Shown in pieces: positions 1 to 64,000 of a DNA stretch of 64,000 bases. A program made the translations under genes and the position numbers. The DNA comes from a virus. Below the pieces are notes generated by a model. It saw only the letters and a program-made list of their open reading frames with translations. It was not told the DNA's origin and did no database searches. The stretch lies in UHGV virus genome UHGV-0351052; one strand, given 5' to 3'. How positions within the stretch are numbered: the stretch's first letter is position 1; each line of letters starts with the position of its first letter.

Positions 1-302
1 CTGCTCTTGTTCTTCAGCTGCCTGGTATGGATTTTCAACTTCATTAAAGAACCCAGCTTCGTTAGTAGAAAGCCAGATAAAGTTTTCGCCAAGGATATCA
101 CCATATGTTGAATATCCAACTGTGCCAGTAGATGTCACAATTTTAGTAGGACGCCCGTAATAGTCAACATCTAAAATTTTAAAAGGCTCCATACCTAAAC
201 GTCGTGCGTAGATTCCGTTATAAGTATGGTCTTTAATAAAAGCTTCTTGAGCTTGTTTATTTTTAAATTGATACCATTTATTAACTTCAAATTTAATAGC
301 CA
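1..302 (-). CDS. hypothetical protein, 5-prime part only (gene runs off window start)
   Basis: ATG at 300-302 on minus strand, reads [17 protein letters not shown]... to position 1 without stop; goF/39.x slot in T4-type order. Confidence 0.4.
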
Positions 303-518
303 TTAATAAATTTCCTTCCAGTAAGTTGTGCCATCTTCAGTAATTTCACGAAATACGCCATAAATTGGTTGTTTATCACCGACTTTCTCATACACATAAA
401 CCGAAGTCAAGTGAGTAAACTTGCTAGTATGTTCCTTTTGAACTACTACCAAATCTGGATCGAATAATACATCTTCAAATTCATCATTAGTGCAATTCTG
501 AACAATTTTACGTTTCAT
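303..518 (-). CDS. small hypothetical protein (71 aa; size and slot match T4 cef)
   Basis: ORF-track ORF, 71 aa; no motif; assignment by synteny and size only. Confidence 0.4.
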
Positions 519-584
519 TACAATTTCCTCATTAATTAAACATTGGAGCGATGCGTTTCAGAAGAGTATCAGCACCTTTAGCGA

Positions 585-645
585 ATTTCCATTTTATTCT
601 CCAAGTTGTTTTCTGTATCAGTAGTTGATATTGATATAGTACCAT
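585..645. repeat. conserved promoter-leader cassette copy (degenerate -35)
   Basis: ccaagttgttttctgtatcagtagttgata...atagtaccat; upstream of ORF 303..518. Confidence 0.5.
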
Positions 646-690
646 AATCAACTACCGATGTATATAGTTTTATGAAAAAAATTTTAAACT

Positions 691-1182
691 TTATGCATAG
701 CGGGCTTTGCTATAGTGTTTAATCCAACTTTCAGGAATGACTTTGTATGTTCCTAAAAATACCGCGTTGTACAACTTAACGCCATCTTCTACCCACTGAT
801 CGGTAATGTATGCGCACATAGCACGAGTACGCCGAGGAAGTGGTTGTCCACCTTCGGTAAATTCGAATTCATAAGGAGCAATGAACTTAATAGCCTGACC
901 GAGTTTCCACTTAAAGTCTACACCTACATGTGAAGTATCAATCGTTTCAATTCCTTTAGCAGGAACAGCTTTCAAAAACGCAGATTCAAGAAATTTCGCA
1001 CGAACATAGCCAAACTGAGGTTTAGACTTTCCATCTTTAGGAATGATACGCACTTTTACTTCAGAATCTTCATCTTTAACGCCATGTTTAAGCTGAATGC
1101 TTACAATTTCAACCAATTTTCCTGCTGCTTTAGAACGGGATTTATCAGATACACGAGCAATTTCACCAATATTAATAATCAT
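691..1182 (-). CDS. hypothetical protein, 163 aa (MotB slot); paralogue of 1259..1804
   Basis: ORF 163 aa; shares C-terminal motif TDQWVEDGVKLYNAV with next ORF; early promoter at 1227-1256 upstream. Confidence 0.45.
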   Translation of the reverse strand: MIINIGEIARVSDKSRSKAAGKLVEIVSIQLKHGVKDEDSEVKVRIIPKDGKSKPQFGYVRAKFLESAFLKAVPAKGIETIDTSHVGVDFKWKLGQAIKFIAPYEFEFTEGGQPLPRRTRAMCAYITDQWVEDGVKLYNAVFLGTYKVIPESWIKHYSKARYA

Positions 1183-1226
1183 AGTTATCTCTCACTTGTT
1201 AAAAAGATTTTATACTCCACAGGACC

Positions 1227-1256
1227 ATTATACTCTGGTCCCAAGAGTTTGTAAAC
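1227..1256 (-). promoter_or_regulatory. T4-type early promoter (-35 GTTTAC, 18 nt spacer, -10 TATAAT)
   Basis: minus-strand GTTTAC at 1256-1251 and TATAAT at 1232-1227, upstream of ORF starting at 1182. Confidence 0.5.
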
Positions 1257-1258
1257 TA

Positions 1259-1804
1259 TTAATTCAAAATAGCTACCACTGCACTACGAGGTACTACGCT
1301 AAAATCACCTGCATGAACAACGTTCAGAAGTTCAACACCATCTTCAATCCATTGGTCTGTTACCCAACCACAGATAGGATTATCAAAAGGACGACGAATA
1401 GACACAGCAGCACACAACAGGTCTGTAGGGTCTTGTTCTTCAACTTCTTGGAACAGGATGAACTCATCTTCATAAACCAGGTTTTTCTTTATTTTGTTAT
1501 TATCTAACCGGCGACCGTGGATGACGTAAGATTTGTCAAACCACTCACTTTTGGCAAATTCTTCAACAATAAATTCGCCTTCGCCAAAAACATCAGTCAG
1601 AGTTTTATGACCAGAAATCAAGGCATTAGTTTTAATTTTAGGTTCAACCAGTTTGTAGGTTTTGCCGATTTCAATAGCGGTAGTCATAGTAGGTTCCTTA
1701 ATTTCCAGTGGTTTAACAGGGCATACATAAGTGCTTACAACATCAAAATCAATCAGCTTAGCTACCGGATTTGGTGTGTATTCAGGATTATAATTAAATT
1801 TCAT
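1259..1804 (-). CDS. hypothetical protein, 181 aa; paralogue of 691..1182
   Basis: ORF 181 aa; C-terminal GWVTDQWIEDGVELLNVV matches neighbour. Confidence 0.45.
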   Translation of the reverse strand: MKFNYNPEYTPNPVAKLIDFDVVSTYVCPVKPLEIKEPTMTTAIEIGKTYKLVEPKIKTNALISGHKTLTDVFGEGEFIVEEFAKSEWFDKSYVIHGRRLDNNKIKKNLVYEDEFILFQEVEEQDPTDLLCAAVSIRRPFDNPICGWVTDQWIEDGVELLNVVHAGDFSVVPRSAVVAILN

Positions 1805-1806
1805 AA

Positions 1807-2304
1807 TTATCTCATTTCAATAAAATCTACAAGTTCAGCATGCGATTTGCGGAACATTACTTGGTGCCCGCCAATGATAACTTCATCTTCAGGAACTTCG
1901 TATACAGCGAGATAAAATCCTTTAGAAGATAATTCTTCCCGCTCTTCTCGCGTGAACCATCTCATCATATCATATTCGCTAGCGAAAGCAAAATGATAAA
2001 GACCTATAAACCATCCTGGAATATGATATTCTACTCCAACATAATCTTTCTTGAACTTAGTATTAATTACTATATTAGCGTTTTTAACTAATAGTTTATC
2101 TTCGTGTGGTAAAGGAATTCTTTTATTATCGCTATGATGCATAAAATTAGGTCTGTTATAACCTACGTGTAATAGCCACTCTTCACTCCATGAATCTATT
2201 ATACTCCTGTACGGCGTTATTTGAATACAAAGATTTCGACGTATTGTTATAGCATCTTCATTATTAAGAATACTAAAAGATGATTCAACACGATAAATTT
2301 TCAT
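1807..2304 (-). CDS. hypothetical protein, 165 aa
   Basis: ORF 165 aa, 3 nt from next gene; no motif recognised. Confidence 0.4.
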   Translation of the reverse strand: MKIYRVESSFSILNNEDAITIRRNLCIQITPYRSIIDSWSEEWLLHVGYNRPNFMHHSDNKRIPLPHEDKLLVKNANIVINTKFKKDYVGVEYHIPGWFIGLYHFAFASEYDMMRWFTREEREELSSKGFYLAVYEVPEDEVIIGGHQVMFRKSHAELVDFIEMR

Positions 2305-2331
2305 TTTATTATCCTCAGTAGCTATGGTGTT

Positions 2332-2361
2332 ATAATACCATAACTAACCGAGGAAGTAAAC
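2332..2361 (-). promoter_or_regulatory. T4-type early promoter (GTTTAC ... TGGTATTAT)
   Basis: minus-strand GTTTAC 2361-2356, extended -10 TGG+TATTAT 2340-2332; upstream of ORF starting 2304. Confidence 0.45.
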
Positions 2362-2367
2362 AACTTT

Positions 2368-3051
2368 TTATCGTTTTGTTGGAAGAGACAGAGGATCGCA
2401 TTCTTCCTCTGATGGAGCATCTTCGAGACCCATAGCATATCGCAAAGCATACTTCATCATCAGGATGTCTTTCGCACAGTCATGAATAGAATCATGTGCA
2501 ACGAATCCATCTAAAGTTCCCTTTGGAAGAGGACACGTGGTCATATCACGAACAAGCAGAAGTGCTTCAATTCTGGTACGAATATCACGCTGATTCCAGA
2601 ATTTACATGGTTCTAACTTAAATGTATCAAGCTCATTTTCGGAAACGCCGTTAAGACGTTGAATATCACGAATAAGATCGACTAAAATTGGAAAATCAAA
2701 CGACATTCCACGGCACCAGCCTTGAGATTTCCAAGGATCGATATTATGTGCATTGATGTAATCATTAAATTTTGCAATACCGTCAATAGTACTTACATCT
2801 TCATCGGATGGTGCAATATTTTTTCGAGCTTCAGGTGATTGATTTTTCCACCATTCAATAGTGCTTTTAGTAAAAAGACGATGTCCTTTTTGGCTTTTTA
2901 AATCAAATTTGATTTTAATGCCACGTGAAACTAATTCATCAAATGTTTCAACTACTTCTGGATTAGGGTCAAAGGCAATAACAGCCAAATCAATAACAGC
3001 TGCCTTTTCACCGCTTCCCATTGTTTCAAAATCTATAATAAAATCAAACAT
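2368..3051 (-). CDS. dexA: exonuclease A (DexA-like, DEDD 3-prime-5-prime exonuclease)
   Basis: 227 aa; N-terminal IIDFETMG exonuclease motif; directly downstream of dda as in T4. Confidence 0.75.
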   Translation of the reverse strand: MFDFIIDFETMGSGEKAAVIDLAVIAFDPNPEVVETFDELVSRGIKIKFDLKSQKGHRLFTKSTIEWWKNQSPEARKNIAPSDEDVSTIDGIAKFNDYINAHNIDPWKSQGWCRGMSFDFPILVDLIRDIQRLNGVSENELDTFKLEPCKFWNQRDIRTRIEALLLVRDMTTCPLPKGTLDGFVAHDSIHDCAKDILMMKYALRYAMGLEDAPSEEECDPLSLPTKR

Positions 3052-3326
3052 TAAATTTTCCTTGCTAAATCGCGAATTTGACCTACAGTATAGTCTTGAA
3101 TATAAACTTTATTAATGGGCTCATCAATAAATTTTGCCACAGATTCAATGTCTTTTTGTATCTCTTCAAGACTGTATACTATCTTTGAAGCTTTTTCGCG
3201 AATAGTAATATTTTCAGGACCCGGATTTTCTTCAATGACATCTTTAACACTTGTCATAAGAGATTTAAACTGCCACCAACTTAATTCAATCATTAATAAC
3301 CGCCTTATAAAGATAGCTAATTTCAC
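3051..3326 (-). CDS. hypothetical protein, 91 aa
   Basis: ORF-track ORF; no motif. Confidence 0.4.
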   Translation of the reverse strand: MKLAIFIRRLLMIELSWWQFKSLMTSVKDVIEENPGPENITIREKASKIVYSLEEIQKDIESVAKFIDEPINKVYIQDYTVGQIRDLARKI

Positions 3327-3546
3327 CTAAAATGTAATCACTGATTGTAACAGTTTTTACTTCACCACAAAAGAATTCTAACGCAATTAAATCTCGTTCA
3401 ATTTCTTCCAATTGAAGCATTAACTTGCCTGATTCAGTTTTCACATTTTTGCGATTTTTGCTATAAGCAATTTCATAAATTTCGCTTACTTTATCTTGAA
3501 GAAGATAAAACTGATCTTTAGTTATTTCCACGAATAGCTTCCTCAA
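3286..3546 (-). CDS. hypothetical protein, 86 aa
   Basis: ORF-track ORF overlapping previous by 41 nt; no motif. Confidence 0.4.
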   Translation of the reverse strand: MRKLFVEITKDQFYLLQDKVSEIYEIAYSKNRKNVKTESGKLMLQLEEIERDLIALEFFCGEVKTVTISDYILGEISYLYKAVIND

Positions 3547-3552
3547 ATTTAA

Positions 3553-4872
3553 TCATACATAAAACACATCATAACGACCACGCGTTACACCAACATAAAG
3601 AAGTTGTTGAGCCAATTCAGCATCTGCATAATGAATACAAGGCGTATAAATGAAAGCACGGTCTACAGACATGCCCTGAGCTTTATGGAATGTTGATGCA
3701 GGAAGTGCTTTCACTTTACTAAACTGTGATTTAGCATCCCAAAAATCACTCCACGGGGCTTTTCCGCCTTTATTCCAATTTTTATAAGTTTCTGCCGTTT
3801 TACCTAAAAATAGGTTAAACTTATACAATTCTTCATCAGATGAAATTATTTTAATCTTTTCACGATAATATTCATCATCGCCGTAAGTTTCTACTGTTAA
3901 ATCCCAATGACGAATTAAGTATTCTCCAGGAACACCACGGGCTTTAACAAAGGTTGATGTATACTCTGCTTCTATAATACGAACTAATTGTCCGTTATTA
4001 AAAATAATTTCTGACACAGGCTTTCCATCAATTTTATATGTTTTAATTAATGGTTCCTGCATTACAATAATTTCACCAACAATAAAATCTTTATCAGTTT
4101 CAAAAATCTTTTTACGAATAATGCTATTTAACTTGTCAACAGATTTATTCGTAAATGCCATTACGCGATTTTCAAACAAATCATCTAGTGATTTGACGAT
4201 TGAAAAATAATTTACCATAAAATCGCGTAAAGCAGTATCACCAGTAAATCCACGTACTCCATGCCCGTCAACAATTTTATCATAAATCCACTTACCGTTA
4301 CGAACGTCAGTAGCTACATCAATAATAGGAGCATTACTGCGTTTAACTTCAGTGAGTTCACACTGATAAAAATCTTTGTGTGTAAAGAATGGACTGATAT
4401 AAGCAGTATTTTCTCCTGGGTCAACAGGTCTAATTTGCTTATTATCCCCTATTCCAATTATAGTACACCACGGCGGGATAGTTGAAAGCAGAATTTTGAA
4501 TAGCTTTCTATCATACATTGACACTTCATCGCAGATTAATACCCTGCATTTAGCTAAATCTGGTACTTCCTTCTGTTCAAAAAGAACATTTTCTTCATAT
4601 GTTACTGGGTTAATTTTAAGAATACTATGAATAGTACTTGCTTCTTTCCCTGATAGTTTTGAAAGAATCTTTTTAGCTGCATGAGTAGGAGCTGCTAAAA
4701 TAATACCAGTTTCACCCGTAGATATTAAAGCTTCAATGATGAACTTGGTAAGAGTAGTCTTACCGGTACCAGCAGGTCCATTAATAGTTACATGATGTTT
4801 CTTTTCTTTGATAGCCCTCATAACGATGTTAAAGGCATTTTTCTGGCCTTCTGTCAAATCATCAAATGTCAT
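3553..4872 (-). CDS. dda: Dda SF1B DNA helicase
   Basis: 439 aa; Walker A GPAGTGKTT, Walker B LICDEVSM; near-identical to T4 Dda as recalled. Confidence 0.9.
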   Translation of the reverse strand: MTFDDLTEGQKNAFNIVMRAIKEKKHHVTINGPAGTGKTTLTKFIIEALISTGETGIILAAPTHAAKKILSKLSGKEASTIHSILKINPVTYEENVLFEQKEVPDLAKCRVLICDEVSMYDRKLFKILLSTIPPWCTIIGIGDNKQIRPVDPGENTAYISPFFTHKDFYQCELTEVKRSNAPIIDVATDVRNGKWIYDKIVDGHGVRGFTGDTALRDFMVNYFSIVKSLDDLFENRVMAFTNKSVDKLNSIIRKKIFETDKDFIVGEIIVMQEPLIKTYKIDGKPVSEIIFNNGQLVRIIEAEYTSTFVKARGVPGEYLIRHWDLTVETYGDDEYYREKIKIISSDEELYKFNLFLGKTAETYKNWNKGGKAPWSDFWDAKSQFSKVKALPASTFHKAQGMSVDRAFIYTPCIHYADAELAQQLLYVGVTRGRYDVFYV

Positions 4873-5180
4873 CGTAAATTCCCTGCAATTGGTATACTAA
4901 CAATACGCCCAGTATCTAAAATTCGCTGATATAATCTTTGTGTGTCTACATCAGGCTTAACATGTTTAACTTCTATTTTATTAAACCAAAATTTACGTGG
5001 AGTCTCAACTAATCTTGGAATTCCCTTACCTAAAGCTAGTCGATACTGCTCTTTGAGAGTAGTAAAAACTCTATCAGCAATCTCTCTTTCAAAAAACACA
5101 GCAGGACGATGTTCATCAAGCGGAACTGGCGCCGTAAATCCGTCTTTGTCTCGGTAAACTATCGCATATACATAAACCAT
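4869..5180 (-). CDS. hypothetical protein, 103 aa (dda.1 slot)
   Basis: ORF-track ORF; ATGA overlap with dda. Confidence 0.4.
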   Translation of the reverse strand: MVYVYAIVYRDKDGFTAPVPLDEHRPAVFFEREIADRVFTTLKEQYRLALGKGIPRLVETPRKFWFNKIEVKHVKPDVDTQRLYQRILDTGRIVSIPIAGNLR

Positions 5181-5181
5181 A

Positions 5182-5928
5182 TTATCCTCGGATAAGTTTA
5201 AAAATTGAACAATTTAGCGGATATCCTCTTTTCAGTTTAAGTTTATCAATAAAAGACAAGTTTTGATACCGCTCTACACCTTGAATAATTTTATCACACA
5301 TATCATATTGCATTTCTGCTTCTGACAACTTTTTCACAGTTTTCCAATCCGAGCCTTTAAGAAGAACGTTCAATTTAACAACTTCAGCGCCTTCTGCTAT
5401 ACGAGAACCATCAATACGAGCTTTGAGTGCTACAATCGTTAGCTTAATATCAGAGGTTTGTTTTGATTTAGAAAGCTGAGAAATGTGTTCAATTCGGTTT
5501 TCACGTTTTTTCTGTATAGCTTTAATTTGATTATAAGTCTTTTTGATTTTAGCCCATTTCTTTTCATCTAAATTTAGTTTATGAACTTTTTTCGCAGATG
5601 AACGACCAATTCGCAAAGCAAACAAATCACGCTTTTCAATCAACTCTTCTAAAGTATAATCAGAACGAAATGTATTATACTTTTTCTTTACTGCAATAAC
5701 ATTCCCTTTAATGTATCCAACGTTATTATCAAAACGTTCTAATGATAATTTCTCTCCTTCAATACGATTATCAAAAGGTTCTCCCGAGTAAGCGCAAACT
5801 TTCTGATCTAAAATGTTCTTAATGTAATTGAAGTCTAAGTTAAAATCTTTAGAACGTCTTTTAGCAGATGCCTGAGTGTGCTCTAGACGACGTGTAATTT
5901 TACGAATTTGATTTTTAGACAGCTTCAT
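5182..5928 (-). CDS. basic 248-aa protein in the srd slot
   Basis: Lys/Arg-rich; segment CAYSGEPFDN...SLERFDNNVGYIKGNV vaguely HNH-like; assignment by position only. Confidence 0.4.
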   Translation of the reverse strand: MKLSKNQIRKITRRLEHTQASAKRRSKDFNLDFNYIKNILDQKVCAYSGEPFDNRIEGEKLSLERFDNNVGYIKGNVIAVKKKYNTFRSDYTLEELIEKRDLFALRIGRSSAKKVHKLNLDEKKWAKIKKTYNQIKAIQKKRENRIEHISQLSKSKQTSDIKLTIVALKARIDGSRIAEGAEVVKLNVLLKGSDWKTVKKLSEAEMQYDMCDKIIQGVERYQNLSFIDKLKLKRGYPLNCSIFKLIRG

Positions 5929-5966
5929 ATTTTTCTCACATCTTACGGACGATTTAATACTTTATT

Positions 5967-5996
5967 ACTATAACATTTTTACCTTAACTTGTAAAC
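5967..5996 (-). promoter_or_regulatory. T4-type early promoter (GTTTAC ... TGTTATAGT)
   Basis: minus-strand GTTTAC 5996-5991, -10-like TATAGT 5972-5967; upstream of ORF starting 5928. Confidence 0.4.
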
Positions 5997-6053
5997 AACT
6001 TTATGTAAAAATGCTTTAAAAATTTCATGGTATAATGAATCTAAGTCCTTCCA

Positions 6054-6656
6054 TTATAGATTAAATCCTTCAAAATCAAGAGTATAGATAGTGTATGTTG
6101 AATACTTTTTGTACTCATATCTATCTGCAATTCTAAATACGCTTCCAGCCGGTATCATTACTTCTTGTTCATCTGAAACTAATTCCATATTACGATAACG
6201 ATGGCTATCTGGAAACTTAAAGTTTGGATTGTATTCTTTACAGCGTAGAGCTTTTATAGCATACTCCTGGAAATTGAATACCATAGGAGCTTTGAATTCA
6301 AAAATAACTTGTGTGTTATACTCTAACCCAGAAGCAAAATGTAGAGCTATATTTTTATCATATGAAGCTGATACGACTTTATCAAATGTAATAATATCAA
6401 TTCCTTGATTTAATACTTGCTTAGTCTCAGCTGGAACACCTCTCCAAAGAGGTTTATCGTTTGGAACCAAACGAGATTTGATTATTTCATTTAACCAAGT
6501 ATGGTCATCTGGTTTGTTGGTAATACAATGAATTAAAAGTTCAATTTCAGATAAATTAAACCCTTCAGAAAGTAATTCTTCACGAATAGAAGCACGCACC
6601 GATGCATCCACTGATTTTATTTTAAAATCTTTTAGTTGCATTACTGAGTATTTCAT
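6054..6656 (-). CDS. modA: Mod-type ADP-ribosyltransferase (ModA-like, 200 aa)
   Basis: R-S-E ART signature (LWRGV, SAS, EQEVMIP); size and slot. Confidence 0.65.
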   Translation of the reverse strand: MKYSVMQLKDFKIKSVDASVRASIREELLSEGFNLSEIELLIHCITNKPDDHTWLNEIIKSRLVPNDKPLWRGVPAETKQVLNQGIDIITFDKVVSASYDKNIALHFASGLEYNTQVIFEFKAPMVFNFQEYAIKALRCKEYNPNFKFPDSHRYRNMELVSDEQEVMIPAGSVFRIADRYEYKKYSTYTIYTLDFEGFNL

Positions 6657-7288
6657 TCAACTACCTCAATATCATACACTTTAAATGTTCCAAATGAATC
6701 GTGTAATTTTTCTTTTGAAATAGAAGTTATTCTATACTTTCCAATTGGAATCATCCATTCTTGTTCACGCACAATCATCATTAAGTTATCAGTACGTTCT
6801 GAATCTAATCCATCAGTATCTTCATATGTATACTTAAACTCAGTATTAGGAGAAGAAAGTATAATATCGCTGATATGGTCAGAATAATTAAAAGCTTTAT
6901 CAGTTTTTAAGCGAAATATTATTTCAGTGAAATACTCAACATAAGAAAAACCACATGCTGTGAGTAAACTAGTAGTAAATGAATCTACCCTGTTCGTTGA
7001 AAACACTTCTCCAACTTGTAAATCTTTAATGAGTTCTTTTGCCGATTTTGATATACCACGATATAGCTGATAAGGCGATTTAGTTAAATGCTTTTTAACG
7101 ATTTTATTCAACTGCCTATGAAGAGCTTCATTCTTTTTGGCTTCCATACATTGCCAAAGAATTGACTGTTCAAAGTCAGTAAATTTTTCACAGACCTTTT
7201 TATACATATCATATTGAAAATCGACACTTTCAGCTTTTATAGATAACTGTTCAACATCTGCAAGATTAATAATCATGATAGCCTCCAT
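6653..7288 (-). CDS. modB: Mod-type ADP-ribosyltransferase (ModB-like, 211 aa)
   Basis: YRGI, STN/STT and EQEWMIP motifs; tandem with modA. Confidence 0.65.
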   Translation of the reverse strand: MEAIMIINLADVEQLSIKAESVDFQYDMYKKVCEKFTDFEQSILWQCMEAKKNEALHRQLNKIVKKHLTKSPYQLYRGISKSAKELIKDLQVGEVFSTNRVDSFTTSLLTACGFSYVEYFTEIIFRLKTDKAFNYSDHISDIILSSPNTEFKYTYEDTDGLDSERTDNLMMIVREQEWMIPIGKYRITSISKEKLHDSFGTFKVYDIEVVE

Positions 7289-7302
7289 ATACTTCAGAAG
7301 CT

Positions 7303-7332
7303 ATCATATCATCGTTAGAAAGGAAAGTAAAC
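7303..7332 (-). promoter_or_regulatory. T4-type early promoter
   Basis: minus-strand GTTTAC 7332-7327, -10-like TATGAT 7308-7303 with TGA upstream. Confidence 0.4.
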
Positions 7333-7343
7333 AACTTTTTGAA

Positions 7344-7526
7344 TTATTTTGCCCAGGGAGCCCAGGGCGGAGGGTCAAGATGGTATGAAGCTAGTTCTTC
7401 TAGAAGAGCATCTGGGGCTTCAATTCCATAATTCTGTAATACTATACGGTACTCTTTCTTATAATCACTAGAATCATTCTGGATATTCGTAGAATGATTA
7501 TCTTCTAACATCTCAAATAAATCCAT
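7344..7526 (-). CDS. hypothetical protein, 60 aa
   Basis: ORF-track ORF; acidic; no motif. Confidence 0.35.
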   Translation of the reverse strand: MDLFEMLEDNHSTNIQNDSSDYKKEYRIVLQNYGIEAPDALLEELASYHLDPPPWAPWAK

Positions 7527-7534
7527 ATTAATTC

Positions 7535-8005
7535 CTAGCGATAAAAACCAAAATAACGATTAGCTTCAATAATCTTTCTTTCTTCTTCGGACATTCTCCA
7601 GCGTAGTCCAACATCAAAATGAGCCCAGACCATCTTAACAAATGCATTTATATCTTTAATATCTTCAATAATGAATGTTTTACTTTTCGAAGGTTGACTC
7701 GCTAATTTAACTTTATCATCTTCAAACAGGTCAAAAAGACCATATTCATGAGCTCTTTTATAGCCTTTAATAGTTAAAGCTTCGGAAGAAGAAAACGGTG
7801 AATCAGTATTTTGTAAAATATCTTCAGTATGCTTTATAATTAGAATAATATTTTCTGGATATTTTCTTTCTTTTATATCTTTAATTAAAAAATCCGGATT
7901 TTCTGCTAAAGGAATAATCAATGAGCAATTTTTATCAAGCGTATTTACTGATTTACCTTCTTTAGACATAAATTCTATCGAATAATGTTTTGCTACTTCA
8001 ATCAT
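7535..8005 (-). CDS. hypothetical protein, 156 aa
   Basis: ORF-track ORF; no motif. Confidence 0.4.
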
Positions 8006-8158
8006 GTGATTTCCTTTTGCCTACTAATGGACCGTCGGGAATTTTGTTTTCCTGGATATATTTCTCATTTTCTTCCATCATTTTACTACCAATTTTAAGA
8101 AGCAAATCCATTGCTTCATTTGCTTTAGCCTTAGCCTCTTCTAACGTCATATCTTTGT

Positions 8159-8362
8159 TCATGATTTATCCCCATAGATGTCTCTCATCAATTTAAGCGC
8201 TGAGCGTTCTAATTTCTTTTCTTTCTCAGCACTAATCATTGATTTCATCCACTCTTCCGATTCGTTCTGCATTTCTTTATTTGCCTGTTCAACCCAACCA
8301 TCATCAATATACATTGAGTTTGGTCTATTGAACCATTCAAGCATCTTCTTCAGAACTTTCAT
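8159..8362 (-). CDS. hypothetical protein, 67 aa
   Basis: ORF-track ORF; helical, charged. Confidence 0.35.
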
Positions 8363-8834
8363 TTGTTTTACCTAAAACAATAGTAGGAGCATCGTCAAAT
8401 TCATGAATTTTTAGCAATTTTGGATTTAAATTATTCCATACATAATAAATGAAGTATGATAAAGCATCTTCACTCGCAATTATAAATTTATTTCCTTTAT
8501 CTATTTTCCAGTCATATACTGAATCGTACGAATAAAAAGATAAAGGGTTATCATTATATTGTTCTGCGCTAACATTGATGTATTCGGATTTAGTAAATGC
8601 TTCAATTGCTCTAAACGGACTATTTGGCACAGTTTCAATAATTCCGATCTTTTTAAGTTTTATTTCAGCATCTTCTGGAACTGGCATTGAAACGAAATTT
8701 TCTACGAGATACATAGGGTTACGATAACCCTTATCAATCATTACGGCTACAGTAATTGGAACATCTTTAGCAAACGACATGCTATTACTGCTAATATACA
8801 TTTCAAACAAAATCGCTTCCATAATTTTCCTCAA
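8337..8834 (-). CDS. hypothetical protein, 165 aa
   Basis: ORF-track ORF; no motif. Confidence 0.4.
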
Positions 8835-9175
8835 TCACAAGATGTAGATGAACAACTAGAATCACAAGAACTTCCACATGAATCGCCCGTCCATACATGA
8901 ACAGGAACATTAGTATCATATGAATCAGAACTAGACTGTGTATTCTGTGTGTTAGGTGATGTAGTAGGTGTTGACCAGCGCCAAGGATTTTTATAATATT
9001 CTTGGGCTTCTTCATAAGTCATAGTAACTGCTTCTACTGTTCCATCTCCCATATAAACATACTCAACTACAGTTAAAGGAAGATAGTCATTTGAAATAGG
9101 AACTACACCTTCCCCAGGAGTTGTAGAGAAAAAATCCGTAAAGAAACTTTTAAACCAATTAAAGATAAACATCAC
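8831..9175 (-). CDS. hypothetical protein, 114 aa, hydrophobic N-terminus and Cys/Ser-rich C-terminal tail
   Basis: C-terminus [18 protein letters not shown]; ATGA overlap with neighbour. Confidence 0.4.
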
Positions 9176-9384
9176 AAAAATCCTCTTTGAAATTCGACTC
9201 TTTGAAATCCACCCCAGTCAGTATATCGCATTTCAGCATTGAACTCGACTGAACCATCTGCATGCATCATGAATGAATGCGTGACGACATCACAATCCCA
9301 GCTTTTCATACCCCATTTATCAGCGATAGCTTTATCAAGAACCTTCTGGAGGTCTTCATTTGGTTTAATCCAACGATTTAACAT
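9172..9384 (-). CDS. hypothetical protein, 70 aa
   Basis: ORF-track ORF; early promoter 9411-9440 upstream. Confidence 0.4.
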   Translation of the reverse strand: MLNRWIKPNEDLQKVLDKAIADKWGMKSWDCDVVTHSFMMHADGSVEFNAEMRYTDWGGFQRVEFQRGFL

Positions 9385-9410
9385 AGCGCTCTCCTCTATA
9401 AGATAATTTT

Positions 9411-9440
9411 ATTATACCATACTCATTTTGGAAAGTAAAC
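9411..9440 (-). promoter_or_regulatory. T4-type early promoter (GTTTAC ... TGGTATAAT)
   Basis: minus-strand GTTTAC 9440-9435, TGG+TATAAT 9419-9411. Confidence 0.5.
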
Positions 9441-9449
9441 CGTTTAAAT

Positions 9450-9476
9450 GAAAAAAGGACTCCCGAAGGAGTCCTT
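9450..9476 (-). terminator. intrinsic terminator after soc
   Basis: minus-strand RNA GGACUCC-UUCG-GGAGUCC followed by UUUUUU; 7 nt past soc stop. Confidence 0.6.
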
Positions 9477-9482
9477 GAATTA

Positions 9483-9719
9483 TTAACCACCTATTTCTGT
9501 AGGCGTAAACATTGCAGCATTCTTAGTTTTCCAGTCAGCTGCATCAGAAACTACAGTAGAATATGCCGCCTTTTCAGAAGGAAAGGTCTGATAATGAGAA
9601 TCTGCAATACGATGCTCGTTAGAATAGATTTCAAACGGAACAGAAACTTCCATACCTTTAACTTCTTTGCCTTCACCCGCTGGATGAGTAAAGGTCTTGA
9701 TGTTAACGAAACCACCCAT
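9483..9719 (-). CDS. soc: small outer capsid protein Soc
   Basis: 78 aa; VNIKTF...HYQTFPSEKAAYSTV matches T4 Soc as recalled; late promoter upstream. Confidence 0.8.
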   Translation of the reverse strand: MGGFVNIKTFTHPAGEGKEVKGMEVSVPFEIYSNEHRIADSHYQTFPSEKAAYSTVVSDAADWKTKNAAMFTPTEIGG

Positions 9720-9750
9720 AATAAACTCCTTTATTGTTTAATTACAGGTG

Positions 9751-9758
9751 TATTTATA
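9751..9758 (-). promoter_or_regulatory. T4 late promoter TATAAATA upstream of soc
   Basis: plus-strand tatttata = minus-strand TATAAATA about 32 nt before soc ATG. Confidence 0.55.
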
Positions 9759-9932
9759 TCAGTCTTCAATGAAAACTTGTGCCAGGAATTCGTGTTCATC
9801 TTGAATTTGTTTATATAAAGCCATTACAGCATTTATATTAGAGCTATCTACTTTAAGTTGATAAGCATACCACTCGTGTAAATTAATTAAAGCTTTTTGA
9901 CGTCTAATAAATTCTTCTTTGGATATTTTCAT
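9759..9932 (-). CDS. small hypothetical protein, 57 aa (below ORF-track cutoff)
   Basis: hand translation MKISKEEFIRRQKALINLHEW...; start overlaps stop of upstream ORF. Confidence 0.3.
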   Translation of the reverse strand: MKISKEEFIRRQKALINLHEWYAYQLKVDSSNINAVMALYKQIQDEHEFLAQVFIED

Positions 9933-10129
9933 TTTGAATGCTCTATAATTAATTTTAAGGCTTTTTCACTGACAAAAATTTCATCAGGACCTTCTTCTAT
10001 AACCCAATCAACTGTACGAAGCTGATTAGATAGGAGCTCGTATGTGAGCTCCTTGTCATAATTTTTAAATAGCTGGTCAATACGTTTCTTGTGGGCTTTC
10101 TTAAGTTGACGTTTATTTAAACGAGCCAT
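9929..10129 (-). CDS. hypothetical protein, 66 aa
   Basis: ORF-track ORF; basic N-terminus. Confidence 0.4.
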   Translation of the reverse strand: MARLNKRQLKKAHKKRIDQLFKNYDKELTYELLSNQLRTVDWVIEEGPDEIFVSEKALKLIIEHSK

Positions 10130-10662
10130 TAATAACCTCGGTCTTGACGAGCGAAGTTTTCAGCATTTTTCAGATAATAAAGTTTAAAGATTTCTTCTGC
10201 TGTAAGACCAAGACCTTGAAACATGTTCAGAACAAAATGGAGAATATCAATCATTTCGAATTTGATTTCTAACTGGTCCTGTGGAGACAAATCAGTAATC
10301 AGAGTTTCACGACGTTCACCATGCTGAGCTTTCCACGGCTTCCATACAGCAGATGCATCTTTTTCGCCATTGCTCATACCACCAAGAGAAGTCAGAAGTT
10401 CGCGGAATTCATCATCAATATAATCTTTCTGATTACGCAGCCAATCAACAACTTCACCTGCGGTAGCCAAATCATCAGGATGACGATTATATTCAGGTTT
10501 ATCTTTAGCTAAACGAATCTGCAGAGATTTCTGCATGTCAAGCATTACCTGTAGCGGGTCTTTTTCATCACCGAGAATATCCCAATATTCATTTTGAGCT
10601 TTATCAGCGCCTTCGATCAGTTGACTACATTCGTTAAAGTAAGCCATTATTTTTCCTTTCAA
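10129..10662 (-). CDS. 56: dCTP/dUTP pyrophosphatase gp56 (MazG-like)
   Basis: 177 aa; all-helical MazG-like fold features; slot between soc and dam. Confidence 0.6.
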   Translation of the reverse strand: MKGKIMAYFNECSQLIEGADKAQNEYWDILGDEKDPLQVMLDMQKSLQIRLAKDKPEYNRHPDDLATAGEVVDWLRNQKDYIDDEFRELLTSLGGMSNGEKDASAVWKPWKAQHGERRETLITDLSPQDQLEIKFEMIDILHFVLNMFQGLGLTAEEIFKLYYLKNAENFARQDRGY

Positions 10663-10707
10663 TTCATTAATAAGTTAAATAATTATATCATTTGAATATG
10701 TAAGCAA

Positions 10708-11496
<789 letters not shown>

Positions 11497-11595
11497 TCAT
11501 TTATTGCAGCAAAAAACGAATTATACAATTCTTCATCATATGTATTTGATAATACTAACACGTTTTGCGATAAATATTAATTTAAAGGAGGATAC

Positions 11596-11796
11596 ATGGT
11601 ACAAAAATTAATGGCACTTGTTAATGCCATAAAAGGTAATAAGAAACGTATAGCTTTTACTATTTCTGCTATGATAGGAATTTTACTTTGGAATTTTGTT
11701 TTATCGCCAGTTGCTATTGCTCATGGCGTTAGTATTCCAGTAGTTACTCTTGATACATTCGTAGATTTAGCATTTGCTTTAGTTGGGTTAATTTAA
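11596..11796 (+). CDS. small two-helix hydrophobic protein, 66 aa; only intergenic plus-strand ORF in window
   Basis: AAAGGAGG about 5 nt before ATG 11596; no competing minus-strand ORF in the 305-bp dam-61 gap; convergent overlap with gene 61 stop. Confidence 0.35.
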   Translation: MVQKLMALVNAIKGNKKRIAFTISAMIGILLWNFVLSPVAIAHGVSIPVVTLDTFVDLAFALVGLI

Positions 11797-12821
11797 ATCT
11801 TAGCATATTTAGATAGCCGCATTTTAGCCATCAACCCCTGGGCAATATTATTTTTCATATATTCCATAATTTGTTCAGGGGTTGCACCTTCCTTTCTAAT
11901 CATATCATTAACATCTTTTGATTTCCAGGGAGATTTATCCCAAAACATAACCCTTTCTCCTGCATCAACTAATTTAGTCATTCGTTTAATAGTGTCAGGG
12001 TGACGAGGTTCATTATCTAAGACCCACACTCGTCTATCTTTAAATGGAACAACTTCTAGGTCTAATTGACCACCCGTAATAGCTATACCATTTTCAATAA
12101 AAAGTGAATCTATAGGTCCTTCTAGAACATATACATCACCATCTTTAACTCGTTCGACTCCATAGATTTTTGTTGCCTCAGGATAAGCTTTGATGGTGAT
12201 ATATTTTTGAGGAGCATCTTTCTTTAATGCACGTCCTTGAAAAGACTCAGCTTTTCCATTAGCATTATAAATTGGAATAACAAGACGAGGCTCAGAAATT
12301 TCCTTTTTGTATGTTCCCGGTGCTATGCTATTAACCAATTTAGGCCATTCGGTTGTAAACCAAAGATATTTCCATTTATCCTTTGGAATACAACGAGCTT
12401 TTACGTATTTTATAATTGGATGGTCTTCCGCCAGTTTATCTAATCTAACACATGACGGAAGAGATTTAATTATTTTCTTCTCAGGTTGTTTAGGAAGTTC
12501 TTTAGGTTTTTCTACTGGACGACTTTTACCTTTTTCTTTTCTTATTTCAAAGATATACTCACGATATAAATCAGGTTCAAACTCCTTTAGATATATTCCG
12601 ATTGGTGCATGATAGTTACAGTTATAACAATGAATATTTCCTTCATTATTATCACCATAATACCATCCACGGGCTTTATTTTGGTCGGTTTTTGAATCTC
12701 CACAAACAGGACATCTAAACCGTAATTTAAAAGTTGAACTATTATTTACTTGTGTGAATTTAGGTAAATGAGCTAATGCACGGTATGCGAACTCATTATC
12801 AATCCAAGGTATTGATGACAT
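11793..12821 (-). CDS. 61: DNA primase gp61
   Basis: 342 aa; N-terminal zinc ribbon CPVCGDS...CYNCNYH; Toprim-like core. Confidence 0.9.
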   Translation of the reverse strand: MSSIPWIDNEFAYRALAHLPKFTQVNNSSTFKLRFRCPVCGDSKTDQNKARGWYYGDNNEGNIHCYNCNYHAPIGIYLKEFEPDLYREYIFEIRKEKGKSRPVEKPKELPKQPEKKIIKSLPSCVRLDKLAEDHPIIKYVKARCIPKDKWKYLWFTTEWPKLVNSIAPGTYKKEISEPRLVIPIYNANGKAESFQGRALKKDAPQKYITIKAYPEATKIYGVERVKDGDVYVLEGPIDSLFIENGIAITGGQLDLEVVPFKDRRVWVLDNEPRHPDTIKRMTKLVDAGERVMFWDKSPWKSKDVNDMIRKEGATPEQIMEYMKNNIAQGLMAKMRLSKYAKI

Positions 12822-12823
12822 TT

Positions 12824-12988
12824 TTACTCTTCTTTTTCTTTAGATTCCTCTTTTTTCTTTTTAGGAATCTGTTCAGGACCTTTATTTACTACAGCACCTG
12901 ATGTTGTTCCAGTAGAGATATTTTCAGGATTACCACCTGAATCTCCAGCAACCATATCTTCTTTGATAAATTCTTTATATGTTTTCAT
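12824..12988 (-). CDS. 61.1-slot small protein, 54 aa, with internal-protein-like N-terminus
   Basis: hand translation MKTYKEFIKEDMVAGDSGGNPEN...; N-terminal 10 aa match the start of the ipIII-like ORF. Confidence 0.4.
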   Translation of the reverse strand: MKTYKEFIKEDMVAGDSGGNPENISTGTTSGAVVNKGPEQIPKKKKEESKEKEE

Positions 12989-12989
12989 A

Positions 12990-13616
12990 TTAACCTCTAT
13001 TCATAAAAGCATTAAAAATTTGGTCATCAATAGAAACATTTACTTTAGACTGTTTTTCAGATGGCAATTCATATCCACATATTACAATTTTATGATCAAT
13101 ATCAAAATACACAGAAGCAATATGATTAATGATGTTTTCAGTAAAGTCTAAATCAACATCAATATCTTTTTGACCACAGCCCAAAGGATAAATAATGCGA
13201 GTAATTCGATTATCTTTAACAAATATTCCACCGACATACTCTGTGCTGCGTTTAAAGTCTACACGCCGACGAAATGAAAAATATTCAGGCTCTTTATGAG
13301 CTCGGCTCATAGGGCACAACGAATAACTAGAATAAGAGATGTCAAATCCTACGCCTTCAATATGAACTAAATTGTCATGATTAAACCAATTATAATCATA
13401 TGCCAAGTCCATTAGATTGTCATATGTAAAAGGCACCGGATTAACATCATTGGTCACAAGCATATAATTAGCAACTGCTATAATTTCATTATTTTTAACG
13501 AATACAAACCGTGATTGATGCGAATGACCTGGACCTGCGTTTTCACGATTAATGATATAACACTGGGCACCTTTATATTTGTACGTGTCTTTACACTTGT
13601 GCATTTGATAAAGCAT
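12990..13616 (-). CDS. 61.2-slot protein, 208 aa (T4 61.2/AdfA-like by position)
   Basis: size and synteny; no motif verified. Confidence 0.45.
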   Translation of the reverse strand: MLYQMHKCKDTYKYKGAQCYIINRENAGPGHSHQSRFVFVKNNEIIAVANYMLVTNDVNPVPFTYDNLMDLAYDYNWFNHDNLVHIEGVGFDISYSSYSLCPMSRAHKEPEYFSFRRRVDFKRSTEYVGGIFVKDNRITRIIYPLGCGQKDIDVDLDFTENIINHIASVYFDIDHKIVICGYELPSEKQSKVNVSIDDQIFNAFMNRG

Positions 13617-13909
13617 TATTCACCTACCACTTCAGCGATGATATTTTTATTATTAAAGTTTTTATCACAATACAGAACATAATTATACTGCATTACACCA
13701 CCAGACTTAAGCTGTTTTTGCACTTCAGCTTTCATTTCAGGACGATCACGCTCAACTATATTCATAATATCTGCTTCAATTTGAGTTTCAACCTCAGTCT
13801 GATCCGCAGTCATAGACCATTCGCACAAATCTTTATCATAACCTGCCATAGCAGGCTGAGCAGCACAAGAAGCTAAAGCAAAAATTGTAGCAAAGATAAA
13901 TTTTTTCAT
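13616..13909 (-). CDS. sp: Spackle-like periplasmic protein (signal peptide, 97 aa)
   Basis: MKKFIFATIFALASCAAQPAMA signal peptide; 97 aa from ATG 13909; ORF-track start 13957 is an N-terminal over-extension. Confidence 0.55.
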   Translation of the reverse strand: MKKFIFATIFALASCAAQPAMAGYDKDLCEWSMTADQTEVETQIEADIMNIVERDRPEMKAEVQKQLKSGGVMQYNYVLYCDKNFNNKNIIAEVVGE

Positions 13910-13938
13910 GATTAATCTCCTCAGTAGTTTATGTTTAT

Positions 13939-13968
13939 ATAGTATCTCAATTTCCAATAAAAGTAAAC
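13939..13968 (-). promoter_or_regulatory. T4-type early promoter
   Basis: minus-strand GTTTAC 13968-13963, -10-like TACTAT 13944-13939; upstream of sp. Confidence 0.4.
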
Positions 13969-13970
13969 AG

Positions 13971-14228
13971 TTATTTTAAAACTTTTGCATAATCACATGT
14001 TACAAACTGTTTCTCTAACTTGACGATCTTACGAAAATACCTTTTACACTGACGAATCTGCCTCTTCGTAGGACGTACAGCAAACTTAATAAATTCCACT
14101 CGACCAAATGGAGGACTTTCTTCTGCTGGAATATCTAACACCAATTCCCACGTATCTGCAATAAGTGCTTTGAATTGCGTATTTTTCCTGATGTTATACG
14201 GCGTAGGTTTAAATAAAACAATATGCAT
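13971..14228 (-). CDS. 61.4-slot protein (TifA-like by position; 85 aa from internal ATG, 99 aa from first start)
   Basis: size and synteny only; basic C-terminal half. Confidence 0.4.
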   Translation of the reverse strand: MHIVLFKPTPYNIRKNTQFKALIADTWELVLDIPAEESPPFGRVEFIKFAVRPTKRQIRQCKRYFRKIVKLEKQFVTCDYAKVLK

Positions 14229-14229
14229 A

Positions 14230-14412
14230 TTATCCTCGGCAATCCACTTCACATACTTTCTTGTCATCAATGAAAGCTTTAACTAATGCTTTATTAACTT
14301 CAGCATATTGAGTAGTAGCCCATTGAACGTCATCTTTCATCATTGTGGTTTCTTTAGTAAACATGCTTTCATTCTTAAACCACCCCATAAAAACTACCTT
14401 TACCAATTCCAT
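14230..14412 (-). CDS. dmd: Dmd-like antitoxin-type protein, 60 aa
   Basis: 60 aa, immediately downstream of gene 41; size and slot match T4 dmd (61.5). Confidence 0.5.
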   Translation of the reverse strand: MELVKVVFMGWFKNESMFTKETTMMKDDVQWATTQYAEVNKALVKAFIDDKKVCEVDCRG

Positions 14413-14441
14413 AACAATCTCCTCATTTAACCAACAAGACT

Positions 14442-14471
14442 ACTATACCATAGTCTCGTCAGCTTGTAAAC
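14442..14471 (-). promoter_or_regulatory. T4-type early promoter
   Basis: minus-strand GTTTAC 14471-14466, TGG+TATAGT 14450-14442. Confidence 0.45.
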
Positions 14472-15898
14472 TAAAATTTTAATTCATTTGCCAAAGCATC
14501 TAACTGAGCTCGAGTGGATTCGTTTCTTTGATAGCGATTCTGCTCAGCCTGAATCTGCTGCGAACCTGCTACTTCACTCACTCCAGTTGGAGTAGAATCT
14601 TGTTCAATTTCTACCCATTTCTGATTTCCCTTTTGAACACCCATCAAAAACTTATTCCATTTGTTCTTATCACCATATCGTGATTTGATTTGCTTAATGA
14701 GTTGTTGCTCAGCAGCTGCTAGCTCCTCAGTTTCAATGACCGCAAGCATAAAATCAGCTGTTGCTGGAAGACCAGCAGATTCTGCAATATCGCTCATGTT
14801 AACATCGGAAGAGTCCCAAGCTTGTTTACCAACCTGTGCTGCAGTCCAAAGAACAGTTTCGGTTTCAACAGCCAGAGCACGCAATTCCTCTGCAATAGCT
14901 TTAACAGTTGTGTAACTATTTTCTGAATAAACTCTAATGCGGCAAGATTTACAAATACCTAGATAGTCAACAATAATGATTGTTGGAACAAAATTCTTCT
15001 TGAGCTTTAATTCATTTAAAAGCGATCGAAATGTATTAGCATCTGCTCCACCGGTAGGATACTGTTTAACGATTAAACGACCGAGAGTAGATTTCTCACG
15101 CCATTTTTCCATTTTTCCTTTATACTCAGCGTAAGAAATATGCCCATCATCAATGTCATCAAGAGAAACATCAAGCATATTAGCATCAATACGCTTAGCA
15201 CAGACTTCTTCTGCCATTTCCATGGAAATGTAAAGAACATTATGTCCGAGCTGTAAATAATCTGCTGCCAATGAACACAGACCTAATGACTTACCAACGT
15301 TAACGCCAGCCATTAAAACGTTCAGTGTTCCAGTTTCAGCTCCGCCTTTAGTAATTTTGTTTAGAATTCTGAGTTTAAATGGAACCTTACGAGCTTTATT
15401 CATATAAGATAGCCAACGTGCTTCATAGTCATCCATCCAATCATGACCAACGTAACTATCAAATGAAATTGATAATGCTTGGCGCATGATGTCAGGAATA
15501 GCACCAACATCCGGCATTTTCTTATTTCGTTTTTCCGGAGGAAGCTCAGCATTAGTTTGAATTTCGATTATTTTAGACGTAGCATTAAACATCGCCCTTT
15601 GCTGAACATATTTTTCTGTTTCTTTTACTAACCAGCTATGGTCTTCCGGAGAATCAGCTAGTTTTGAAATAAGTGTTTTTACACCAGAATATTCTGTTTC
15701 AGTAAATGAACTATTTTCTAATGCAACATTTAACGCATTAATAGATGGAACGCTATGATACTCATTGACATGAGATTTAATTAATTTGAATGTATTTTTA
15801 GCTGGACCACTTTCAAAATATTCTGAATCCATATATGGCCAAACTTTTGAAAAATAAGCTTGATCAAATATGAGATGAGAAAGAATAATTTCTACCAC
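14471..15898 (-). CDS. 41: replicative DNA helicase gp41 (DnaB family)
   Basis: 475 aa; Walker A GVNVGKS; DnaB-like architecture. Confidence 0.9.
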   Translation of the reverse strand: MVEIILSHLIFDQAYFSKVWPYMDSEYFESGPAKNTFKLIKSHVNEYHSVPSINALNVALENSSFTETEYSGVKTLISKLADSPEDHSWLVKETEKYVQQRAMFNATSKIIEIQTNAELPPEKRNKKMPDVGAIPDIMRQALSISFDSYVGHDWMDDYEARWLSYMNKARKVPFKLRILNKITKGGAETGTLNVLMAGVNVGKSLGLCSLAADYLQLGHNVLYISMEMAEEVCAKRIDANMLDVSLDDIDDGHISYAEYKGKMEKWREKSTLGRLIVKQYPTGGADANTFRSLLNELKLKKNFVPTIIIVDYLGICKSCRIRVYSENSYTTVKAIAEELRALAVETETVLWTAAQVGKQAWDSSDVNMSDIAESAGLPATADFMLAVIETEELAAAEQQLIKQIKSRYGDKNKWNKFLMGVQKGNQKWVEIEQDSTPTGVSEVAGSQQIQAEQNRYQRNESTRAQLDALANELKF

Positions 15899-15907
15899 AC
15901 TTACTCC

Positions 15908-16270
15908 TTAAAAGAATTTAAATTTTTTCTTTGACCTTTTATTAAATGCATCTTGCAGTTGCATTGTAATACATTTTTCTACATGAGGAGCTAACTCAGC
16001 TTTTCTTTCTTGGTCAAGAACAGCAAAGTCCATTACAACCTTTCCATCAACCCAATCCAGTTTAGTTACATACACTATATGTGTAGAACCATCTTCTAGT
16101 TTAATGACAATCTCCTGGATAACATTTTCCATAGCGGATTTAATTATCTTAAGAGACTCATTAAAAAGACGTTCTTTTCTTTCTTCTTCCCCCTCCGAAG
16201 AGGGGGATTCATCGATAATTTCTAGATCTAAATCTAAATCATCTTTACTCATTAAATTCTTCCATATCAC
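15908..16270 (-). CDS. hypothetical acidic protein, 120 aa (gene 40 slot)
   Basis: position between 41 and uvsX; no motif. Confidence 0.4.
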   Translation of the reverse strand: MIWKNLMSKDDLDLDLEIIDESPSSEGEEERKERLFNESLKIIKSAMENVIQEIVIKLEDGSTHIVYVTKLDWVDGKVVMDFAVLDQERKAELAPHVEKCITMQLQDAFNKRSKKKFKFF

Positions 16271-17426
16271 TTAACTGCTCGAGGTCAGTTTCTAAATCAG
16301 CAGCTGATTTACTTTTACTTTCTGGAGATTTAAATTTTTCAACCTTTGAGTTAATCAATTCATCAACTTCAGCTTCAACAATTTCATTACTATCAATAGC
16401 ACCTAACTGATAAGCGCGTTTAATAGCATCTCGGAATGGTTGATGCTTAAATAAAGGACCCCAGAATGTAGTGCAGTTGGTATCTTTTGCACGCCAAGAT
16501 TTTTCTTCGCGAATCATCTCGCCAGTTTCTTCGTCAAGAAATTCACGAGCATACCAGCCATTTTTAGGTTTTACTACAAATCCTAATTCTAGAGCCATAT
16601 CTAACAATCCAGAATAAGGATCGATACCACCGTCAAATTTAACATCAATAAAGAATTTACTTTTTTCTTTAACGGTACGAGATTTTTCTACATTTAGAAC
16701 AAATTGATACCCCTGAAGATCAGAACCATCTTTAATCTGACGCTTACCGATAATGAATACGGTATCAGCCGAATACATTACGCCTGTACCACCTGTCATC
16801 ACGGTTTTACTAAACATTTCAATTGTTTCAATTGTATGGTTAACCGCAACACATGGAATATTTTTAATGCTAAAATAAGGAGTAACAATACGGAATAATG
16901 ACTTCAGTGATTTAGCACGAGTCATATCTGCCACAGATTTTTCATTCAAGGCATCTTCCGTTTCTTTCTTAGAAGCCATATTACCGATTGAGTCGATGAA
17001 TACAATAACCTTTTCACCACGCTCAATAGCTTCAAGCTGGTTCACCATATCAATTTTCAGCTGTTCAACTGACTGAATTGGCGTATGAATTACTCGTTCC
17101 GGGTCAACTCCCATGGATCGCAAATAAGCTGGAGTAATACCAAATTCGCTATCATAGAATAGACAAACCGCGTCAGGATATTTGTTCAAATATGCCGCAA
17201 CCATAGTCAAAGACATATTTGATTTAAAGTGTTTAGAAGGCCCTGCGAAAATAGTTAAACCAGACTGCATACCGCCATCAATCGCACCAGAAATAGCGAT
17301 ATTAAGCATTGGAATTTTTGTACGAATTACATCCTTTTCATTAAAGAATTTAGATGTAGTCAGTTCAGCAGTCATTTTAGAAGTGGAAGCTTTAATCAAA
17401 CGGGATTTTAAATCTGCAATAGACAT
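16245..17426 (-). CDS. uvsX: UvsX recombinase (RecA/Rad51 family)
   Basis: 393 aa; Walker A GPSKHFKS; RecA-fold core. Confidence 0.9.
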   Translation of the reverse strand: MSIADLKSRLIKASTSKMTAELTTSKFFNEKDVIRTKIPMLNIAISGAIDGGMQSGLTIFAGPSKHFKSNMSLTMVAAYLNKYPDAVCLFYDSEFGITPAYLRSMGVDPERVIHTPIQSVEQLKIDMVNQLEAIERGEKVIVFIDSIGNMASKKETEDALNEKSVADMTRAKSLKSLFRIVTPYFSIKNIPCVAVNHTIETIEMFSKTVMTGGTGVMYSADTVFIIGKRQIKDGSDLQGYQFVLNVEKSRTVKEKSKFFIDVKFDGGIDPYSGLLDMALELGFVVKPKNGWYAREFLDEETGEMIREEKSWRAKDTNCTTFWGPLFKHQPFRDAIKRAYQLGAIDSNEIVEAEVDELINSKVEKFKSPESKSKSAADLETDLEQLSDMEEFNE

Positions 17427-17503
17427 TCATTTTTTCCATAGGCATCATTATATTTTCCTCACTGGTTAAAGATAGAGTAATTATAACACAATAAATTTAG
17501 GCA

Positions 17504-18352
17504 TTAATCAACTGCTATTGGATGAATAGCATTAAACTTATGAAATGCTTCTGATTTTTCTTTACGCGAAACACACATGCGAAGAACCTTTAATGGCTCG
17601 TCTTCTTCACCCAACGATTTTCGTTTTTCAATATTCGATGTTTTCCAACGAGCTTGCTCTGGAAACTCTCTATTGATTTGCTCAAGCGCTCTATTATGTT
17701 TAGAATTACTACGAATTGAACTACACCCACCGGGAGCGTGTGATTTTCCAGATACAACTAGATATTTGAACAAGGCCAAATGCGGATAACCTTGATTAAT
17801 TAAATTGAGAAATGCATACATATCTTCGCATAAATCAATTTTTCCATACCCAATTTGTTCTGTCGTAAGTTTTCCGAGGTCATACCATGTATTCGTGAAT
17901 CCATATGAGTTTTCACGATAATTACCCCAAGATGAAGTAATTTTAAAAATTGGTAGACGAGCATGACCGTGATAATACCCGCAATCCATGGCATCCTCAA
18001 CGTATTGAATCAATTCATAGAACTGTTCACGAGTTAATTGATTAATTTTATCTACGCGCCGTTTATCGTCTCTCTTTCGTATTGAACTCATACGAATAGT
18101 AGTATCATCATCAATCATCCAGATTCGTTGACCTGCATACATATCAGTAATTGCTTTACGAGTACCGGCAATTCCGTTTACATCATCAGGAATAGTTACA
18201 ATTTTAGCTCTAGACCCATAAGCATCATAATAAGCTTTTTCTTCGTGTTCACGCACTACAATATGGGGCTCATAATCAGTCGGAAACATATTAAGGGCAG
18301 AAACTGCCCCTACACGCTGATAACTTGGAATTACGAATTGAATCATTTCCAC
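17504..18352 (-). CDS. GT-A fold glycosyltransferase in the beta-gt slot (beta-alpha-glucosyltransferase-like)
   Basis: 282 aa; VIPSYQR N-terminus and WMIDDDT (DxD) motif; sits between uvsX and 42. Confidence 0.5.
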   Translation of the reverse strand: MEMIQFVIPSYQRVGAVSALNMFPTDYEPHIVVREHEEKAYYDAYGSRAKIVTIPDDVNGIAGTRKAITDMYAGQRIWMIDDDTTIRMSSIRKRDDKRRVDKINQLTREQFYELIQYVEDAMDCGYYHGHARLPIFKITSSWGNYRENSYGFTNTWYDLGKLTTEQIGYGKIDLCEDMYAFLNLINQGYPHLALFKYLVVSGKSHAPGGCSSIRSNSKHNRALEQINREFPEQARWKTSNIEKRKSLGEEDEPLKVLRMCVSRKEKSEAFHKFNAIHPIAVD

Positions 18353-19083
18353 TCACCGTTATAATCTTTTTTCACAATATGAGTTTCGCCAGTATTCCAC
18401 CAATGATCAACCAAGTAAAAATGACGAGAATATACATGAAGACTTCCAACATTCCATATAATAGAACCTGCTTTATACTGACGAGTTGAATCGCCTGCAT
18501 TCAAATCAGATACTAATTTATCTAATACGTATTTTTGCCATGCATAATCATTACGGAATCCGAAGACCACGTCATTTGAGCGCATGTTAACAACCGCATT
18601 GACTTTCTTATCACGAATCAGGTACTGTACTGTATTAGTACACATGAAATCTGACATACCATCTTTATTGTAGTCAAATTGCATGGATGGACGAGTATAA
18701 ATCATGATACCACGTCGAGAATCAGGATTTTGACCAAGTTCAGCTAAACACATATCATACTGAGCATAGTTATCTTCTGACCAGATAGCCCAACCATAAT
18801 TCGAGTTAATTTCGCCTTTAGAAGATGCTACTTGTTGCCAAATCTTTGGTGTTTCACCCGGAATATCTTTAACGAACAAGCTTTTAGATTTATACCATTC
18901 AAGTTCACGCTGAATGTATTCATCATTAAGAGCGCCAAAAATAAACGGTTCATCTGCTACAAATGATGCGCCAATAATTTCAATAGTTTTAACACCAGTT
19001 TTATCAACTACGAAATCTTTTTCTTTTAATGCAAGCCCCAAATGAAGACGGATTTCTTCAACTGTCATAGAGTCACTAATCAT
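18343..19083 (-). CDS. 42: dCMP hydroxymethylase gp42 (thymidylate-synthase fold)
   Basis: 246 aa; TS-like fold; matches T4 gp42 as recalled. Confidence 0.85.
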   Translation of the reverse strand: MISDSMTVEEIRLHLGLALKEKDFVVDKTGVKTIEIIGASFVADEPFIFGALNDEYIQRELEWYKSKSLFVKDIPGETPKIWQQVASSKGEINSNYGWAIWSEDNYAQYDMCLAELGQNPDSRRGIMIYTRPSMQFDYNKDGMSDFMCTNTVQYLIRDKKVNAVVNMRSNDVVFGFRNDYAWQKYVLDKLVSDLNAGDSTRQYKAGSIIWNVGSLHVYSRHFYLVDHWWNTGETHIVKKDYNGEWK

Positions 19084-19090
19084 TTAAACC

Positions 19091-19240
19091 TCAATTGATA
19101 CATTCATATTTAACTTGTAACAGTAATAAACCCCAACCTAAAATAATAGTTGGAATCATAAGAGGAACCGTTACACTATAGTATATACTTATTATAATCA
19201 TCAAGATTAAAAGCAATGCTGCTATAATTTTGCTTTTCAT
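19091..19240 (-). CDS. small hydrophobic peptide, 49 aa (below ORF-track cutoff)
   Basis: hand translation MKSKIIAALLLILMIIISIYY...; fills 42-imm gap. Confidence 0.3.
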   Translation of the reverse strand: MKSKIIAALLLILMIIISIYYSVTVPLMIPTIILGWGLLLLQVKYECIN

Positions 19241-19488
19241 TCCTTTTCTCTGATGATAATTACCTGATTTGGCTGTGCAGACTTTTTAGTTTCACCCGCA
19301 ATTGACCAAATAAATGTAATAAACCAACCAATAATTGACCAGTTAAACAGTAAAGATGTGAAAAAGATTCCTACTGTCGATTTTGACCCACGCATCAAGG
19401 CAATAAACCATGGAAGCATGTATATAATAATAGCCAACACACCTGAAACTAAAACCATAAAAATTGAACCTGCTACTAAAGTTTCCAT
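19237..19488 (-). CDS. imm: Imm-like membrane protein (superinfection immunity)
   Basis: 83 aa, two TM helices; size and slot match T4 imm. Confidence 0.55.
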   Translation of the reverse strand: METLVAGSIFMVLVSGVLAIIIYMLPWFIALMRGSKSTVGIFFTSLLFNWSIIGWFITFIWSIAGETKKSAQPNQVIIIREKE

Positions 19489-19495
19489 GTTTTCC

Positions 19496-19876
19496 TCACT
19501 TAGTCAAATTTTTTACACATGAATTATAAGAATTCACTACATACTCCATCGGAGCATTTTTACCTGTACGCCATTGGTAATTATTAGCCCAATTTGCCCA
19601 AAGTTCAGCGCAGTAGTTTTCAATTTTTTCTTCGCGTGTAATTACATCAGAATTACGATATGCTTGAGCAGATTCATCTGGACGAATAGCCTCGTCAAAA
19701 TTCGCCTGCATTTGTTCTACTGTCTGTTTTGGAGCTTCTTTATAACACTTGACATTAGGATTATAAAACTTGCTTGAACAGTTTACAATTTTTCCTACAT
19801 CAGACTGATTTACTACCGGTCCTTGAGCCACACAACCAGTAAGACCTAATGCAATAACCAAAATAGCGATTTTCAT
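19496..19876 (-). CDS. secreted/lipoprotein-like protein, 126 aa
   Basis: signal peptide with LTGC lipobox-like motif. Confidence 0.4.
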   Translation of the reverse strand: MKIAILVIALGLTGCVAQGPVVNQSDVGKIVNCSSKFYNPNVKCYKEAPKQTVEQMQANFDEAIRPDESAQAYRNSDVITREEKIENYCAELWANWANNYQWRTGKNAPMEYVVNSYNSCVKNLTK

Positions 19877-19886
19877 AATAATTTCC

Positions 19887-20123
19887 TCAAATGCAAGTAG
19901 TAATTACTCCAGTAGTGCTTATGCAGGTATTACCCATTTGCACACCTAAAGATCCATTTGTATTCACATGAAGATTATCATCAATTTTAACTGATATTTT
20001 ACCATTAGTGTGAATAACGGTGCTAGATTTAATCACAGGTTGAGTATCATTTTCAACACTAACAAATGGAACTGCTACTAATGCAACTAAACACACTGCT
20101 AAGCAACCATAAACAATTTTCAT
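19887..20123 (-). CDS. small secreted protein (about 78 aa from ATG; ORF-track start is TTG at 20135)
   Basis: MKIVYGCLAVCLVALVAVPF signal peptide; own promoter 20161-20190. Confidence 0.4.
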   Translation of the reverse strand: MKIVYGCLAVCLVALVAVPFVSVENDTQPVIKSSTVIHTNGKISVKIDDNLHVNTNGSLGVQMGNTCISTTGVITTCI

Positions 20124-20160
20124 TTCATTCTCCAAATCCGTATCAGTAGTTGATAGTTGT

Positions 20161-20190
20161 ATAGTACCATAGAAGAACAGGGATGTAAAC
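20161..20190 (-). promoter_or_regulatory. T4-type early promoter cassette (GTTTAC ... TGGTACTAT, conserved leader)
   Basis: minus-strand GTTTAC 20190-20185, TGG+TACTAT 20169-20161; leader ACAACTATCAACTACTGATAC shared with other copies. Confidence 0.5.
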
Positions 20191-20272
20191 AGTTTTGTGA
20201 AAAATTTTTAGGGAATCCAAAGGGTCCAGAATCATCTCTTTTTCATAAGTATAGATTTATATTACTTGTATG

Positions 20273-20293
20273 AAAAAGGGACCTGGAGGTCCC
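20273..20293 (-). terminator. intrinsic terminator after gene 43
   Basis: minus-strand RNA GGGACC-UCCA-GGUCCC followed by UUUUU; 14 nt past gp43 stop. Confidence 0.6.
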
Positions 20294-20306
20294 TAGATTT
20301 ATTCTA

Positions 20307-23003
20307 TCAGCCAAACAGGAAGTCTAACGAAGCTTTTTCTTCATAGTCCATACCAGCCGATTCACACATGCCTGCAAGCGGTTTAACAAACGATTTTTGG
20401 AACAAAGTTGAGTGGTCAATCCAAGATAGTACGTCAGAACGAATTTCTTTTGGAAGTTCTGTACCAGACGGCCAAGCAATGCATTTGTCACCAAATGGAT
20501 TTCCTTCACGTAATGGAAGAACCATTACTTTATTTCCATCCAAAATTGGAGCTACACCCAGACCACTAACAGCTCGACGATAAGTTAGCACACCGCGAAT
20601 ATGGAACGGGCATTTAAATCCTGGCCAACCTTTATCATCATATTTCGCTATATCGTTCGCAGTTTTTACTTCAGCAATAACTTTATAGTCGAGTTGACGA
20701 TATTCTTTCTCGAAGTTCTTGTAGTATTCTTGGACAGACTCTTCGCCTTCCTGAAGAATACGACGAATACTTTCTTCGAGAGCTTCTTGCACTGCTTTTG
20801 GTGTTGAACTCTGCTGAGTTTCCATACCCATGATTTTTAGATGCGGTTCAGCAAATCGCTTATCTTCCATATCATAAACGTTCAGAGCATAACGCTTTTT
20901 CGCTTTCCAAAATCCACCAACGCCCTTTGAACCAAGTGGAGGACAAGAAATAGCTTCACGGTCCATATGCATCAGATGCTCGCGGTTATTCATATAATCA
21001 CATAACTCACGATATGCAACATCAATCATAGGTTCCATCTTTTTCTTACCGAACTGATTCATAAATTCAACCAAATCGTTCTGCTCTTTGAATCGGTCAA
21101 GACCAACTTTTTCAATAACTTTATCTACACAAACATATACCGAATCAGTATCACCTGCTGCGATAAAATCTTCACCATTAGTTCCGCATACTTTATTCAG
21201 ATATTCATTGATTTTACGAGCAATCCACTGAATACCGACTTGGCCAAAAATTGTGATAGCAGTAGCATTTCGCAAATCATAGTAACGGAAATGAATATTA
21301 CCAAGAGCACCATAAAGACTGTTAATGAGAATTTTACGGTTCAGCTGATTTGTGTTAGCAAGTGTAGCAGCTTTTTCACATTCCTCAATCAGACTATTGA
21401 GAACAGATTCAGTATAATTCGACAGTTCATTTAAGAAATCATCACTGAACTTAACATATCGTTCAACTTCTGGTTTAGTTGAACAAGACCCTGCGCCTTT
21501 CATAATAATCTTTTTAATAGCTTCGGCATTCATTTCTTCAGCGAACATTTTCTTTTTCCAGTCTTTACGCTGGAAAAATACTTTAGCGATTTCCTTTGGA
21601 ATGATACCTTCTTGATGCTTATCATACATCCATCCATTCGGAGAACAAGAATATTCTTCACTTGGCTTAGGAGCTGTTCCTGCGATATATTCATGGATTG
21701 GATGAACTTTAAATTGTCCACGAATAGTCTCAGGACTAATGTTAACCTGACGAATAATGCTCGGATACAGAGACGTCAAGTCAAAACTCATAATATATCG
21801 ACGAGCAATTGGTTTAGGTTCAAACACAAATGCACCCGGAAAACTCTGTTTAACGTGCGAACCTTGTTGAGGAATAACCTTATGTTCACCTTTCAATGAG
21901 TTAAAAATAATAGCATCCCAAGTTTTAATAGGACTCATTACACCGGAAAAAGGCATTTTAGCGTAATAAGACATACTTAAAACTAGATCGATAAACCCGC
22001 GAATTTTATCAATTGCTTGAACTGATTCTACGTCAATGATGTTATAACTAATGTATCGTTGATGATTAGTTTCACGAAGTTTATTAATAGGACCGTCGTA
22101 TGGTAATTTACCTTTTTTGGTTTCATGTTGAGCAACTGATTCCAAAGAGAATGACGGCAAATTAGTAAATGCGAACTTCTTGTACAAATCTAAATAATCA
22201 AGAATAGATACGCCATCAATAGAATAAATTTCTTTGCTACCGTACACATTTTGAATTAGTTTAGATTTTACTCGACCGATTGGAGAGAAGCGTTTCATAC
22301 TACGTTCACCGAGAACCATTTTAACACGATTCATGATATACGGAACGTCAAATCCCTCAATATTCCAACCGGTAAAAATAGCAGGTCGTTTCTGTTCCCA
22401 GAGATTAATATATTCCATGAGCATATCACGCTCATTATCAAATGGCATATAAATTACTCGGTCAAGAATTTCTTGAGGAACTTCATCACCACCTTCACAG
22501 TCAAGCTTAGCAGCTAACTTTGCATCCCATTTTGATACTGAACCGTACATTGAATTCAACAAATCAAAGACGTAAAAACGATCGTCAATTGAATCATAAT
22601 GAGTGATAGCATCAATTTCATATTCTGCTTTCATTGGGTCAGGAAATTTATCACCAGTAACCTCAATGTCGCAGTTAGCTACACGAACAAATTTTCGGTC
22701 ATAAACAATTTCTGAACCATATGTATCACTGATGTAAGCGAGTTTAAAATCGTTCATACCGAGAGCTTCGAGACCGATGTCTTCCATTCGCTTCATCCAG
22801 TCTCGTGCATCTTTCATTGATGGAAATTTTTGAGGAGCGCAGTTTTTACCATAGATGTCTTTGTATTTTGACTCTTCCTTACAATGTCTAAACATAGTTG
22901 GAAGATATTCTACTTCACGAGTACGTTCCTTTCCGTTTTCATCAATATAACGTTCAACAATGTTATTTCCGACTGTTTCAATAGAGATATAAAATTCTTT
23001 CAT
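20307..23003 (-). CDS. 43: DNA polymerase gp43 (family B, with 3-prime-5-prime exonuclease)
   Basis: 898 aa; Pol B motifs (DxxSLYPS, KILINSLYG, AAGDTDSVY). Confidence 0.95.
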   Translation of the reverse strand: MKEFYISIETVGNNIVERYIDENGKERTREVEYLPTMFRHCKEESKYKDIYGKNCAPQKFPSMKDARDWMKRMEDIGLEALGMNDFKLAYISDTYGSEIVYDRKFVRVANCDIEVTGDKFPDPMKAEYEIDAITHYDSIDDRFYVFDLLNSMYGSVSKWDAKLAAKLDCEGGDEVPQEILDRVIYMPFDNERDMLMEYINLWEQKRPAIFTGWNIEGFDVPYIMNRVKMVLGERSMKRFSPIGRVKSKLIQNVYGSKEIYSIDGVSILDYLDLYKKFAFTNLPSFSLESVAQHETKKGKLPYDGPINKLRETNHQRYISYNIIDVESVQAIDKIRGFIDLVLSMSYYAKMPFSGVMSPIKTWDAIIFNSLKGEHKVIPQQGSHVKQSFPGAFVFEPKPIARRYIMSFDLTSLYPSIIRQVNISPETIRGQFKVHPIHEYIAGTAPKPSEEYSCSPNGWMYDKHQEGIIPKEIAKVFFQRKDWKKKMFAEEMNAEAIKKIIMKGAGSCSTKPEVERYVKFSDDFLNELSNYTESVLNSLIEECEKAATLANTNQLNRKILINSLYGALGNIHFRYYDLRNATAITIFGQVGIQWIARKINEYLNKVCGTNGEDFIAAGDTDSVYVCVDKVIEKVGLDRFKEQNDLVEFMNQFGKKKMEPMIDVAYRELCDYMNNREHLMHMDREAISCPPLGSKGVGGFWKAKKRYALNVYDMEDKRFAEPHLKIMGMETQQSSTPKAVQEALEESIRRILQEGEESVQEYYKNFEKEYRQLDYKVIAEVKTANDIAKYDDKGWPGFKCPFHIRGVLTYRRAVSGLGVAPILDGNKVMVLPLREGNPFGDKCIAWPSGTELPKEIRSDVLSWIDHSTLFQKSFVKPLAGMCESAGMDYEEKASLDFLFG

Positions 23004-23061
23004 AGATATTCCTTAGTTTATAGCCCGAGTTATTAGGCTCTTGATATATTATACTCCAAAT

Positions 23062-23079
23062 AAGGGGCCGAAGCCCCTT
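23062..23079 (-). promoter_or_regulatory. UUCG-tetraloop hairpin between small ORF and gene 43
   Basis: AAGGGGC-cgaa-GCCCCTT; no clear U-tract, so RNA-stability or regulatory rather than a terminator. Confidence 0.4.
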
Positions 23080-23081
23080 GC

Positions 23082-23303
23082 TTAAATTAGTACTATTTGC
23101 CGGGTGAAAATTGTCAATCCATCTGCATTAATTGACTTAACGACTGCTGTAAAATGTTTTTGTTCTGGATGAACTAGTTTTTGAAATTCTACCTGAAATT
23201 TTAGTTGGAGGTTTTCTGGTAAATCAAAAAGTGTTTCTGTTGCAGAAAGATTATATTTTTCTTTAAGAGACACCATGTATTCTTGCGGGGTTATAGCAGT
23301 CAT
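23082..23303 (-). CDS. hypothetical protein, about 73 aa, between regA and gene 43
   Basis: ORF-track 23082..23345; likely start at internal ATG overlapping regA stop. Confidence 0.35.
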   Translation of the reverse strand: MTAITPQEYMVSLKEKYNLSATETLFDLPENLQLKFQVEFQKLVHPEQKHFTAVVKSINADGLTIFTRQIVLI

Positions 23304-23304
23304 A

Positions 23305-23673
23305 TTAATTACCAATCGTATATTTAGGAACGAGTTTCCATTCATGTTTTTGTTTAAAAGAAATAACTCGGAAGTTATTAGTTAAATCTTTCATAAAAGT
23401 TCTTTGACCAGGGACGATTTCAATCAGTCCCCAATCTTCTAACAACCATGCAATCGAATCACGACGAACTTCATCTTCTTCTGTCATTTCAACTTGACGA
23501 CCATCCATACGAAGCATTTCTTTAAAATGGACGATATAGTATAGTCCTTTTTTCTGAAGAATATGACAGGACTGATACAGAACTTTATCTTTATTATTAG
23601 CAATTCCCATACGAGTCAAAGTTTCTTTTACTTTCAGAAAATCTTCAGGTTTTTTAAGAGTAATTTCAATCAT
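23305..23673 (-). CDS. regA: translational repressor RegA
   Basis: 122 aa; size, slot and sequence match T4 RegA as recalled. Confidence 0.8.
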   Translation of the reverse strand: MIEITLKKPEDFLKVKETLTRMGIANNKDKVLYQSCHILQKKGLYYIVHFKEMLRMDGRQVEMTEEDEVRRDSIAWLLEDWGLIEIVPGQRTFMKDLTNNFRVISFKQKHEWKLVPKYTIGN

Positions 23674-23674
23674 T

Positions 23675-24259
23675 TTACCATTCCAATGCTAGTTTTTTGA
23701 GTTGTTTCTGTTCTTTTACGTTCTTAGTCACTTCTTTCAAAAAATCATCCGTGACTAAACCTTTTAGTTCTTTTAATACTAAAGGAAGTTTTCCATTTTT
23801 AGTAAGAATTGATTTATAGTTAATTGCATCATTTGTATTAACTTGATACCGTTTAGCAAGTAACTTAATAATCAATACTTCGGTGGAATCTTCAACCAGT
23901 TTTGCCCATTTACCGTATCTTTTACCCCGAGGAACAGCAGCCATCAGATAATTAAAATGGGCTTCATCACTTAAACCTGATCCAATTAAATTCATAGCAT
24001 ATACAGCTGGCATGCATTCAGGAAATTGTGATAATGCATTCTCAACCATGTATTTTGAATAATCTTTTTGAGCAATAGAGCATTTAGTTTTATTATTAAT
24101 AGCTCCAATTATTTCAAAAAATTCATTTTCAGCTTTTTCTTTAAAAGAATCAGCAGCGGATTGGACAGCTGTCCAATCTTTTGAATACCAAGCAACTTGA
24201 TGCTCGTTTAATTGAATATCATCTTCAAATAAGCTCATATCACTTCCACTGCATTTCAC
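23675..24259 (-). CDS. 62: clamp loader small subunit gp62
   Basis: 194 aa; position between regA and gp44. Confidence 0.7.
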
Positions 24260-25214
24260 ATGCCAATTGAATGAAAAGATATGCTAAATGTAATTCAGTA
24301 TTAGCCGCAATTCCATGATACTGGTTATTTTCACCAACAATTTCATACATACGAATAATACTTTGCGGAGTTACGCGTGTATAGATTTCTTCGGCAAGTT
24401 TACCAACGAACCACGAATAATCAGCTGCATATTTTGGTGCTAAAGCTCTGAGTTGTTTAACATCTTTATTTTTGAGAGACTCAAGAACATCATCAATAGC
24501 ACCACGATCGTTAGTAACCAGTGATAAAATACCAGCATCCAAAACACCTTTAGATGAATAACTATCGAGCTCGCCAATAGTTTTACGAAAATCAGGAAAA
24601 TTCTTTTTAACCAAAGCTGCTACAACTTTCATATCAGCTATAGCAATTCCTTCACGCTTGCAGATTTCAGTCAATCGACGAATCATCTGCTTCATCATTT
24701 CAATTTTATCTTCATCGGTCGGTTGACCGAATGTAATAACTCGGCAGCGTGACTGAAGCGGTTTAATAATACCATCAATATTGTTAGCAGTAATAATAAT
24801 ACTACAGTTTGAACTATAAGCTTCCATAAAGGAACGAAGATGTCGCTGAGACTCTGCTAACCCTGAGCGGTCAAATTCATCAATAACGATTACTTTTTGA
24901 CGACCATCAAATGAAGCTGCACTCGCAAAATTAGTTAAAGGACCACGAACGAAATCAATTTTACAATCTGATCCATTCACAAACATCATATCAGCATTTA
25001 CATCATGACACAATGCTTTTGCTACAGTTGTTTTACCTGTTCCTGGAGAAGGAGAATGAAGAATAATATGTGGAATCTTACCTTTACTTGTAATAGATTT
25101 AAAGGTTTCTTTATCAAAGGCGGGAAGAATACATTCATCGATAGTAGATGGACGATATTTCTGTTCAAGAATGTGTTCTTTTTCATTTACGGTAATCATA
25201 ATTTCCTCATTCAA
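24240..25214 (-). CDS. 44: clamp loader ATPase gp44 (RFC-like AAA+)
   Basis: Walker [11 protein letters not shown], Walker [12 protein letters not shown]-like arginine finger; track start is TTG, ATG six codons in. Confidence 0.9.
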
Positions 25215-25231
25215 GTTTTAGTGTAAATTAT

Positions 25232-25249
25232 AAAGGGCCGAAGCCCTTT
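25232..25249 (-). promoter_or_regulatory. UUCG-tetraloop hairpin between genes 45 and 44
   Basis: AAAGGGC-cgaa-GCCCTTT. Confidence 0.4.
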
Positions 25250-25250
25250 A

Positions 25251-25937
25251 TTAAAAATCGTGGGTAGAATCAGCTTCAAGAGCTACCACATAATTCGCGT
25301 GTTCACCTTCAAATTTAGCAGCACCTTGTTTACCTTTTGCCCAGAGCAGAAGTTTATAATTTCCTGGTTGCATTTTCATATTTGCCATATTGATAATGAA
25401 ATTAAATGTATTTTCACCATCATAATCACCAAGAGTCAAAGAATATTTAACACGGGTCAGAGCAGAATCTTCTACTTTATTAAAACCGTTAATTACGATT
25501 TTACCTTCTTTTACCGTGATAGCAATTGTATCAATTTGCAGACCACGAGATACACGCAACAGTTGTTGAAGGTCTTCAGCTTTAATTTCAGTAACAACAG
25601 ATGCTACCGGGAATGGAATTGGTTTATTAGGAGCAACTACTGTACTCGGATCGGCTGCTGGCCAAAAAATTGTTGAACGAGCATCAGCAATTTTAATATT
25701 TCCATCTTCTGACTGGGAAATTTCTGCATCATCATTAACTAGCGACAGAATACCGAGAAAACCGTTCAAATCGTAAATTGCTACATCAAAATCAATAGTG
25801 TCAGAAATATTTGCTTCCGCATAAGTTGTACCATTAACTGCGCGAGTCATAATAAATTGACCGGATTTAAGCATAATACCGGAGTTAATAGTAGCGAAAT
25901 TTTTAAGCAGAGCGGTAGTATCTTTAGACAGTTTCAT
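25251..25937 (-). CDS. 45: sliding clamp gp45
   Basis: 228 aa; size and synteny. Confidence 0.7.
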   Translation of the reverse strand: MKLSKDTTALLKNFATINSGIMLKSGQFIMTRAVNGTTYAEANISDTIDFDVAIYDLNGFLGILSLVNDDAEISQSEDGNIKIADARSTIFWPAADPSTVVAPNKPIPFPVASVVTEIKAEDLQQLLRVSRGLQIDTIAITVKEGKIVINGFNKVEDSALTRVKYSLTLGDYDGENTFNFIINMANMKMQPGNYKLLLWAKGKQGAAKFEGEHANYVVALEADSTHDF

Positions 25938-25993
25938 GTAATTTCCTTCAATTCAAATGAGATTTAATTTTATAACTAATTTAATAAAAGCAA

Positions 25994-26383
25994 TTAACGA
26001 TTAAAATCAGCCGCAATTGTTTCGGCAACAATTTGAGCAGCAACAATCAGACGTTCATCTGCATTGCCGCAATATTCATCTTCAAGGCGTTCACCACATG
26101 AAGTCATAATAAATTTAGCACCAGCGTTTAGGGATTCTGTAGTATGTTTGCGCATTAGTTCAATCCATTTATTACTTACTTCACGATCGATAGCTTCATA
26201 ATACGCATGACGAGCAGGTGCAGATTTAATTTTGTTCTGAATAACTTCCATTGCGTTATCAGAAAGAGACAAAACCCATGCTCGACGAATTTTATTTTGG
26301 TTTTGTGGATTTGATTCAGAACGCACGTGTTTTGGCTGAATATCTTTTACGTCAACAGTATAATTCACAGTAATTTTAGTCAT
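25994..26383 (-). CDS. rpbA: RpbA-slot protein, 129 aa
   Basis: size and synteny only. Confidence 0.45.
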
Positions 26384-26392
26384 AATACACCT

Positions 26393-26581
26393 TTAGTCAT
26401 AATAATCAGTAACAGTCCAAGCTTCATTTCTATTGGACATTATTTTTGTATATTCTGCTTTAAATGCATTCCTAAGCATAGATTCAGTAACTATATGCTC
26501 TTCATTAGAAAAATTATTTCTCAGAATATATCGTTTTATTTCAGGAATAGTTAATAGATGCTGTCCAGTTGAATATTCCAT
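26393..26581 (-). CDS. hypothetical protein, 62 aa (45.2 slot)
   Basis: ORF-track ORF. Confidence 0.4.
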   Translation of the reverse strand: MEYSTGQHLLTIPEIKRYILRNNFSNEEHIVTESMLRNAFKAEYTKIMSNRNEAWTVTDYYD

Positions 26582-26636
26582 GTTTTTCCTCCATAGAGAT
26601 TATACTCTAATAAATTAAAGCATAATCTCTTATAAA

Positions 26637-28319
26637 TTAAACCATTACAGTAAATCGACCGACTTTCTTCATTTGAAGATGCTGACCATATTCTTGTGGG
26701 TCATGGTCTTTATGCGAAATTATAAAAACATTAGTGTTTTTCATTGAATTTATAATATTAGCTACACCTTTAATACCTTCGGCATCAAATGACCCATCAA
26801 ACACTTCATCAAGAATTAATGTACTAATACTAACACCAGATACGATAGAAGCAATATCACGCCAAGTAAATAAAAGAGCAATATCAATTCGTGCCTTTTC
26901 ACCTTCACTAAATGAAGCATAACTAAAATCTTCACGACCACGGGATTTAATTGTCTCATTAAATTCTTCATCTAATGTAAACACATAATCCGCTTCCATT
27001 ATTTTAAGATAATGGTTAATCTGCTTATTAAATAATGGAATGTACTTTTTAATAATAGCACCTTTAATACCAGAATCTTTGAGCATATCAGTCAAAATTC
27101 CTCGGTGGTATTTTTCCATTACTAAATTAGTTTTTGTCTTAACAATTTTATCAAGTTCTTCTTGAAGCAGTGCTATTTCATCAGCATGGTCAATAAACTC
27201 AGAAGATGCTTTTTCTATAGCCGCTTTAACCTTTTTGGCTTTATCTACCGTCGTGATTAGAGATTGCTTTTTATTGCGAATATCATTTGCCAACGACTGT
27301 TGGGTTTTAATATTATCTCGGTATTCATCAACAAGAACTTTTAAATTATCACGATGTGTTGAAAGCTGTTCAAATGAATGTGTGCATTCAGAAACTTTAT
27401 CTTTAATTTTAGAAACAACTTTATCACCGGAACTTAATTGTGACAAACAGGTTGGGCATAATCCACCTTCGTGATACATATTAATGACTTTATTATACGA
27501 GTCAATTTTTGATTTAATTAAAAATGCTTCTTGACCGATTTTATTAAATGCATCAGTCGGGTCTTCATCTAAAACAATATTAACTAATCTTTCATTAGCT
27601 TCTTCTATTTCCGATTTTAGCGTTCTAGCTTCTTTTGCCAAATCATCATACATATTTTGTAGACGAGTAAGGTTGTCACCAGTTAATTTTTTCTGGCGTT
27701 CAACGTTATCATTATATATTTTAATTTGTTGGATAATACTATCTTTTTTAACATCAAGCACTTGGTTCTGCGAATTTAATTCACGTATTAGTGCTTTATT
27801 AAGCTTATCCATTTCAGCTAATGTTCCTACCTCAAGCAGGTCTTCCACAAGCTTTCTTCGCGCAGGGGTCGACAAACCCATGAAAGGGGTATACCCTGCT
27901 GTACCAAGGACAACAATCTGCTTGAAACTGGCATATGACATTCCGATAAGCTGTTCAAATTCTGCTTGGAAATCTTTACTGCTGGCAGATTCATTAAGAC
28001 GTGTACCGTTAACGGTGATTTCGAAAACGTTCGGTTTTTGTCCTCTTTTGATATAGTACTTTTTCTCATCATATTCCATCCACAGTTCAACTAAAAGTTC
28101 TTTCTTATTTGTGCTGTTTATTAATTGGCCTTTCTTTACATCACGGAATGGTTTGCCAAAAAGCCCAAATGTGATGGCTTCTAGCATAGTAGACTTACCA
28201 CCGCCATTTCGGCCAGTAATAAGAGTTTTTTGAACCTTATCTAATTGAATGTCAATCCCATTTTGACCAACTGACATTATATTTTTATATTTTACTCTAT
28301 TAAGTTTAAAATTCTTCAC
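26637..28319 (-). CDS. 46: recombination nuclease subunit gp46 (Rad50/SbcC-like ATPase)
   Basis: 560 aa; Walker A GRNGGGKST, central coiled coil with CPTC zinc hook, signature and D-loop at C-terminus. Confidence 0.9.
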   Translation of the reverse strand: MKNFKLNRVKYKNIMSVGQNGIDIQLDKVQKTLITGRNGGGKSTMLEAITFGLFGKPFRDVKKGQLINSTNKKELLVELWMEYDEKKYYIKRGQKPNVFEITVNGTRLNESASSKDFQAEFEQLIGMSYASFKQIVVLGTAGYTPFMGLSTPARRKLVEDLLEVGTLAEMDKLNKALIRELNSQNQVLDVKKDSIIQQIKIYNDNVERQKKLTGDNLTRLQNMYDDLAKEARTLKSEIEEANERLVNIVLDEDPTDAFNKIGQEAFLIKSKIDSYNKVINMYHEGGLCPTCLSQLSSGDKVVSKIKDKVSECTHSFEQLSTHRDNLKVLVDEYRDNIKTQQSLANDIRNKKQSLITTVDKAKKVKAAIEKASSEFIDHADEIALLQEELDKIVKTKTNLVMEKYHRGILTDMLKDSGIKGAIIKKYIPLFNKQINHYLKIMEADYVFTLDEEFNETIKSRGREDFSYASFSEGEKARIDIALLFTWRDIASIVSGVSISTLILDEVFDGSFDAEGIKGVANIINSMKNTNVFIISHKDHDPQEYGQHLQMKKVGRFTVMV

Positions 28320-28579
28320 AAAAGATTCCTTTTAATGTATCTTTTAGACCATTCTATCATATCATCATAATCTAAAAAGTATTCATCAAATTCAGCCATG
28401 CAAACAACACCTTGTGCTGCTTTTGATGTGATATAAATTATTCCAACATATCTAGAATCTTCTTCGGTATAATCAATATTTGCTATAAATTCATCATTAA
28501 TGTCAAATGTCGAAAACTTCACAGTATGCATCCTTAATACAAGATACAGCCATATCTCGCAATGATTTAGGTGTGTCAT
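28316..28579 (-). CDS. hypothetical protein, 87 aa
   Basis: ORF-track ORF. Confidence 0.4.
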   Translation of the reverse strand: MTHLNHCEIWLYLVLRMHTVKFSTFDINDEFIANIDYTEEDSRYVGIIYITSKAAQGVVCMAEFDEYFLDYDDMIEWSKRYIKRNLL

Positions 28580-28766
28580 TATCTAAAATGTTAAAGTTAA
28601 AAGATACAGCCCAGTCAGTGCAGACCGTAACCTTTTTAATACAATTATCTTCAACTTCTAGCGGTTCAAACCAGTATTCAATAATTTCTTTATGCCCAAT
28701 ATCATCTTTTACTTCGCATTCAAAATGCTGACTCATCATAACATTTTTAAATTCATCAAAAGTCAT
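28503..28766 (-). CDS. hypothetical protein, 87 aa
   Basis: ORF-track ORF overlapping previous in another frame. Confidence 0.4.
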   Translation of the reverse strand: MTFDEFKNVMMSQHFECEVKDDIGHKEIIEYWFEPLEVEDNCIKKVTVCTDWAVSFNFNILDNDTPKSLRDMAVSCIKDAYCEVFDI

Positions 28767-29782
28767 TGTGTTGCCTCTACATATAGCTGGTTTGCATATT
28801 GAATAAGTGCTTCACGGTCAGAATCAGTGATGTCTGGAATTGCATTAATGTATTCTTCCATCAACGTCTGAAGAGATTGAACTTCAACCTCTTCGCTGTC
28901 ATCTGACTCGACAGAGTTATCAATCTTTGACACAACTCGTAACGAATGCACAACTTTCTCTAGTTCAGATTCGAACTTCGTCAGATTTTTGTCTACTTCA
29001 GTTACTATAACACGTACTGATAGATTTGTAAAATCTTTATAGTCAATTTTTCCTTTAAATGGATAATGAATTCTACGATGCCAGGTAGTATTGTTTGGAA
29101 TAAATTCCATTCGTTCTGTTTCTGTATCAAACATCCAGAACCCACGAGGGTCATTCTCGTCACCTGCAGTTAGTGTCCATGGTGTCCCAATATATCTGAC
29201 GTTTGCAGCCTCAGAAATAGTATGGAAGTGACCAGACCACACTTCTTTATAAGTCTTAAGGAAATCAGGTTCAAGACCGTGAGATTTCATTCCTTTATAA
29301 AAATAAAATCCATTCAGTTCCCAGTGACCGACACAAAAAGAAGCAGATGAAGTTTTGATATGCTCAAGAATTTCACCAGTATTTTCTTCGCACATCCAAG
29401 GAATCAAATCAATCAAACATCCGTCAAAATCTACTGTAGTAGGCTTATCATATACTTTAACATTAGGATATTTAGCCAAAAGCTCAGTAGAGGCATTTGG
29501 ATGCATTACATTTTTATAGTGGAGATCGTGATTTCCTACAATAGTATGTAATGTAATTCCAGCATCATCAAGCGTTTGAACTATTTCACGGGCAAACTCC
29601 ATAGTTTTATGTGTGATCGCTTTTCGCACATCAAAAATATCACCGTATTGAATCCAGGTAGTAATTCCATTTTTCTTAGAATATTCTATTGCTTGTTTAA
29701 TTCCATCAATTTGAATACCGCGAATCCACTCATCATCAGCTTTAACGCCTAAATGCCAATCACCTAAATTTAAAATTTTCAT
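28763..29782 (-). CDS. 47: recombination nuclease subunit gp47 (Mre11/SbcD-like phosphoesterase)
   Basis: 339 aa; calcineurin-like motifs LGDWH, GDIFD, GNHD, GHWE. Confidence 0.9.
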   Translation of the reverse strand: MKILNLGDWHLGVKADDEWIRGIQIDGIKQAIEYSKKNGITTWIQYGDIFDVRKAITHKTMEFAREIVQTLDDAGITLHTIVGNHDLHYKNVMHPNASTELLAKYPNVKVYDKPTTVDFDGCLIDLIPWMCEENTGEILEHIKTSSASFCVGHWELNGFYFYKGMKSHGLEPDFLKTYKEVWSGHFHTISEAANVRYIGTPWTLTAGDENDPRGFWMFDTETERMEFIPNNTTWHRRIHYPFKGKIDYKDFTNLSVRVIVTEVDKNLTKFESELEKVVHSLRVVSKIDNSVESDDSEEVEVQSLQTLMEEYINAIPDITDSDREALIQYANQLYVEATQ

Positions 29783-29919
29783 ATATCAAGAACCGTCATT
29801 GAAATGCAAAATAAAATTATTGAAATAAATCCATCTGGAGTGCTAAAGAACCCAATCCAACATGCTCTAGTGAATAGATAAAATGCAAGAAAAAGTATCA
29901 CATATCCAAGAAATATCAT
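29779..29919 (-). CDS. small membrane peptide, 46 aa (47.1 slot)
   Basis: hand translation MIFLGYVILFLAFYLF...; ATGA overlap with gp47 start. Confidence 0.3.
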   Translation of the reverse strand: MIFLGYVILFLAFYLFTRACWIGFFSTPDGFISIILFCISMTVLDI

Positions 29920-29942
29920 TATATCAAACTCCGCATAAAGCT

Positions 29943-29960
29943 AAAGGGCCGAAGCCCTTT
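29943..29960 (-). promoter_or_regulatory. UUCG-tetraloop hairpin at alpha-gt stop
   Basis: AAAGGGC-cgaa-GCCCTTT overlapping the stop codon. Confidence 0.4.
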
Positions 29961-31161
29961 ATTTTGTAATAATGTCAAACTGTTCTTTAAAGCAGAAGCT
30001 TGAATCTTGATGCTGATACAAAAATTCATATGCTTTTTCTCGCTCACGGTCATAAAGAGCTCGGTCAGATGACAATTCTTTAATACGTTCAAATGTTGAT
30101 TCCATGTCATTTTCATCAAACCAAATGATACCACTATCATGTGAGGTCAAAGGAGTATTATCAACACGGAATTTTAAATTATCACCCGTTGATTTCCAGA
30201 AAACAGGAATTGTTCCACATGCACCAAGCTCGAGATGAGTATATTCGAGTGAGCGTTGTAAGTATTTTTGGTTAAGTTTACTCAACTGATATCCAAAGCC
30301 AGATTTACTCATTCGTTCAAGCATTTCACTATTAATATAACAATCTAGGATTTGTGCCGGTTGATTCGGCGTGAGATTCATTTTATCAATCTCACGATTA
30401 CCATAATATTCATACGGAATACCTTTTTCCTTAATTGCAATAAAAGCAGGGGAACGTTCAAGACCTTCCATTACAGTGGATTTACCAGCAGGTTTTAAGA
30501 ATTTTTCGTGAAAATCAAACATCTGATAAAAACCTTTCCATGTAGTCGTACGACCAATCCAACGGTTGATGTTCATGTTAATTTCAGAAACATCTTTCCA
30601 ATAAGTTGACCGAACCTTCACAATATCCATAGGAGGCTGAAAATTATATACTGTTGGTGCTTCTTCAATATCATCAAACAGAGAAACAGTTTCTGGATAC
30701 CATTCTTTCATCAGAACTTTATTAAAATCACCATTATCAGAATGGCTAAAAATAACGTCAGCTCGACGAACAGTTTCTTCTAATCCCAAATTTCGACGCA
30801 AAGAAAGAACAGAATGATCATGCTGATAAACTACAACACGAATAGAAGGTTTAATATTATCTAAAAGTTTTTTATAGTTATTAATCGTGGCTTCTTGAAC
30901 GGAAGTAGCAGGAACAGAATTAATAATTAGAATATCACAATCATTTACCAGCTTAAGTGCTTTATCGTATTCTTTAGCTAAAATAACTGGAATTGAAAAT
31001 GATTTGTGGTCATGAGAACTTGTACGAGTAAATGATTTATCTTTAGCATAAACCAAAGTTACTTCATGACCATTTTTAATAAACCAATCACGCTGCTCAA
31101 GAGAAAATTTAGTTACACCGCAACCTTCAAGACCCCGAGCCAGAAAAATGCATACTTTCAT
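29959..31161 (-). CDS. agt: DNA alpha-glucosyltransferase
   Basis: 400 aa; GT-B-like; size and slot between 47 and 55. Confidence 0.7.
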   Translation of the reverse strand: MKVCIFLARGLEGCGVTKFSLEQRDWFIKNGHEVTLVYAKDKSFTRTSSHDHKSFSIPVILAKEYDKALKLVNDCDILIINSVPATSVQEATINNYKKLLDNIKPSIRVVVYQHDHSVLSLRRNLGLEETVRRADVIFSHSDNGDFNKVLMKEWYPETVSLFDDIEEAPTVYNFQPPMDIVKVRSTYWKDVSEINMNINRWIGRTTTWKGFYQMFDFHEKFLKPAGKSTVMEGLERSPAFIAIKEKGIPYEYYGNREIDKMNLTPNQPAQILDCYINSEMLERMSKSGFGYQLSKLNQKYLQRSLEYTHLELGACGTIPVFWKSTGDNLKFRVDNTPLTSHDSGIIWFDENDMESTFERIKELSSDRALYDREREKAYEFLYQHQDSSFCFKEQFDIITK

Positions 31162-31213
31162 TTAATATCCTCTTTGTTTTGGTTTATTTTATCAAAAAAT
31201 TTATAAAGCAATA

Positions 31214-31231
31214 TAGGAGCCGAAGCTCCTA
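31214..31231 (-). promoter_or_regulatory. UUCG-tetraloop hairpin upstream of alpha-gt
   Basis: TAGGAGC-cgaa-GCTCCTA. Confidence 0.35.
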
Positions 31232-31406
31232 TCCGCATAATACGCCATACAGAGGCTCATTAGAACTTTTAAATTTTTATGCGCTTATATGTTATAGTTC
31301 CTTCTGCTTTAGCTTTATCGTAAGACTCTTTAAAGCGTCTCATCATTTCCTCTTTAGAGAAACGAATTTTATTATAATCTATTTCAGAAGTCTGGGTGTT
31401 CATCTT

Positions 31407-31613
31407 TCATAACTGCCACCATTTTTTGACTTGATAAGAATCAACCCACACTTTCATATTAGGGTCTGCTCTTACAATAGGAGGATTAACTTCTTTAATT
31501 GAACTATCATGGTATTCTTTTTCAGAAATTTTCACACAAAGATGACCATTTAAAGATTCAGTAAATCCTGCATTAATTTTAAGACGCTTGAATTTTACGT
31601 GTGTAAGCATCAA
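31407..31613 (-). CDS. hypothetical protein, 68 aa
   Basis: ORF-track ORF. Confidence 0.35.
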   Translation of the reverse strand: MMLTHVKFKRLKINAGFTESLNGHLCVKISEKEYHDSSIKEVNPPIVRADPNMKVWVDSYQVKKWWQL

Positions 31614-31896
31614 TCATATCCTCAATCTGCGATCTAGTAGTCTTCCAAAGAATACTGATGAGTTCATCGTTATATGGCTGTTTCAGAATATCCCGACTTT
31701 TCTTGATAGCATATTCGTATTGAGCAAAATTATTATTTTCAGCTGCGATCTGAGCGTGCTTATAAAGACGATTCAGTTCGCGTTTGTTTTTAGACAATAA
31801 CTTATTTGCTTTTCTTTCTGCTTCAAGACGGTTCTTTTCTTCAATAGAAGAAATAAGCTTTTCCACTTCATCATTAATTTCGGGTTTATCAGTCAT
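31579..31896 (-). CDS. hypothetical coiled-coil protein, 105 aa
   Basis: ORF-track ORF. Confidence 0.4.
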   Translation of the reverse strand: MTDKPEINDEVEKLISSIEEKNRLEAERKANKLLSKNKRELNRLYKHAQIAAENNNFAQYEYAIKKSRDILKQPYNDELISILWKTTRSQIEDMIDAYTRKIQAS

Positions 31897-31897
31897 A

Positions 31898-32116
31898 TTA
31901 TTTCTCTAATATAAAATAAAAATCATCATCTGTTAAATGATACCGATAGTTTAATTCTACACCATTAGATTTAAAAGCGGTATCATACGGATTTTCTGGA
32001 TCAATATCAATGTCAAGAGCTAAAACTTCCCTGAGATACATTTTAAGTAAATAGGGAATAGCTTCAACTTCAGGTATTTCTTCCAAGAATCCGGAGAGGT
32101 TAATCGTTAGCCTCAT
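31898..32116 (-). CDS. hypothetical protein, 72 aa
   Basis: ORF-track ORF. Confidence 0.4.
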
Positions 32117-32663
32117 ATAAAAAATCCAAACTAGGAGAATCGTCTACAACACTTTTCTTTTCAGCCCCCGGTGTTCTATAGGTTGATTCTTCGTAATGCG
32201 TCATTTTATCGTAGATGTCTTGAATAAAAGTTTCATCTACTAACGCAACCATATCGTCGTCACGGCTGTCATAGACATTGTGAACGAAGTAACTATATTT
32301 CTTTGCAACTTCCTTACGTTCTTTTTTAATACGTTGGACGAATGCATTAAAACAAGCTTGAGTTATATACGCATGTGGGTTTTTATATTTCGTTTCATCA
32401 AAATTGTGAAGCCCCTTAATAGAAGCTTCTATACCATCTGCAATCATTTCTTGTTTCCAAGACTGGGTGTATCCTGAAAAGTTGAAACGTTTAGATAAGC
32501 CTTCTGCAATAAGCATAATGGCTAATCCGATAGTATCATTCTGACGAACTACTTTATTTGGGTCTTTATTATTTGCTAATTCTGTTTTCCAATCAATAAT
32601 AGCTTGTAAAAGCTCTTTATTGTTTACGTAATTATATTTAGGCTTAGTTTCTGACATTTTCAC
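32100..32663 (-). CDS. 55: late-transcription sigma factor gp55
   Basis: 187 aa; size, slot and sequence match T4 gp55 as recalled. Confidence 0.75.
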
Positions 32664-32735
32664 CTCTTAGCTCAATTCATAGATCTATTATATCATAATA
32701 TTTGAAGACCTATCTTAAAGCATAGAGGATATCAG

Positions 32736-33005
32736 TTATCTAAGTAAACAGTATGCTTGGAATACTTTCTCCATCATCTTTTTAAATTCATGAATATCTA
32801 TATAATGACTAGTTAGATCAGCATGATATAAAAAGTCTAAAAACTTTTCATGTGTGCTAACATATTCGCTTTCATTTAATTCAGAAACATGGCTTTCCCA
32901 ATATCCAACACCAGTCTTATTTGGGAAAAATGAAATTTTCATGTATTGGTCAACATAGAAAATGCCATAATTTTCAATAGTAATAGAAATATTAATAAAT
33001 TTCAT
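32736..33005 (-). CDS. hypothetical protein, 89 aa
   Basis: ORF-track ORF. Confidence 0.4.
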   Translation of the reverse strand: MKFINISITIENYGIFYVDQYMKISFFPNKTGVGYWESHVSELNESEYVSTHEKFLDFLYHADLTSHYIDIHEFKKMMEKVFQAYCLLR

Positions 33006-33217
33006 ACATTCATCAACTTAGCCGCTTCAAGAGCTGCATCTAGTGAATCAAATTGGTCAACATATTCAATCAATTCGCCGTAATTAGCATATAACCACCA
33101 TTGGCTAAATTCATACTCAAGGATGAATCCGTTTCCTTCAATTTGAGTTAAACCAATGCCATTTGTATTTACTTCATACCCAGCAAGACGTAAATCGTTA
33201 ATAAGAGCTTCGTTCAT
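33002..33217 (-). CDS. hypothetical protein, 71 aa
   Basis: ORF-track ORF. Confidence 0.4.
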   Translation of the reverse strand: MNEALINDLRLAGYEVNTNGIGLTQIEGNGFILEYEFSQWWLYANYGELIEYVDQFDSLDAALEAAKLMNV

Positions 33218-33219
33218 AA

Positions 33220-33546
33220 TTATACCTTAGTAATTTTCAGGTCTGCAAATTTTTTCTTGCGTTGATTTTTCATGCGACGAATAGTTTTATCGGAAATTTC
33301 ATGCTTTTGATAAGCTTTAGATTCTACACCAAAAGCTTTAACATCAAATTCTGACAAGATATATTGAACCAACAATTCACGGACAGTATTGCGTCCAATC
33401 TTCTGATCATTCTGTTTCATCATCTGATGAAGCTCTTTTTCCCATTTATCCAAAATTTGAGGAGTTACAATATCGCCTTTTTCTAGCAAAGAAACTACTT
33501 TATCATATGCGTAAGAATTAATGACGTTTTTAATTTGAATAGTCAT
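33220..33546 (-). CDS. hypothetical protein, 108 aa
   Basis: ORF-track ORF. Confidence 0.4.
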   Translation of the reverse strand: MTIQIKNVINSYAYDKVVSLLEKGDIVTPQILDKWEKELHQMMKQNDQKIGRNTVRELLVQYILSEFDVKAFGVESKAYQKHEISDKTIRRMKNQRKKKFADLKITKV

Positions 33547-33581
33547 ACATTATCCTCAATTACGTTAAAATTTTATTATCC

Positions 33582-33600
33582 AAAAAGGGCCGAAGCCCTT
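33582..33600 (-). terminator. probable intrinsic terminator (UUCG hairpin plus U-run)
   Basis: minus-strand RNA AAGGGC-UUCG-GCCCUU followed by UUUUU; overlaps stop of 33599..33799. Confidence 0.5.
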
Positions 33601-33799
33601 AGCTAAACTTTTTGGCACCCTTCCAGCCTTCATACATCATTGCGGCTGATATTAATATTGCTCCTGAGCAACTTGAATATTTGTGGTTCCAAAACCAGTT
33701 TAGAAAAACTTCGTCATCAATACCTTGGGCTATCATATTTTCAAAGAACTGACGACGAGCTTCGGCAATTCGCTGCGATAATTTAGATTCAGGATTCAT
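33599..33799 (-). CDS. hypothetical protein, 66 aa
   Basis: ORF-track ORF. Confidence 0.35.
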   Translation of the reverse strand: MNPESKLSQRIAEARRQFFENMIAQGIDDEVFLNWFWNHKYSSCSGAILISAAMMYEGWKGAKKFS

Positions 33800-34018
33800 T
33801 TAAATTTCCCACCAATTGCCATTTTCATCAATAAATTTAATCCAGTCATTTACTGACCACTTGGTCGTATCGCCTTTTGGAGTAACATTTAAAGTATATA
33901 GCCCTTGCTTAAAAAGCATTCGTTTGATATTCATATTTTCCTCAGCTATAACGATAGCACTCGTTTGATTTACGTTTAGCAACTCGTTGAGAAGTATTAT
34001 AATCAAAATCATCGTCAA
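33800..34018 (-). CDS. hypothetical protein, 72 aa
   Basis: ORF-track ORF. Confidence 0.35.
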   Translation of the reverse strand: MTMILIIILLNELLNVNQTSAIVIAEENMNIKRMLFKQGLYTLNVTPKGDTTKWSVNDWIKFIDENGNWWEI

Positions 34019-34280
34019 TGTAAACTGATTTTTTCAACTTTCTTACTTCACCACGTAATTGACGATTTAGCTCATCTTTAACTTCTGAATCAATGCCTTT
34101 CATTCTACGCCATTTATCTGAGCGAAAAATGTTTTCAACCATATCTTTATGACTTACACCATCAGGAGCTTTGCGCTTTCCGAAATAGTCATAATCACGA
34201 ACTTTCAAGTCTCTACGACGATACGTTTTACCCATGGAGTTTAATTTCCTTAGCAACTGAACTAAATACAGCACGGTCAC
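33942..34280 (-). CDS. hypothetical basic protein, up to 112 aa (start probably internal)
   Basis: ORF-track ORF; overlaps neighbour by 77 nt. Confidence 0.35.
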   Translation of the reverse strand: MTVLYLVQLLRKLNSMGKTYRRRDLKVRDYDYFGKRKAPDGVSHKDMVENIFRSDKWRRMKGIDSEVKDELNRQLRGEVRKLKKSVYIDDDFDYNTSQRVAKRKSNECYRYS

Positions 34281-34410
34281 AAATCATCTGTTTATGTAAC
34301 TTGAGTATAAGATAATAAACTTCAAAACCGTTTACGTAAGTAACACGAACAACATTACCATTAATAAAATAATATTGTCCCTTTTTAATTTCTTTATCAA
34401 CCACAACCAT
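34228..34410 (-). CDS. hypothetical protein, 60 aa
   Basis: ORF-track ORF; early promoter 34441-34470 upstream. Confidence 0.35.
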   Translation of the reverse strand: MVVVDKEIKKGQYYFINGNVVRVTYVNGFEVYYLILKLHKQMICDRAVFSSVAKEIKLHG

Positions 34411-34440
34411 ATTAATTCCTCAAAGGCAATTCATGTGTTA

Positions 34441-34470
34441 ATAATACCACAGTTTGAACTTGTTGTAAAC
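34441..34470 (-). promoter_or_regulatory. T4-type early promoter cassette
   Basis: minus-strand GTTTAC 34470-34465, TGG+TATTAT 34449-34441; upstream ATTCCCTAAAATAATTTCACAAAG element. Confidence 0.5.
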
Positions 34471-34550
34471 AACTTTGTGAAATTATTTTAGGGAATGATA
34501 AGAAGGGAACGATAGCTTAGAATGGTAATATACAGAATGTGAGAAAGAAA

Positions 34551-34563
34551 GGCCCAGAGGGCC
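34551..34563 (-). promoter_or_regulatory. short GC hairpin after nrdH
   Basis: GGCCC-aga-GGGCC then U-rich on minus strand; possible weak terminator. Confidence 0.3.
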
Positions 34564-34567
34564 CGTC

Positions 34568-34891
34568 TTAGTCTTCTATGATATCTCTATCATATCCAAG
34601 TGAAATGAGAGTTTCTTTGAAGTGTTTAATGTTCTTTTGTCTAGAATCATTGATGAAAATGACTGGATAACGAATGTTAAGAGATGTGAATCCAGCTCGT
34701 TTAGCAAGAGATACAATCAGTGGACGATCATACTCAATCTTACCATTATTTGTAAGAACTTTATAGAAAGTAAAAGGAGCATTGAGCTCCTTTAGAAGTT
34801 TTGTAACTGATTGACATCCAGGACAACGACCTACTTCTTCGGGGATGCCATAGATTTCAATCTTATTCTTTAAGTTCGAGTTTTGTTCCAC
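34568..34891 (-). CDS. nrdH: NrdH-like glutaredoxin
   Basis: CPGC redox motif; likely GTG start at 34891 with AAGGAA ribosome-binding site; ORF-track start 35020 is an over-extension. Confidence 0.7.
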   Translation of the reverse strand: MEQNSNLKNKIEIYGIPEEVGRCPGCQSVTKLLKELNAPFTFYKVLTNNGKIEYDRPLIVSLAKRAGFTSLNIRYPVIFINDSRQKNIKHFKETLISLGYDRDIIED

Positions 34892-35174
34892 GAGAAATAA
34901 TTCCTTGATAAGCCCAGTATGGCGGGTTAACAGAATCCTCACCAGAGTTTTCTTCAGGAAAATAAACCTGGATAACGAAGCCGGATTCATCAAAGGTGAA
35001 ATAAGTAGTAGGCAGTTCACCTAACAAATCGGCACGAGCGTTGATTTCTTCGAGGTCTTGTTCACGTCCAGCCCAGAAGCTTGGGTTCAGACTACATTCA
35101 TAGAAATAATAGTCATTACCGAACATATCAAAACCATTCCAACTCTCTACTACATACCGCTCAAAACTAATCAT
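34863..35174 (-). CDS. hypothetical protein, 103 aa
   Basis: ORF-track ORF. Confidence 0.4.
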   Translation of the reverse strand: MISFERYVVESWNGFDMFGNDYYFYECSLNPSFWAGREQDLEEINARADLLGELPTTYFTFDESGFVIQVYFPEENSGEDSVNPPYWAYQGIISRGTKLELKE

Positions 35175-35176
35175 AA

Positions 35177-35392
35177 TTAAGCCTTTTTATCAAGAACAGC
35201 ATTCAACTTATTAGTAATTTTATCCAGACGTTCATTGAACTCACTAGAAGATAAGCCCTTTTCTGGAGAAATCAAACTAATCACAAAAAATATAGCAATA
35301 AAAGGAATAAGGAAAATAGCTCCAACTGCCATAAACAGAAAGAATGTTACAGTTGTAAGAAAATCAGCTAAACCTTTACGAAATTTATACAT
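35177..35392 (-). CDS. small membrane protein, 71 aa
   Basis: one TM helix (FFLFMAVGAIFLIPFIAIFFVISL). Confidence 0.4.
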   Translation of the reverse strand: MYKFRKGLADFLTTVTFFLFMAVGAIFLIPFIAIFFVISLISPEKGLSSSEFNERLDKITNKLNAVLDKKA

Positions 35393-35507
35393 ATTTTACC
35401 CTTAATTGATTAACCAAGCATTGATAAGCACTAAACTATACTGCGAATAAAATTCTGGACCAAAATGAAAAATCATATCATTTATAGTATCCATAATATA
35501 ATTCAAT

Positions 35508-35978
35508 TTAATCATGTTTCCACACCCCATCGGTATTTGACCAAAGTCGCTGATTATCTGATCCTCGCCACAGCTTTTTAGTCGGAAGATTTTTCTCATA
35601 CTTCCCATCAATAATAACATCAACATATTTAAGCATTTCTAGTTGTTTAATATCTTCAAACTTATATCCTGTCCACAACCAAATGCTTTTATTGGGATAA
35701 AGATTTTTTACTGTTTGAACAATGCAATGAACAACATCTCGGTTATCAGGATAGAGAGGGTCTCCTCCAGTTATAGTTAATCCTTCTATATAATCATTAT
35801 TCAAACATTCAATTAATTGTTCCAGTGTTTCACCAGTGAATGGAACGCCATTTCTAGCATTCCAAGTACTACGATTATAACAACCTTCGCATTTATGCAA
35901 ACAACCTGTAACGAAAAGAACGACCCTGCATCCAGGGCCATTCACAAAATCGCAAGGATAAAATCTATCATAATTCAT
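35508..35978 (-). CDS. nrdG: anaerobic ribonucleotide reductase activase NrdG (radical SAM)
   Basis: 156 aa; radical-SAM cluster CLHKCEGC; adjacent to nrdD. Confidence 0.9.
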   Translation of the reverse strand: MNYDRFYPCDFVNGPGCRVVLFVTGCLHKCEGCYNRSTWNARNGVPFTGETLEQLIECLNNDYIEGLTITGGDPLYPDNRDVVHCIVQTVKNLYPNKSIWLWTGYKFEDIKQLEMLKYVDVIIDGKYEKNLPTKKLWRGSDNQRLWSNTDGVWKHD

Positions 35979-35990
35979 TGGTGTTTAACC

Positions 35991-37808
35991 CTATGCATGT
36001 TTTACTCGTTTTACCATTTCTTTCATTTTACCTAAATTCCATGGAACAACGCTAGGAGTTCCAAGATATCCGCATGTTCTTCTTATGGTATTCATCTTTT
36101 TAGGATCAGTTTCTCCACAAATAGAACAAACAAATCCGTTTTCAGTAGGAGTCATTTCATGGGTGCTTCCGCATGTAAAACACTTATCTACTGGCATATT
36201 AACACCAAAATAATCTAAATGCTGTGCAGCATAATCCCATACGGCCTCAAGTCCTTTTAAGTTATTTTTCATATCAGGAAGTTCAACATAAGAAATGTGA
36301 CCACCTGTCGCAATGAAATGATATGGCGCTTCACGAGAAATCTTTTCAAACGGAGTAATATTTTCTTCTACTGAAACATGGAAACTGTTAGTGTACCAAC
36401 CTTTATCGGTAACATCTTTTACGCTTCCATATTTTTCTGTATCGAGTTTACAGAAGCGATAACAAAGGTTTTCAGCAGGAGTCGAATATAAACTAAAAGC
36501 AAATCCAGTTCTTTCAGTCCACTGTTTAAGATGAGCATTCATTTTAGTTAAAATTTCTCGTCCAATATCACGACCGACAAGAATATTCAATTCGTGAATA
36601 CCAATGTATCCTAGGGACACTGAACTTCTACCGTTTTTAAATAACTCAATTATGTCGTCATCAGGTTTAAGACGAACCCCGAATGCACCTTCTTGGTAAA
36701 GAATAGGAGCAACAGTAGCTTTAACTCCTTTTAAGGAACTAATTCTACACATCAAAGCTTCAAAACACAAATCCATTCGTTCATTGAATAATTCAACAAA
36801 TTTCTGTTCATTGAACTGTGTTCCAATATAAGAATCTAACGCGATGCGAGGAAGATTCAGTGTTACAACACCAAGATTATTACGTCCATCAAGAATTTCA
36901 TTGCCAGTCGAATCTTTCCATACGCTCAAGAAACTACGGCAACCCATTGGAGAAACAGGAACAGATGAACCGGTGATAGCTTTATTGTTCTTAGCCGAAA
37001 TGATGTCAGGATACATTCTTTTACTTGCACACTCTAGAGCAAGCTGCTTAATATCATAGTTCGGATCGTCTTTATAAAGATTAACACCTTCTTCAACGAA
37101 CATAACAAGCTTAGGGAAAATAGGAGTTATCCCATCGCGGCCAAGACCTTTAATGCGATTTTTCAGAATTGCTTTCTGAATCATTCGTTCAGTCCAGTCA
37201 GTTCCCGTACCAAATGTAATTGTTACAAAAGGCGTTTGTCCGTTTGAACTAAAGAGAGTATTTACTTCATATTCATAAGCTTGGAATGCATCGTATACGT
37301 CTTTTTCTGTTTTAGATTGGGCATAATTCAACGCGTCAGCGATTTGCCATTTTTCTGCGTCCTCAATATGTTTTGCATAGGTGTGTTTAACATAAGGAGA
37401 AAGTACTTTATCTACATTCGCAAAAGTTGTTCCGCCATATTGATGGGAAGCAACCTGCGCAGTAATTTGTGCCATAATTGCAGTAGCAACGCCGATTGAT
37501 TTAGGAGTTTCAATCTGTGCATTGCCGAGCTTAAATCCGTTTTCAAGCATTCCTTTTAAATCTACTAAACAGCAATTAGTAAATGGAAGAGCAGGGGAAT
37601 AATCAATATCATGGAAATGGATAATTCCGCTTTCATGCGCTTTCATAATAAAAGACGGGACCATATTTTTGGCAATGTGTTTAGACACAATACCAGCCAT
37701 AAGGTCCCGTTGAGTTGGAAAAACACGAGAATCTTTATTAGCATTCTCGTTCAAAAGGTCTTTATTAGTTTTATGAATCAATCCTTCAATTTCTTTTTCA
37801 ATTGTCAT
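35991..37808 (-). CDS. nrdD: anaerobic ribonucleotide reductase NrdD (glycyl radical enzyme), uninterrupted
   Basis: 605 aa; C-terminal Zn site CxxC...CxxC and glycyl-radical motif RTCGYLG; continuous ORF, no intron. Confidence 0.95.
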   Translation of the reverse strand: MTIEKEIEGLIHKTNKDLLNENANKDSRVFPTQRDLMAGIVSKHIAKNMVPSFIMKAHESGIIHFHDIDYSPALPFTNCCLVDLKGMLENGFKLGNAQIETPKSIGVATAIMAQITAQVASHQYGGTTFANVDKVLSPYVKHTYAKHIEDAEKWQIADALNYAQSKTEKDVYDAFQAYEYEVNTLFSSNGQTPFVTITFGTGTDWTERMIQKAILKNRIKGLGRDGITPIFPKLVMFVEEGVNLYKDDPNYDIKQLALECASKRMYPDIISAKNNKAITGSSVPVSPMGCRSFLSVWKDSTGNEILDGRNNLGVVTLNLPRIALDSYIGTQFNEQKFVELFNERMDLCFEALMCRISSLKGVKATVAPILYQEGAFGVRLKPDDDIIELFKNGRSSVSLGYIGIHELNILVGRDIGREILTKMNAHLKQWTERTGFAFSLYSTPAENLCYRFCKLDTEKYGSVKDVTDKGWYTNSFHVSVEENITPFEKISREAPYHFIATGGHISYVELPDMKNNLKGLEAVWDYAAQHLDYFGVNMPVDKCFTCGSTHEMTPTENGFVCSICGETDPKKMNTIRRTCGYLGTPSVVPWNLGKMKEMVKRVKHA

Positions 37809-38278
37809 TTTAAACTCTTTCTAAGCTGCTTCTTAAATGAAGCTATTAATTGTGTTTTGGTGTCAGATTCATTATATTCAAATCCTCTTTGAAGCATCTC
37901 AGCCATCATTTCCTCTTTTCCTAAACGAGAAAATTCCTTTGATTTATCTCCAACAAAGTTAGGGTGAATATTATTTTGGGTGTAATCGGATTTTAAATAA
38001 GTAAGTAAATTTTCTAACCATTCAAGATAATCAACACCTTGTCCCTTTAAGCCAGAACGATTAAATTTGTGCTTCATTTGACCTTCTGCGGCATTGCAGA
38101 GATTACAAAGCAATCCACGCACCTTTCCTGCTTTTGGTCCATTTAATTCATGGTCATGGTCGAGGTGATTAGCTTGAACATCAGGATTTAATTCTCGTTG
38201 GCAAATTAAGCATTTACCGTTTTGTGCATTATAAAATTTCTGTTTTTCTTCTTTGTATAATTTGCCAGTCAATAACAT
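37805..38278 (-). CDS. 49: endonuclease VII gp49 (Holliday junction resolvase)
   Basis: 157 aa; Cys/His zinc motifs CLICQ...HLDHDH...CNLCN. Confidence 0.8.
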   Translation of the reverse strand: MLLTGKLYKEEKQKFYNAQNGKCLICQRELNPDVQANHLDHDHELNGPKAGKVRGLLCNLCNAAEGQMKHKFNRSGLKGQGVDYLEWLENLLTYLKSDYTQNNIHPNFVGDKSKEFSRLGKEEMMAEMLQRGFEYNESDTKTQLIASFKKQLRKSLK

Positions 38279-38320
38279 AATAAAACCCTTACCTTAAATA
38301 GATAAGGGTATTTATTATTT

Positions 38321-38368
38321 TTAAGTATTGTAAAACATTCGATGCAATCGTTTATACTGTCGAATCAT
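38321..38368. repeat. 48-bp direct repeat copy 1 (encodes C-terminal tail ...QYKRLHRMFYNT)
   Basis: about 85 percent identical to 38534-38581. Confidence 0.6.
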
Positions 38369-38497
38369 CTTTTTAGTAGGACGAGAATAGGTTCCTACGC
38401 AAGTGGTCATATGAGGGTCCGTAGAATGTCCTTTAATAAAAAGTTTCCAAACCTTACCGCCATTTAACTTTTCAGTATAAACCAATTCGGTTTTCAT
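38321..38497 (-). CDS. small hypothetical protein, 58 aa, sharing C-terminal tail with next ORF
   Basis: hand translation MKTELVYTEKLNGGKVWKLF...IRQYKRLHRMFYNT. Confidence 0.3.
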   Translation of the reverse strand: MKTELVYTEKLNGGKVWKLFIKGHSTDPHMTTCVGTYSRPTKKMIRQYKRLHRMFYNT

Positions 38498-38533
38498 TAA
38501 AATGTCCTGTCAGAAAAAGAATTTTGAGTTTTT

Positions 38534-38581
38534 TCAAGTATTGTAAAACATTTGATTCAATCGCTTATATTGCCGAATCTT
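38534..38581. repeat. 48-bp direct repeat copy 2
   Basis: ttcaagtattgtaaaacatttgattcaatcgcttatattgccgaatc versus copy 1. Confidence 0.6.
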
Positions 38582-39037
38582 TTGGTCAGAAAAAGAAATT
38601 TGATTTTCAAGCCATTCAATGTATTCTGCAGCAGCTTGCATCAGGTTACCTTCATAGCCATCGTTATTTTCTTGCGCAGCTAATTTAGCTAATGCGTATG
38701 AAATACGTTCACCTTGAAAAGAGGCTTTAGGCTTCTGAACAACTTGATTAGTTCTCTCTACAACTTCTTCAATTTCGCCATTTTCAACGGATTCAGTATT
38801 CCATAAGCACCAATACGTAATTGGCTTATCATAGATATTAATAATCTTTCCGTCGGAAAGTTCAATTTCAATAATTCCAGTATCAGGTTCTATATCATCT
38901 TCACATTCTTTTGCAAGTTCACGAACTTTAAAGACAGTACCTGCGCTAAGTTCCGGCCAGTAATTACACAGCCCTGTATCAGCACGATTAATTCTAAACC
39001 ACTTATCTACTGTAATCATGTTCCATCTCCATATCAA
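38534..39037 (-). CDS. hypothetical protein, 167 aa (pin/49.x slot)
   Basis: ORF-track ORF; C-terminus ...IRQYKRLNQMFYNT. Confidence 0.45.
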   Translation of the reverse strand: MIWRWNMITVDKWFRINRADTGLCNYWPELSAGTVFKVRELAKECEDDIEPDTGIIEIELSDGKIINIYDKPITYWCLWNTESVENGEIEEVVERTNQVVQKPKASFQGERISYALAKLAAQENNDGYEGNLMQAAAEYIEWLENQISFSDQKIRQYKRLNQMFYNT

Positions 39038-39141
39038 TTAAGTCATTTATCGTTGGTTCATTATATACTGTTTCTTCATCAGTGTAAACCGGTTCTTCCG
39101 GCTCTGGCTCTACAGTTTCCCATCTAGCCGCCCACCAAGGT

Positions 39142-39351
39142 TTAACCCCGAAGCTTATTAAGTTCTTCATAATCAATCCAGGATTCTAATCCTGATGGCA
39201 AATCAGATTCAATTTCCCAAAGAAGTTCTTCAATTTTATGAAGACGATCTAATTCTTCAACTGGAATAGTAACCATTGACGGAGCTCTTGCTGCATTAAT
39301 ATCGTAAATCATATTTACCCCAGTTTGACCATGCAATCGCCGTATTTCCAC
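39142..39351 (-). CDS. hypothetical protein, 69 aa
   Basis: ORF-track ORF. Confidence 0.4.
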   Translation of the reverse strand: MEIRRLHGQTGVNMIYDINAARAPSMVTIPVEELDRLHKIEELLWEIESDLPSGLESWIDYEELNKLRG

Positions 39352-39530
39352 TTAGAAATAGACTTTTCACCATTAGAATAATAAACTTCGAGTTTAGCGC
39401 GGCCATTTTTAATTTGAATAACCTTGGCTGTCATCAAAGTTCCATATCCATAGTAAACTGCAACTTCATCACCTACATATACCGCGCTTCCGCGGTAATC
39501 ATGGATATAATCAGTTCCTTCAAGCATCAT
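39315..39530 (-). CDS. hypothetical protein, 71 aa
   Basis: ORF-track ORF. Confidence 0.4.
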   Translation of the reverse strand: MMLEGTDYIHDYRGSAVYVGDEVAVYYGYGTLMTAKVIQIKNGRAKLEVYYSNGEKSISKWKYGDCMVKLG

Positions 39531-39790
39531 TTAAAGTATTCCCGCAATTGGTCAAATCCACCAATATGACTTCCATCAGGAGCAAATACCTGAGGCATTG
39601 TCAAGCCGATTTGAGTATCACGACCTAGTTTAGCTAGAAGCTCAGCAATTTTCTCATCATCAAAAACACCTTTTTCCGGCATAATGTTGATAAATTCAAA
39701 CGGCTGTTTTTTCACGGTCAAGAGACGTTTTGCATTATCACAATACACACATTTATGGATGTTGCTATCATAACCATATACTTTAAACAT
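39527..39790 (-). CDS. nrdC: thioredoxin/glutaredoxin NrdC
   Basis: 87 aa; CVYC redox motif; near-identical to T4 NrdC as recalled. Confidence 0.8.
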   Translation of the reverse strand: MFKVYGYDSNIHKCVYCDNAKRLLTVKKQPFEFINIMPEKGVFDDEKIAELLAKLGRDTQIGLTMPQVFAPDGSHIGGFDQLREYFK

Positions 39791-39791
39791 A

Positions 39792-40034
39792 TTATTCCTT
39801 AATTCCTAGTACTTGTTTAAAAGTCTCGTCGTAATCAAGACTTTGGCCCGTTTGTTCTTTATGTTTGTATATAATATCACTTACTTCTGATAGCATATTT
39901 TTATATGAACGAGTTAAAGCAGATTTAAGCACGCTGTATCTATCAGGAAATTTACCATGTTCATTATAATACGCTATTGCTAATTCACGGACTGCCTTTT
40001 CAGCAGCCTCCATATATTCTTTACGCTTTGTCAT
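39792..40034 (-). CDS. hypothetical protein, about 80 aa (ORF-track 39792..40193 over-extended)
   Basis: internal start [18 protein letters not shown]...; upstream part overlaps next gene. Confidence 0.4.
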
Positions 40035-40338
40035 TTTCTTCTCGGTCAAATCGGTGTTTACAATGGCGACATTTATAACGAAGATTACTAGTCTGCCAAT
40101 GGACCAATTGCACCTGTTCAGTTCCACATTCAGGGCAATTAGGAACGTTTTTAGAAGCACGTTCGCGGCGTTCAACCATAACCATAATGGCATCCCAGGC
40201 TGGAGGTTTAAAATCTAAATCATCACAACCGTGAATCTTTCTACGCATTTCCAGATTGTCTTCTTCACCAGCCATAATAATTTTAATTAGACTAGAATTA
40301 CTTGAAGCTGCAATGTCTTCTAATAGACGCTTTTTCAT
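40021..40338 (-). CDS. zinc-ribbon protein, 105 aa
   Basis: CPECG ... CRHCKH four-Cys ribbon. Confidence 0.45.
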
Positions 40339-41261
40339 TTCAATACCTCAATAGCATTACGTAAACCATTTGCTTTTGCATTAAGAGCTTTTAACAATTT
40401 GGTGTGTTCTGCAATTTGGGCTTCAACTTCAATCAAACGAGCATTGAGATATTCGCGTTCTTCACTCAGATTATCAGCCTTTTCTGCTTTAGGTTCTTTT
40501 ACAACTTGCTTATATGTATTAGGGTTCTTCAGTTTAATTAGAATGCGTGAACTGTACAGCATTGAACCATTATCTTCGGTTTCGTCATACATTTCCACTA
40601 CGTCCATCATCTCCACCATCGTGCAGAGTTTATAAGACAACGAACGAATAATTTTGTTGTGCTTATTAATTTCTCTAGCTGTCATGGTGCCGAGATTACG
40701 TGAGTAATAATAAGGAACCTGGATATTAATTAATACTGATGAACCACCTGGCTTATGTGTTACTTCATCAGCAATAACCCAGTCCTTAACATGAACTGTA
40801 TTTGTACGGTCATCACCAGCGGTAAATAGTTTGCGAGCATGCTTAAAAAGCATATTCACTTGGGTATTGAATTGACAAGCAAATTTATCAGCAAATTTAG
40901 TTTCAGGAATGGTAGATAACCAATCAGCCAAATGGGTCTTTTTAACATCGTTAACAATAGTAAATTCAACCAAATCGGTTATAGATGTTGTAGATTTAAT
41001 GAAGCTTGGCTTCATAAAGTTTTTAATGTTATCGCGAGCTATAGTAGAAGATAACATACGAGAACGTTTAAACCATTCAAGCAAATTGCCTAACGAATGA
41101 GAATAAGCGTTTTGAGTATCTTTACAGATATGATTTTCCTGGCCAACATATTGAAGGAAATCACGAAGAATATTATTAATTACTGCTCTGTGTCCGATCT
41201 GATAATTGCGGGGTTTAGTAATAAGACTGTCAAAATAATCAATATAATGTTTACGAGTCAT
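40335..41261 (-). CDS. hypothetical protein, about 309 aa, globular N-domain plus C-terminal coiled coil
   Basis: true start ATG 41261 after GAGGAG ribosome-binding site (track start 41312 is TTG inside promoter). Confidence 0.45.
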   Translation of the reverse strand: MTRKHYIDYFDSLITKPRNYQIGHRAVINNILRDFLQYVGQENHICKDTQNAYSHSLGNLLEWFKRSRMLSSTIARDNIKNFMKPSFIKSTTSITDLVEFTIVNDVKKTHLADWLSTIPETKFADKFACQFNTQVNMLFKHARKLFTAGDDRTNTVHVKDWVIADEVTHKPGGSSVLINIQVPYYYSRNLGTMTAREINKHNKIIRSLSYKLCTMVEMMDVVEMYDETEDNGSMLYSSRILIKLKNPNTYKQVVKEPKAEKADNLSEEREYLNARLIEVEAQIAEHTKLLKALNAKANGLRNAIEVLK

Positions 41262-41289
41262 AATAATCTCCTCAGTAGAAAGTAAGAAC

Positions 41290-41319
41290 ATTATACCACA
41301 TCCTTGTGGCAAAGTAAAC
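41290..41319 (-). promoter_or_regulatory. T4-type early promoter (GTTTAC ... TGGTATAAT)
   Basis: minus-strand GTTTAC 41319-41314, TGG+TATAAT 41298-41290. Confidence 0.5.
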
Positions 41320-42341
41320 TAGTTCAGTGCATTTAGTGCATTGTTCAGTTTAGAACGTTGCTTTGTCAGATTTTGAACCCTTGACTGTGCTTGTTCTAAC
41401 GCCTTTTCAGCTTCTAACACTTCATTAGTTGCTTTAACGAGTTCATCATCTACTGCTTTAAGAGACTTCTCAATCGCGTCAGCGTGCCATTTTTCTACAG
41501 GTTTAAAATTTGAATTTTCAGTAGGAAGAAAACTCACTTTATTAAGTTTACATGCATCTATATTGCTTGAGCTATACATCCAAAATTTAGGATCGTTTGA
41601 TAAGTAATTGGATAAATTTAAGTTATCTTGCACTTCCTGCTTTTTCTCTTGCGGGACTTCATCCTTTCTCAAAAAATCATATTTAAATGAAACGATCATA
41701 TCAAGTTCATACGTTGTTGTATGTTCCCAATTTCGCTCAAAATGAGGTAAAATCTTAGACTGAACAGCGGCAACAACATCCATATACTTAAATGCTTCTG
41801 TCAACTGCGATTTAAGGCATTCACAAATTGAAAGAGAATTTTTTGTATTAGGTTTAAAGCTAATTCGTGCAGTTCTGTTATTTTCTTTTAATGGTCTTAC
41901 TTCCATCTGAAGAGTATAACCATCAAATTTCAGGTTCTTTAAGTTAATGTCAGAACCTTTTAATCGACTAGCCGTCGACAAAATTTGCTTTAATTGTTTA
42001 CGGAATAGAGCAATAAATCTCCATTCAATACGATAATGATTTGGATTAAAAAATCCAGATGATAAATCAACCTTACTTTGACCAACGCCTTGAACAAATA
42101 GAGGATTTTTATAATCAATAGTTTTACAGAAATCGGTGAGCTGCTCACGAGCAGTCATTTGTGTAATATACCCTGCTTTACTAAAATTACGCACCCATTC
42201 ACTGCTATTCGTATACTTAAAGTGATGAATAACACGATTAACTTTATCAGGGTCTAAATTATTTTCACACAAAAATGTCATAACATCACGAGTATAACTG
42301 GCATTACGAACCATATCTTCAATTTGAGAACGAGTTTTCAT
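41319..42341 (-). CDS. hypothetical protein, 340 aa, C-terminal coiled coil
   Basis: ORF-track ORF. Confidence 0.45.
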   Translation of the reverse strand: MKTRSQIEDMVRNASYTRDVMTFLCENNLDPDKVNRVIHHFKYTNSSEWVRNFSKAGYITQMTAREQLTDFCKTIDYKNPLFVQGVGQSKVDLSSGFFNPNHYRIEWRFIALFRKQLKQILSTASRLKGSDINLKNLKFDGYTLQMEVRPLKENNRTARISFKPNTKNSLSICECLKSQLTEAFKYMDVVAAVQSKILPHFERNWEHTTTYELDMIVSFKYDFLRKDEVPQEKKQEVQDNLNLSNYLSNDPKFWMYSSSNIDACKLNKVSFLPTENSNFKPVEKWHADAIEKSLKAVDDELVKATNEVLEAEKALEQAQSRVQNLTKQRSKLNNALNALN

Positions 42342-42349
42342 AGTGTTCC

Positions 42350-43258
42350 TTAAGATTTAAGTAAATCAACAATTTTAATTAATTTTTCACGCTCAGATTT
42401 AGCTTTACTACTCAGTCCAGATAGTCTGAAAATTTCATCATCATATTGTTGAATAGAAATATTCAGCTCTTCAATCTGCTTATTAAAATAATCAATTTGT
42501 TCAGAATGTTTTTCGTTACTACGAACTGGTACAGGGTTTGTAGGCAATTTAGTTGAACTGGATTCATCCGGGCGATAAATTAAAATACAACTTGAACCAA
42601 TCGGGCATTTAGCACCAGATGAATATTCTAATGTTCCAGCTTCTTTTAAAACTTCAAAAGCTAAACAGAGGTGATGCCCCATATTAACATAATCTGTAGA
42701 GCGAGCTCTGATATAATAATCATCGCCCCTAGTACTAAATTTAAAGCATTTAAGGTCTTCTGTATTATTAGTTTTAAAAATCATTTGTTTATCTAGACCT
42801 TTAGCTAATCGAGCGCCTAATGCTAATAATCGTCGTTGATTTTCCCACAAATCTGCGATCATTTGGTCAAATGATAATTTCGGCATTAGTCGGCCATAAA
42901 GGTCATATCCTTTATTATAATTGCGAAGGATTTCACTCGCATTAATACGAGACAATGCTCCAATTTTATTAAGGGCTTTCATAATGCGATTAGATAAATC
43001 CATTCCAGACTCGTGTGTTCGCTGCAAATGTTTTTCTAATCCAAATCCAATATCAACTTTAAATTTATCTAAAATTTCAGCATGAACATCTTTGTCAATA
43101 ACATTCAAATTCAGAGTTAGATTAAATCTATGAAAAAATTTATCTGGCTCTCCACGACGAAGTACAGTCCATTCATTCAATTTTTTATTAACTAAAGATT
43201 TAATTACTGTATTGACATTATTAATTGCTACTGACATATTTTCCTCACTCAATTTCAA
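42350..43258 (-). CDS. hypothetical protein, 302 aa, C-terminal coiled coil
   Basis: ORF-track ORF. Confidence 0.45.
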   Translation of the reverse strand: MKLSEENMSVAINNVNTVIKSLVNKKLNEWTVLRRGEPDKFFHRFNLTLNLNVIDKDVHAEILDKFKVDIGFGLEKHLQRTHESGMDLSNRIMKALNKIGALSRINASEILRNYNKGYDLYGRLMPKLSFDQMIADLWENQRRLLALGARLAKGLDKQMIFKTNNTEDLKCFKFSTRGDDYYIRARSTDYVNMGHHLCLAFEVLKEAGTLEYSSGAKCPIGSSCILIYRPDESSSTKLPTNPVPVRSNEKHSEQIDYFNKQIEELNISIQQYDDEIFRLSGLSSKAKSEREKLIKIVDLLKS

Positions 43259-43652
43259 TTTTACTAAATATACAGAATAAGATGGAACAGACTATATAAG
43301 CACCACACACAGATTGAACTAATACCATTCCAAAGAACCAAACAATATTATCAAACAATGTCTGTTTTACGTCGAAAGGACGTAAACTTACAGTAATATT
43401 ATCACCTTTTTCTATTGAAGAATACATCTCTGGTGAAATATATTCACTAAATCTATAACCGTCTTTGAGTTCATATACGGCAATAAACGATAAACTAGAC
43501 CCCTTTCCTTGAGTTCCTGTAAGGGTATTAACTACAGTAACATCATAATCTTTATAATGCATATAATCATTAATTGCGTAATAACCATATGCAACTACTA
43601 CACATAAACAACATATCAATAAATTCAATCTTTTAATTATCAGCTGTTTCAT
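43245..43652 (-). CDS. membrane protein, 135 aa (two TM helices)
   Basis: hydrophobic N- and C-terminal segments. Confidence 0.4.
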   Translation of the reverse strand: MKQLIIKRLNLLICCLCVVVAYGYYAINDYMHYKDYDVTVVNTLTGTQGKGSSLSFIAVYELKDGYRFSEYISPEMYSSIEKGDNITVSLRPFDVKQTLFDNIVWFFGMVLVQSVCGAYIVCSILFCIFSKIEIE

Positions 43653-43707
43653 AATAATCTCAATTAAAAGGGCTTAGAACCATTATACCATCCTTGGTAT
43701 AAAGCAG

Positions 43708-44235
43708 TTATGCGAGTACCGTCTTTAACCGTTCTTCAAACTTCCGAAGAGTATTTTGGCGTTCAGCTCTTTGCTTTTTGTAAGTTTCAATACGCTCTGA
43801 AATGAGAGTGTATCGTTCATTTACTGATTCTTTCATAAAATCAGGAATTTCACGAGAAGCTTTAATCTCGTCAAATTTATCAATAACAGCTTGCTCTTCA
43901 GCAATTAAGTTATCATACATCAAAATATCTTTCTTGATGAACTCAATATCTTCTTGAGTTACACGAGATAATTTAGATGCTTTATCCTTTTTGTACTGTT
44001 CGTTAGTATCACGAGACCAGTGTAATGTACGATTTTTATTCGTATTCTTGTAAATTTCTACAATACCAATCTCATCAATAATAACGATCCAATTCCAACG
44101 GGATTTGTAAATTTGTCCTCCATCAACCGTGATTTCACCTCCGATTGAGATGTCATTAAAGAACTTGCTTTGTGCTTCTGATTTAAATTTACCATCGTTG
44201 TAATTTACCAGGTTGAAAATATCTTTAGCGTTCAT
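43708..44235 (-). CDS. hypothetical protein, 175 aa
   Basis: ORF-track ORF; promoter 44264-44293 upstream. Confidence 0.45.
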   Translation of the reverse strand: MNAKDIFNLVNYNDGKFKSEAQSKFFNDISIGGEITVDGGQIYKSRWNWIVIIDEIGIVEIYKNTNKNRTLHWSRDTNEQYKKDKASKLSRVTQEDIEFIKKDILMYDNLIAEEQAVIDKFDEIKASREIPDFMKESVNERYTLISERIETYKKQRAERQNTLRKFEERLKTVLA

Positions 44236-44263
44236 TTTGTGTTCCTCCGTAGTTGATAGTTGT

Positions 44264-44293
44264 ATAGTACCACAGAGGAACGATCTTGTAAAC
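44264..44293 (-). promoter_or_regulatory. T4-type early promoter cassette
   Basis: minus-strand GTTTAC 44293-44288, TGG+TACTAT 44272-44264; conserved leader ACAACTATCAACTAC. Confidence 0.5.
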
Positions 44294-44295
44294 CA

Positions 44296-44610
44296 CTAAA
44301 AGAAACTTCTTTCACAATTTTTTCCACTGAACCAAGCGCTCACTGCTTTCTTAGTCTCAGGAGCAGTGTTATCCATAAACCATTCAAAGGCAGCCTTTTT
44401 ATGATTCTGGAGGGCTTCTCGGGCTTTAATCTGCTCACGGTCTATTAACACTAACATATGAGCCTTTCTTGTCACCAGGGGCTTCTTATGATTTTTTGAA
44501 TACTCCCAATCATTTGTCCATCGCATCGTTGTTGCGAATTGAAATACTGCTTCTTTAATTTTAGTTTCGTAAATTTCACGAGCCTTTGAGTATAACATCA
44601 TTACCTCCAT
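44296..44610 (-). CDS. hypothetical protein, 104 aa
   Basis: ORF-track ORF. Confidence 0.4.
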   Translation of the reverse strand: MEVMMLYSKAREIYETKIKEAVFQFATTMRWTNDWEYSKNHKKPLVTRKAHMLVLIDREQIKAREALQNHKKAAFEWFMDNTAPETKKAVSAWFSGKNCERSFF

Positions 44611-44700
44611 TTACCAGTTTAATTCTAGTCATCTTTTTAATGGCAGTCCATATAATCTATTTCTGAACTGCCTTTTTGTCTTAGAAGTCCTCTTATGAAT

Positions 44701-45681
44701 TTATTTCAGAAGAGTAACCTCAGCGATTTCTTCCCAACCGTTTTTGTCGGTCATAATGAAGTCAGCAAGATAAAGAGCAGTACGCAGTGAAACATTACGT
44801 AAACGGTTAACATTGACTTTCATCCATGATAATGCTTTATAAGTTTCTTCATCAGAAAGACCACGCTTTTGCATCATGTCGGTTGAAAGAATAACATCTT
44901 CAACCCTGACCATAATTTCTTCATTAGTGTGAACACCCAAATCCAAATAAACTGAGCGGGACACTAATGCTTGTAAATGTGGAGCAAGTTTAGTACCACG
45001 GTCTAATTCGCGGTCAATATCAACGTTTGTGATAAAAACAATCGTTCCTTTAAATTCAAACTCACGCTCAATGCCTTTTTCTTCTAAGTAAGAAGATGCG
45101 GTGCTCCAGCAGACTTTACGGGTCTCTCCGGTGTCCAGAGCAGCTTTCAGAAGATTAAGAATGTCCATATCAGAGAAAACATCCACATCATCAATCAAAA
45201 GGACAGAATTCTCTTCACGATTATTCCAGAGCTGTTCATAAAGACCGATACCAGAGATTTTACCGTTAATGCTTTTATATTCAATGTATCCATTATCATT
45301 TGCTTTATTTAAAGCTTTATCTAAAGAATACGTTTTACCAATACCCGCCGCACCAGAGATAATTAATGAACGAATGTTTCCGTTAATAATACCATTCGTC
45401 ATCATTCCCATAACATTAAATCTTTTATTAATGCGGGTTTTCATATCTTCATATGATTCTTTAACTTCTTCAACTTTTACACCATCATATGAAATGTCTG
45501 ATTTGTAAACCCAAACACCGCGACGCTTACCGTCAATTTCAACAAAAACTTTACCATCTCCTTGCGCATCTACCGGAGCATTATCTGGGAACCATTCGCC
45601 TAAGAGCTCAAAAGTTCCAGAGATTTCTTTACCGAAGTAGATACCCTTATTGATAGTTACAGTTTTCATTTTATTCTCCAA
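44701..45681 (-). CDS. P-loop ATPase (AAA-like), 326 aa
   Basis: Walker A GAAGIGKT, Walker B LLIDDVD, sensor-like ITNV; extra N-terminal domain of about 110 aa. Confidence 0.55.
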   Translation of the reverse strand: MENKMKTVTINKGIYFGKEISGTFELLGEWFPDNAPVDAQGDGKVFVEIDGKRRGVWVYKSDISYDGVKVEEVKESYEDMKTRINKRFNVMGMMTNGIINGNIRSLIISGAAGIGKTYSLDKALNKANDNGYIEYKSINGKISGIGLYEQLWNNREENSVLLIDDVDVFSDMDILNLLKAALDTGETRKVCWSTASSYLEEKGIEREFEFKGTIVFITNVDIDRELDRGTKLAPHLQALVSRSVYLDLGVHTNEEIMVRVEDVILSTDMMQKRGLSDEETYKALSWMKVNVNRLRNVSLRTALYLADFIMTDKNGWEEIAEVTLLK

Positions 45682-45705
45682 TTTTACATTTGTTTTGATA
45701 GGGTA

Positions 45706-45735
45706 ATAGTATCACACTACTACCCTACTGTAAAC
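45706..45735 (-). promoter_or_regulatory. T4-type early promoter
   Basis: minus-strand GTTTAC 45735-45730, TGA+TACTAT 45714-45706. Confidence 0.4.
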
Positions 45736-45738
45736 AAT

Positions 45739-46002
45739 TTATTTTAACGTTCGCCAAATTTTTACTGCTTCACGGCGAGATACTTCTACAGCTCCAAGTT
45801 CTACAGCTTTTTGGCGTCGGCGAGCGTGTAAGTCATAATGTTTAATGCGTTTATCTTGAAACCAAGAACGTTTCATTCCTATTGCTTCTGCCATTTCATG
45901 AAGCTCTTCAATATCTCCATCAGTGAACATATGACAATTTTTAGTTGGATGACCGCGAAGTTTCCATCCATGATTCATTAAAACATCTACGTAAACTGTC
46001 AT
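45739..46002 (-). CDS. hypothetical protein, 87 aa, resembling a prophage-associated domain of unknown function
   Basis: MTVYVD...HMFTD...ELHEMAEAIGMKRSWFQ...HYDL...AVELGAVEV pattern. Confidence 0.4.
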   Translation of the reverse strand: MTVYVDVLMNHGWKLRGHPTKNCHMFTDGDIEELHEMAEAIGMKRSWFQDKRIKHYDLHARRRQKAVELGAVEVSRREAVKIWRTLK

Positions 46003-46148
46003 TGATTCTTCTCCAAATAAGTTTCGATAATTTTCTGAGCGAGATAAACTGCATTATCTTCAGTTGCATCTTCTAAGAAACTTTCAAAACACTCTGAAAT
46101 TTCTTCTGTGTCAATCAACTTTTTTACTTCAATTGGTGTAATTTTCAT
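45999..46148 (-). CDS. small acidic protein, about 49 aa
   Basis: internal ATG MKITPIEVKK...; ORF-track start 46217 lies inside promoter. Confidence 0.3.
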   Translation of the reverse strand: MKITPIEVKKLIDTEEISECFESFLEDATEDNAVYLAQKIIETYLEKNQ

Positions 46149-46185
46149 TTTGTTTTTCCGTTTAAGTGTTTGTTTTGATAGTTGT

Positions 46186-46215
46186 ATAGTACCATAAAGC
46201 TTTATGCTTGTAAAC
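46186..46215 (-). promoter_or_regulatory. T4-type early promoter cassette
   Basis: minus-strand GTTTAC 46215-46210, TGG+TACTAT 46194-46186. Confidence 0.5.
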
Positions 46216-46240
46216 AACTTTGTGAAAAATTTTTGAAATA

Positions 46241-46263
46241 AAAAAGGGAGCCCGAAGGCTCCC
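46241..46263 (-). terminator. intrinsic terminator
   Basis: minus-strand RNA GGGAGCC-UUCG-GGCUCCC followed by UUUUU(U); just past stop of 46266..47279. Confidence 0.6.
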
Positions 46264-46265
46264 TA

Positions 46266-47279
46266 TCATTTATAATAACTTCGGTGGTTTTCAAGATAGA
46301 CCTTCTCAAGGAAGTCATCCCAGAAACTCATGTCTACTGTTTTAGGCATACCGTTCTTAGAAGCTTCAGTAGATGCTGCTTCTACTTGATCGACCACATC
46401 TTCCAAAAACTCTTGAACTGTTTTAAATGGATGTTTACCCAACTTCACGTCGAGAATAAATGGAGCGTCTTGAAGTGGATAAACCAAGTCACCAGTTTTG
46501 TAAATTTCCAATAGTTGGAGTCCACCGCGACAAGCATGGCTCAGAGCTTTCCAGTCAATGCCTTCGTTGGCTTCGGCCTTACGAGCACGTTCACCATATT
46601 CAGCATCTAATTTGTTCAGTGACTGCTTAAGCTCAATAAGAGAAAGCGTTGTCTGATATTTACGACCCAACACAGTGTAGAACATTTGTGGGCCTGTTTT
46701 CTCATGATTATGGAACACCCATTCACAGAATTCGTTTTCTGGAAGACGATGCTTAATATCTTCAACTTTAGTACGACGCTGCTTAATGGAACCGTCTTCT
46801 TGGTAATCAACCCATTGCTCAGGGATTTGATTAACTACTTTCAATACATCGCGTAATGCAGCCAAACGAGAACCCTTGACACCGTATTTAGAAGCTTGCT
46901 TGCGGACATATCCTAAATAGGATTTCATGTTAGTCGTATAAAAACGAGAACGGTTGTCTTGAATAAACTTCCACACATCAGGCAAATCGGATTTAACCAC
47001 TAGTTCAGGTGGAGTGTGAAGCATATCCAACGCTACAGTTTCACCATCTGCTGCTAATTTAAAGAAATATTTAAGACTGTATAGTTCATGGTCAATATCA
47101 TCTTTAGTGTTTTTAGATGATGTGTTGTTGGTATTTTTACTCATATGCTCTTTAACATTTCCGATAAGAATATCACGAGCAGGAGGAACAAAGATTTCTT
47201 TAAAATCTACATCAGATTCTGGGGTAGAAGTTCCATAAAGATGACTACCAAAATAGCTTTTCATTACTGTTTTCATCAT
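46266..47279 (-). CDS. nucleotidyltransferase-fold protein (Pol-beta-type NTase), 337 aa
   Basis: N-terminal hG[GS]x10DxD signature YFGSHLYGTSTPESDVDF; downstream acidic ALDMLH. Confidence 0.5.
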   Translation of the reverse strand: MMKTVMKSYFGSHLYGTSTPESDVDFKEIFVPPARDILIGNVKEHMSKNTNNTSSKNTKDDIDHELYSLKYFFKLAADGETVALDMLHTPPELVVKSDLPDVWKFIQDNRSRFYTTNMKSYLGYVRKQASKYGVKGSRLAALRDVLKVVNQIPEQWVDYQEDGSIKQRRTKVEDIKHRLPENEFCEWVFHNHEKTGPQMFYTVLGRKYQTTLSLIELKQSLNKLDAEYGERARKAEANEGIDWKALSHACRGGLQLLEIYKTGDLVYPLQDAPFILDVKLGKHPFKTVQEFLEDVVDQVEAASTEASKNGMPKTVDMSFWDDFLEKVYLENHRSYYK

Positions 47280-47761
47280 TTAGCCTTATATTCAATAACA
47301 GGACATACTTTAGCTTTACGAGCTTTTAAAAATTCGACGATAATAGATTTCTTGGGTTGAATAGGCTCAAGTCCATTTTTGATTCGTTCTTCGTTTTGTA
47401 CAATGAACTCAATTTCTTTATTGAGCTTTCGGTCGTTATATTTGTCTAACAACCAGGAAGGACCAATTACCGCCCCGACAGCAATAAGAACCATAACCGA
47501 TAATGCTAAAATGCCTATACCAATTGAAGCCGGAACTAATGTCCATAGACTACTAAAGACAAAGAATTTAATTAAAATTTCTTGGCCAATTATTGCGGCA
47601 CCTGCTAAAGTTGCAAATCCAACAATTGAAACAGCTAATACCGGGAGAAACGTTTTCCAAAAATAAGCACATAACGTTTTTGGACGATTCCATGTGCTAT
47701 TAAATGCCGAGTAAATTTTATAGTGCCAAGAGTTTTCATTAATAATCATAATTATAATCAT
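47276..47761 (-). CDS. membrane protein, 161 aa
   Basis: two long hydrophobic helices. Confidence 0.45.
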   Translation of the reverse strand: MIIIMIINENSWHYKIYSAFNSTWNRPKTLCAYFWKTFLPVLAVSIVGFATLAGAAIIGQEILIKFFVFSSLWTLVPASIGIGILALSVMVLIAVGAVIGPSWLLDKYNDRKLNKEIEFIVQNEERIKNGLEPIQPKKSIIVEFLKARKAKVCPVIEYKAK

Positions 47762-48279
47762 CCTTTCATTGAAGGTGTAACAGTTGTTAAATACTTAATC
47801 ATAGCTTCAGCTTCTGATTTTGATAATGAAATTTCTTCATTGTTTTGACGAATAGAAATAAAATCCGGATGACGGTCACCACCGGCTTTTAAAACACACA
47901 TATAAGTATCAGTTTCATCTTCAATATTTGAAATGATTGAAGCAGTTCCACACGAATGTGGTTTTTGATAAATCAATACAGCTTTTCTTCCACCGTTTGA
48001 CTGTTCATAAACTTTTAATACATCAAACAAATCACTTCTTTTATCAATAGCTAAAATGTTATTTTCATCTTCAATGTTAAATCCTTCGGATACTTCATAA
48101 AGTGTCACCCATAAATCACCTATATCGATAGTAGCATTTTCCTTTCCATGACTTTCAAGAGCATGACAAATTTTCTTAATTTCGTCATAACTCATTTTAA
48201 TAATATCATCTCCTTGAATAAGGAAGATGTCATTTTTAAATTCAACACGAATTAAACCGCTTCCACTTGAAATAAACAT
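47758..48279 (-). CDS. hypothetical protein, 173 aa
   Basis: ORF-track ORF; C-terminus resembles next ORF. Confidence 0.45.
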   Translation of the reverse strand: MFISSGSGLIRVEFKNDIFLIQGDDIIKMSYDEIKKICHALESHGKENATIDIGDLWVTLYEVSEGFNIEDENNILAIDKRSDLFDVLKVYEQSNGGRKAVLIYQKPHSCGTASIISNIEDETDTYMCVLKAGGDRHPDFISIRQNNEEISLSKSEAEAMIKYLTTVTPSMKG

Positions 48280-48285
48280 ATTTCC

Positions 48286-48840
48286 TCACTTTGAAATCAT
48301 AGTTGGAATGACAGAATCAAGATAAGTCTTTAACGCAATAGCTTCGTCTTTGGTAAATGTGACAATATGCGCTCGAAAATCATCAATTTGACGAATAGTT
48401 AAGACATCTCCATCTTCATAGCATTTTGACACATTTAAAATAGTTTCATCATTCTGATTACAGGAGTTAGTAATAATAGCATTGCAATTTTTAAGCCATT
48501 TTAAACTATGTTTTCTTTCATTAGAATAATAAAAATATTTAATCTTAGCTATAAAACTATCCCAATGGATAACTGATAAACACATTGACTCACTTTTAAT
48601 ATTAAATCCTGGGCATGAAGAATAAAAATGAATTTTGTGCTCATCATTGATGCTTACTATTTTATCAGTATAAGGATATTCAATTTGGGTTAAATGAATG
48701 ATTTCACTAGGCGTAAAATACAGCATATCGTCTTCTTGCGTCAAACGATACATATTATTTACTTTTTCTATAGCCAATTCACCAAAAAGTGGACTAACTT
48801 CTAATACTAATCGTTTCATATTAATCCTTTTTATTGGCAC
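48286..48840 (-). CDS. hypothetical protein, 184 aa
   Basis: ORF-track ORF; possible paralogue of previous (...AIALKTYLDSVIPTM versus ...AMIKYLTTVTPSM). Confidence 0.45.
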   Translation of the reverse strand: MPIKRINMKRLVLEVSPLFGELAIEKVNNMYRLTQEDDMLYFTPSEIIHLTQIEYPYTDKIVSINDEHKIHFYSSCPGFNIKSESMCLSVIHWDSFIAKIKYFYYSNERKHSLKWLKNCNAIITNSCNQNDETILNVSKCYEDGDVLTIRQIDDFRAHIVTFTKDEAIALKTYLDSVIPTMISK

Positions 48841-49099
48841 GAATTTGTTCTAAAATTTTAGAGTATTCCTTTGTATCAGATTTACGTACAATCGATACAC
48901 TATAAGGCATACTATCGGTGTCTTTTATAAAGCGTTCCAAATGACACTCTAACAAAATTTCTGGATTATAAATCGTGTACATCAAATTACCTGTTGCTCC
49001 ACGATATTGACAGATTTCTACTGATTGAGCATCATTCCACAATTTTGTTAAAACTAAATCACCTACTTCTAATTTAGGAAAGCCCATGTTATTCACCAA
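48821..49099 (-). CDS. hypothetical protein, 92 aa
   Basis: ORF-track ORF. Confidence 0.4.
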   Translation of the reverse strand: MVNNMGFPKLEVGDLVLTKLWNDAQSVEICQYRGATGNLMYTIYNPEILLECHLERFIKDTDSMPYSVSIVRKSDTKEYSKILEQIRANKKD

Positions 49100-49274
49100 T
49101 TAAAGTTTCAATATAAGAATCAAGATTTACTTTAGCTTCTTCCATAAGAGTTTTGTATTTAATCTTGTTAGCATGTCCGGAGAAAGCTGATTCATCAATA
49201 ACTGTTGCTGTATGAACAGCTTTACTATACGTCTCAATTAATTCTCTTAATTTAAAAGCCTGCTCACTTGTCAT
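49089..49274 (-). CDS. small helical protein, 61 aa (family member A)
   Basis: N-terminal SEQxxKLxELI and C-terminal DSYIETL; see paralogue finding. Confidence 0.4.
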   Translation of the reverse strand: MTSEQAFKLRELIETYSKAVHTATVIDESAFSGHANKIKYKTLMEEAKVNLDSYIETLIGE

Positions 49275-49378
49275 TACATACTCCTCTGAATCATATCAAT
49301 AATGTTGTTCACCAGATTATAAGTAAACATTGGGTAATTATATTGAATCATCACATACACAACAAACAAAACTTTCAT
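49274..49378 (-). CDS. small hydrophobic peptide, 34 aa
   Basis: AAGGAGA ribosome-binding site before ATG 49378; MKVLFVVYVMIQYNYPMF... Confidence 0.3.
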   Translation of the reverse strand: MKVLFVVYVMIQYNYPMFTYNLVNNIIDMIQRSM

Positions 49379-49406
49379 TCTCTTCTCCTTGGCAGTTGAC
49401 AAGATT

Positions 49407-49436
49407 ACTATACCATAACCTTGCCAACTTGTAAAC
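49407..49436 (-). promoter_or_regulatory. T4-type early promoter
   Basis: minus-strand GTTTAC 49436-49431, TGG+TATAGT 49415-49407. Confidence 0.45.
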
Positions 49437-49438
49437 CG

Positions 49439-49612
49439 TTAAATGTTGTTTTCAATAAAATTCTGAAGCTTTGTGTGAGCATCAACCATGATTTTCATTT
49501 CTTCTTTGGCGAAAGCTGTACCTCTTTCCCGAGCAGAATACTCATAGTCAGAAACTGCATTAGCATATTCTTCAATTAGCTTCATTAAAAACATCTGCTT
49601 TTCAGTTTTCAT
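49439..49612 (-). CDS. small helical protein, 57 aa (family member B; below ORF-track cutoff)
   Basis: hand translation MKTEKQMFLMKLIEEYANAV...LQNFIENNI. Confidence 0.3.
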   Translation of the reverse strand: MKTEKQMFLMKLIEEYANAVSDYEYSARERGTAFAKEEMKIMVDAHTKLQNFIENNI

Positions 49613-49796
49613 TGTTCCACCTAATCATTTCAAGATATTGAACTAACTTAGCTTTAGATTTATCCAAATCCTTTTTAGCTGCTTCTATACCGTCGTATGA
49701 ATATCCTTCACAATGCTCAACTGCTAATTGGTATGAATCTATTTCAATATCACGTGCTAATTTAATGATTTTTTCAAACTGTTCACGTGTTAGCAT
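49602..49796 (-). CDS. small helical protein, 64 aa (family member C)
   Basis: MLTREQFEKIIKL...LVQYLEMI. Confidence 0.4.
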   Translation of the reverse strand: MLTREQFEKIIKLARDIEIDSYQLAVEHCEGYSYDGIEAAKKDLDKSKAKLVQYLEMIRWNNEN

Positions 49797-49798
49797 AA

Positions 49799-50038
49799 TT
49801 AAACTCTCGTATTATGATCGATAATTTCATCAAGAAACATATCTAACGCTTCTATAGCATTATCCACTTTAGTTTCAAAGTCTTTAATGCCTTTATTCGA
49901 AATACCCGATGAATACCAAGCAAAGTCAATCAGCTCTTCATCTGCTTTGCGAATTGAAGCCACTAATTCCTTAATTTTATCCGCTTGTTCGATACTAATC
50001 ATTATTCCACCACATATGAAAGAGAGAATATTGCACAC
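49799..50038 (-). CDS. small helical protein (family member D; probably 67 aa from internal ATG)
   Basis: [14 protein letters not shown]...ALDMFLDEI. Confidence 0.4.
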
Positions 50039-50190
50039 GCCATGTGAGTTGCAACTTCATCACACATATTATAACGTTTCTTAAGAAGTTCTACAAGTTC
50101 TTCACTAGTGACTTCATCCATGTCGACGAAAAAATCACCATTAATGATGACGTAGATATTTCCTTCTTGATTAAGTGCTTCAATTTTCAT
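50002..50190 (-). CDS. hypothetical acidic protein, about 62 aa
   Basis: AAAGAGGAGAA ribosome-binding site before ATG 50190; track start 50235 lies inside promoter. Confidence 0.35.
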
Positions 50191-50218
50191 GATGTTCTCC
50201 TCTTTATCCGATGGTTGT

Positions 50219-50248
50219 ATAGTACCACGGCTCAAACGGAAAGTAAAC
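50219..50248 (-). promoter_or_regulatory. T4-type early promoter cassette
   Basis: minus-strand GTTTAC 50248-50243, TGG+TACTAT 50227-50219. Confidence 0.5.
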
Positions 50249-50258
50249 CGGTAAAATG

Positions 50259-50281
50259 AAAAAAGTCTCCCGAAGGAGACT
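50259..50281 (-). terminator. intrinsic terminator
   Basis: minus-strand RNA GUCUCC-UUCG-GGAGAC followed by UUUUUU; 5 nt past stop of 50286..50672. Confidence 0.6.
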
Positions 50282-50285
50282 AATG

Positions 50286-50672
50286 TTATTCGAGGGAAAG
50301 AAGATACTTACTCTGGTAAAACATTCCAGTAATATCATCTATCGTGCTTTGGATGGCTGGAGGCATTTCTTTATAAATGCTGTTAGATTGGTCTAGTATG
50401 CGATCAATCATTTTAATTGTGTCGGTAGGAAGTTTACTGGCATCTGGAATTGAAGGTGTGTATTTTCTACCAGAATACCCCAAATATTGCTCACCAAATT
50501 TATCAATCAAATCTGGCAACTCGGAGAAAATAAAATCGTATGCTTTGTGTCTAGCATAACTTTTAGTTTCAAAATGTGCAGAATGAAAATAAGCTTGTGC
50601 AGCCATTAATAAACCTAAGTATTCATCTGCCTTTGAAGGTTTTCCACTTTGTGAAAAGTCGCTGAATTTCAT
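50286..50672 (-). CDS. hypothetical protein, 128 aa
   Basis: ORF-track ORF; immediately downstream of rI. Confidence 0.45.
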
Positions 50673-50962
50673 TCAGTCTCCAATTTAATATTCATAATTC
50701 TAGCGTATGATTGTGCCATCTCCGCGCCTCGTTCTATACATTCAAAATCAGAAGAGCACGGGTCATTTTTATAGGTCGTTCTCATAAAACTATAGAATTG
50801 TTCAGACGATTCTACGCTTTTATTTTCAAAAAGCATATAAACGTGTCTAATACCAGATTCCATAAATTTATCAAAATGAGGATCGACATTCGCTTCAATC
50901 GATGGAGATAAAGCAAACGCTAATCCTAGCATGGCAAATAGTGCCGTTGCTTTTAAGGCCAT
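50669..50962 (-). CDS. rI: lysis-inhibition regulator RI-like (signal-anchor protein)
   Basis: 97 aa; N-terminal hydrophobic anchor ALKATALFAMLGLAFALS; size and slot match T4 rI. Confidence 0.55.
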   Translation of the reverse strand: MALKATALFAMLGLAFALSPSIEANVDPHFDKFMESGIRHVYMLFENKSVESSEQFYSFMRTTYKNDPCSSDFECIERGAEMAQSYARIMNIKLETE

Positions 50963-50974
50963 AAAGGCCTCCTA

Positions 50975-51187
50975 TCATTTTTGCCCTGTATTTACTTTAT
51001 GCCGATGCACGGCCTTAACTTTATCAAGGTATTTTTCAAAATTTCGCAATCTAGTATAGTCTGCCGGAGATTGGTTGAGTGATACTTCTCGACGCAAAGC
51101 TGAAATGATATTTCCAACTTCCCTACGAATTTCATCTAATTGAAGCACAGTAAGATTGCGAAGTTGCTTTTCAGTTAATTGTAGCAT
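50975..51187 (-). CDS. small helical protein, 70 aa (possible family member)
   Basis: [14 protein letters not shown]...NFEKYLDKV. Confidence 0.4.
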
Positions 51188-51229
51188 ATATACCCCTTTA
51201 GTTAGATAAACCTATTTATAACTTTTGCA

Positions 51230-51811
51230 CTAACCGAGCTTTTTAGTTAATTCATTCCAATGTTTTCTACACAAAGAAACATAAATTTCATCACCAATAC
51301 AGATTTGATTACCTTCTTTAACGGGTGTTCCATCTTCCATTAATCGAGCTGTCATAATCGCTTTTTTACCACAATGACAAACTGCCTTTAGTTCAATAAG
51401 TTTATCTGCGATCGCCAAAAGTTCTTTAGAACCTTCAAACAATTTTCCAGCGAAATCAGTCCTTAATCCATAAGCCATAACAGGAACATTATATGTATCA
51501 ACAATTCGGCTCAATTGATGCACCTGTTCAGTTTTTAAAAACTGGGCTTCATCTACAAATACACAATGAATATCTTTTTGTGCTTCAGCCCATTTATAGA
51601 ACTCAAAAATATCCATATCATCTGTAATAATATTTGCTTCCTGCCTAATTCCAATGCGAGAAACGACTTCACAGACAGAATCGCGAGTATCAATAGCAGG
51701 CTTAAGAACTAATACACTCATTCCACGTTCTTTATAATTATGTGCAGCAGTCAAAAGAGAAGCAGATTTTCCAGCATTCATTGCTGCATAAGTAAAAATT
51801 AAACTCGCCAT
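51230..51811 (-). CDS. tk: thymidine kinase
   Basis: 193 aa; P-loop AMNAGKSASLL, Walker B VFVDEAQF, zinc-ribbon CxxC pairs. Confidence 0.9.
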   Translation of the reverse strand: MASLIFTYAAMNAGKSASLLTAAHNYKERGMSVLVLKPAIDTRDSVCEVVSRIGIRQEANIITDDMDIFEFYKWAEAQKDIHCVFVDEAQFLKTEQVHQLSRIVDTYNVPVMAYGLRTDFAGKLFEGSKELLAIADKLIELKAVCHCGKKAIMTARLMEDGTPVKEGNQICIGDEIYVSLCRKHWNELTKKLG

Positions 51812-51812
51812 C

Positions 51813-52001
51813 TTAGTCCTTAGTTAAATTTTCTAAATATGTTTTTAAATCATTTTCAGCTTTATCGATAGATTTTACTAATTCGTAATATGTTTCGGCA
51901 TCTCCATATTCAGAAGATATTTCAAAAGACAAATCCTTTTCTAAACTAATAATTTCACCAACTAAAAATAATATTTCGTTCTTTTGTTCGCGAGTAATCA
52001 T
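51813..52001 (-). CDS. small helical protein, 62 aa (family member E)
   Basis: MITREQKNEILFLV...LKTYLENL. Confidence 0.4.
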   Translation of the reverse strand: MITREQKNEILFLVGEIISLEKDLSFEISSEYGDAETYYELVKSIDKAENDLKTYLENLTKD

Positions 52002-52183
52002 AAGGAATTTATATAATCAATAAGTTCTTGTTCTTTATTATCGAATTCTTTAGAAAGTTCTTCGTACTCGTTTGCACTAAAAGGACCGCATTCATTACAA
52101 ACTTTTTCCAATTCACTATTTTTATCCATAACTTCGTGGATAAGAGAAAAGAGTCTGTCTTTTTGTTCTTTGCTTAGGCTCAT
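51998..52183 (-). CDS. small helical protein, 61 aa (family member F)
   Basis: MSLSKEQKDRLFSLI...LIDYINSL. Confidence 0.4.
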   Translation of the reverse strand: MSLSKEQKDRLFSLIHEVMDKNSELEKVCNECGPFSANEYEELSKEFDNKEQELIDYINSL

Positions 52184-52353
52184 ATATTAATTTCCAGAAG
52201 TTTTAAAATAATTCGCTTTTGCTTAAATATTTCCATAGTTAAATGATCAGTATCTTTTTGGCCAATTCCAATGGCAAAACCTTTATTAGCAGCGAGTTCA
52301 ATTAAATTATCAAGTTCACGTGACACTTCATATTGTAACTCAGAACTATTCAT
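52180..52353 (-). CDS. small hypothetical protein, 57 aa (below ORF-track cutoff)
   Basis: hand translation MNSSELQYEVSRELDNLIELAANKGF... Confidence 0.25.
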   Translation of the reverse strand: MNSSELQYEVSRELDNLIELAANKGFAIGIGQKDTDHLTMEIFKQKRIILKLLEINI

Positions 52354-52562
52354 TTCGGTTTACCTTCTTTAACGAAATCTGGATAAGGATAAAATCCCGA
52401 ATAAAATCCTTCACCTTTATGATTGATGCATCCTTTATTAGAACAATAGCACCAATAATCGAAATCACAAGCCATTTCATCGTTGCATAAAGCAAAAACA
52501 ACTGGCCATTTACACTTTTCACAATGGGCATTTTTAAGAATACTAGTTTGGCTCATAACCAT
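52350..52562 (-). CDS. Cys-rich small protein, 70 aa (probable zinc-binding)
   Basis: eight Cys: CEKC...C...C...CYC...C. Confidence 0.4.
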   Translation of the reverse strand: MVMSQTSILKNAHCEKCKWPVVFALCNDEMACDFDYWCYCSNKGCINHKGEGFYSGFYPYPDFVKEGKPK

Positions 52563-52780
52563 GTCACCTTTAAGCAGTATTCTTCTACATGTTGTTTACG
52601 ACCTTTCTTATCAATAAAGGTATATTCAACGAATGTTCCAATGTAGTCTTTATCTACATCATGTGGACTATTAATTGGACATTTAGTACGGCAAATGCGT
52701 TCCCATTGACGAATAATTACTGCCTTATTCTTTGGGTCATATGGATGTGGATAATGTATATTCATAATAATGGTTCCCAA
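52553..52780 (-). CDS. hypothetical protein, 75 aa
   Basis: ORF-track ORF. Confidence 0.4.
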   Translation of the reverse strand: MGTIIMNIHYPHPYDPKNKAVIIRQWERICRTKCPINSPHDVDKDYIGTFVEYTFIDKKGRKQHVEEYCLKVTWL

Positions 52781-53229
52781 TCAACAATCACAATTTCTAA
52801 TTTAGAGGAATATGTATCTAAAATCCCCTCAATAATATCCCAGTTCCCTTTACCTATGCCTGCACCAATCCTAGGCATATAGATTGTAGGTTTAATCAGT
52901 TTATTTTCACCAAACTCATTTAATTCTAACATACAATTCATTAAAGCGGAATACTCAAAATTTGGCCCTGGTTGAAATTGAGTATAAAGATTGAAGCAGT
53001 AAGCTTTATGAGTCCTAAAGTATTTTTCATAGACTGAATAAGAACCAAGTTTAGTTACATCACCCCATTCAGTCTGTAATTTATCAGCTTCCAAAATTTT
53101 AGGGAAAGCTTTGGTTAATTGACCTGCGACTCCAGCTTTCATCGTATGAAAACAATTGCATCCATGCGCAATATTTTTACCTTCAGCGAAAAGGGCGACA
53201 ATATCGCCCTTGATATATTTTACAATCAT
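52762..53229 (-). CDS. macrodomain protein (TARG1/OARD1/DarG-like ADP-ribose hydrolase fold), 155 aa
   Basis: IKGDIV...IAHGCNCFHTMKAGVAGQ...YMPRIGAGIGKGNW aligns with TARG1-type KGDLF...LAHCIS.DC.MGAGIA...MPRIGCGLDRLQW. Confidence 0.55.
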   Translation of the reverse strand: MIVKYIKGDIVALFAEGKNIAHGCNCFHTMKAGVAGQLTKAFPKILEADKLQTEWGDVTKLGSYSVYEKYFRTHKAYCFNLYTQFQPGPNFEYSALMNCMLELNEFGENKLIKPTIYMPRIGAGIGKGNWDIIEGILDTYSSKLEIVIVDWEPLL

Positions 53230-53573
53230 TTAGTACTCAATCCTCGATTATAAGAATCTACCAAACGGTCAACCATTGAATGACAAGCGGCTTTATCTTT
53301 CTCCTCCGCAACTGAACATTCTAAGGTATTCCACTTTTTAGCATATCGTTTTAATAATGTATCGTTTTTGTATCTGCTTGATTTATCTCTTTCTCCATCT
53401 TTATATGCATATATTAATTTCTGCGCAAATTCAGCTTGGCATGCTTTATTTTTCCCACAATAATCTGCCGCAGTGCGATTTACATATTCTCTAATTTCAG
53501 TATATGATGTATCTGCTGACGCAGAAGCAGAAAATGAAATTAATCCTATACATAAAACCAAAATTTTAGTCAT
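53226..53573 (-). CDS. secreted protein, 115 aa (signal peptide, four Cys)
   Basis: MTKILVLCIGLISFSASASA signal peptide. Confidence 0.45.
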   Translation of the reverse strand: MTKILVLCIGLISFSASASADTSYTEIREYVNRTAADYCGKNKACQAEFAQKLIYAYKDGERDKSSRYKNDTLLKRYAKKWNTLECSVAEEKDKAACHSMVDRLVDSYNRGLSTK

Positions 53574-54111
53574 TTACTATTTCCAAAAGTTTATTATTTT
53601 TAAGGTAATTAGCCTTTTCTAGGACTTCAGAAGCATATTTAGAACCAGCTTTAACATTCCATCCCGAATTATAAGAGGATATTGCTTTTCTTATATCGCC
53701 CTTATGTATATTTAACCAATAAGAAAGTTCAATGTACGCCCAGGAAGCTGAATTGGATCGTTTATTCAACATTCTTTTTATTTCAGCATCGGTCATATTA
53801 TAACCAAGTTCCTTAACTCTCGCTCGCATAGTAGGCAAATAATTTTGGAACATTCCGTAGGCGTGATGCTTTGGTTTAGATTTTAAATTAACTCCGCCAG
53901 AGCTTTCTTGCCATAAAATGGCTGCCATTATATGACCTAATCCACTCTTGTGGATGTTTTTGTGTGTTTTATATTTTCCATCCTTAGAAAATTGTTCCCC
54001 GAATTGATACGCGTAACGCATGTTATCGAGTTGGACATTACTGAAAGTATGCTCGGAGCTATGTGCCATCATTGAAATGGCCAATAGACCAGCGAGTAGT
54101 GCTTTTCTCAT
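53566..54111 (-). CDS. secreted lysozyme-like/transglycosylase-like protein, 181 aa
   Basis: signal peptide; ILWQESSG Glu-Ser motif typical of SLT/goose-type lysozyme folds. Confidence 0.45.
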   Translation of the reverse strand: MRKALLAGLLAISMMAHSSEHTFSNVQLDNMRYAYQFGEQFSKDGKYKTHKNIHKSGLGHIMAAILWQESSGGVNLKSKPKHHAYGMFQNYLPTMRARVKELGYNMTDAEIKRMLNKRSNSASWAYIELSYWLNIHKGDIRKAISSYNSGWNVKAGSKYASEVLEKANYLKNNKLLEIVND

Positions 54112-54118
54112 GCTTACC

Positions 54119-54580
54119 TCATTGAGTTTTAATTACTGCTTTAGAAGCCTTTCCTGGTAAACGACGACTGTTGATAATTGCCATCCTACATTGAAGTGAC
54201 GGGTCTTTGAACTTCGCGTTAGGTTTACAAACTGTAAATCCAAGCCAAAGATTTCCATCTGTGATTTCTAAACGTCCAGGACGATATTCAACCCCATCAA
54301 TAAAATCCTCGTCAATGTCAGGACGCGGAGGCATACTCAGGAATTCATTAACTTCTAAAACATGGTCTTTTATTTTATGGAATAATTCAAAAACATATGT
54401 CTCATCAATCTCCCGTTGAATTGCGCGATCAAGAAGATGTTGAGAATATTTTAGATGAAACGATGAGACCCCTGCTGCTTTTGATGCCTCACGAATCTCA
54501 TTGTTGATTTGACGAAACTCCGACTCAAAGTGACGACGAAGCTTATTTCGACGGATAAAAACTTCTGTATTGATAGTCAT
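54119..54580 (-). CDS. regB: RegB endoribonuclease
   Basis: 153 aa; size, slot and sequence match T4 RegB as recalled; own early promoter. Confidence 0.6.
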   Translation of the reverse strand: MTINTEVFIRRNKLRRHFESEFRQINNEIREASKAAGVSSFHLKYSQHLLDRAIQREIDETYVFELFHKIKDHVLEVNEFLSMPPRPDIDEDFIDGVEYRPGRLEITDGNLWLGFTVCKPNAKFKDPSLQCRMAIINSRRLPGKASKAVIKTQ

Positions 54581-54607
54581 GTTATTCTCCTCTTAACTGA
54601 TAGAAAA

Positions 54608-54637
54608 ATTATACCACAGTCAAGAGGAAAAGTAAAC
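54608..54637 (-). promoter_or_regulatory. T4-type early promoter (GTTTAC ... TGGTATAAT)
   Basis: minus-strand GTTTAC 54637-54632, TGG+TATAAT 54616-54608; 27 nt before regB ATG. Confidence 0.55.
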
Positions 54638-54639
54638 AG

Positions 54640-54960
54640 TTATTCTTTAAATCTAATCAATTTATTCATAGACTTTGAAACTTCTGCACGAACCTCATGT
54701 AGATTTTTGAGCTGTTCAAGACGCTGCTCATAGTAAGCAATTTCATCTTCTTCGAGACAGTCCTGTGAATCTTCTTTAAGATAACGTGCATAGTCCTGGA
54801 AAGCATTACGAACTACTTCCTGGAAGTCATCAAGACTTTGAATTTTCTTAGGAGCAACAGATACACGACGAGGGGCAGTATAATACTCATAACCAAACCC
54901 TGCGCTTAATTGAGCCATTAGTATTTTTCCTCTGGTTGGAACACTGCGCGACAAGCCCAC
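54640..54960 (-). CDS. hypothetical protein, 106 aa
   Basis: ORF-track ORF. Confidence 0.4.
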
Positions 54961-55220
54961 ATACTGGCTTCTTTGAGTTTCGTTTTAGCAATAGCTAACT
55001 GATCGAGGCTTTCAGCATAATTCTTCGCGAGTTCAAAGTCTTCGCAATCATCCCACGCTTCCCAGAATTCATCGTATAAAGCATCAAAGATAAGTCCTAA
55101 ACGAACTTCAGCGTCTTTGATAGCATTCACTTTACCGATTTTCTCTTCAGTATGTGGTTTATAACCCTTAATATCTTCAATCATATTTGACTTCCTCACC
55201 AGTACATAAATCGTATTCAA
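54918..55220 (-). CDS. hypothetical helical protein, 88-100 aa (vs.4 slot)
   Basis: ORF-track ORF; position-only relation to T4 vs.4. Confidence 0.4.
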
Positions 55221-55398
55221 CTAAACGAATAGGTTCATGAATGCCATATCCCTGAACAGAAATTTCTGTCGTGGGATAAATTCCATCAATATCGCCCATA
55301 TTCCACGCTTCATTAAATTGCTGTTCGCCTGAATTACTAAACCATTCGGCGAAAGCATTTAGCACATCTTCAGAACCTTCAATAATTATCTTTGCCAT
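55177..55398 (-). CDS. hypothetical acidic protein, 73 aa
   Basis: ORF-track ORF. Confidence 0.35.
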   Translation of the reverse strand: MAKIIIEGSEDVLNAFAEWFSNSGEQQFNEAWNMGDIDGIYPTTEISVQGYGIHEPIRLVEYDLCTGEEVKYD

Positions 55399-55760
55399 TA
55401 CAAACTCTCGGTAAAGGTACGAGCGATAACGTCGCGCTGCTGTTCCGGAGTCAGAGAGTTAAAGCGAACTGCATAACCGGATACACGGATGGTCAGCTGC
55501 GGATATTTTTCCGGATGCTTAACTGCATCTTCCAGAGTTTCACGACGCAGAACGTTAACGTTCAGGTGTTGACCACCTTCAATTTTAACTGTAGGCTGTT
55601 GCTCAATTTCAATTTCACGGGCATGCAAACCGTAGAAAATTTCTGGGTCTACAAAAGAGTCCTCTTTAAAGGTTTTAGAGACAATAATTCGTGCTTGAAT
55701 ACCATCTTCAAAATAAATAGTACCTTTATGTGTGCCTTCAAGAATTTGATATGCTTTCAT
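55398..55760 (-). CDS. autonomous glycyl radical cofactor (GrcA/YfiD-like)
   Basis: C-terminal 60 aa match E. coli GrcA as recalled, including glycyl-radical motif RVSGYAV. Confidence 0.8.
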
Positions 55761-55767
55761 ATAAACC

Positions 55768-56148
55768 TCAATTAGAAAATAAATTTATCCAAGATTGTTC
55801 TTTAATTAAAAATGGCTCAGAATCATATGCCATTAAACTCTGTGTGATTAGTCCTTTAAAAGGCCCATCAATAAATTCCATGGTAAAATATGGAATTTTA
55901 TTCATTAGCCGTGCATTAGGAGCAGTGCACAAAACTCTGCATCCTTTGAATACACCTTTTTGTAATTTGTATTGCTTGGGATAAAATTCGCTCAAAATGT
56001 TATTTTTTGCCAAAATTTCAAAATGATTCACCAATTTATTTTTAATAGTTTTTGGCGAAAAATAAAGATATTCGAAAAGCTGAGTGTCTGTCATCATTGC
56101 ATTCCGATTACGAAAAACTGTGGACGAGTAATACCACCAATGCAACAT
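55768..56148 (-). CDS. hypothetical protein, 110-126 aa
   Basis: ORF-track ORF; start region overlaps end of upstream ATPase ORF. Confidence 0.4.
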
Positions 56149-56681
56149 TTAATATTACAGCAGCAGTGTACAGTGTCAATATGGACACTATAAATCTTAT
56201 CCATATCAGGAGATTTGACAGGCTCATCAATTATATACAAAATTCGCGAAAGCGATAAACCTCTGAACTTGCTTCCTTTATTACCAATAAAACTGCGCAC
56301 AGAATCAGTAAATAAACGAAAACGTATATCATCATTAGAATAACGCGAAAATTCCTTTTTAATATTATCTGCGGAAATTTTAGCGTAAGCTGAAGTATTA
56401 GAAAGAACAATAACTGTTCCACCGTCATACAACCAATTAGCGGCAAAATTAGTTACTGCAGTTGATTTACCGGATTGACGTCCACCATCTATACGAAGTG
56501 TGCAATACTGTTTAAGTAAGTCTTCAAATGGTGGGATATAATCGTTTTTACAAATTTCTTCTACTCTAGCATCAGAATGGTGTGTAAAAGCATTCATCAG
56601 GGATAGATAAGGACCAGTTAAAAATGTTCTCATTTTGTTCTCTCTAGGTTTGGGCCATTCCATGGCGCATGAATTGTCCAT
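56094..56681 (-). CDS. small P-loop NTPase, 179-195 aa
   Basis: Walker A GGRQSGKST, Walker B ILYIIDEP. Confidence 0.5.
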   Translation of the reverse strand: MDNSCAMEWPKPRENKMRTFLTGPYLSLMNAFTHHSDARVEEICKNDYIPPFEDLLKQYCTLRIDGGRQSGKSTAVTNFAANWLYDGGTVIVLSNTSAYAKISADNIKKEFSRYSNDDIRFRLFTDSVRSFIGNKGSKFRGLSLSRILYIIDEPVKSPDMDKIYSVHIDTVHCCCNIKCCIGGITRPQFFVIGMQ

Positions 56682-56810
56682 TTCTGTATTTACCCATTAC
56701 CGCACTTGGGCTCGACCTTATTACAGGTTGGCGGGAATCCCTCACAGAATCATGAGGTCCAGGTTGTTCCCATGTTATTTGAATGTAAATAGGCCTATAC
56801 TTAGGCCTTA

Positions 56811-57386
56811 TTAATTACCACGGGCCGCATTAGCAACGGCGTAAGCATACTGAACATTAGCGTCCTTAAACGTACCTTTAGAGGTATCTATTTCTGCCTT
56901 AAAGCCGCCTTTAGCCATAACATCGGCAAATTCTTTACGGAAAGCCATTGCATCAAGACCTTTCCATGATGATTTATGCTTGGCAAATTCAAGACCAGCG
57001 TAGTTGACAGCCTTAGCTAATTTATTATCAATAACCCATTTACCAGCTTTAGGCACAAACACCGGGCCTTTCTGTTTGGAGAATAGTTTTAAATTCCAGC
57101 GACGAAGGTCACCGTCAGCTTTAACAAAAGCTGCGTCCAAGTTACTAGCAACAACATCTTGAATATGGCCAAATTTAAGCCCATCAACTTCAATATTTAG
57201 ATCGGTACGCCAGCGAAGTCCTTCCCAAGCGAAGCCTTTAAAGTCGGAAGCCTTTGTAGCTAAGTACCGTTCAATAGGAGCTGTTTTAGGGTCAAAGCCG
57301 TTTCCTCGGTAAGTCCACTCATCTTTATTAATGCCTTTGGCCTTTTCCACAGAAGCTTCGGCGATAAATTCTTTATACGTTTTCAT
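56811..57386 (-). CDS. ipIII: internal protein (ipIII-like), capsid-targeted
   Basis: N-terminus MKTYKEFIAE = T4 internal-protein capsid-targeting sequence; 191 aa, basic; just downstream of e. Confidence 0.6.
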   Translation of the reverse strand: MKTYKEFIAEASVEKAKGINKDEWTYRGNGFDPKTAPIERYLATKASDFKGFAWEGLRWRTDLNIEVDGLKFGHIQDVVASNLDAAFVKADGDLRRWNLKLFSKQKGPVFVPKAGKWVIDNKLAKAVNYAGLEFAKHKSSWKGLDAMAFRKEFADVMAKGGFKAEIDTSKGTFKDANVQYAYAVANAARGN

Positions 57387-57440
57387 ATGTTTCCTTTAAA
57401 TATTTTAATTAGTAATTTGTCTCTTCAAGTAACTGTGAAT

Positions 57441-57470
57441 ATACTATCACAATTCCAAGAGAAAGTAAAC
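57441..57470 (-). promoter_or_regulatory. T4-type early promoter upstream of ipIII-like gene
   Basis: minus-strand GTTTAC 57470-57465, TGA+TAGTAT 57449-57441. Confidence 0.4.
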
Positions 57471-57474
57471 AACT

Positions 57475-58005
<531 letters not shown>

Positions 58006-58461
58006 TTAAAAGAGGTTGTTCATTATTCGGTAAAGTGAAGGACCCATCACATATTGCCACTGAGTACGAGGAATAAGAGCAAAAGCGTCCATCTCTGGAA
58101 TCATAACACCATCTTTATTTTCAAAATAAGACTCACAATGGCAATTTCTAAACATCTCATGCTCTACTGGAATCGTATAATAAAATAACTGTAAGTCTTT
58201 ATTACTAGAATATTTAAATACACCTAGGTCTTCTAGAAGGTCTGGATTATAATTGCTAAAACCGGTCTCTTCTAAGCATTCTCTTTTTGCAGCTTCCAGT
58301 GCATTCAAATCAGAACTTTCTACACGACCTTTTGGAATATCCCAGCGATGTGCCATCATTCCAGGCTTACGAGAACCAGTAACCCGACCCATAAATAAAT
58401 CTTTATCTTCTGTCATGAAGATAATACCAGCTGATAATGTTTTCATTTTAATTTCCTGCAT
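58006..58461 (-). CDS. nudE: Nudix hydrolase NudE
   Basis: 151 aa; Nudix box GRVESSDLNALEAAKRECLEETG. Confidence 0.8.
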   Translation of the reverse strand: MQEIKMKTLSAGIIFMTEDKDLFMGRVTGSRKPGMMAHRWDIPKGRVESSDLNALEAAKRECLEETGFSNYNPDLLEDLGVFKYSSNKDLQLFYYTIPVEHEMFRNCHCESYFENKDGVMIPEMDAFALIPRTQWQYVMGPSLYRIMNNLF

Positions 58462-58946
58462 TCAGTGATAAAGTTATTTAAATTTTGAGCATATTTCTTT
58501 TCATCATAAATCTTTTGCTGTCTGCGTAAACGCCATGGCATTTCAATGAACACACGCCATATTCCTGATAATACTGCTGCTGTAAAAATATTAACAAGTA
58601 TAGTTAAAAGAACCCAATCTCCTATTCTGTCCATTGGATTTTTTATAAAAAAGTAAAATACGAATGATGATATAGGAAGACTAATGATATACCATAGAAG
58701 AACCTTCTTATTTGTGAACCAATCAGCATTCGTTAACTTAGCGCGACCATTTTGAATACACACGAATTTATCATCTGTTACAGTAAATGGCTTAGCTGCT
58801 TGATATCCCATTCTAAACTCCCTAATTAATCGTTTCTTTGTATCTTCGGAACAACCATTCCAATCAACTCTATCAACTGAAATGCCATCATCCCCATCGT
58901 CTAAGTCATACCAGCGAGTTTTTAAAATCATCTGATTTTCCTGCAA
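58443..58946 (-). CDS. membrane protein, 167 aa
   Basis: two TM helices; C-terminal tail NFITECRKLK. Confidence 0.4.
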   Translation of the reverse strand: MQENQMILKTRWYDLDDGDDGISVDRVDWNGCSEDTKKRLIREFRMGYQAAKPFTVTDDKFVCIQNGRAKLTNADWFTNKKVLLWYIISLPISSFVFYFFIKNPMDRIGDWVLLTILVNIFTAAVLSGIWRVFIEMPWRLRRQQKIYDEKKYAQNLNNFITECRKLK

Positions 58947-59290
58947 TCACTCACAAACTCTTTCATTGATTCATTTTCAATATAAGACATGTAGTTGTTA
59001 TATTCTTTTAATTGTATTTTGTAATCTTTTTTTCTTTGCCAATTTATTTTAAAATTATCATAATGAAAATATAACATGGTACCAAAGAATGAAAATAATG
59101 AAATCGCTATAGTATAATGAAGTTCACTCCAAACTTCTATTATATTTACTGTGCCGTCAATGTTTAAAATAAGACAGTCAATTAACAATCCAAAAAGACT
59201 ACCCGCAAGAGCTGCAGCCAACGCCACAGCAAAAATTAAAAATGACTCAGGAAGCGAATATTTGGCTTTATTTAGTTTTGGCTTTTGCAT
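58928..59290 (-). CDS. membrane protein, 120 aa
   Basis: TM helices; C-terminal tail EFVSDCRKIR. Confidence 0.4.
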   Translation of the reverse strand: MQKPKLNKAKYSLPESFLIFAVALAAALAGSLFGLLIDCLILNIDGTVNIIEVWSELHYTIAISLFSFFGTMLYFHYDNFKINWQRKKDYKIQLKEYNNYMSYIENESMKEFVSDCRKIR

Positions 59291-59685
59291 CGTGATTCCT
59301 TAACAAATTTCATAATTTCATCAAATTCATACGCAGCAAGTTTAAGCTGATGTTCCTTTTTAATCTTTTTACACTGTGCTTTCCAATCACGTACGCGTTT
59401 ACGATAATGCCTTCCTTGATACCAGTATCCTACCCAATTTACAGGTACTAATAAAAGCGGAACTACTAATGGAAGAATTAATACTAACAGAAATATTACG
59501 CCAGATTCAATATCAGTCATAAAATCTATAATCATTCCAACAATCAATAGAATTACAAATGATATAGCTGTCACAGGACCTATTAACACATCAGTAGAAA
59601 TTATCTGACGCTTTAATTCATACTTCAACGGTTTACTTGGAAGATACATTGATGGCTTTGACATATTCTCTACATTCCTTAACAA
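59272..59685 (-). CDS. membrane protein (137 aa from first start; about 130 from ATG near 59664)
   Basis: TM helices; C-terminal tail KFVKESRCK. Confidence 0.4.
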   Translation of the reverse strand: MLRNVENMSKPSMYLPSKPLKYELKRQIISTDVLIGPVTAISFVILLIVGMIIDFMTDIESGVIFLLVLILPLVVPLLLVPVNWVGYWYQGRHYRKRVRDWKAQCKKIKKEHQLKLAAYEFDEIMKFVKESRCKSQN

Positions 59686-60241
59686 ATTTTTCTAATAATA
59701 AATCGCTTTCAAAATTGGGATTTTCTACGAATTTATCAAAAAGATCATCAACAATATTCAAGATATTCCTTTTACTAAGAATACGTTTATTTTCATGCTT
59801 CGTTTCAGAATCAACTATAAGAGTAAAGAAATATTTCTTGCCCTGAAATTTTACAGTAGTATCAATATAAAATAAATTTGACTTTTGTAAATTACGTTTA
59901 AACCATGCGTCACTTAAACTATAAACGCCAAGATAATCATAATCGTTGTTTAAATAACAGACCGTCCATTCAGGAGAAACAAAATCAGTAAATTCAACAT
60001 CAAAATCACACGTCAATAAATGAATTGATTCAATACTGTTAATAAGTATTCCAGGACGTATTAAAGACTTTTTACCTCTGGAAAATCTTCCAGAAAGACT
60101 TTCATTAGTTTCATATGAAGAACCCCAATAATAATTACGCCCTTCTGCCATACGTTTAAGAGCATTTAGTAATTGGTCTGGAACATCAACCTGTCTTTGG
60201 AACTCTTCAAACATTGAATTAAAATCACTTTGCATTTTCAT
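59633..60241 (-). CDS. hypothetical protein, 202 aa
   Basis: C-terminal tail EKFVKECREYV. Confidence 0.45.
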   Translation of the reverse strand: MKMQSDFNSMFEEFQRQVDVPDQLLNALKRMAEGRNYYWGSSYETNESLSGRFSRGKKSLIRPGILINSIESIHLLTCDFDVEFTDFVSPEWTVCYLNNDYDYLGVYSLSDAWFKRNLQKSNLFYIDTTVKFQGKKYFFTLIVDSETKHENKRILSKRNILNIVDDLFDKFVENPNFESDLLLEKFVKECREYVKAINVSSK

Positions 60242-60261
60242 TCCTACTTACTCCAAGTAAT

Positions 60262-60277
60262 AGGGGCCGAAGCCCCT
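60262..60277 (-). promoter_or_regulatory. UUCG-tetraloop hairpin
   Basis: AGGGGC-cgaa-GCCCCT between two ORFs. Confidence 0.4.
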
Positions 60278-60282
60278 TATCA

Positions 60283-60876
60283 TTATTTCAGAGAATTAAT
60301 ATATTCCTGAACATCGGCAGAGGTAGTTTCAACCCCAGAAATATTGCCATTAAAGGTTTCAACTCGGGCGAGAGTATCTTCAATATCAACCTTAGTCAGC
60401 GCTGCAATTTCAACTACATCATCAGCAGTACTAATTCCAAGGGCATTTGCTGCACGAGTTTCACGGATATATTCCAATTTAACTGCAAGTTCTTGACGAG
60501 CATCATCTAACTCAACTACTTTCTTAGCGATTTCAATTCGCATTTCAGCATAACCATCAGCTTTAGTAGTCAGCTGTTCAGCTGTTCGACGATATAGCAA
60601 GCCGAGTTTAGCATGCATTGTTACATCTTGACCTTCGGAAAGAAGCTTGCGAATTTCACGCTCTTTTGATTCGGCCTGCTTATTCTTTTCAATAACAAGT
60701 TCACGAATACGTTTTTCTTCATTAATAGATTTAACAGAAGCAGTTTTTAGATCTTTAATTTTATCAAGCAGTTTTGCTGCTGCGGCAGTATACTGTTCTT
60801 CAACAGATAGATTTTTAGCCATAGCAGAACTAAGTTTAGTGCGAATAAACTCAATAATTTTCTTCAGTGTGTTCAT
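60283..60876 (-). CDS. coiled-coil protein, 197 aa
   Basis: long heptad-like helices throughout; similarity to PspA-type proteins not verified. Confidence 0.45.
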
Positions 60877-60918
60877 AGTATTTCCTTAGGTTGATTAAAA
60901 ATTAAAATCTGTGGAAGA

Positions 60919-60948
60919 ATTATATCCCATTACTCGAGGGATGTAAAC
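60919..60948 (-). promoter_or_regulatory. T4-type early promoter (GTTTAC ... TATAAT)
   Basis: minus-strand GTTTAC 60948-60943, TATAAT 60924-60919. Confidence 0.45.
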
Positions 60949-61453
60949 TATTTTTAATTTTACAAATTCGTTCAGCTTCTTCAACAGCGGCAGTGATAAT
61001 GCTTTTAGCTATAGGAGTACTAATATTAGTAGCTTTTACACTTAACACGATTTCTTTATCTTTACCAGGCCAACCCCACGATTTTTCACCATGAGTGCCT
61101 TTAATTACAGCAGACACCTCAAGTGAGCATCCATTATCGCATGTTTTTACATTAACAACCCAAGTGTCACTTTTCTCAACCGGTTTATCCCAGTAAATAT
61201 TAAGAATACGTGGGACATCAAATTTAGCAGGGCAAATCTTAACAGTAAGACCTTCGCTTTCTAGCCAATTAATAAGAGGGCGTTCATACATGCGGAGATG
61301 TGGGCTTTGAACTCGACAAGCCTTGTACCCATTGCTTGCGGCTTCACTAAGCTCTTCTAATACCTGCTTTTGCATTATTGATAAGATACCATCAAAAGAT
61401 TTTTCGGAAGTTTCATTCAGTTCGGTATAAAGAGACATAACAGTTTTCCTCAA
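60920..61453 (-). CDS. hypothetical protein, 177 aa
   Basis: ORF-track ORF. Confidence 0.45.
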   Translation of the reverse strand: MRKTVMSLYTELNETSEKSFDGILSIMQKQVLEELSEAASNGYKACRVQSPHLRMYERPLINWLESEGLTVKICPAKFDVPRILNIYWDKPVEKSDTWVVNVKTCDNGCSLEVSAVIKGTHGEKSWGWPGKDKEIVLSVKATNISTPIAKSIITAAVEEAERICKIKNSLHPSSNGI

Positions 61454-61464
61454 ATTATAGGCTC

Positions 61465-61494
61465 ATAATATCTCAATCATGAGCCTATGTAAAC
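61465..61494 (-). promoter_or_regulatory. T4-type early promoter with inverted repeat in spacer
   Basis: minus-strand GTTTAC 61494-61489, -10 TATTAT 61470-61465; palindrome AGGCTCAT/ATGAGCCT spans spacer. Confidence 0.4.
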
Positions 61495-61758
61495 TTATTT
61501 CATATTATTGAAATATTCTTCTGCGATTTCGTCGTTATCATGGTAAACTTTAGAAGACAGTTTAACATAACCTTCTGCCGTGAACATATTAATCACAACC
61601 TTTACAGTATACCACTGACCGTCTTCATTACCCATTACTGCGTAAGTTTCAAACATCGGATGATCAGGACCGATAACTTTAATATCATTCACTGTACGAC
61701 CGAAATCTTCTGAAACGCATTTCATAAAGAAGTTGAACAGTTCGCCGTAATTATCCAT
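61495..61758 (-). CDS. hypothetical acidic protein, about 87 aa
   Basis: GGAGAA ribosome-binding site before ATG 61758; track start 61821 lies inside promoter. Confidence 0.4.
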   Translation of the reverse strand: MDNYGELFNFFMKCVSEDFGRTVNDIKVIGPDHPMFETYAVMGNEDGQWYTVKVVINMFTAEGYVKLSSKVYHDNDEIAEEYFNNMK

Positions 61759-61811
61759 TTCATTCTCCAAGTTGTTTTCTGTATCAGTAGTTGATAGTTG
61801 TATAGTACCAT
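61755..61811. repeat. conserved promoter-leader cassette, near-identical to 585-645
   Basis: attctccaagttgttttctgtatcagtagttgata shared with 585-630; leader also at 20136-20170 and 44245-44272. Confidence 0.6.
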
Positions 61812-61831
61812 GGAAGGACAAGGATGTAAAC
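61802..61831 (-). promoter_or_regulatory. T4-type early promoter cassette
   Basis: minus-strand GTTTAC 61831-61826, TGG+TACTAT 61810-61802. Confidence 0.5.
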
Positions 61832-61955
61832 CGTTTTGTGAAAAAAATTTTTAAAAAGTTTTAGGGAATTCTAGGGCAGGGAGGGGTAATTAAAAGATAG
61901 GATAATATATTATAAAGGGTAGAAACTAAATGATACCTAGAGAGGTCCAGAAAGG

Positions 61956-61982
61956 CCTAGATACCAAAAAGCCCCAACCTTT
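61956..61982 (-). terminator. intrinsic terminator at end of stable-RNA region
   Basis: minus-strand RNA GCCCCGACC-GAAA-GGUUGGGGC followed by UUUUU. Confidence 0.6.
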
Positions 61983-62300
61983 CGGTCGGGGCTAAGCCTT
62001 GCGGCAACCTTGTCGGGGTTCCACCTGCTAAGGCAAGTGTTTGTACGAAACGCCGGGATTCGAACCCGGTTATTAAGTAGTTGACGCTACTCAATATTTT
62101 TAAAAGGCCATATCTCGACTATATCCGAACGTTCCGTCAAAAACGCTACTCGGCTTACGGCAAAGATATTTCCTCGAATCGATAATTCGGTGCGCCGTTT
62201 CTGCTGTGATATAAGTGGACATTAGCAAAACATAAAGATTTATTAATGCCAGTCCTTAAACAGGGAACATCAGTCCGACGACTTACCGGTAGCGACCCGG
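61983..62300 (-). ncRNA. non-coding interval likely encoding small stable RNA(s), analogous to T4 species 1/2 RNAs
   Basis: about 320 bp with no ORF on either strand; contains tRNA-like T-arm GGTTCGAATCC; bounded by terminator. Confidence 0.3.
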
Positions 62301-62304
62301 TTTC

Positions 62305-62655
62305 TTAATATTCTTTTAAAGAATCAATATATTCACGGCGTTTACGCCACAAATCAATTGCTTCATACGCGGATTCAGCATTTCGAATTGGTCGGCATTT
62401 ATGTAAAGACTTATGATTTTGATATTGTGTAGATAACGGAATTGTATCTAAAAGGTCTTTACGATCAAAATATTCGTAACCATCTAAACCAAATGAACGA
62501 TTTTTAAGAAATTGCCAATGACCATATTCGTTTTCGACATAAACATAATCTGCATGCTGATAAAGCAAATTAATTACACGTTCAGAAATAACAGTATCAT
62601 TATGATTAAAATAGAATGTTAAATCATGAACTACTAAATAAACATTACCTTTCAT
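62305..62655 (-). CDS. hypothetical protein, 116 aa
   Basis: ATG 62655; ORF-track TTG start 62703 would overlap tRNA-Arg. Confidence 0.4.
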   Translation of the reverse strand: MKGNVYLVVHDLTFYFNHNDTVISERVINLLYQHADYVYVENEYGHWQFLKNRSFGLDGYEYFDRKDLLDTIPLSTQYQNHKSLHKCRPIRNAESAYEAIDLWRKRREYIDSLKEY

Positions 62656-62673
62656 ATTTTCCTCACTTATAAT

Positions 62674-62750
<77 letters not shown>

Positions 62751-62753
62751 TAA

Positions 62754-63419
62754 TTAAAATTTCATTTTTCGACCTTTAAACCATCCTTCTGGAATTGGGT
62801 CAGTTTTCTTAATACGTTTAGAAACTTTTTCATCTAATGAATGAATCCACATCATACCAAATTGGGAATTCTTTTCGCCCTGTTGATGTTTATTTCTGGC
62901 GTGAGATTCTTTCATTTTATTAATAGTTTCAGGAGTATGGGTCTTACCCAAGAAAGATTTAGTATTTAAAAATTTCTCTCTATACTTAGGATTATCCCAA
63001 AGCTGTTTAAACCTTTCTGAACCCATTTTACGATATTTTTCTTTAAGGTCTGGGTCGTTCTCAAATCTGGTTTTAAAAGCGGCAGCTCCTTTTAAAGAAG
63101 CTTCTTTCTTTTTATCCAAATATTCTTTAGTGTTTAAATGGTCCCAACCACCTTCACCACCTAATTTCAAATTATAAACATCAGAGCGCTTTAAAAACTC
63201 TTCAGTCACAATATTCTTTTCTGACTCAAACATAGAGGTTTTATCGTCAAAGAACTCTAATATTTCTTTAGAAAAATTTTCTATACCATACTTATCTTGG
63301 GCTCTTTTTAATAATTTACCAGAACCCATATATCCATCATCTAAATTTTCGGTAGAATGAGCGCCTATATAGATTTTATTATTAATTTTATTTGTTATTT
63401 TATAAATGTAATGGAACAT
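62754..63419 (-). CDS. segB: GIY-YIG homing endonuclease (SegB-like) within tRNA cluster
   Basis: 221 aa; GIY-YIG motif HYIYKITNKINNKIYIGA; location between tRNA genes as in T4 segB. Confidence 0.8.
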   Translation of the reverse strand: MFHYIYKITNKINNKIYIGAHSTENLDDGYMGSGKLLKRAQDKYGIENFSKEILEFFDDKTSMFESEKNIVTEEFLKRSDVYNLKLGGEGGWDHLNTKEYLDKKKEASLKGAAAFKTRFENDPDLKEKYRKMGSERFKQLWDNPKYREKFLNTKSFLGKTHTPETINKMKESHARNKHQQGEKNSQFGMMWIHSLDEKVSKRIKKTDPIPEGWFKGRKMKF

Positions 63420-63461
63420 AAATATCTCCTATTTCTAAGAGTATTTATGTTCTCAAAATAT

Positions 63462-63533
63462 GGCCCTGGGTGGAATTGAACCACCATCTGGCGATTATGA
63501 GTCGCTTGCTTGAACCTTCCAGCTACAGGGCCT
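63462..63533 (-). tRNA. tRNA-Ile (anticodon CAU, lysidine-type) or tRNA-Met
   Basis: acceptor GGCCCTG/CAGGGCC, anticodon loop CTCATAA, T-arm GGTGG-TTCAATT-CCACC; no encoded CCA. Confidence 0.6.
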
Positions 63534-63539
63534 TGATAT

Positions 63540-63612
63540 GCTGATTGACGGAATCGAACCGCCGACGTCCTCATTACAAGTGAGGTGCTCTACCTACTGA
63601 GCTAAATCAGCG
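63540..63612 (-). tRNA. tRNA-Thr (anticodon UGU)
   Basis: acceptor GCTGATT/AATCAGC, D-arm GCTC-AGTAGGTA-GAGC, anticodon loop CTTGTAA. Confidence 0.7.
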
Positions 63613-63619
63613 AAATTAC

Positions 63620-63706
63620 GGAGGCGATAGGATTTGAACCTATGAGTCGCCGGAGCGACTGCCGGTTTTCAAGACCGGTGCATTAAACCACTCTGCCACG
63701 CCTCCA
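63620..63706 (-). tRNA. tRNA-Ser (anticodon UGA), long variable arm
   Basis: acceptor GGAGGCG/CGCCTCC, anticodon loop CTTGAAA, 87 nt with extra arm. Confidence 0.7.
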
Positions 63707-63708
63707 GT

Positions 63709-63782
63709 CTCCGTGGCAGGATTTGAACCTACGACATTCTGCTCCCAAAGCAGACGCTCTACCAAACTGAGCTACACGGAGT
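63709..63782 (-). tRNA. tRNA-Pro (anticodon UGG)
   Basis: acceptor CTCCGTG/CACGGAG, anticodon loop TTTGGGA, T-loop TTCAAAT. Confidence 0.7.
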
Positions 63783-63793
63783 AAATTAAATTT

Positions 63794-63867
<74 letters not shown>

Positions 63868-63872
63868 AATTT

Positions 63873-63959
63873 GGTACGAGAAGTGGGACTCGAACCCACA
63901 AGGAAATCATTCCGCAGCATTTTAAGTGCTGTGCCTTTACCAATTTGACCATTCTCGCG
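63873..63959 (-). tRNA. tRNA-Leu (anticodon UAA), long variable arm, CCA encoded
   Basis: acceptor GCGAGAA/TTCTCGT, anticodon loop CTTAAAA, T-arm GTGGG-TTCGAGT-CCCAC. Confidence 0.7.
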
Positions 63960-63960
63960 C

Positions 63961-64000
63961 TGGGAATAAAGGACTCGAACCTTTGCATCTAGCAGTCAAA
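63961..64000 (-). tRNA. tRNA (probably Gln), 3-prime portion only; continues past window end
   Basis: T-arm AAAGG-TTCGAGT-CCTTT and acceptor 3-prime strand ATTCCCA; first tRNA of T4-type order is Gln. Confidence 0.4.

Follow-up and report, generated by a model that had tools for sequence, protein, structure and literature searches.

What is the 54-codon open reading frame (ORF) lying directly ahead of the primase gene of a T4-type phage, when its first ten residues almost repeat the leader of an internal head protein encoded elsewhere in the same genome? We study this question in a window of 64,000 nucleotides, the whole stretch of viral DNA analysed here (UHGV-0351052), which comes from a T4-type phage (Tequatrovirus); around gene 61 its identity to ECML-134, fPS-2 and T4 is about 98%. 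The features of the locus are the following.

12824..12988, minus strand: the 61.1 orthologue ORF, with an ATG start, 54 codons and a stop, translating to MKTYKEFIKEDMVAGDSGGNPENISTGTTSGAVVNKGPEQIPKKKKEESKEKEE.
12994..12997, minus strand: Shine-Dalgarno sequence GAGG, 5 nt 5' of the 61.1 ATG, as read from the sequence.
12990..12992, minus strand: stop codon TAA of gene 61.2, between the GAGG and the 61.1 ATG, 1 nt before the ATG.
11793..12821, minus strand: gene 61 (primase), directly downstream of 61.1, a neighbourhood kept across phages.
12959..12988, minus strand: leader MKTYKEFIKE (residues 1-10), like a capsid-targeting sequence (CTS), matching the leader of IPIII in the window and aligning with gp23 residues 56-65.
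12959..12967, minus strand: I8-K9-E10, a putative gp21 site, with E10 on gp23 E65 in the alignment.
12875..12958, minus strand: DMVAGDSGGNPENISTGTTSGAVVNKGP, the N-fist-like module formed by residues 11-38, with homology to gp23 residues 66-93.
12827..12874, minus strand: residues 39-54, EQIPKKKKEESKEKEE, a charged tail; by alignment all orthologues have a Lys/Arg-rich one.

The ORF is taken as a real gene because it has a Shine-Dalgarno sequence, because it is tightly joined to both 61.2 and 61 (the ATG of gene 61 is read 2 nt past the 61.1 stop), and because it is conserved, with tblastn detecting 61.1 orthologues in more than 1400 phage records. Since it is placed between gene 61.2 (adfA) and the primase gene 61, it is by position and sequence the orthologue of T4 gene 61.1 (T4 protein UniProt P39228). 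The gp61.1 of the window is 96-100% identical to those of T2, RB14, T6 and T4-type phages, and the ORF matches phrog_1823, the short form of the family, over its full length with an E-value of 7e-34, and phrog_2086, the long form, with 2.6e-16. In the PHROGs search all matches are to families without assigned function; Pfam and NCBIfam scans of the short and long forms give no match, and in the literature searched on gp61.1, P39228, virion proteomics and the KP15/KP27 proteomes we find nothing on the function of gp61.1 or its presence in virions.

The leader is compared below with that of the following gene.

56811..57386, minus strand: ipIII-like gene for an internal head protein, the comparator, with leader MKTYKEFIAE at 57357..57386.

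This ORF matches phrog_5341 'internal virion protein' with an E-value of 2.5e-116, and its product shares 178 of 193 aligned residues with T4 IPIII. The initial annotation had pointed out that 9 of the 10 leader residues agree between 61.1 (MKTYKEFIKE) and the ipIII-like protein (MKTYKEFIAE), and had called the former a CTS ending in an I-x-E protease site. The match is confirmed as the sole one of its kind: when every ORF of at least 25 aa initiated by ATG, GTG or TTG is scanned in six frames, only these two reach at least 5 leader matches out of 10, and as no third ORF in the window does so, the agreement is not due to chance. On the DNA level the two genes share 24 of the first 25 nt counted from the ATG, with no similarity upstream. 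The leader of the window also agrees at 8 of 10 positions with the CTS of T4 IPII and IPIII, MKTYQEFIAE, while the pair within T4 itself is less alike (61.1 with MKTFKEFIKE, 7 of 10). According to a review (PMC9026906), the first 10 residues of IPIII are enough for incorporation into the head (Mullaney and Black 1996), residues 4 and 7 of the CTS are important for targeting, and 8 and 10 for its processing. All four of these genetically important positions are retained in the window 61.1 as Y4, F7, I8 and E10, so that, judged by sequence, the leader is CTS-like as annotated: about ten residues with an aromatic residue at 4 and Phe at 7, closed by an (L/I)-x-E motif, here I8-K9-E10.

Compared with the CTS of IPII and IPIII, which gp21 cuts after Glu10, 61.1 likewise has a 10-residue N-terminal leader and has Met-Lys-Thr, the aromatic residue 4, Glu6-Phe7-Ile8 and Glu10 in common with it, but carries Lys instead of Ala at position 9 and Asp instead of Ala at P1'. 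The gene also differs from the ip genes in being located outside any ip locus and in having no late promoter, and its product differs from the internal proteins in what follows the leader, which is conserved and capsid-like in 61.1 and a variable effector in the latter. The leaders of gp24 (MAKINELLRE|S) and Alt are similar in kind, as short N-terminal propeptides with a hydrophobic-x-Glu end that are removed in the prohead, although their identity to 61.1 is far below that of the internal-protein CTS.

Some further observations concern the ip genes themselves. Relative to T4 ipIII (locus L096, 1587..1616), the window ipIII leader (57357..57386) has codon 5 changed from CAA to AAA and codon 8 from ATT to ATC, and both changes yield the 61.1-type sequence AAAGAATTTATC; codon 4 of 61.1 is TAT in the window (Tyr4, IP-type) and TTT in T4. 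Short-patch recombination has possibly taken place between the two leaders, and because the window ipIII bears 61.1-type codons 5-8, the leaders of 61.1 and ipIII may be interchangeable. At the place of T4 ipII (T4 order denV-ipII-ipIII-e), the window has at 56094..56681 on the minus strand a 195-aa ORF with a Walker-A-like GRQSGKST, which in Klebsiella phage KP185 has a counterpart bearing the annotation 'terminase family protein', and the phage of the window seems to have no ipII at this denV-ipIII site.

The main new result concerns more than the leader: residues 1-43 of gp61.1 are homologous by sequence comparison to residues 55-98 of gp23. In BLASTP, 61.1 residues 2-38 align without gaps to T4 gp23 57-93 with 43% identity (E-value 1e-8), the junction reading FIKE|DMVAGDSGGNPENISTGTTSGAVVNKGP in 61.1 and FLTE65|AEIGGDHGYNATNIAAGQTSGAVTQIGP in gp23. 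When a profile of 13 short-form orthologues is searched against 177,635 distinct PDB sequences, only T4 gp23 chains are matched, with E-values of 8.9e-6 for the precursor and 4e-4 for mature gp23*; the profile-profile comparison of 61.1 and gp23 by hhalign gives 97.4% probability and an E-value of 1.2e-11 over 44 columns. A six-frame hmmsearch returns only 61.1 from the window and returns gp23 from a T4 control locus. Against 1.84 billion proteins the short-form profile gives 51 matches, all 61.1-like, with no gp23 at E<=1e-3, and hence it is the PDB profile search, hhalign and pairwise BLAST that carry the homology.

In the alignment, Glu10 of 61.1 falls exactly on Glu65, the maturation cleavage residue of gp23 (L-T-E65|A66), and residues 11-36 correspond to gp23* 66-91, which form the N-fist (PMC7136217). 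Structural work places gp23* residues 66-105 inside the unexpanded head, disordered and probably contacting the scaffolding core (PMC9546572; PMC9958956); on expansion the N-terminal region goes to the outside and forms the N-arm and N-fist (PMC9546572; PMC9958956; PMC7136217), and in the expanded head the N-fist touches four subunits and helps to build the Soc site (PMC9546572; PMC9958956). The N-fist-like module of 61.1 alone is predicted to be disordered (pLDDT <50), like the gp23 N-fist before expansion. We further compare both proteins in seven genomes, namely T4, Jiaodavirus KP185, Krischvirus RB49, Aeromonas SW69-9, Slopekvirus KP27, Acinetobacter Konradin and Mosigvirus OLB35. In all seven, the spacing from the cleavage Glu to G-P is identical in 61.1 and gp23 (28 residues), and the invariant G-D, G, I-A, G, G-A and G-P positions of the two families coincide; H72, Y74 and T89, which are invariant in gp23, are not retained in 61.1, where small residues stand in place of H72 and Y74. 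Pairs of 61.1 and gp23 share 14-19 of 32 residues in every combination of these genomes, and the relation is, from these comparisons, an old paralogy under common constraint. Recent gene conversion or tight co-evolution between 61.1 and gp23 was also considered and is rejected, as pairs from the same genome (the diagonal) show no excess among the seven.

The homology to gp23 is thus ungapped over about 40 residues, covers the cleavage Glu and the entire N-fist, that is the maturation junction with the segment behind it, and has Gly, Pro, Ile and Ala at the same positions, whereas gp61.1, with 54 residues and no Pfam or NCBIfam match, has neither the A and P domains of the HK97-fold body nor a hit to a capsid family profile, and has a charged tail standing in for the gp23 N-arm. 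By its sequence gp61.1 is no major capsid protein, only a fragment paralogue. Its orthologues bear the name 'major capsid protein' or the name 'major capsid domain-containing protein' in many GenBank and UniRef entries, and such names, on the same comparison, over-annotate proteins of 50-165 aa that share only about 40 residues with gp23. In the literature searched we find no description of the CTS-like leader of gp61.1 or of its homology to gp23.

On the whole, orthologues of 61.1 occur in T4-like phages of Escherichia, Klebsiella, Aeromonas, Acinetobacter and Vibrio, and they come in two forms. The short forms, with 50-70 aa, are found in T4, Jiaodavirus, RB49 and Aeromonas phages, and the long forms, with about 155-165 aa (phrog_2086), in Mosigvirus, Slopekvirus, Karamvirus and the Acinetobacter and Vibrio T4-like phages. 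The two have the same module, hydrophobic-x-Glu junction, basic tail and place beside the primase, but differ in that the long form has, ahead of the common C-terminal module, a conserved and mostly helical N-domain of about 105 aa where the short form has its 10-residue leader. The AlphaFold model of one long form is of low quality (mean pLDDT 61.6), and a Foldseek search with it against viral models finds only family members and unnamed larger proteins.

Conservation among orthologues, which had been suggested as a check on the CTS claim, speaks for it. Among the proteins of two large searches and 78 IMG/VR loci, a Glu is located 1-3 residues ahead of MVAGD in 114 of 117 distinct junction octamers, 101 of them in the gp23 register, and P3 is L, I, V, M or F in 110 of the 114 junctions bearing Glu. 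The known gp21 sites show the same (L/I)-x-E pattern: L-T-E65 in gp23, L-R-E10 in gp24, and I-A-E10 in IPII and IPIII. A CTS-like pattern (aromatic-x-x-hydrophobic-hydrophobic) is present in 26 of 38 distinct short-form leaders, for example MIKFKDFVE|S, MKIKTFDEFVE|AMVAGDHG and MRLMKTFNEFLKE|AEVSGD, some of which are more gp23-like past the cut. The leader motif of 61.1 resembles the internal-protein CTS as well as the stretch F59-G-S-F-L-T-E65 that closes the gp23 propeptide.

Several observations on the wider family are added here. In environmental phages, proteins of 188-195 aa (phrog_18642) carry the long-form N-domain followed by some 90 aa of an unrelated C-terminal domain and have no N-fist module (loci L052, L056-L058, L060, L063-L065, L079, L090 and L091, with the ORF starting at about 3001). 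Their genes are not beside helicase or primase homologues and their neighbourhoods are uninformative; those in L057 include a virion/baseplate-like protein and an ATPase/kinase-like protein. In some other 61.1 relatives (P0159, P0173 and P0177; locus L051, 2995..3732) the sequence runs on beyond the basic tail, first into another motif resembling a leader, M.E..F.QF.E, and then into a domain of about 90 aa, and from their sequences they look like 61.1 fused to a downstream gene with a CTS-like start of its own. In addition, several T4-like genomes of IMG/VR show partial tblastn matches to long-form 61.1, with a very short in-frame ORF where the match begins, at L061, L062, L066, L069, L070, L073, L076 and L077, which may be frameshifted or decaying copies of 61.1, or an artefact of the simple ORF call.

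The neighbourhood of 61.1 is the other source of evidence. In the window the gene order is 41, dmd, 61.4 (tifA), sp, 61.2 (adfA), 61.1 and 61, a region which Srikant et al. name an anti-toxin island, and the initial annotation had put an injected effector inside this 61.1-dmd counter-defence cluster. However, 61.1 is directly upstream of the primase gene 61 in the window, in T4, in seven diverse phages and at the majority of the 78 IMG/VR loci, including phages that have none of those genes there: helicase, 61.1 and primase follow one another without intervening genes in Aeromonas SW69-9, Vibrio VH7D and many IMG/VR phages, and dmd of RB49 is about 50 kb away from 61.1. These arrangements indicate that the defence genes are insertions between 41 and 61.1; by this comparison 61.1 predates the T4 insertions of dmd, tifA, sp and adfA. 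As it remains next to the primase in phages where the island genes are missing or lie elsewhere, its adjacency to dmd, tifA and adfA says little about its function, and this part of the annotation is not borne out. Like 61.1, dmd, tifA (61.4) and adfA (61.2) are small early genes transcribed in the same direction in T4-type phages, but they have no sequence kinship with 61.1, which is far more widely conserved, and neither homology to anti-defence genes nor linkage to the island is seen for 61.1. As a separate observation, gene 40, for the head vertex assembly chaperone, is located in the window at about 15911..16255 on the minus strand, just upstream of the helicase gene 41, so that one head-morphogenesis gene already lies within the early replication cluster.

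Regarding expression, a T4 transcriptome and proteome study classes 61.1 as early, and the gp61.1 protein is not found in the part of its infection proteome tables that was searched. The late promoter TATAAATA was searched in the window, with the following matches nearest to the ip genes.

57983..58003, minus strand: two TATAAATA late-promoter matches, upstream of e-ipIII, none of which serves 61.1.

Apart from these, the minus strand has matches only at 9751 and 51213, and from 12988 to 51213 on this strand there is none, so late-promoter expression at the time of head assembly is not indicated for 61.1, while early synthesis could still supply the protein. A scan for sigma-70-type promoters around 61.1 stays at background level. 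In a CRISPRi-ART screen of T4, knock-down of 61.1 has no fitness effect (score -0.84, p 0.93), and any role of the gene in the laboratory host is accordingly accessory. The T4 head mass-spectrometry paper searched, with its supplements, does not mention 61.1.

Taken in this light, our preferred reading is that gp61.1 is targeted to the prohead and cut there by gp21 after Glu10, leaving a 44-residue peptide; it is a tentative reading, to which we give a probability of roughly 45%. Gp61.1 would be a protein of four parts, an amphipathic 10-residue leader of CTS type, a hydrophobic-x-Glu site for gp21, a paralogue of the N-fist with 26-28 residues, and a Lys-rich tail. This architecture is established from the alignments, as are the homology to gp23, the family-wide cleavage-type motif and the position by the primase. 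The leader, junction and basic tail together would dock the protein on the acidic core of the prohead, in the way of the internal proteins or the gp23 N-terminus, and gp21 would then cut after Glu10 to give a peptide starting DMVAGD and carrying DMVAGDSGGNPENIS(T/I)GTTSGAVVNK, with a non-tryptic N-terminus. The peptide might remain inside the head as one of its minor internal peptides, or bind the capsid lattice as a spare N-fist, and gp61.1 would be an accessory, dispensable component of the head. We infer targeting, cleavage and what becomes of the product from the CTS-type leader, the gp21-type site at the position of the gp23 cut, the core-facing nature of the homologous gp23 segment, and the basic tail. 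The tails of the core protein gp67 in KP185 and RB49 are highly acidic, and could be binding partners of the basic tail of 61.1.

The earlier suggestion that a small Gly/Lys-rich peptide is packaged in the head agrees with this as regards the leader, but misses that the peptide is no arbitrary cargo, the module being a paralogue of the gp23 junction and N-fist. Several results count against the prohead reading. With an early class and no late promoter, gp61.1 would need to persist until the head is assembled; the long forms begin with the N-domain of about 105 aa and not with a CTS; the putative gp21 site has Asp at P1'; the protein does not appear in the T4 head mass-spectrometry paper or in the infection proteome tables searched; the lack of a knock-down effect makes any structural role dispensable; and neither the failure of the 1.84-billion search to return gp23 nor the missing same-genome excess is in its favour.

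The first alternative, which we regard as rather unlikely, is that gp61.1 never enters the head and is an early cytoplasmic mimic of the gp23 junction and N-fist, occupying a sensor or Abi trigger that recognises gp23, a protease or a chaperone. The early class given in the T4 study and the lack of a late promoter would be explained, and so would the strong homology to gp23, the proximity in T4-type phages to the proven anti-toxin genes adfA, tifA and dmd, and the dispensability in the laboratory host, as expected of an accessory gene. Residues 93-122 of gp23, right after the stretch homologous to 61.1, form the Lit-activating Gol peptide, and hosts sense this part of gp23, which also favours a mimic. 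However, the homology ends at gp23 93-98 and does not cover the Gol peptide, and with H72 and Y74 replaced by small residues gp61.1 would be a poor decoy for a sensor specific to these side chains; 61.1 does not track the gp23 of its own phage, it is older than the anti-toxin island, and the CTS-like leader of the short forms is left unexplained. A likeness of 61.1 to the Gol peptide itself was considered apart from this and is rejected, as the homology stops where that peptide begins.

A further reading, unlikely as well, is that gp61.1 might be a free-standing capsid arm whose N-fist-like peptide, once cut by gp21, docks in N-fist sites having no donor, by the gp24 pentamers or the portal, or that competes for a partner of the gp23 junction, such as the core, the protease or a host sensor. 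If this were true, the phage would tune the assembly, stability or sensing of its capsid through a separately encoded fragment paralogue of its own gp23, with the corollary that the internal-protein CTS descends from the end of the gp23 propeptide ([F/Y]-x-x-F-[L/I]-x-E).

The version of the initial annotation, that the peptide is packaged in the head and injected with the DNA as a counter-defence effector like IPI*, appears improbable to us. The leader and cleavage site would suit it, anti-restriction factors are known to be injected as internal proteins (PMC3012670), and adfA, sp, tifA and dmd adjoin 61.1 in the window. Yet the cargo is a capsid paralogue conserved from Vibrio to Acinetobacter phages, unlike the fast-evolving and host-specific internal proteins (PMC9026906), the adjacency to defence genes stems from insertions between 41 and 61.1, and the gene has no late promoter.

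Similarly improbable is a role as accessory factor for the helicase-primase in replication, with the similarity to gp23 as an evolutionary leftover having no function in the capsid. In support of it are the invariant place directly upstream of gene 61 and often directly after the helicase gene 41, the early class in the T4 study, the basic tail, which could bind nucleic acid, and the distance of 2 nt between its stop and the start of gene 61, a spacing that would allow translational coupling. The synteny is weak evidence, though, because core gene order is conserved generally in T4-like phages; no fusion of the N-domain with helicase or primase is found among annotated phage records, the N-domain is also present away from replication genes, and the invariant gp21-type motif and the Gly/Pro skeleton of the N-fist would have no explanation. 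Finally, an upstream frame serving coupled translation of primase, or a decaying remnant, with a leader match acquired by short-patch recombination with the ip genes, would fit the tight gene junctions, the 24 of 25 nt shared with ipIII and its 61.1-type codons, and the apparently disrupted copies (e.g. L061, L069 and L076), but is highly improbable given the amino-acid conservation with invariant positions over more than 100 divergent sequences and the maintenance of both short and long forms.

Overall, the analysis concerns a widely conserved gene of T4, the best-studied phage, and corrects two of its labels, 'major capsid protein' for a 54-aa fragment paralogue and that of a member of the anti-toxin island for 61.1. 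From its sequence, 61.1 probably acts in the phage head and not as a defence-island gene, and gp61.1 resembles a head protein bearing a CTS, its membership in that class being putative. If the prohead idea is true, gp61.1 would be a new component of a capsid already solved to near-atomic resolution, would tie the origin of the CTS to the propeptide of the capsid protein itself, and would give the T4 protein-packaging platform a second natural leader.

Follow-up and report, generated by a model that had tools for sequence, protein, structure and literature searches.

A T4-like anti-toxin island between the primase and helicase genes of a Tequatrovirus genome and the capsid-like module of its gp61.1

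Five small genes lie between the DNA primase and replicative helicase genes of the virus genome UHGV-0351052, of which one stretch of 64,000 nucleotides (the window) was analysed. Do these genes form a counter-defence cluster, and have their products diverged in specificity from those of phage T4? The first had been proposed in a preliminary description, which regarded the locus as a natural place to look for diverged specificities.

On the minus strand, at 12824-14412, five intact ORFs of 54, 208, 97, 85, and 60 aa were found between primase gp61 and helicase gp41 (Table 1), and a Shine-Dalgarno sequence was read at each of them. The DNA of positions 12700-14500 showed 97.8% identity to T4 (NC_000866, 18842-20641) and was collinear with it, and all five genes are annotated in the T4 region. 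The proposed match in order and size to the T4 61.1/61.2/sp/61.4/dmd set was thus borne out by the coordinates and by DNA identity. Longer versions of sp (113 aa) and 61.4 (99 aa), both with TTG starts, were considered and rejected as upstream read-through only. The Rfam scan of 11000-16500 (E <= 1) gave no match, the tRNA and terminator scans found none, and the repeat search within the island gave short chance-level matches only, i.e., nothing like amplification junctions. None of the five island proteins was matched in the PADLOC or NCBIfam scans.

Table 1. Genes, flanking genes, and promoter-like sites of the island (positions in the window).
Feature	Position	Strand	Description
Gene 61 (flank), DNA primase	11793-12821	-	342 aa; 2 aa differences vs T4 gp61
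Gene 61.1	12824-12988	-	54 aa; 96% identity to T4 gp61.1; phrog_1823
Gene 61.2 = adfA	12990-13616	-	208 aa; Pfam PF23813 AdfA
Gene sp (61.3) = Spackle	13616-13909	-	97 aa from ATG; Pfam PF25676
Promoter-like site upstream of sp	13939-13967	-	-35 TTTACT, 17-nt spacer, -10 TACTAT; read from sequence
Gene 61.4 = tifA	13971-14228	-	85 aa from ATG; PF23945 DUF7279 and phrog_2375
Gene dmd (61.5)	14230-14412	-	60 aa; Pfam PF17587
Early-promoter-like site, dmd-tifA operon	14442-14470	-	-35 TTTACA, 17-nt spacer with TG, -10 TATAGT
Gene 41 (flank), replicative helicase	14471-15898	-	475 aa, GTG start; 2 aa differences vs T4 gp41

Pairwise alignment gave 96-99% identity to T4 61.1, 61.2/AdfA, Spackle, 61.4/TifA, and Dmd. 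The ORFs are not unrelated sequences in shared positions, which was the outcome named beforehand as speaking against the proposal. The amino acid differences from T4 were two in 61.1, three in AdfA, one in Spackle, three in TifA, and one in Dmd, ten in total, none of them at a known determinant residue. Four of the five proteins matched the Pfam families AdfA, T4_Spackle, DUF7279, and Dmd far above the gathering scores. The earlier placing of AdfA at 61.2, Spackle at 61.3, TifA at 61.4, and Dmd at 61.5 agrees with these matches and with the literature, i.e., 61.4 is tifA and 61.2 is adfA (PMC9391042, PMC11257639), 61.3 is Spackle (PMC7650644), and 61.5 is dmd, whose product inhibits RnlA and LsoA (PMC8266594, PMC3014915). 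The arrangement is not due to chance because DNA homologous to the island region is carried by 630 phage records. With a probability of about 90%, the source of the window is a Tequatrovirus, and the region is orthologous to the 61.1-61.2-sp-61.4-dmd block of T4, an early-expressed accessory island with predicted activities. The T4 locus was named the "anti-TA island" by Srikant, Guegler & Laub 2022 (PMC9391042). The locus is an already described gene group of T4-like phages, near-identical to the T4/T2 version and ordinary except for 61.1. Orthology, intact ORFs, determinant residues, and promoter-like sites were read from the window itself, and the activities given below are predictions from likeness.

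The early-promoter-like site of the dmd-tifA operon scored 10/12 in the promoter scan, has an extended -10 element, and begins immediately past the gene 41 stop codon. In T4, dmd-tifA is transcribed from an early promoter located upstream of dmd (PMC9391042). The site upstream of sp scored 8/12, which is under the scan threshold, and is considered a putative promoter; a promoter downstream of tifA was reported in T4 (PMC9391042). For 61.2, sp, 61.4, and dmd, the T4 counterparts are expressed early at the level of both RNA and protein (PMC9697503 supplement). The late promoter motif TATAAATA was not found in the island.

Dmd matched its Pfam family over the full length (153.5 bits, E 1.8e-45). 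It showed 100% identity to Dmd of phage T2 and 59/60 identity to the crystallised antitoxin (PDB 5hy3_B), with the one difference I22T. From this identity to the T2/T4 proteins, the window Dmd is predicted to be a direct inhibitor of the HEPN RNase toxins RnlA/LsoA.

TifA scored 72 bits for DUF7279 (cut-off 24.5, E 3.8e-20), and its 96% identity to T4 leaves the changes V13I, E82K, and I83V. The tifA gene is directly downstream of dmd, with its ATG 2 nt past the dmd stop codon, and it would be transcribed early together with dmd. RNA binding by TifA requires the Pro-Thr cap and basic residues, i.e., P53, T54, K55, R56, and R59 (PMC10853763). The P53-T54 helix cap and K55, R56, and R59 were invariant in the T4/RB69 alignment, and the basic helix is intact. 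This C-terminal basic helix would bind RNA, and the ToxN endoribonuclease would thereby be held inactive within a ribonucleoprotein complex. Inhibitor strength is set by residue 41 of the ToxN-interface loop; the window TifA has Phe41, the weaker T4-type allele, and proteins with Ser or His there inhibit more strongly. A single copy of T4-type TifA (Phe41) is enough to overcome toxIN on the chromosome but fails against toxIN on a plasmid (PMC9391042). The exact window allele of TifA was found on 3 public contigs. The PDB sequence search with AdfA and TifA found no solved relatives.

AdfA (anti-DarT factor A) matched its family over residues 1-208 (452.9 bits, cut-off 27, E 1.5e-136). It is 99% identical to T4 gp61.2, with the changes L62P, F147C, and P190S, and identical to the protein of phage VEc74. 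His165 of the window protein aligns with Arg164 of RB69 AdfA. R164H of RB69 AdfA is an escape position, and His there is the DarT1-binding allele (PMC11257639), so the His165 allele probably binds the DarT1 ADP-ribosyltransferase. In T4, the anti-DarTG1 job is done by AdfN (gene 30.3), and the adfA deletion showed no phenotype on DarTG1, even without adfN (PMC11257639).

Spackle (151.1 bits, E 1.3e-44) showed 96/97 identity to PDB 6x6o, and the difference, K53E, is the T2 allele. Its signal peptide, the one product feature that had been checked before, was confirmed at residues 1-22, followed by a mature periplasmic part of residues 23-97; the mature chain 7cn6 aligns from G23. The gp5-contact residues named in PMC7677548 and PMC7650644, i.e., S32-A35, Q37, N76, V94, G96, and E97, and also C29/C81, are all present. 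The protein would be exported by this 22-residue signal peptide and would lock the gp5 tail-lysozyme of a later-arriving phage in the open, inactive state. The function of Spackle is superinfection exclusion via the gp5 lysozyme of the superinfecting phage, not counter-defence. The 61.1 product, for its part, is not specific to the island.

Could the island alleles have been retuned to other DarT, ToxN, or RnlA homologues? The codon differences from T4 were 22 synonymous and 10 non-synonymous in the island, a non-synonymous share higher than that of genes 61 and 41 (46 synonymous, 4 non-synonymous; Fisher p = 0.014). This relative excess is in favour of retuning, as are the reports that AdfA and TifA are tuned by single residues (PMC11257639, PMC10853763) and the TifA V13I allele, which was missing from the phage genome collection (best match there 98.8%). 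However, AdfA His165 and TifA Phe41, the residues known to set specificity, are unchanged, and the few substitutions present are for the most part conservative. The Dmd and Spackle sequences are identical to those of T2, that of AdfA is identical to the VEc74 sequence, and all five exact protein sequences were already present in public collections. The differences in the island are mostly synonymous, and therefore the genes are under constraint. Retuning is thus very improbable, and the expectation of diverged specificities at this locus was not upheld.

The remaining gene, 61.1, is an old, widespread gene, not island cargo. Its product consists of residues 1-10 (MKTYKEFIKE), a conserved module at about 8-45, and a Lys/Glu-rich C-terminal tail. 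It matched phrog_1823 (7e-34) and the C-terminus of phrog_2086, and it contains the family motif [LIVMF]-x-E-x(0,1)-[ML]V[AGSV]GD..G(x)5I..G..(S/T)G(x)5(G/S)P with a tail rich in Lys behind it. The window gp61.1 is a shortened form of a family of 130-160 aa proteins that is encoded across Straboviridae between genes 41 and 61; the gene adjoins primase gene 61 in Aeh1, APCEc01, RB69, and T4. The family was found in more than 1400 phage records, and its most conserved part is a module that resembles the major capsid protein gp23.

This likeness to gp23 is the only semi-new point of the locus. By hhalign, the module resembles gp23 residues 62-101, about 55-101 at the widest, with E values of 6.6e-7 and 1.8e-8 and a probability of 92-95%. 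By phmmer against PDB, gp61.1 matched residues 59-94 of T4 gp23 (E 0.0085). Of 36 residues, 16 are identical, and the cleavage motif stands at the equal alignment position. The gp23 segment covers the prohead-protease cleavage site between Glu65 and Ala66 and the N-terminus of gp23*. Unlike gp23, gp61.1 has only this segment of approximately 40 residues and is without the HK97-fold body. Some database records name 61.1 orthologues "major capsid domain-containing protein". A MAFFT hint that the long gp61.1 N-terminal domain resembles the gp23 propeptide was rejected; hhalign aligned the C-terminal module only. AlphaFold2 with a 16-sequence alignment gave no confident fold of gp61.1 (pLDDT 61, pTM 0.19), and the model was unusable. 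The literature search found no paper using the term "gp61.1". From these comparisons, gp61.1 is a truncated form of an ancient Straboviridae gene, with a module that copies the maturation-cleavage site of gp23 and the gp23* N-terminus.

The short form may also be a functionless, decaying remnant of the long gene. It retains about a third of the ancestral protein, 61.1 of RB69 appears split in two, and proteomics of T4 did not reveal gp61.1. However, across several genera the short form has kept its start and motif intact, at 63-96% identity, the exact window allele was found on at least 1000 contigs, and the gene has a good Shine-Dalgarno sequence. Loss of function is accordingly considered quite unlikely.

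The first ten residues resemble the capsid targeting sequence (CTS). By the capsid-targeting and L/I-X-E rules of PMC9026906, MKTYKEFIKE agrees with the CTS MKTYQEFIAE in both targeting residues, Y4 and F7, and in both processing residues, I8 and E10, and only one other ORF of the window shares this N-terminal motif. The 5' end of 61.1 has 28/33 nt in common with that of the internal-protein gene of the window. For CTS co-variation between 61.1 and the internal proteins, the first 50 kb of the divergent phage CLB_P2 were covered; one internal-protein-like ORF starts with MKTYNEFLNE there, and 61.1 starts with MKSFKEVMNE. In T4-type phages, gp61.1 starts with a CTS-like decapeptide, and gp21, the prohead protease, would recognise the protein and probably cleave it behind Glu10. 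For the gp61.1 peptide DMVAGDSGGNPENISTGTTSGAVVNK, the mature product would begin at Asp11.

It is conceivable that gp61.1 is a packaged and injected internal peptide, carried to the prohead core by its CTS-like N-terminus and cut by gp21 after Glu10, and that the 44-residue product accompanies the DNA into the next host, where it would act first, like IPI*, as a fifth anti-defence factor. The fit to the CTS at the targeting and processing residues (PMC9026906, PMC8442874) and the 5' end shared with the internal-protein gene are consistent with this. So are the N-terminus conserved in short-form homologues and the hydrophobic-x-E directly before MVAGD in every family member. The likeness to IPI/IPII/IPIII lies in the CTS, i.e., four mapped positions match and the decapeptide ends in the L/I-X-E protease motif. 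In contrast to those proteins, gp61.1 has 54 aa, an acidic predicted mature part, early-only RNA, and long homologues without the CTS. Internal head proteins are highly basic (PMC8442874), whereas the predicted product is slightly acidic, with 9 acidic against 7 basic residues among its 44. The 61.1 transcript is early only with no late promoter found nearby, and T4 gp61.1 was not detected in the time-resolved infected-cell proteome (PMC9697503 supplement). The long, ancestral forms are without the CTS, and 61.1 sits among replication genes throughout Straboviridae. On this balance, packaging and injection as a whole is held to be unlikely.

A soluble mimic of the gp23 N-terminus is another possible role, in which gp61.1 would bind the partner of that segment, i.e., the prohead protease, a chaperone, a translation factor, or a host capsid sensor, as a competitor or decoy. 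The significant profile comparisons with gp23 residues 55-101 suggest such mimicry, and no part of the family, present in more than 1400 records, is more strongly conserved than the module. Capsid proteins are known to trigger host defences (Gol-Lit, PMC3014915; also PMC9712102). However, an early-made mimic of a trigger could hurt rather than help the phage. Mimicry taken by itself is rather doubtful.

A wider proposal that joins these features is put forward only tentatively, and it is at present more of a suggestion than an expectation. In it, gp61.1 would be a processed mini-protein that the whole family Straboviridae makes early and that duplicates, separately from the capsid protein, the gp23 maturation-cleavage site and N-terminal arm; in T4-type phages, this copy would have been grafted onto a CTS. 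It would enter proheads, be cut by gp21, and then work as an effector for injection, or else occupy a partner of the gp23 N-terminus as a competitor or decoy. Such a role was not described in the literature searched. Through a capsid-like module that is very widespread, strongly conserved, and equipped with a protease site, a previously unrecognised player in T4 head maturation or a novel type of capsid mimic could come to light.

As for the other genes, the phage has the standard T4/T2 anti-toxin set, i.e., Dmd, TifA, and AdfA, together with Spackle. T4-like behaviour on rnlAB, lsoAB, and chromosomal toxIN hosts is predicted. The island is not a source of new specificities and as a whole carries little weight.

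Compared with known systems, the window shares with the T4 anti-TA island (PMC9391042) the five genes, their order and orientation, the flanking genes 61 and 41, and the promoter-like site upstream of dmd. It differs from that island in the alleles, i.e., those of T2 in Dmd and Spackle and that of VEc74 in AdfA. The RB69/Mosigvirus locus also has 61.1, adfA, sp, tifA, and dmd between genes 61 and 41, but it is larger and contains imm, imm.1, and four more ORFs. RB69 AdfA has Arg164, which is inactive against DarT1, whereas the window protein has His165. RB69 TifA has His41 and is without the C-terminal 15 residues, whereas the window TifA has Phe41. The 61.1 of RB69 is a long or split form, whereas that of the window is the short form.

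Five minus-strand ORFs, each with a Shine-Dalgarno sequence at its 5' side, were found between the primase gene 61 and the helicase gene 41. They were packed with gaps of 0-2 nt or a 1-nt overlap, except for two spacers of about 60 nt, upstream of sp and of dmd. The ORF listing agreed with the preliminary description in sizes, order and coordinates. In megablast, the region 12700-14500 matched 630 phage records, nearly all of Tequatrovirus and close relatives; the closest was ECML-134 (98.5% identity), and T4 matched over the full length at 97.8%. The RefSeq annotation of the matching T4 stretch reads 61, 61.1, 61.2, sp, 61.4, dmd, 41. Pfam E-values were 1.5e-136 (AdfA), 1.3e-44 (T4_Spackle), 3.8e-20 (DUF7279) and 1.8e-45 (Dmd); gp61.1 matched no Pfam family, and PHROGs search agreed with these assignments. 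The proposed T4 counterparts were borne out by the DNA identity, the T4 annotation, Pfam and the one to three residue differences per protein. The locus is confirmed, its interpretation is supported with caveats, and the island is a feature already known.

Features of the island and other genes discussed, with amino-acid differences from T4 for the island proteins
Feature	Position	Strand	Description	Differences from T4
dam methyltransferase gene	10708-11487	-	separates gene 56 from gene 61; same place in T4	
Hydrophobic ORF	11596-11796	+	66 aa, MVQKLMALVNAIKGNKK..., phrog_2024, unknown function	
Primase gene 61	11793-12821	-	342 aa, island flank	
61.1	12824-12988	-	54 aa	F4Y, I26T
61.2 (adfA)	12990-13616	-	208 aa, Pfam AdfA	L62P, F147C, P190S
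sp (Spackle)	13616-13909	-	97 aa counted from ATG, Pfam T4_Spackle	K53E
Weaker promoter-like site preceding sp	13967 to 13939	-	TTTACT, 17 nt, TACTAT; read by eye	
61.4 (tifA)	13971-14228	-	85 aa counted from ATG, Pfam DUF7279	V13I, E82K, I83V
dmd	14230-14412	-	60 aa, Pfam Dmd	I22T
Sigma-70-like promoter site	14470 to 14442	-	TTTACA, 17 nt with TG, TATAGT; directly after gene 41 stop codon	
Helicase gene 41	14471-15898	-	475 aa, island flank	
Internal virion protein gene	56811-57386	-	191 aa, MKTYKEFIAE/ASV..., phrog_5341	

The functions of the island proteins were reported in previous studies. Gene 61.4 was renamed tifA after amplification of the dmd-tifA operon let T4 escape toxIN, and because dmd, tifA and adfA are neighbours, a possible "anti-TA island" was suggested (PMC9391042). 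TifA binds ToxN and RNA, trapping ToxN as an inactive ribonucleoprotein, and requires a Pro-Thr-capped basic helix (P53, T54, K55, R56 and R59); its strength depends on residue 41, being weak with Phe, as in T4, and strong with Ser or His (PMC10853763). Dmd is a direct inhibitor of RnlA and LsoA and occupies a groove beside the HEPN domain (PMC8266594; PMC3014915). AdfA binds DarT1 only with His at the position of RB69 Arg164; adfA deletion in T4 gave no DarTG1 phenotype even in the absence of AdfN (gene 30.3), the factor that is effective against DarTG1 in T4 (PMC11257639). Spackle (61.3), a periplasmic protein, acts as an inhibitor of the gp5 lysozyme that superinfecting phage bring, and is therefore a superinfection-exclusion protein, not counter-defence (PMC7677548, PMC7650644).

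The locus had also been proposed as a place to look for diverged specificities, of which no evidence was found. AdfA has His165, aligning with RB69 R164; its three differences from T4 are located away from this residue, and phage VEc74 has an identical AdfA. In TifA, Phe41 and the PT-KR..R helix are intact, and V13I, E82K and I83V lie outside both. Dmd is exactly the T2 protein and agrees with the crystallised antitoxin 5hy3_B at 59/60 residues. For Spackle, identity to 6x6o is 96/97, and the mature chain that was crystallised begins at Gly23, confirming a 22-residue signal peptide; K53E is the T2 allele, and all contact residues named in PMC7677548 and PMC7650644 are unaltered. By exact-sequence look-up, all five proteins were already in public collections. 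Relative to T4, synonymous and non-synonymous codon differences numbered 22 and 10 in the island versus 46 and 4 in genes 61 and 41 combined (Fisher p = 0.014), which points to accessory genes under weaker constraint yet still conserved.

In T4, 61.2, sp, 61.4 and dmd give early RNAs and early proteins, and 61.1 gives an early RNA with its protein undetected (PMC9697503 supplement). The sigma-70-like site after gene 41 is positioned where T4 has the early promoter of the dmd-tifA operon, upstream of dmd (PMC9391042). The putative site preceding sp fits a promoter that the same study reported downstream of tifA. Scans of the island region for terminator-like sites, Rfam families, tRNAs, significant repeats and late-promoter motifs gave none.

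The sole lead worth following at the locus is the capsid-like module of gp61.1 with its protease site. Residues 4-39 matched residues 59-94 of the T4 major capsid protein gp23 (phmmer against PDB, E 0.0085, 16/36 identities), a segment spanning the Glu65-Ala66 maturation site and the start of mature gp23*. In hhalign, a profile of 19 short-form homologues matched gp23 with 92% probability (E 6.6e-7), and one of 16 long-form homologues with 95.4% (E 1.8e-8) over gp23 62-101. Some database records already name 61.1 orthologues "major capsid domain-containing protein". All family members in the alignments kept hydrophobic-x-Glu immediately before MVAGD. That gp61.1 is a mimic of the gp23 N-terminus is a doubtful reading of this likeness.

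Residues 1-10 of gp61.1, MKTYKEFIKE, are similar to MKTYQEFIAE, the capsid targeting sequence (CTS) found in T4 internal proteins. Positions 4 and 7 of the CTS were mapped to targeting, and 8 and 10 to prohead-protease processing, with an L/I-X-E motif (PMC9026906, PMC8442874). gp61.1 agrees at all four. Across the 64-kb window, just one further ORF carries such a motif and no other does, i.e., the internal virion protein gene, which has 28 of its first 33 nucleotides in common with 61.1. The lysozyme gene e (57475-57969) lies just upstream of this gene, and late-promoter motifs are at 57983-58003; T4 carries ipII and ipIII at this place. It is unlikely that gp61.1 is cleaved and packaged like an internal protein. 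Against this simple reading, 61.1 RNA is early only with no late promoter nearby, the protein went undetected in T4, an acidic product is predicted, long forms are without CTS, and AlphaFold gave no confident fold. For these reasons, both cleavage with packaging and mimicry are offered as hypotheses of low probability and not as findings.

The gp61.1 family is far wider than the island. Exhaustive HMM search gave 51 cluster representatives, mostly of 120-250 aa with the module C-terminal. In tblastn, the short form matched 1416 records and the long form 609 phage records, with hosts including Escherichia, Klebsiella, Acinetobacter, Vibrio and Aeromonas. Aeromonas phage Aeh1 has just the order 41, 61.1 (155 aa), 61, and in Mosigvirus APCEc01 a 155-aa form adjoins an RB69-like island. 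This breadth indicates that 61.1 has long been present at the helicase-primase junction, and that the anti-toxin and exclusion genes apparently entered next to it by insertion. In T4-type phages, 61.1 is a truncated form whose start is CTS-like. RB69 gp61.1 is annotated as 92 aa, overlapped by 4 nt by an upstream 63-aa ORF032c (RB69 stretch L003, 2318-2784). The single APCEc01 ORF (stretch L008, 3501-3968) is nearly identical to the RB69 protein in its C-terminal part, so RB69 61.1 looks split or frameshifted.

The hydrophobic 66-aa ORF is convergent with gene 61, sharing 4 nt with its 3' end. T4 has this ORF intact, but unannotated in NC_000866; in the RB69 (ORF029w), ECML-134 and VEc74 annotations it is hypothetical. 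ECML-134 and VEc74, closest to the window in the island itself, have no dam between 56 and 61; compared with the phages nearest to it in the databases, the window is thus a mosaic. Relative to T4, gene 41 differs at 39 nucleotides, with only two amino-acid changes (E439G, N441S), and the adjoining dmd at a single nucleotide, suggesting that a recombination boundary lies close to where 41 and dmd meet.

AdfA identity was bimodal across phage records (224 at ≥95%, 253 at 60-80%), and TifA and Dmd each divided into a T4-type group and others below 60-80%. RB69 and APCEc01 have imm, imm.1 and four further ORFs between genes 61 and 41 (in RB69 the four are unnamed; L003 2593-3001 and 4012-5899), and phage teqhad has an additional 118-aa ORF between 61.1 and 61.2 (stretch L005, 791-1147); none of these is in the window. 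The locus is plastic, and evolution by exchange is sound as a general idea. The window itself has the commonest T4/T2-type configuration.

Follow-up and report, generated by a model that had tools for sequence, protein, structure and literature searches.

Probable sigma-70 early promoters behind dispersed repeats in a T4-like phage genome, with hairpins across the -10 element and accessory genes joined at some of them

Introduction

On the minus strand at position 20190 of the virus genome UHGV-0351052, a promoter-like sequence is followed by a leader and a gene start, and its elements recur at dispersed positions in the 64,000 nucleotides analyzed here (the window, numbered from its first letter). 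The locus raises the question of what these repeats are, and of whether they mark the boundaries at which accessory genes are exchanged. A link between early promoters and gene shuffling is already known. Comeau et al. (2014, PMC4122927) described promoter-early stem-loop cassettes (PeSLs) for T4 and PST, with TTTACW-N17-TAYWAT as their consensus, and experiments on RB49/phi1 demonstrated mini-circles as well as deletions between PeSLs (Arbiol et al., 2010, PMC2839356). A first-pass annotation of the window had pointed to a resemblance to such cassettes, which was correct, as the motif is that of the T4/PST consensus, and already published.

Results

Probable early-promoter motif and its sites

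Matches to GTTTAC-N15-TGGTAYWAT were counted across the whole window, where 10 were exact, 14 had at most one mismatch, and 23 had at most two. All 23 were located on the minus strand, and shuffled sequences gave an expectation of 0.69 matches with a maximum of four. Two matches within coding sequences were dropped, at 24795 (gene 44) and 57579 (gene e), which left a credible set of 21 sites, in agreement with the at least 18 minus-strand sites with GTTTAC and an extended -10 that had been claimed earlier. A further site at 7763 was rejected as spurious, having been admitted by an overfitted iterated position-weight matrix. A loose scan for -35 and -10 boxes provided no discrimination, with 62 plus-strand and 69 minus-strand matches.

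The hexamer GTTTAC was exact in 20 of the 21 sites, TG at -15/-14 was present in 17, and the -10 hexamers were TACTAT, TATAAT, TATTAT, or TATAGT. Conservation was focused on the -35, TG, and -10 positions at sigma-70 spacing. The 18-nt spacer of the first-pass annotation measured 17 bp, the optimal spacer, once the locus at 20190 was read in the sigma-70 register (TTTACA-17-TACTAT with TG). A/T made up 62-88% of the 24 nt that immediately precede the -35 hexamer, with the consensus a.aa.tttt.a.aaA.tt immediately before GTTTAC. An SD and the ATG of a minus-strand ORF followed 26-54 nt downstream of the credible sites, except at the relic P665, where the start codon opens only a 4-codon mini-ORF. 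The 21 sites are as follows, each named by its position:

590..690, minus strand: P665, a degenerate cassette between motB and cef, with -35 ATATAC, TGGTACTAT, the family leader, an SD, and then a 4-codon relic ORF
1180..1281, minus strand: P1256, upstream of motB; hairpin GGGACCA/TGGTCC across the -10
2302..2386, minus strand: P2361, upstream of motB.2; spacer TCCTCGGT pairs with the SD region ACTGAGGA (dG -23.7, z -6.9)
5926..6021, minus strand: P5996, upstream of srd; without hairpin
7274..7357, minus strand: P7332, upstream of modB
9382..9476, minus strand: P9440, upstream of mrh.2; UUCG terminator hairpin 9455-9476, 14 nt upstream of the -35
13907..13993, minus strand: P13968, upstream of sp; breakpoint of the relative L051 at 13978-14005
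14410..14496, minus strand: P14471, upstream of dmd; 15-bp hairpin with the -10 in its loop
20121..20294, minus strand: P20190, the locus first reported, orthologue of the T4 imm.1 promoter; hairpin, core, -35, -10, leader, SD, and ATG
34408..34564, minus strand: P34470, upstream of 55.6; GC-rich hairpin 34550-34564, 79 nt upstream
41259..41344, minus strand: P41319, which drives nrdC.3 here and nrdC.4 in T4; nrdC.4 is deleted here
44233..44318, minus strand: P44293, upstream of nrdC.8; family leader; spacer GTTCCTCTG pairs with the SD region CGGAGGAAC
45667..45760, minus strand: P45735, upstream of nrdC.10 and within an inserted module; hairpin across the -10
46146..46264, minus strand: P46215, orthologue of the T4 nrdC.10 promoter; UUCG terminator hairpin 46245-46264, 29 nt upstream
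49376..49461, minus strand: P49436, upstream of mobD.2; 15-bp hairpin with the -10 in its loop
50188..50281, minus strand: P50248, upstream of mobD.5; UUCG terminator hairpin 50264-50281, 15 nt upstream
54578..54662, minus strand: P54637, the regB promoter; spacer TTTTCCTCTTGACTG pairs with the SD-containing CAGTTAAGAGGAGAA (dG -23, z -5.6)
57384..57495, minus strand: P57470, upstream of ipIII; right-hand boundary of swaps at the internal-protein locus
60874..60973, minus strand: P60948, upstream of e.6; travels with the module that replaces e.7
61436..61519, minus strand: P61494; hairpin ATAGGCTCAT/ATGAGCCTAT across the -10
61756..61993, minus strand: P61831, upstream of e.8; strong terminator hairpin 61970-61993, 138 nt upstream

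At P20190, the cassette comprises a terminator-like hairpin with a UCCA loop and a U-tract (20277-20294), the core TTTTTCACAAAAC, the -35 at 20190-20185, TGGTACTAT at 20169-20161, the leader ACAACTATCAACTACTGATACGG, the SD GGAG, and the ATG at 20123.

The window was identified as the Tequatrovirus early-gene region, collinear with T4 5,965-72,498. Nineteen of the 21 sites mapped to an orthologous T4 promoter position, at the genes motB, srd, modB, mrh.2, sp, dmd, imm.1, 55.6, nrdC.x, mobD.x, regB, ipIII, and e.x, where orthology refers to sequence and position, both T4 records being without promoter features. The remaining two were P45735, part of an inserted module and without a counterpart in T4, and P60948, which occupies the same junction as a T4 promoter but differs from it in sequence. 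Because nrdC.4 is deleted here, with the joint at ACTCGTAA within the first codons, P41319 drives nrdC.3.

The middle promoters of T4, which depend on MotA, carry the box (a/t)(a/t)(a/t)TGCTTtA centred at -30, replacing the -35. That class was ruled out for the 21 sites, which carry GTTTAC at -35 and not a MotA box. MotA-box-like sequences were observed at other junctions, such as 31161-31268 and 10647-10707.

Copies of a longer cassette

A sharing of upstream and leader sequences beyond the promoter boxes had also been reported. Within the window, the 25-mer upstream element had only one match at up to three mismatches, and the 23-mer leader had three. The shorter upstream core TTTTTCACAAAAC was found without mismatches at 20190 and 61831, with one at 665, two at 46215, and four at 34470, while the leader ACAACTATCAACTAC was free of mismatches at 20190, 61831, and 44293 and had three at 665 and four at 46215. 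Over 85 nt, pairwise identity was 80% for 20190/61831, 72% for 665/61831, and 67% for 665/20190, with 51-65% for the other pairs; the cassettes at 20190 and 61831 were 90% identical over 73 nt. Three to six sites are paralogous copies of one cassette of ~85-100 nt, composed of the upstream core, the promoter, and the leader ACAACTATCAACTAC...GGAGAATRAAATG. The extended sharing held as long homology only for 20190, 61831, and 665, and was one-sided for 44293, 46215, and 34470.

Hairpins upstream of the promoters and across the -10

On the minus strand of the window, 10 UUCG hairpins were GC-rich and had a stem of 6 bp or more. A UUCG hairpin was located directly upstream of the promoter at three of the 21 sites (9455-9476, 46245-46264, and 50264-50281), and a terminator-like hairpin with any loop was within 120 nt upstream of five. 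The UUCG hairpins were rejected as the stem-loop partner of the promoters, as seven of the 10 strong ones were at junctions without an early promoter. The earlier statement that many sites sit beside UUCG-loop hairpins thus appeared weak, applying to 3/21 promoters, and the hairpin of the reported locus itself has a UCCA loop.

A different hairpin was formed by the promoters themselves, where the spacer is complementary to its own transcribed leader, which places the -10 in the loop and often buries the SD. The 52-nt window of spacer, -10, and leader had a mean folding energy of -12.8 kcal/mol, compared to -6.7 in random windows and to -6.1 in regions ahead of genes that lack a promoter of this type (p=8e-5). 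A fold of -10 kcal/mol or lower across these elements was found at 14 of the 21 sites and in 15% of the random windows, and dinucleotide shuffling gave z < -2 at 10/21 sites; seven sites were without a -10-spanning hairpin. The stem-loop of the cassettes is mostly the -10-spanning hairpin and not the UUCG hairpin of the first-pass annotation.

The spacers paired preferentially with their own leader rather than with those of other promoters, with z=-5.5 in the window, -8.6 among 54 promoters of other T4-like genera, and -7.1 among 13 regB orthologues. In the minimum-energy fold, the SD was paired with the promoter spacer at 5/18 sites of the window and 18/48 sites of other genera, and anti-SD 4-mers were enriched in the spacers. 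P14471 and P49436 are paralogues with compensatory changes between them. For regB, the pairing of spacer and leader was kept by covariation and compensatory changes in other genera, down to 43% protein identity. No pairs were predicted by RNAalifold on a MAFFT alignment of the regB promoter orthologues, because the position of the SD shifts between lineages. The sense strand folded more stably than the antisense strand in the window (-12.8 vs -8.2) but not in other genera (-10.1 vs -9.8); hence, selection on the hairpin may act at either the RNA or the DNA level.

Accessory modules joined at the cassettes

Segments flanked by the cassettes were compared across relatives, as the first-pass annotation had proposed. 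Three modules were searched for among ~500 close relatives:

19877..20115, minus strand: 78-aa accessory ORF (phrog_4189) between the P20190 start codon and imm.1; not in T4
45682..46174, minus strand: variable module of two small ORFs (phrog_4887 and phrog_6888) and P45735, between the P46215 leader (ACAACTATCAA) and the nrdC.10 SD
60894..61442, minus strand: 172-aa ORF (phrog_6869, RB32ORF130c-like) that replaces T4 e.7, with joints at P61494 and e.6

All three were variable and not invariant, each present in about 21-64% of the ~500 relatives: the first was found in 317, the second was complete in 155, and the third was found in 106. The 45682-46174 module was absent from T4, RB32, RB10, sb4, and KNP5. 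Module joints fell in the cassette leader, the SD or ATG, or at the base of a hairpin. For example, the 60894-61442 module begins just after the -10 hairpin of P61494 and ends just before the e.6 SD. Promoters on both sides, with joints inside the cassettes, were observed for the modules at 45682-46174 (P46215 and P45735) and 60894-61442 (P61494 and P60948). Some joints consisted of an 8-nt microhomology in coding starts and not of promoter homology, as in ATGAAAAT, where the 78-aa ORF is joined, and ACTCGTAA.

At the ipIII locus (56771-57486), other internal-protein genes take its place in relatives, with right-hand joints in the P57470 cassette and left-hand joints at a non-promoter hairpin (56791-56808); the regions upstream of T4 ipII and ipIII cross-match at 73%. 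Additionally, L051 has 206 extra nt exactly at 586-588, beside P665, and in four relatives an insertion of 0.5-1.2 kb is repeatedly joined at the hairpin 61970-61993.

Breakpoints at promoter and other junctions

The sites had also been taken to mark the boundaries of accessory modules. A panel of ~12 relatives was examined for breakpoints of indels and replacements. This panel was drawn mainly from GenBank records, IMG/VR having contributed only ~5 close relatives per anchor, with fewer genomes compared over the left half of the window than over the right. Breakpoints occurred at 10 of the 21 promoter junctions vs 39 of the 110 non-promoter junctions (Fisher p=0.33). When only intergenic gaps of at least 40 nt were counted, breakpoints occurred at 9/19 promoter and 14/29 other gaps (p=1.0). 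The automatic gene model had misplaced several starts and thereby created false gaps of >130 nt in the control set; hence, gaps of 40-130 nt were recounted by hand with these artefacts removed, which gave 9/19 vs 9/19. Compared to random positions, the promoters were enriched for breakpoints, with 14 against 5.5, an excess that arises because promoters lie in intergenic regions. Eleven of the 21 promoters were without a breakpoint in the panel. Many other boundaries coincided with a terminator hairpin, a motif similar to middle promoters, or a homing-endonuclease gene, and homing endonucleases or introns accounted for many indels.

In the panel of ~12 relatives, boundaries of variable genes were as frequent at other intergenic control regions as at the promoters. 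The claimed boundary role was retained for individual modules with joints in the cassettes, but was not evident in this panel as a general property of the sites.

Discussion

The repeats are very probably strong sigma-70 immediate-early promoters (Pe) of a T4-like phage (probability about 0.88), and are read here as promoters first and permissive boundaries second, rather than as a dedicated recombination system. Each would comprise four parts, namely a UP-element-like A/T-rich tract, GTTTAC at -36 to -31, a 17-bp spacer, and the extended -10 TGnTAYWAT, followed by a short leader that includes the SD and by an early gene's start codon. In T4, host RNA polymerase, either unmodified or modified by Alt, initiates at such promoters within minutes of infection. 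Promoter activity at the 21 sites is deduced here from orthology and consensus. Sequence, strand, spacing, the place before SD and ATG, and the 19 T4 orthologues all agree with the early-promoter identity assigned in the first pass. The sites resemble the Pe promoters of T4 in the GTTTAC -35, the TGn, the TAnnAT -10, and the A-rich upstream tract, and point in the direction of early transcription, ahead of early genes and novel ORFs. No difference of substance was found, except that P45735 and P60948 sit in modules that are missing from T4 or present there in a different form. Hinton (2010, PMC2988021) and Nolan et al. (2006, PMC1524935) give the same consensus and layout for the early promoters of T4, and the regB promoter was called a typical early promoter by Uzan and Miller (2010, PMC3014915).

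Dispersed copies, some with extended similarity, might also be expected of a chance motif or of a mobile MITE- or REP-like element without a role in transcription. This reading is effectively refuted, because the 23 matches, with their complete strand bias, far exceed the 0.69 expected, the sites correspond by orthology to known promoter positions in T4, and they precede an SD and ATG at a fixed distance; it is further opposed by the conservation of the -35, TG, and -10 at sigma-70 spacing, and neither terminal inverted repeats nor target duplications were seen. Alternatively, the cassettes could be active recombination elements, in which homologous or site-specific exchange, possibly via mini-circles, is the main driver of accessory-gene turnover, so that promoters specifically mark module boundaries. 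The two modules bracketed by promoters with joints inside the cassettes (45682-46174 and 60894-61442), the variation of modules across the population, the 80-90% identity of cassette copies over 73-85 nt, and the mini-circles and deletions between PeSLs in RB49/phi1 (PMC2839356) are all in its favor. It nevertheless appears rather doubtful, given that breakpoints were not enriched at promoter junctions over others and that 11/21 promoters had none in the panel. For the majority of promoter pairs, similarity is confined to the -35 and -10 boxes (51-65% identity), which is not enough for homologous exchange; several joints are no more than an 8-nt microhomology at a coding start, and no recombinase is implicated.

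The role of the -10-spanning hairpin can likewise be read in two ways. Tentatively, T4-type early promoters may generally be built inside a hairpin that hides the translation start in read-through RNA and leaves locally started RNA open. The hairpin would form only in RNA reading through from upstream and, with the SD buried in about one third of the sites, the first ORF there would be translated only from transcripts begun at its own promoter. Such cassettes would be translationally autonomous and independent of context, expressed only in the immediate-early window, which could make them safely portable. The same layout is known from e, soc, 49, and I-TevI, where the promoter occupies the loop or the 5' arm and the 3' arm carries the SD, and where long read-through transcripts hide the translation start that locally started transcripts leave open (PMC3014915). 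That review lists a promoter inside a hairpin as a gate only for late promoters, where it delays expression. In contrast, an early promoter is embedded here, and the arrangement is widespread, with a hairpin at about two thirds of the sites and putative SD sequestration at about one third. The PeSL papers (PMC2839356, PMC4122927) interpret stem-loops as terminators, and the -10-spanning hairpins would then be terminators or attenuators of upstream transcripts and not translational gates. One RB49/phi1 PeSL stem-loop did cut downstream lacZ expression to the same degree as the rrnB T1 terminator (PMC2839356), and the hairpins here are stable, at -15 to -24 kcal/mol. However, their 3' arms are without following U-tracts. 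A single one (41294-41311, P41319) reached even a loose threshold of 5 T in 8 bases, and the remaining terminator-like hairpins near promoters are all upstream of the -35. Termination also seems unlikely in view of the 3' arm, which is the SD in about one third of the sites, with the anti-SD right after the -35; the regB SD pairing is conserved by covariation down to 43% protein identity, and SD pairing fits the known start sequestration at e, soc, 49, and I-TevI.

Under the preferred reading as early promoters, the link to shuffling would be permissive. The cassettes are all at gene starts and share short identical stretches (leader, SD, and ATGAAAA), and may therefore offer portable patches of homology and safe joints. 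Several insertions, deletions, and swaps of small accessory ORFs were joined inside or directly beside a cassette, which fits the published PeSL model. The cassettes resemble PeSLs (Arbiol et al., 2010, PMC2839356; Comeau et al., 2014, PMC4122927) as composites of early promoter, stem-loop, and SD-ATG that are often beside small ORFs of unknown function and at some indel or replacement joints. They differ in that the T4/PST stem-loops are just upstream of the promoter (2014 figure legend), while the dominant stem-loop here spans the -10, as in the RB49/phi1 class, and in being no more breakpoint-prone than other junctions in the panel. The ipIII swaps are similar to those of T-even internal-protein genes, described as flanked by ~70 bp homologies (Repoila et al., 1994, as cited in PMC2839356 and PMC4122927), except that the left-hand joints here are at the non-promoter hairpin 56791-56808. 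As with morons or integron-like gene cassettes, small accessory ORFs are carried together with a promoter of their own and, in some cases, a terminator. In contrast to those systems, there is neither an integrase nor an attC site, the orientation is that of the surrounding genes, and the joints use shared regulatory sequence or microhomology.

For annotation, the sites fix the early transcription units and name small accessory modules of this genome. With other gene junctions as the null, the promoters are no special hot spots in the panel, which calls for care with a strong model of PeSL-driven shuffling. If functional, the complementarity of spacer and leader would extend the classic translational control of T4 from a few late genes to much of the early set, and would explain how promoter-ORF cassettes are insulated from their genomic context.

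Early promoters of the T4 type

The window was AT-rich (GC 31-38%), with a negative GC skew throughout and all genes on the minus strand. By megablast, 495 phage records covered at least 80% of 18000-24000, where the best matches, Tequatrovirus isolates including 235Ecol030PP and HP3, were approximately 98% identical. By local BLAST, T4 (NC_000866, 5,965-72,498) was collinear with the entire window at approximately 95% identity, and this collinearity was broken by 20 indels or replacements. The T4 collinearity and Tequatrovirus matches identify the window, at the level of sequence, as the early and middle, counter-clockwise region that runs from goF/cef to the tRNA cluster in a T4-like genome.

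Features of the reported locus, in order on the minus strand
20294-20277, terminator-like hairpin AGGGACC-UCCA-GGUCCCU, then UUUUUCA
Between the hairpin and GTTTAC, tract ATTCCCTAAAAATTTTTCACAAAAC
20190-20185, GTTTAC (-35), followed by a 15-nt gap
20169-20161, TGGTACTAT, after the gap
Downstream, leader ACAACTATCAACTACTGATACGG, then GGAG, then ATG at 20123

The motif GTTTAC-N15-TGGTAYWAT had 10 exact matches in the window, 14 at up to one mismatch, and 23 at up to two, all on the minus strand. With 0.69 matches expected and a maximum of four in shuffled sequences, the shared minus-strand motif described by the first-pass annotation is real and highly non-random. Two matches, 24795 and 57579, were dropped as they fell within coding sequence, and 21 credible sites remained. 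Their consensus was a.aa.tttt.a.aaA.tt GTTTAC at.c.......a.ta TGgTAttAT a...ctaT.aa, with an exact GTTTAC in 20 sites, TG in 17, and a spacer of 17 bp in the sigma-70 register. A Shine-Dalgarno (SD) sequence and an ATG were found 26-54 nt downstream of every site, where the start codon of P665 opens a 4-codon relic ORF only. The near-consensus motif at 57550-57579 (GTTAAC-N15-TGGTATAAT) lies 110 nt upstream of P57470, within the coding sequence of e (lysozyme), and may be a second ipIII promoter or have arisen there by chance.

Credible early promoter sites (minus strand), named by the position of the G in the -35, with the downstream gene
P665, relic ORF
P1256, motB
P2361, motB.2
P5996, srd
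P7332, modB
P9440, mrh.2
P13968, sp
P14471, dmd
P20190, imm.1
P34470, 55.6
P41319, nrdC.4 (nrdC.3 in the window)
P44293, nrdC.8
P45735, module-specific
P46215, nrdC.10
P49436, mobD.2
P50248, mobD.5
P54637, regB
P57470, ipIII
P60948, e.6 (only the junction in common with T4)
P61494, e.7
P61831, e.8

For 19 of the 21 sites, an orthologous promoter was found upstream of known T4 early genes. The consensus also matched published T4 early promoters, described as a strong UP/-35/TGn/-10 in which additional positions are conserved (Hinton, 2010; PMC2988021) and as GTTTAC (-36 to -31) plus an A-rich tract (-40 to -44), preceding conserved early genes and novel ORFs alike (Nolan et al., 2006; PMC1524935); the regB promoter is a typical example (PMC3014915). 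Given these descriptions, the first-pass call of early promoters was correct, and the elements are, as judged by sequence, T4-type early promoters that were already known.

The likeness to promoter-early stem-loops (PeSLs) was also rightly drawn, but it had already been published for T4-type and T-even phages. PeSLs were first defined in RB49/phi1, where experiments demonstrated promoter and terminator activity as well as mini-circle formation (Arbiol et al., 2010; PMC2839356). The concept was carried to the T4/PST pair with the motif TTTACW-N17-TAYWAT (Comeau et al., 2014; PMC4122927), which is exactly the motif of the window, and similar homologies at the internal-protein loci are credited to Repoila et al. 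(1994) (PMC2839356, PMC4122927). The RB32 GenBank record annotates a "34 bp imperfect direct repeat" and a "43 bp direct repeat" as flanking ORFs. From the T4/PST motif and the RB32 annotations, the PeSL concept is therefore already published for the phage group of the window.

Extent of the shared cassette

Two further details, the sharing of an extended cassette (upstream core, promoter, and leader) among six sites and the placement of many sites beside UUCG hairpins, were overstated. Whole-cassette likeness was confined to P20190, P61831, and P665 (67-80% over 85 nt; 90% over 73 nt between P20190 and P61831). The sharing was partial in the others: the leader alone in P44293, the upstream core plus a portion of the leader in P46215, and a weak upstream core alone in P34470. 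The proposed 25-mer had one match and the 23-mer three (up to three mismatches). Only three of the 10 GC-rich UUCG hairpins on the minus strand were immediately upstream of a promoter, and five of the 21 promoters had a terminator-like hairpin, whatever its loop, within 120 nt upstream.

A family of GC-rich UUCG-tetraloop hairpins with the core GGGCUUCGGCCC occurred at junctions without an early promoter (23062-23079, 25230-25251, 29942-29961, 31213-31232, 33585-33600, 60262-60277, and 16188-16207). Several were followed by a MotA-box-like sequence with a -10, and those at 23062 and 31213 adjoin indel joints. In the relic cassette P665 (578-665), the -35 is degenerate (ATATAC), the family leader is complete, and an SD and the mini-ORF ATG GAA ATT CGC TAA follow. 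A related locus, L051, has 206 extra nt exactly at this relic, suggesting loss of an ORF with retention of its promoter.

Breakpoints and module boundaries

Breakpoints were called in 26 loci from approximately 12 related genomes (T4, 235Ecol030PP, HP3, KNP5, RB32, RB10, sb4, and IMG/VR contigs) after chaining collinear BLAST segments, yielding 57 distinct events and 84 distinct breakpoints against the window. Fourteen breakpoints lay within 100 nt of a -35, compared to 5.5 expected at random positions, because promoters and breakpoints are both intergenic. Among junctions, those with promoters showed no significant enrichment of breakpoints across the approximately 12 genomes (10/21 with a breakpoint versus 39/110 others; Fisher p=0.33), nor did they among intergenic gaps of at least 40 nt (9/19 versus 14/29) or after gene-model artefacts were removed by hand (9/19 versus 9/19). 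The other breakpoint junctions mostly contained a middle-promoter-like motif (MotA-box-like plus -10), a terminator hairpin, or both (for example, 10647-10707, 23003-23081, 31161-31268, and 32657-32735), and the remainder involved homing-endonuclease genes or an intron (segF, segA, mobB, mobC, mobD, I-TevII, and, at 44693, a seg-like insert, among others). Hence, the proposal that the promoters mark module boundaries held for about half of them, which did so no more than other regulatory junctions.

Many of the differences that set the window apart from T4 and other relatives were gains and losses of homing-endonuclease genes (segF, segA, mobB, mobC, mobD, and seg-like) and of the nrdD intron together with I-TevII (9664-10166, 17414-18361, 31152-31177, 35958-35978, 37270-37273, 44693-44720, and 47280-48261). 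Mosaicism of this kind has its own source, unrelated to the promoters.

Cases with joints at cassettes
45682-46174, module A, two small ORFs and P45735, between the P46215 -10/leader (to ACAACTATCAA) and the nrdC.10 SD GGAGAATAAAATG
19877-20115, module B, 78-aa ORF and new SD, insertion point precisely the shared ATGAAAAT of imm.1
41242-41274, case C, nrdC.4 deletion at the 8-nt microhomology ACTCGTAA, first codons of nrdC.4/nrdC.3
60894-61442, module D, unrelated 172-aa ORF in place of T4 e.7

All four cases fit the PeSL picture. The site of module A is an uninterrupted hybrid in T4 and seven other comparator loci. Module D has its joints at the base of the P61494 hairpin and just before the e.6 SD, and the downstream promoter P60948 travels with it. 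In case C, the promoter, SD, and ATG of nrdC.4 were joined to nrdC.3, which therefore came under the nrdC.4 promoter, while nrdC.4 was kept in seven comparator loci. Full-length matches to modules A, B, and D were found in 155, 317, and 106 records, respectively, versus roughly 500 close relatives. Across the population, these modules are accessory; invariance, which would have refuted the first-pass idea, was not observed, so the module-variability part of that idea survives. All of their proteins belong to PHROG families of unknown function.

Other variable units were also observed. Between gene 49 and pin, a 58-aa ORF (38321-38497) is bracketed by a 63-nt direct repeat (38304-38366 and 38517-38579, 81% identical) that lacks a strict early promoter; this unit is absent in T4 and HP3, whose breakpoints are at the repeat, and 38304-38579 is thus a repeat-bounded module independent of the early-promoter motif. 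A strong terminator hairpin with a U-tract at 61970-61993 (AGCCCCGACC-GAAA-GGTTGGGGCT) is the overlapping joint (30-36 nt shared) of a 0.5-1.2 kb insertion at 61961-61996 in 235Ecol030PP, KNP5, RB32, and sb4, where the RB32 record describes the inserted ORF as flanked by the 34 bp repeat. T4 denV and ipII are missing from the window (56771-56802; T4 64938-65825). The internal-protein slot holds ipIII in the window and other internal-protein genes (Ip4 and others) in relatives, with its left-hand joints at a small hairpin, 56791-56808.

Complementarity of promoter spacer and leader

When folded from the -35 to the ATG, 10 of the 21 sites formed a strongly non-random hairpin (z < -2; approximately -4 or lower in eight), with the promoter spacer as the 5' arm, the -10 hexamer as the loop, and approximately the first 15 or more transcribed nt as the 3' arm (for example, 54578-54638, 2302-2361, 14410-14471, 49376-49436, and 61436-61494). 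The mean fold over a fixed 52 nt was -12.8 kcal/mol at the sites, versus -6.7 in random windows and -6.1 upstream of genes without an early promoter (Mann-Whitney p=8e-5), and folds of -15 or lower were found in 48% of sites versus 3% of random windows. In other T4-like genera, where all 99 motif matches were on the gene-sense strand, 28% of 54 non-redundant promoter-like sites reached this level versus 3% of controls (p=0.001). An advantage of the sense strand was present in the window (-12.8 versus -8.2) and absent in the other genera. By duplex energy, spacers paired better with their own leaders than with those of other sites (z=-5.5 in the window, -8.6 in other genera, and -7.1 in 13 regB promoter orthologues). 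The promoter spacer is thus specifically complementary to its own transcribed leader across the early promoters of the window, and this holds in other T4-like genera (loci L010-L044).

The pairing extended to the SD, which was buried by the hairpin in about a third of sites. Spacers were enriched for anti-SD 4-mers (29% versus 5.5% in the window, p=7e-4; 17% versus 6.5% in other genera, p=7e-3), and the minimum-energy fold paired the SD with the spacer in 5 of 18 window sites and in 18 of 48 from the other genera. GTTTAC of the regB promoter is immediately followed by an anti-SD (CTCC or CCTC), which pairs with the SD in lineages as distant as 43% RegB identity, and the adjoining stem shows compensatory changes (CTTGACTG:CAGTTAAG, CTAGTTG:CAACTAG, TGTAAG:CTTACA, and CATTTG:CAAATG).

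Stem-loops "overlapping the -10 box" were already noted in RB49/phi1 and read as terminators or attenuators (Arbiol et al., PMC2839356). That reading is unlikely for the hairpins described here, as the terminator scan found no U-tracts at -10-spanning hairpins except for one marginal case (41294-41311). From this lack of U-tracts, we infer that the spacer-leader hairpins would not be intrinsic terminators but would act on read-through RNA, in which alone they would form, on the model of T4 e, soc, 49, and I-TevI (PMC3014915). The spacer-leader complementarity may merit follow-up as a possible translational insulator of early cassettes.
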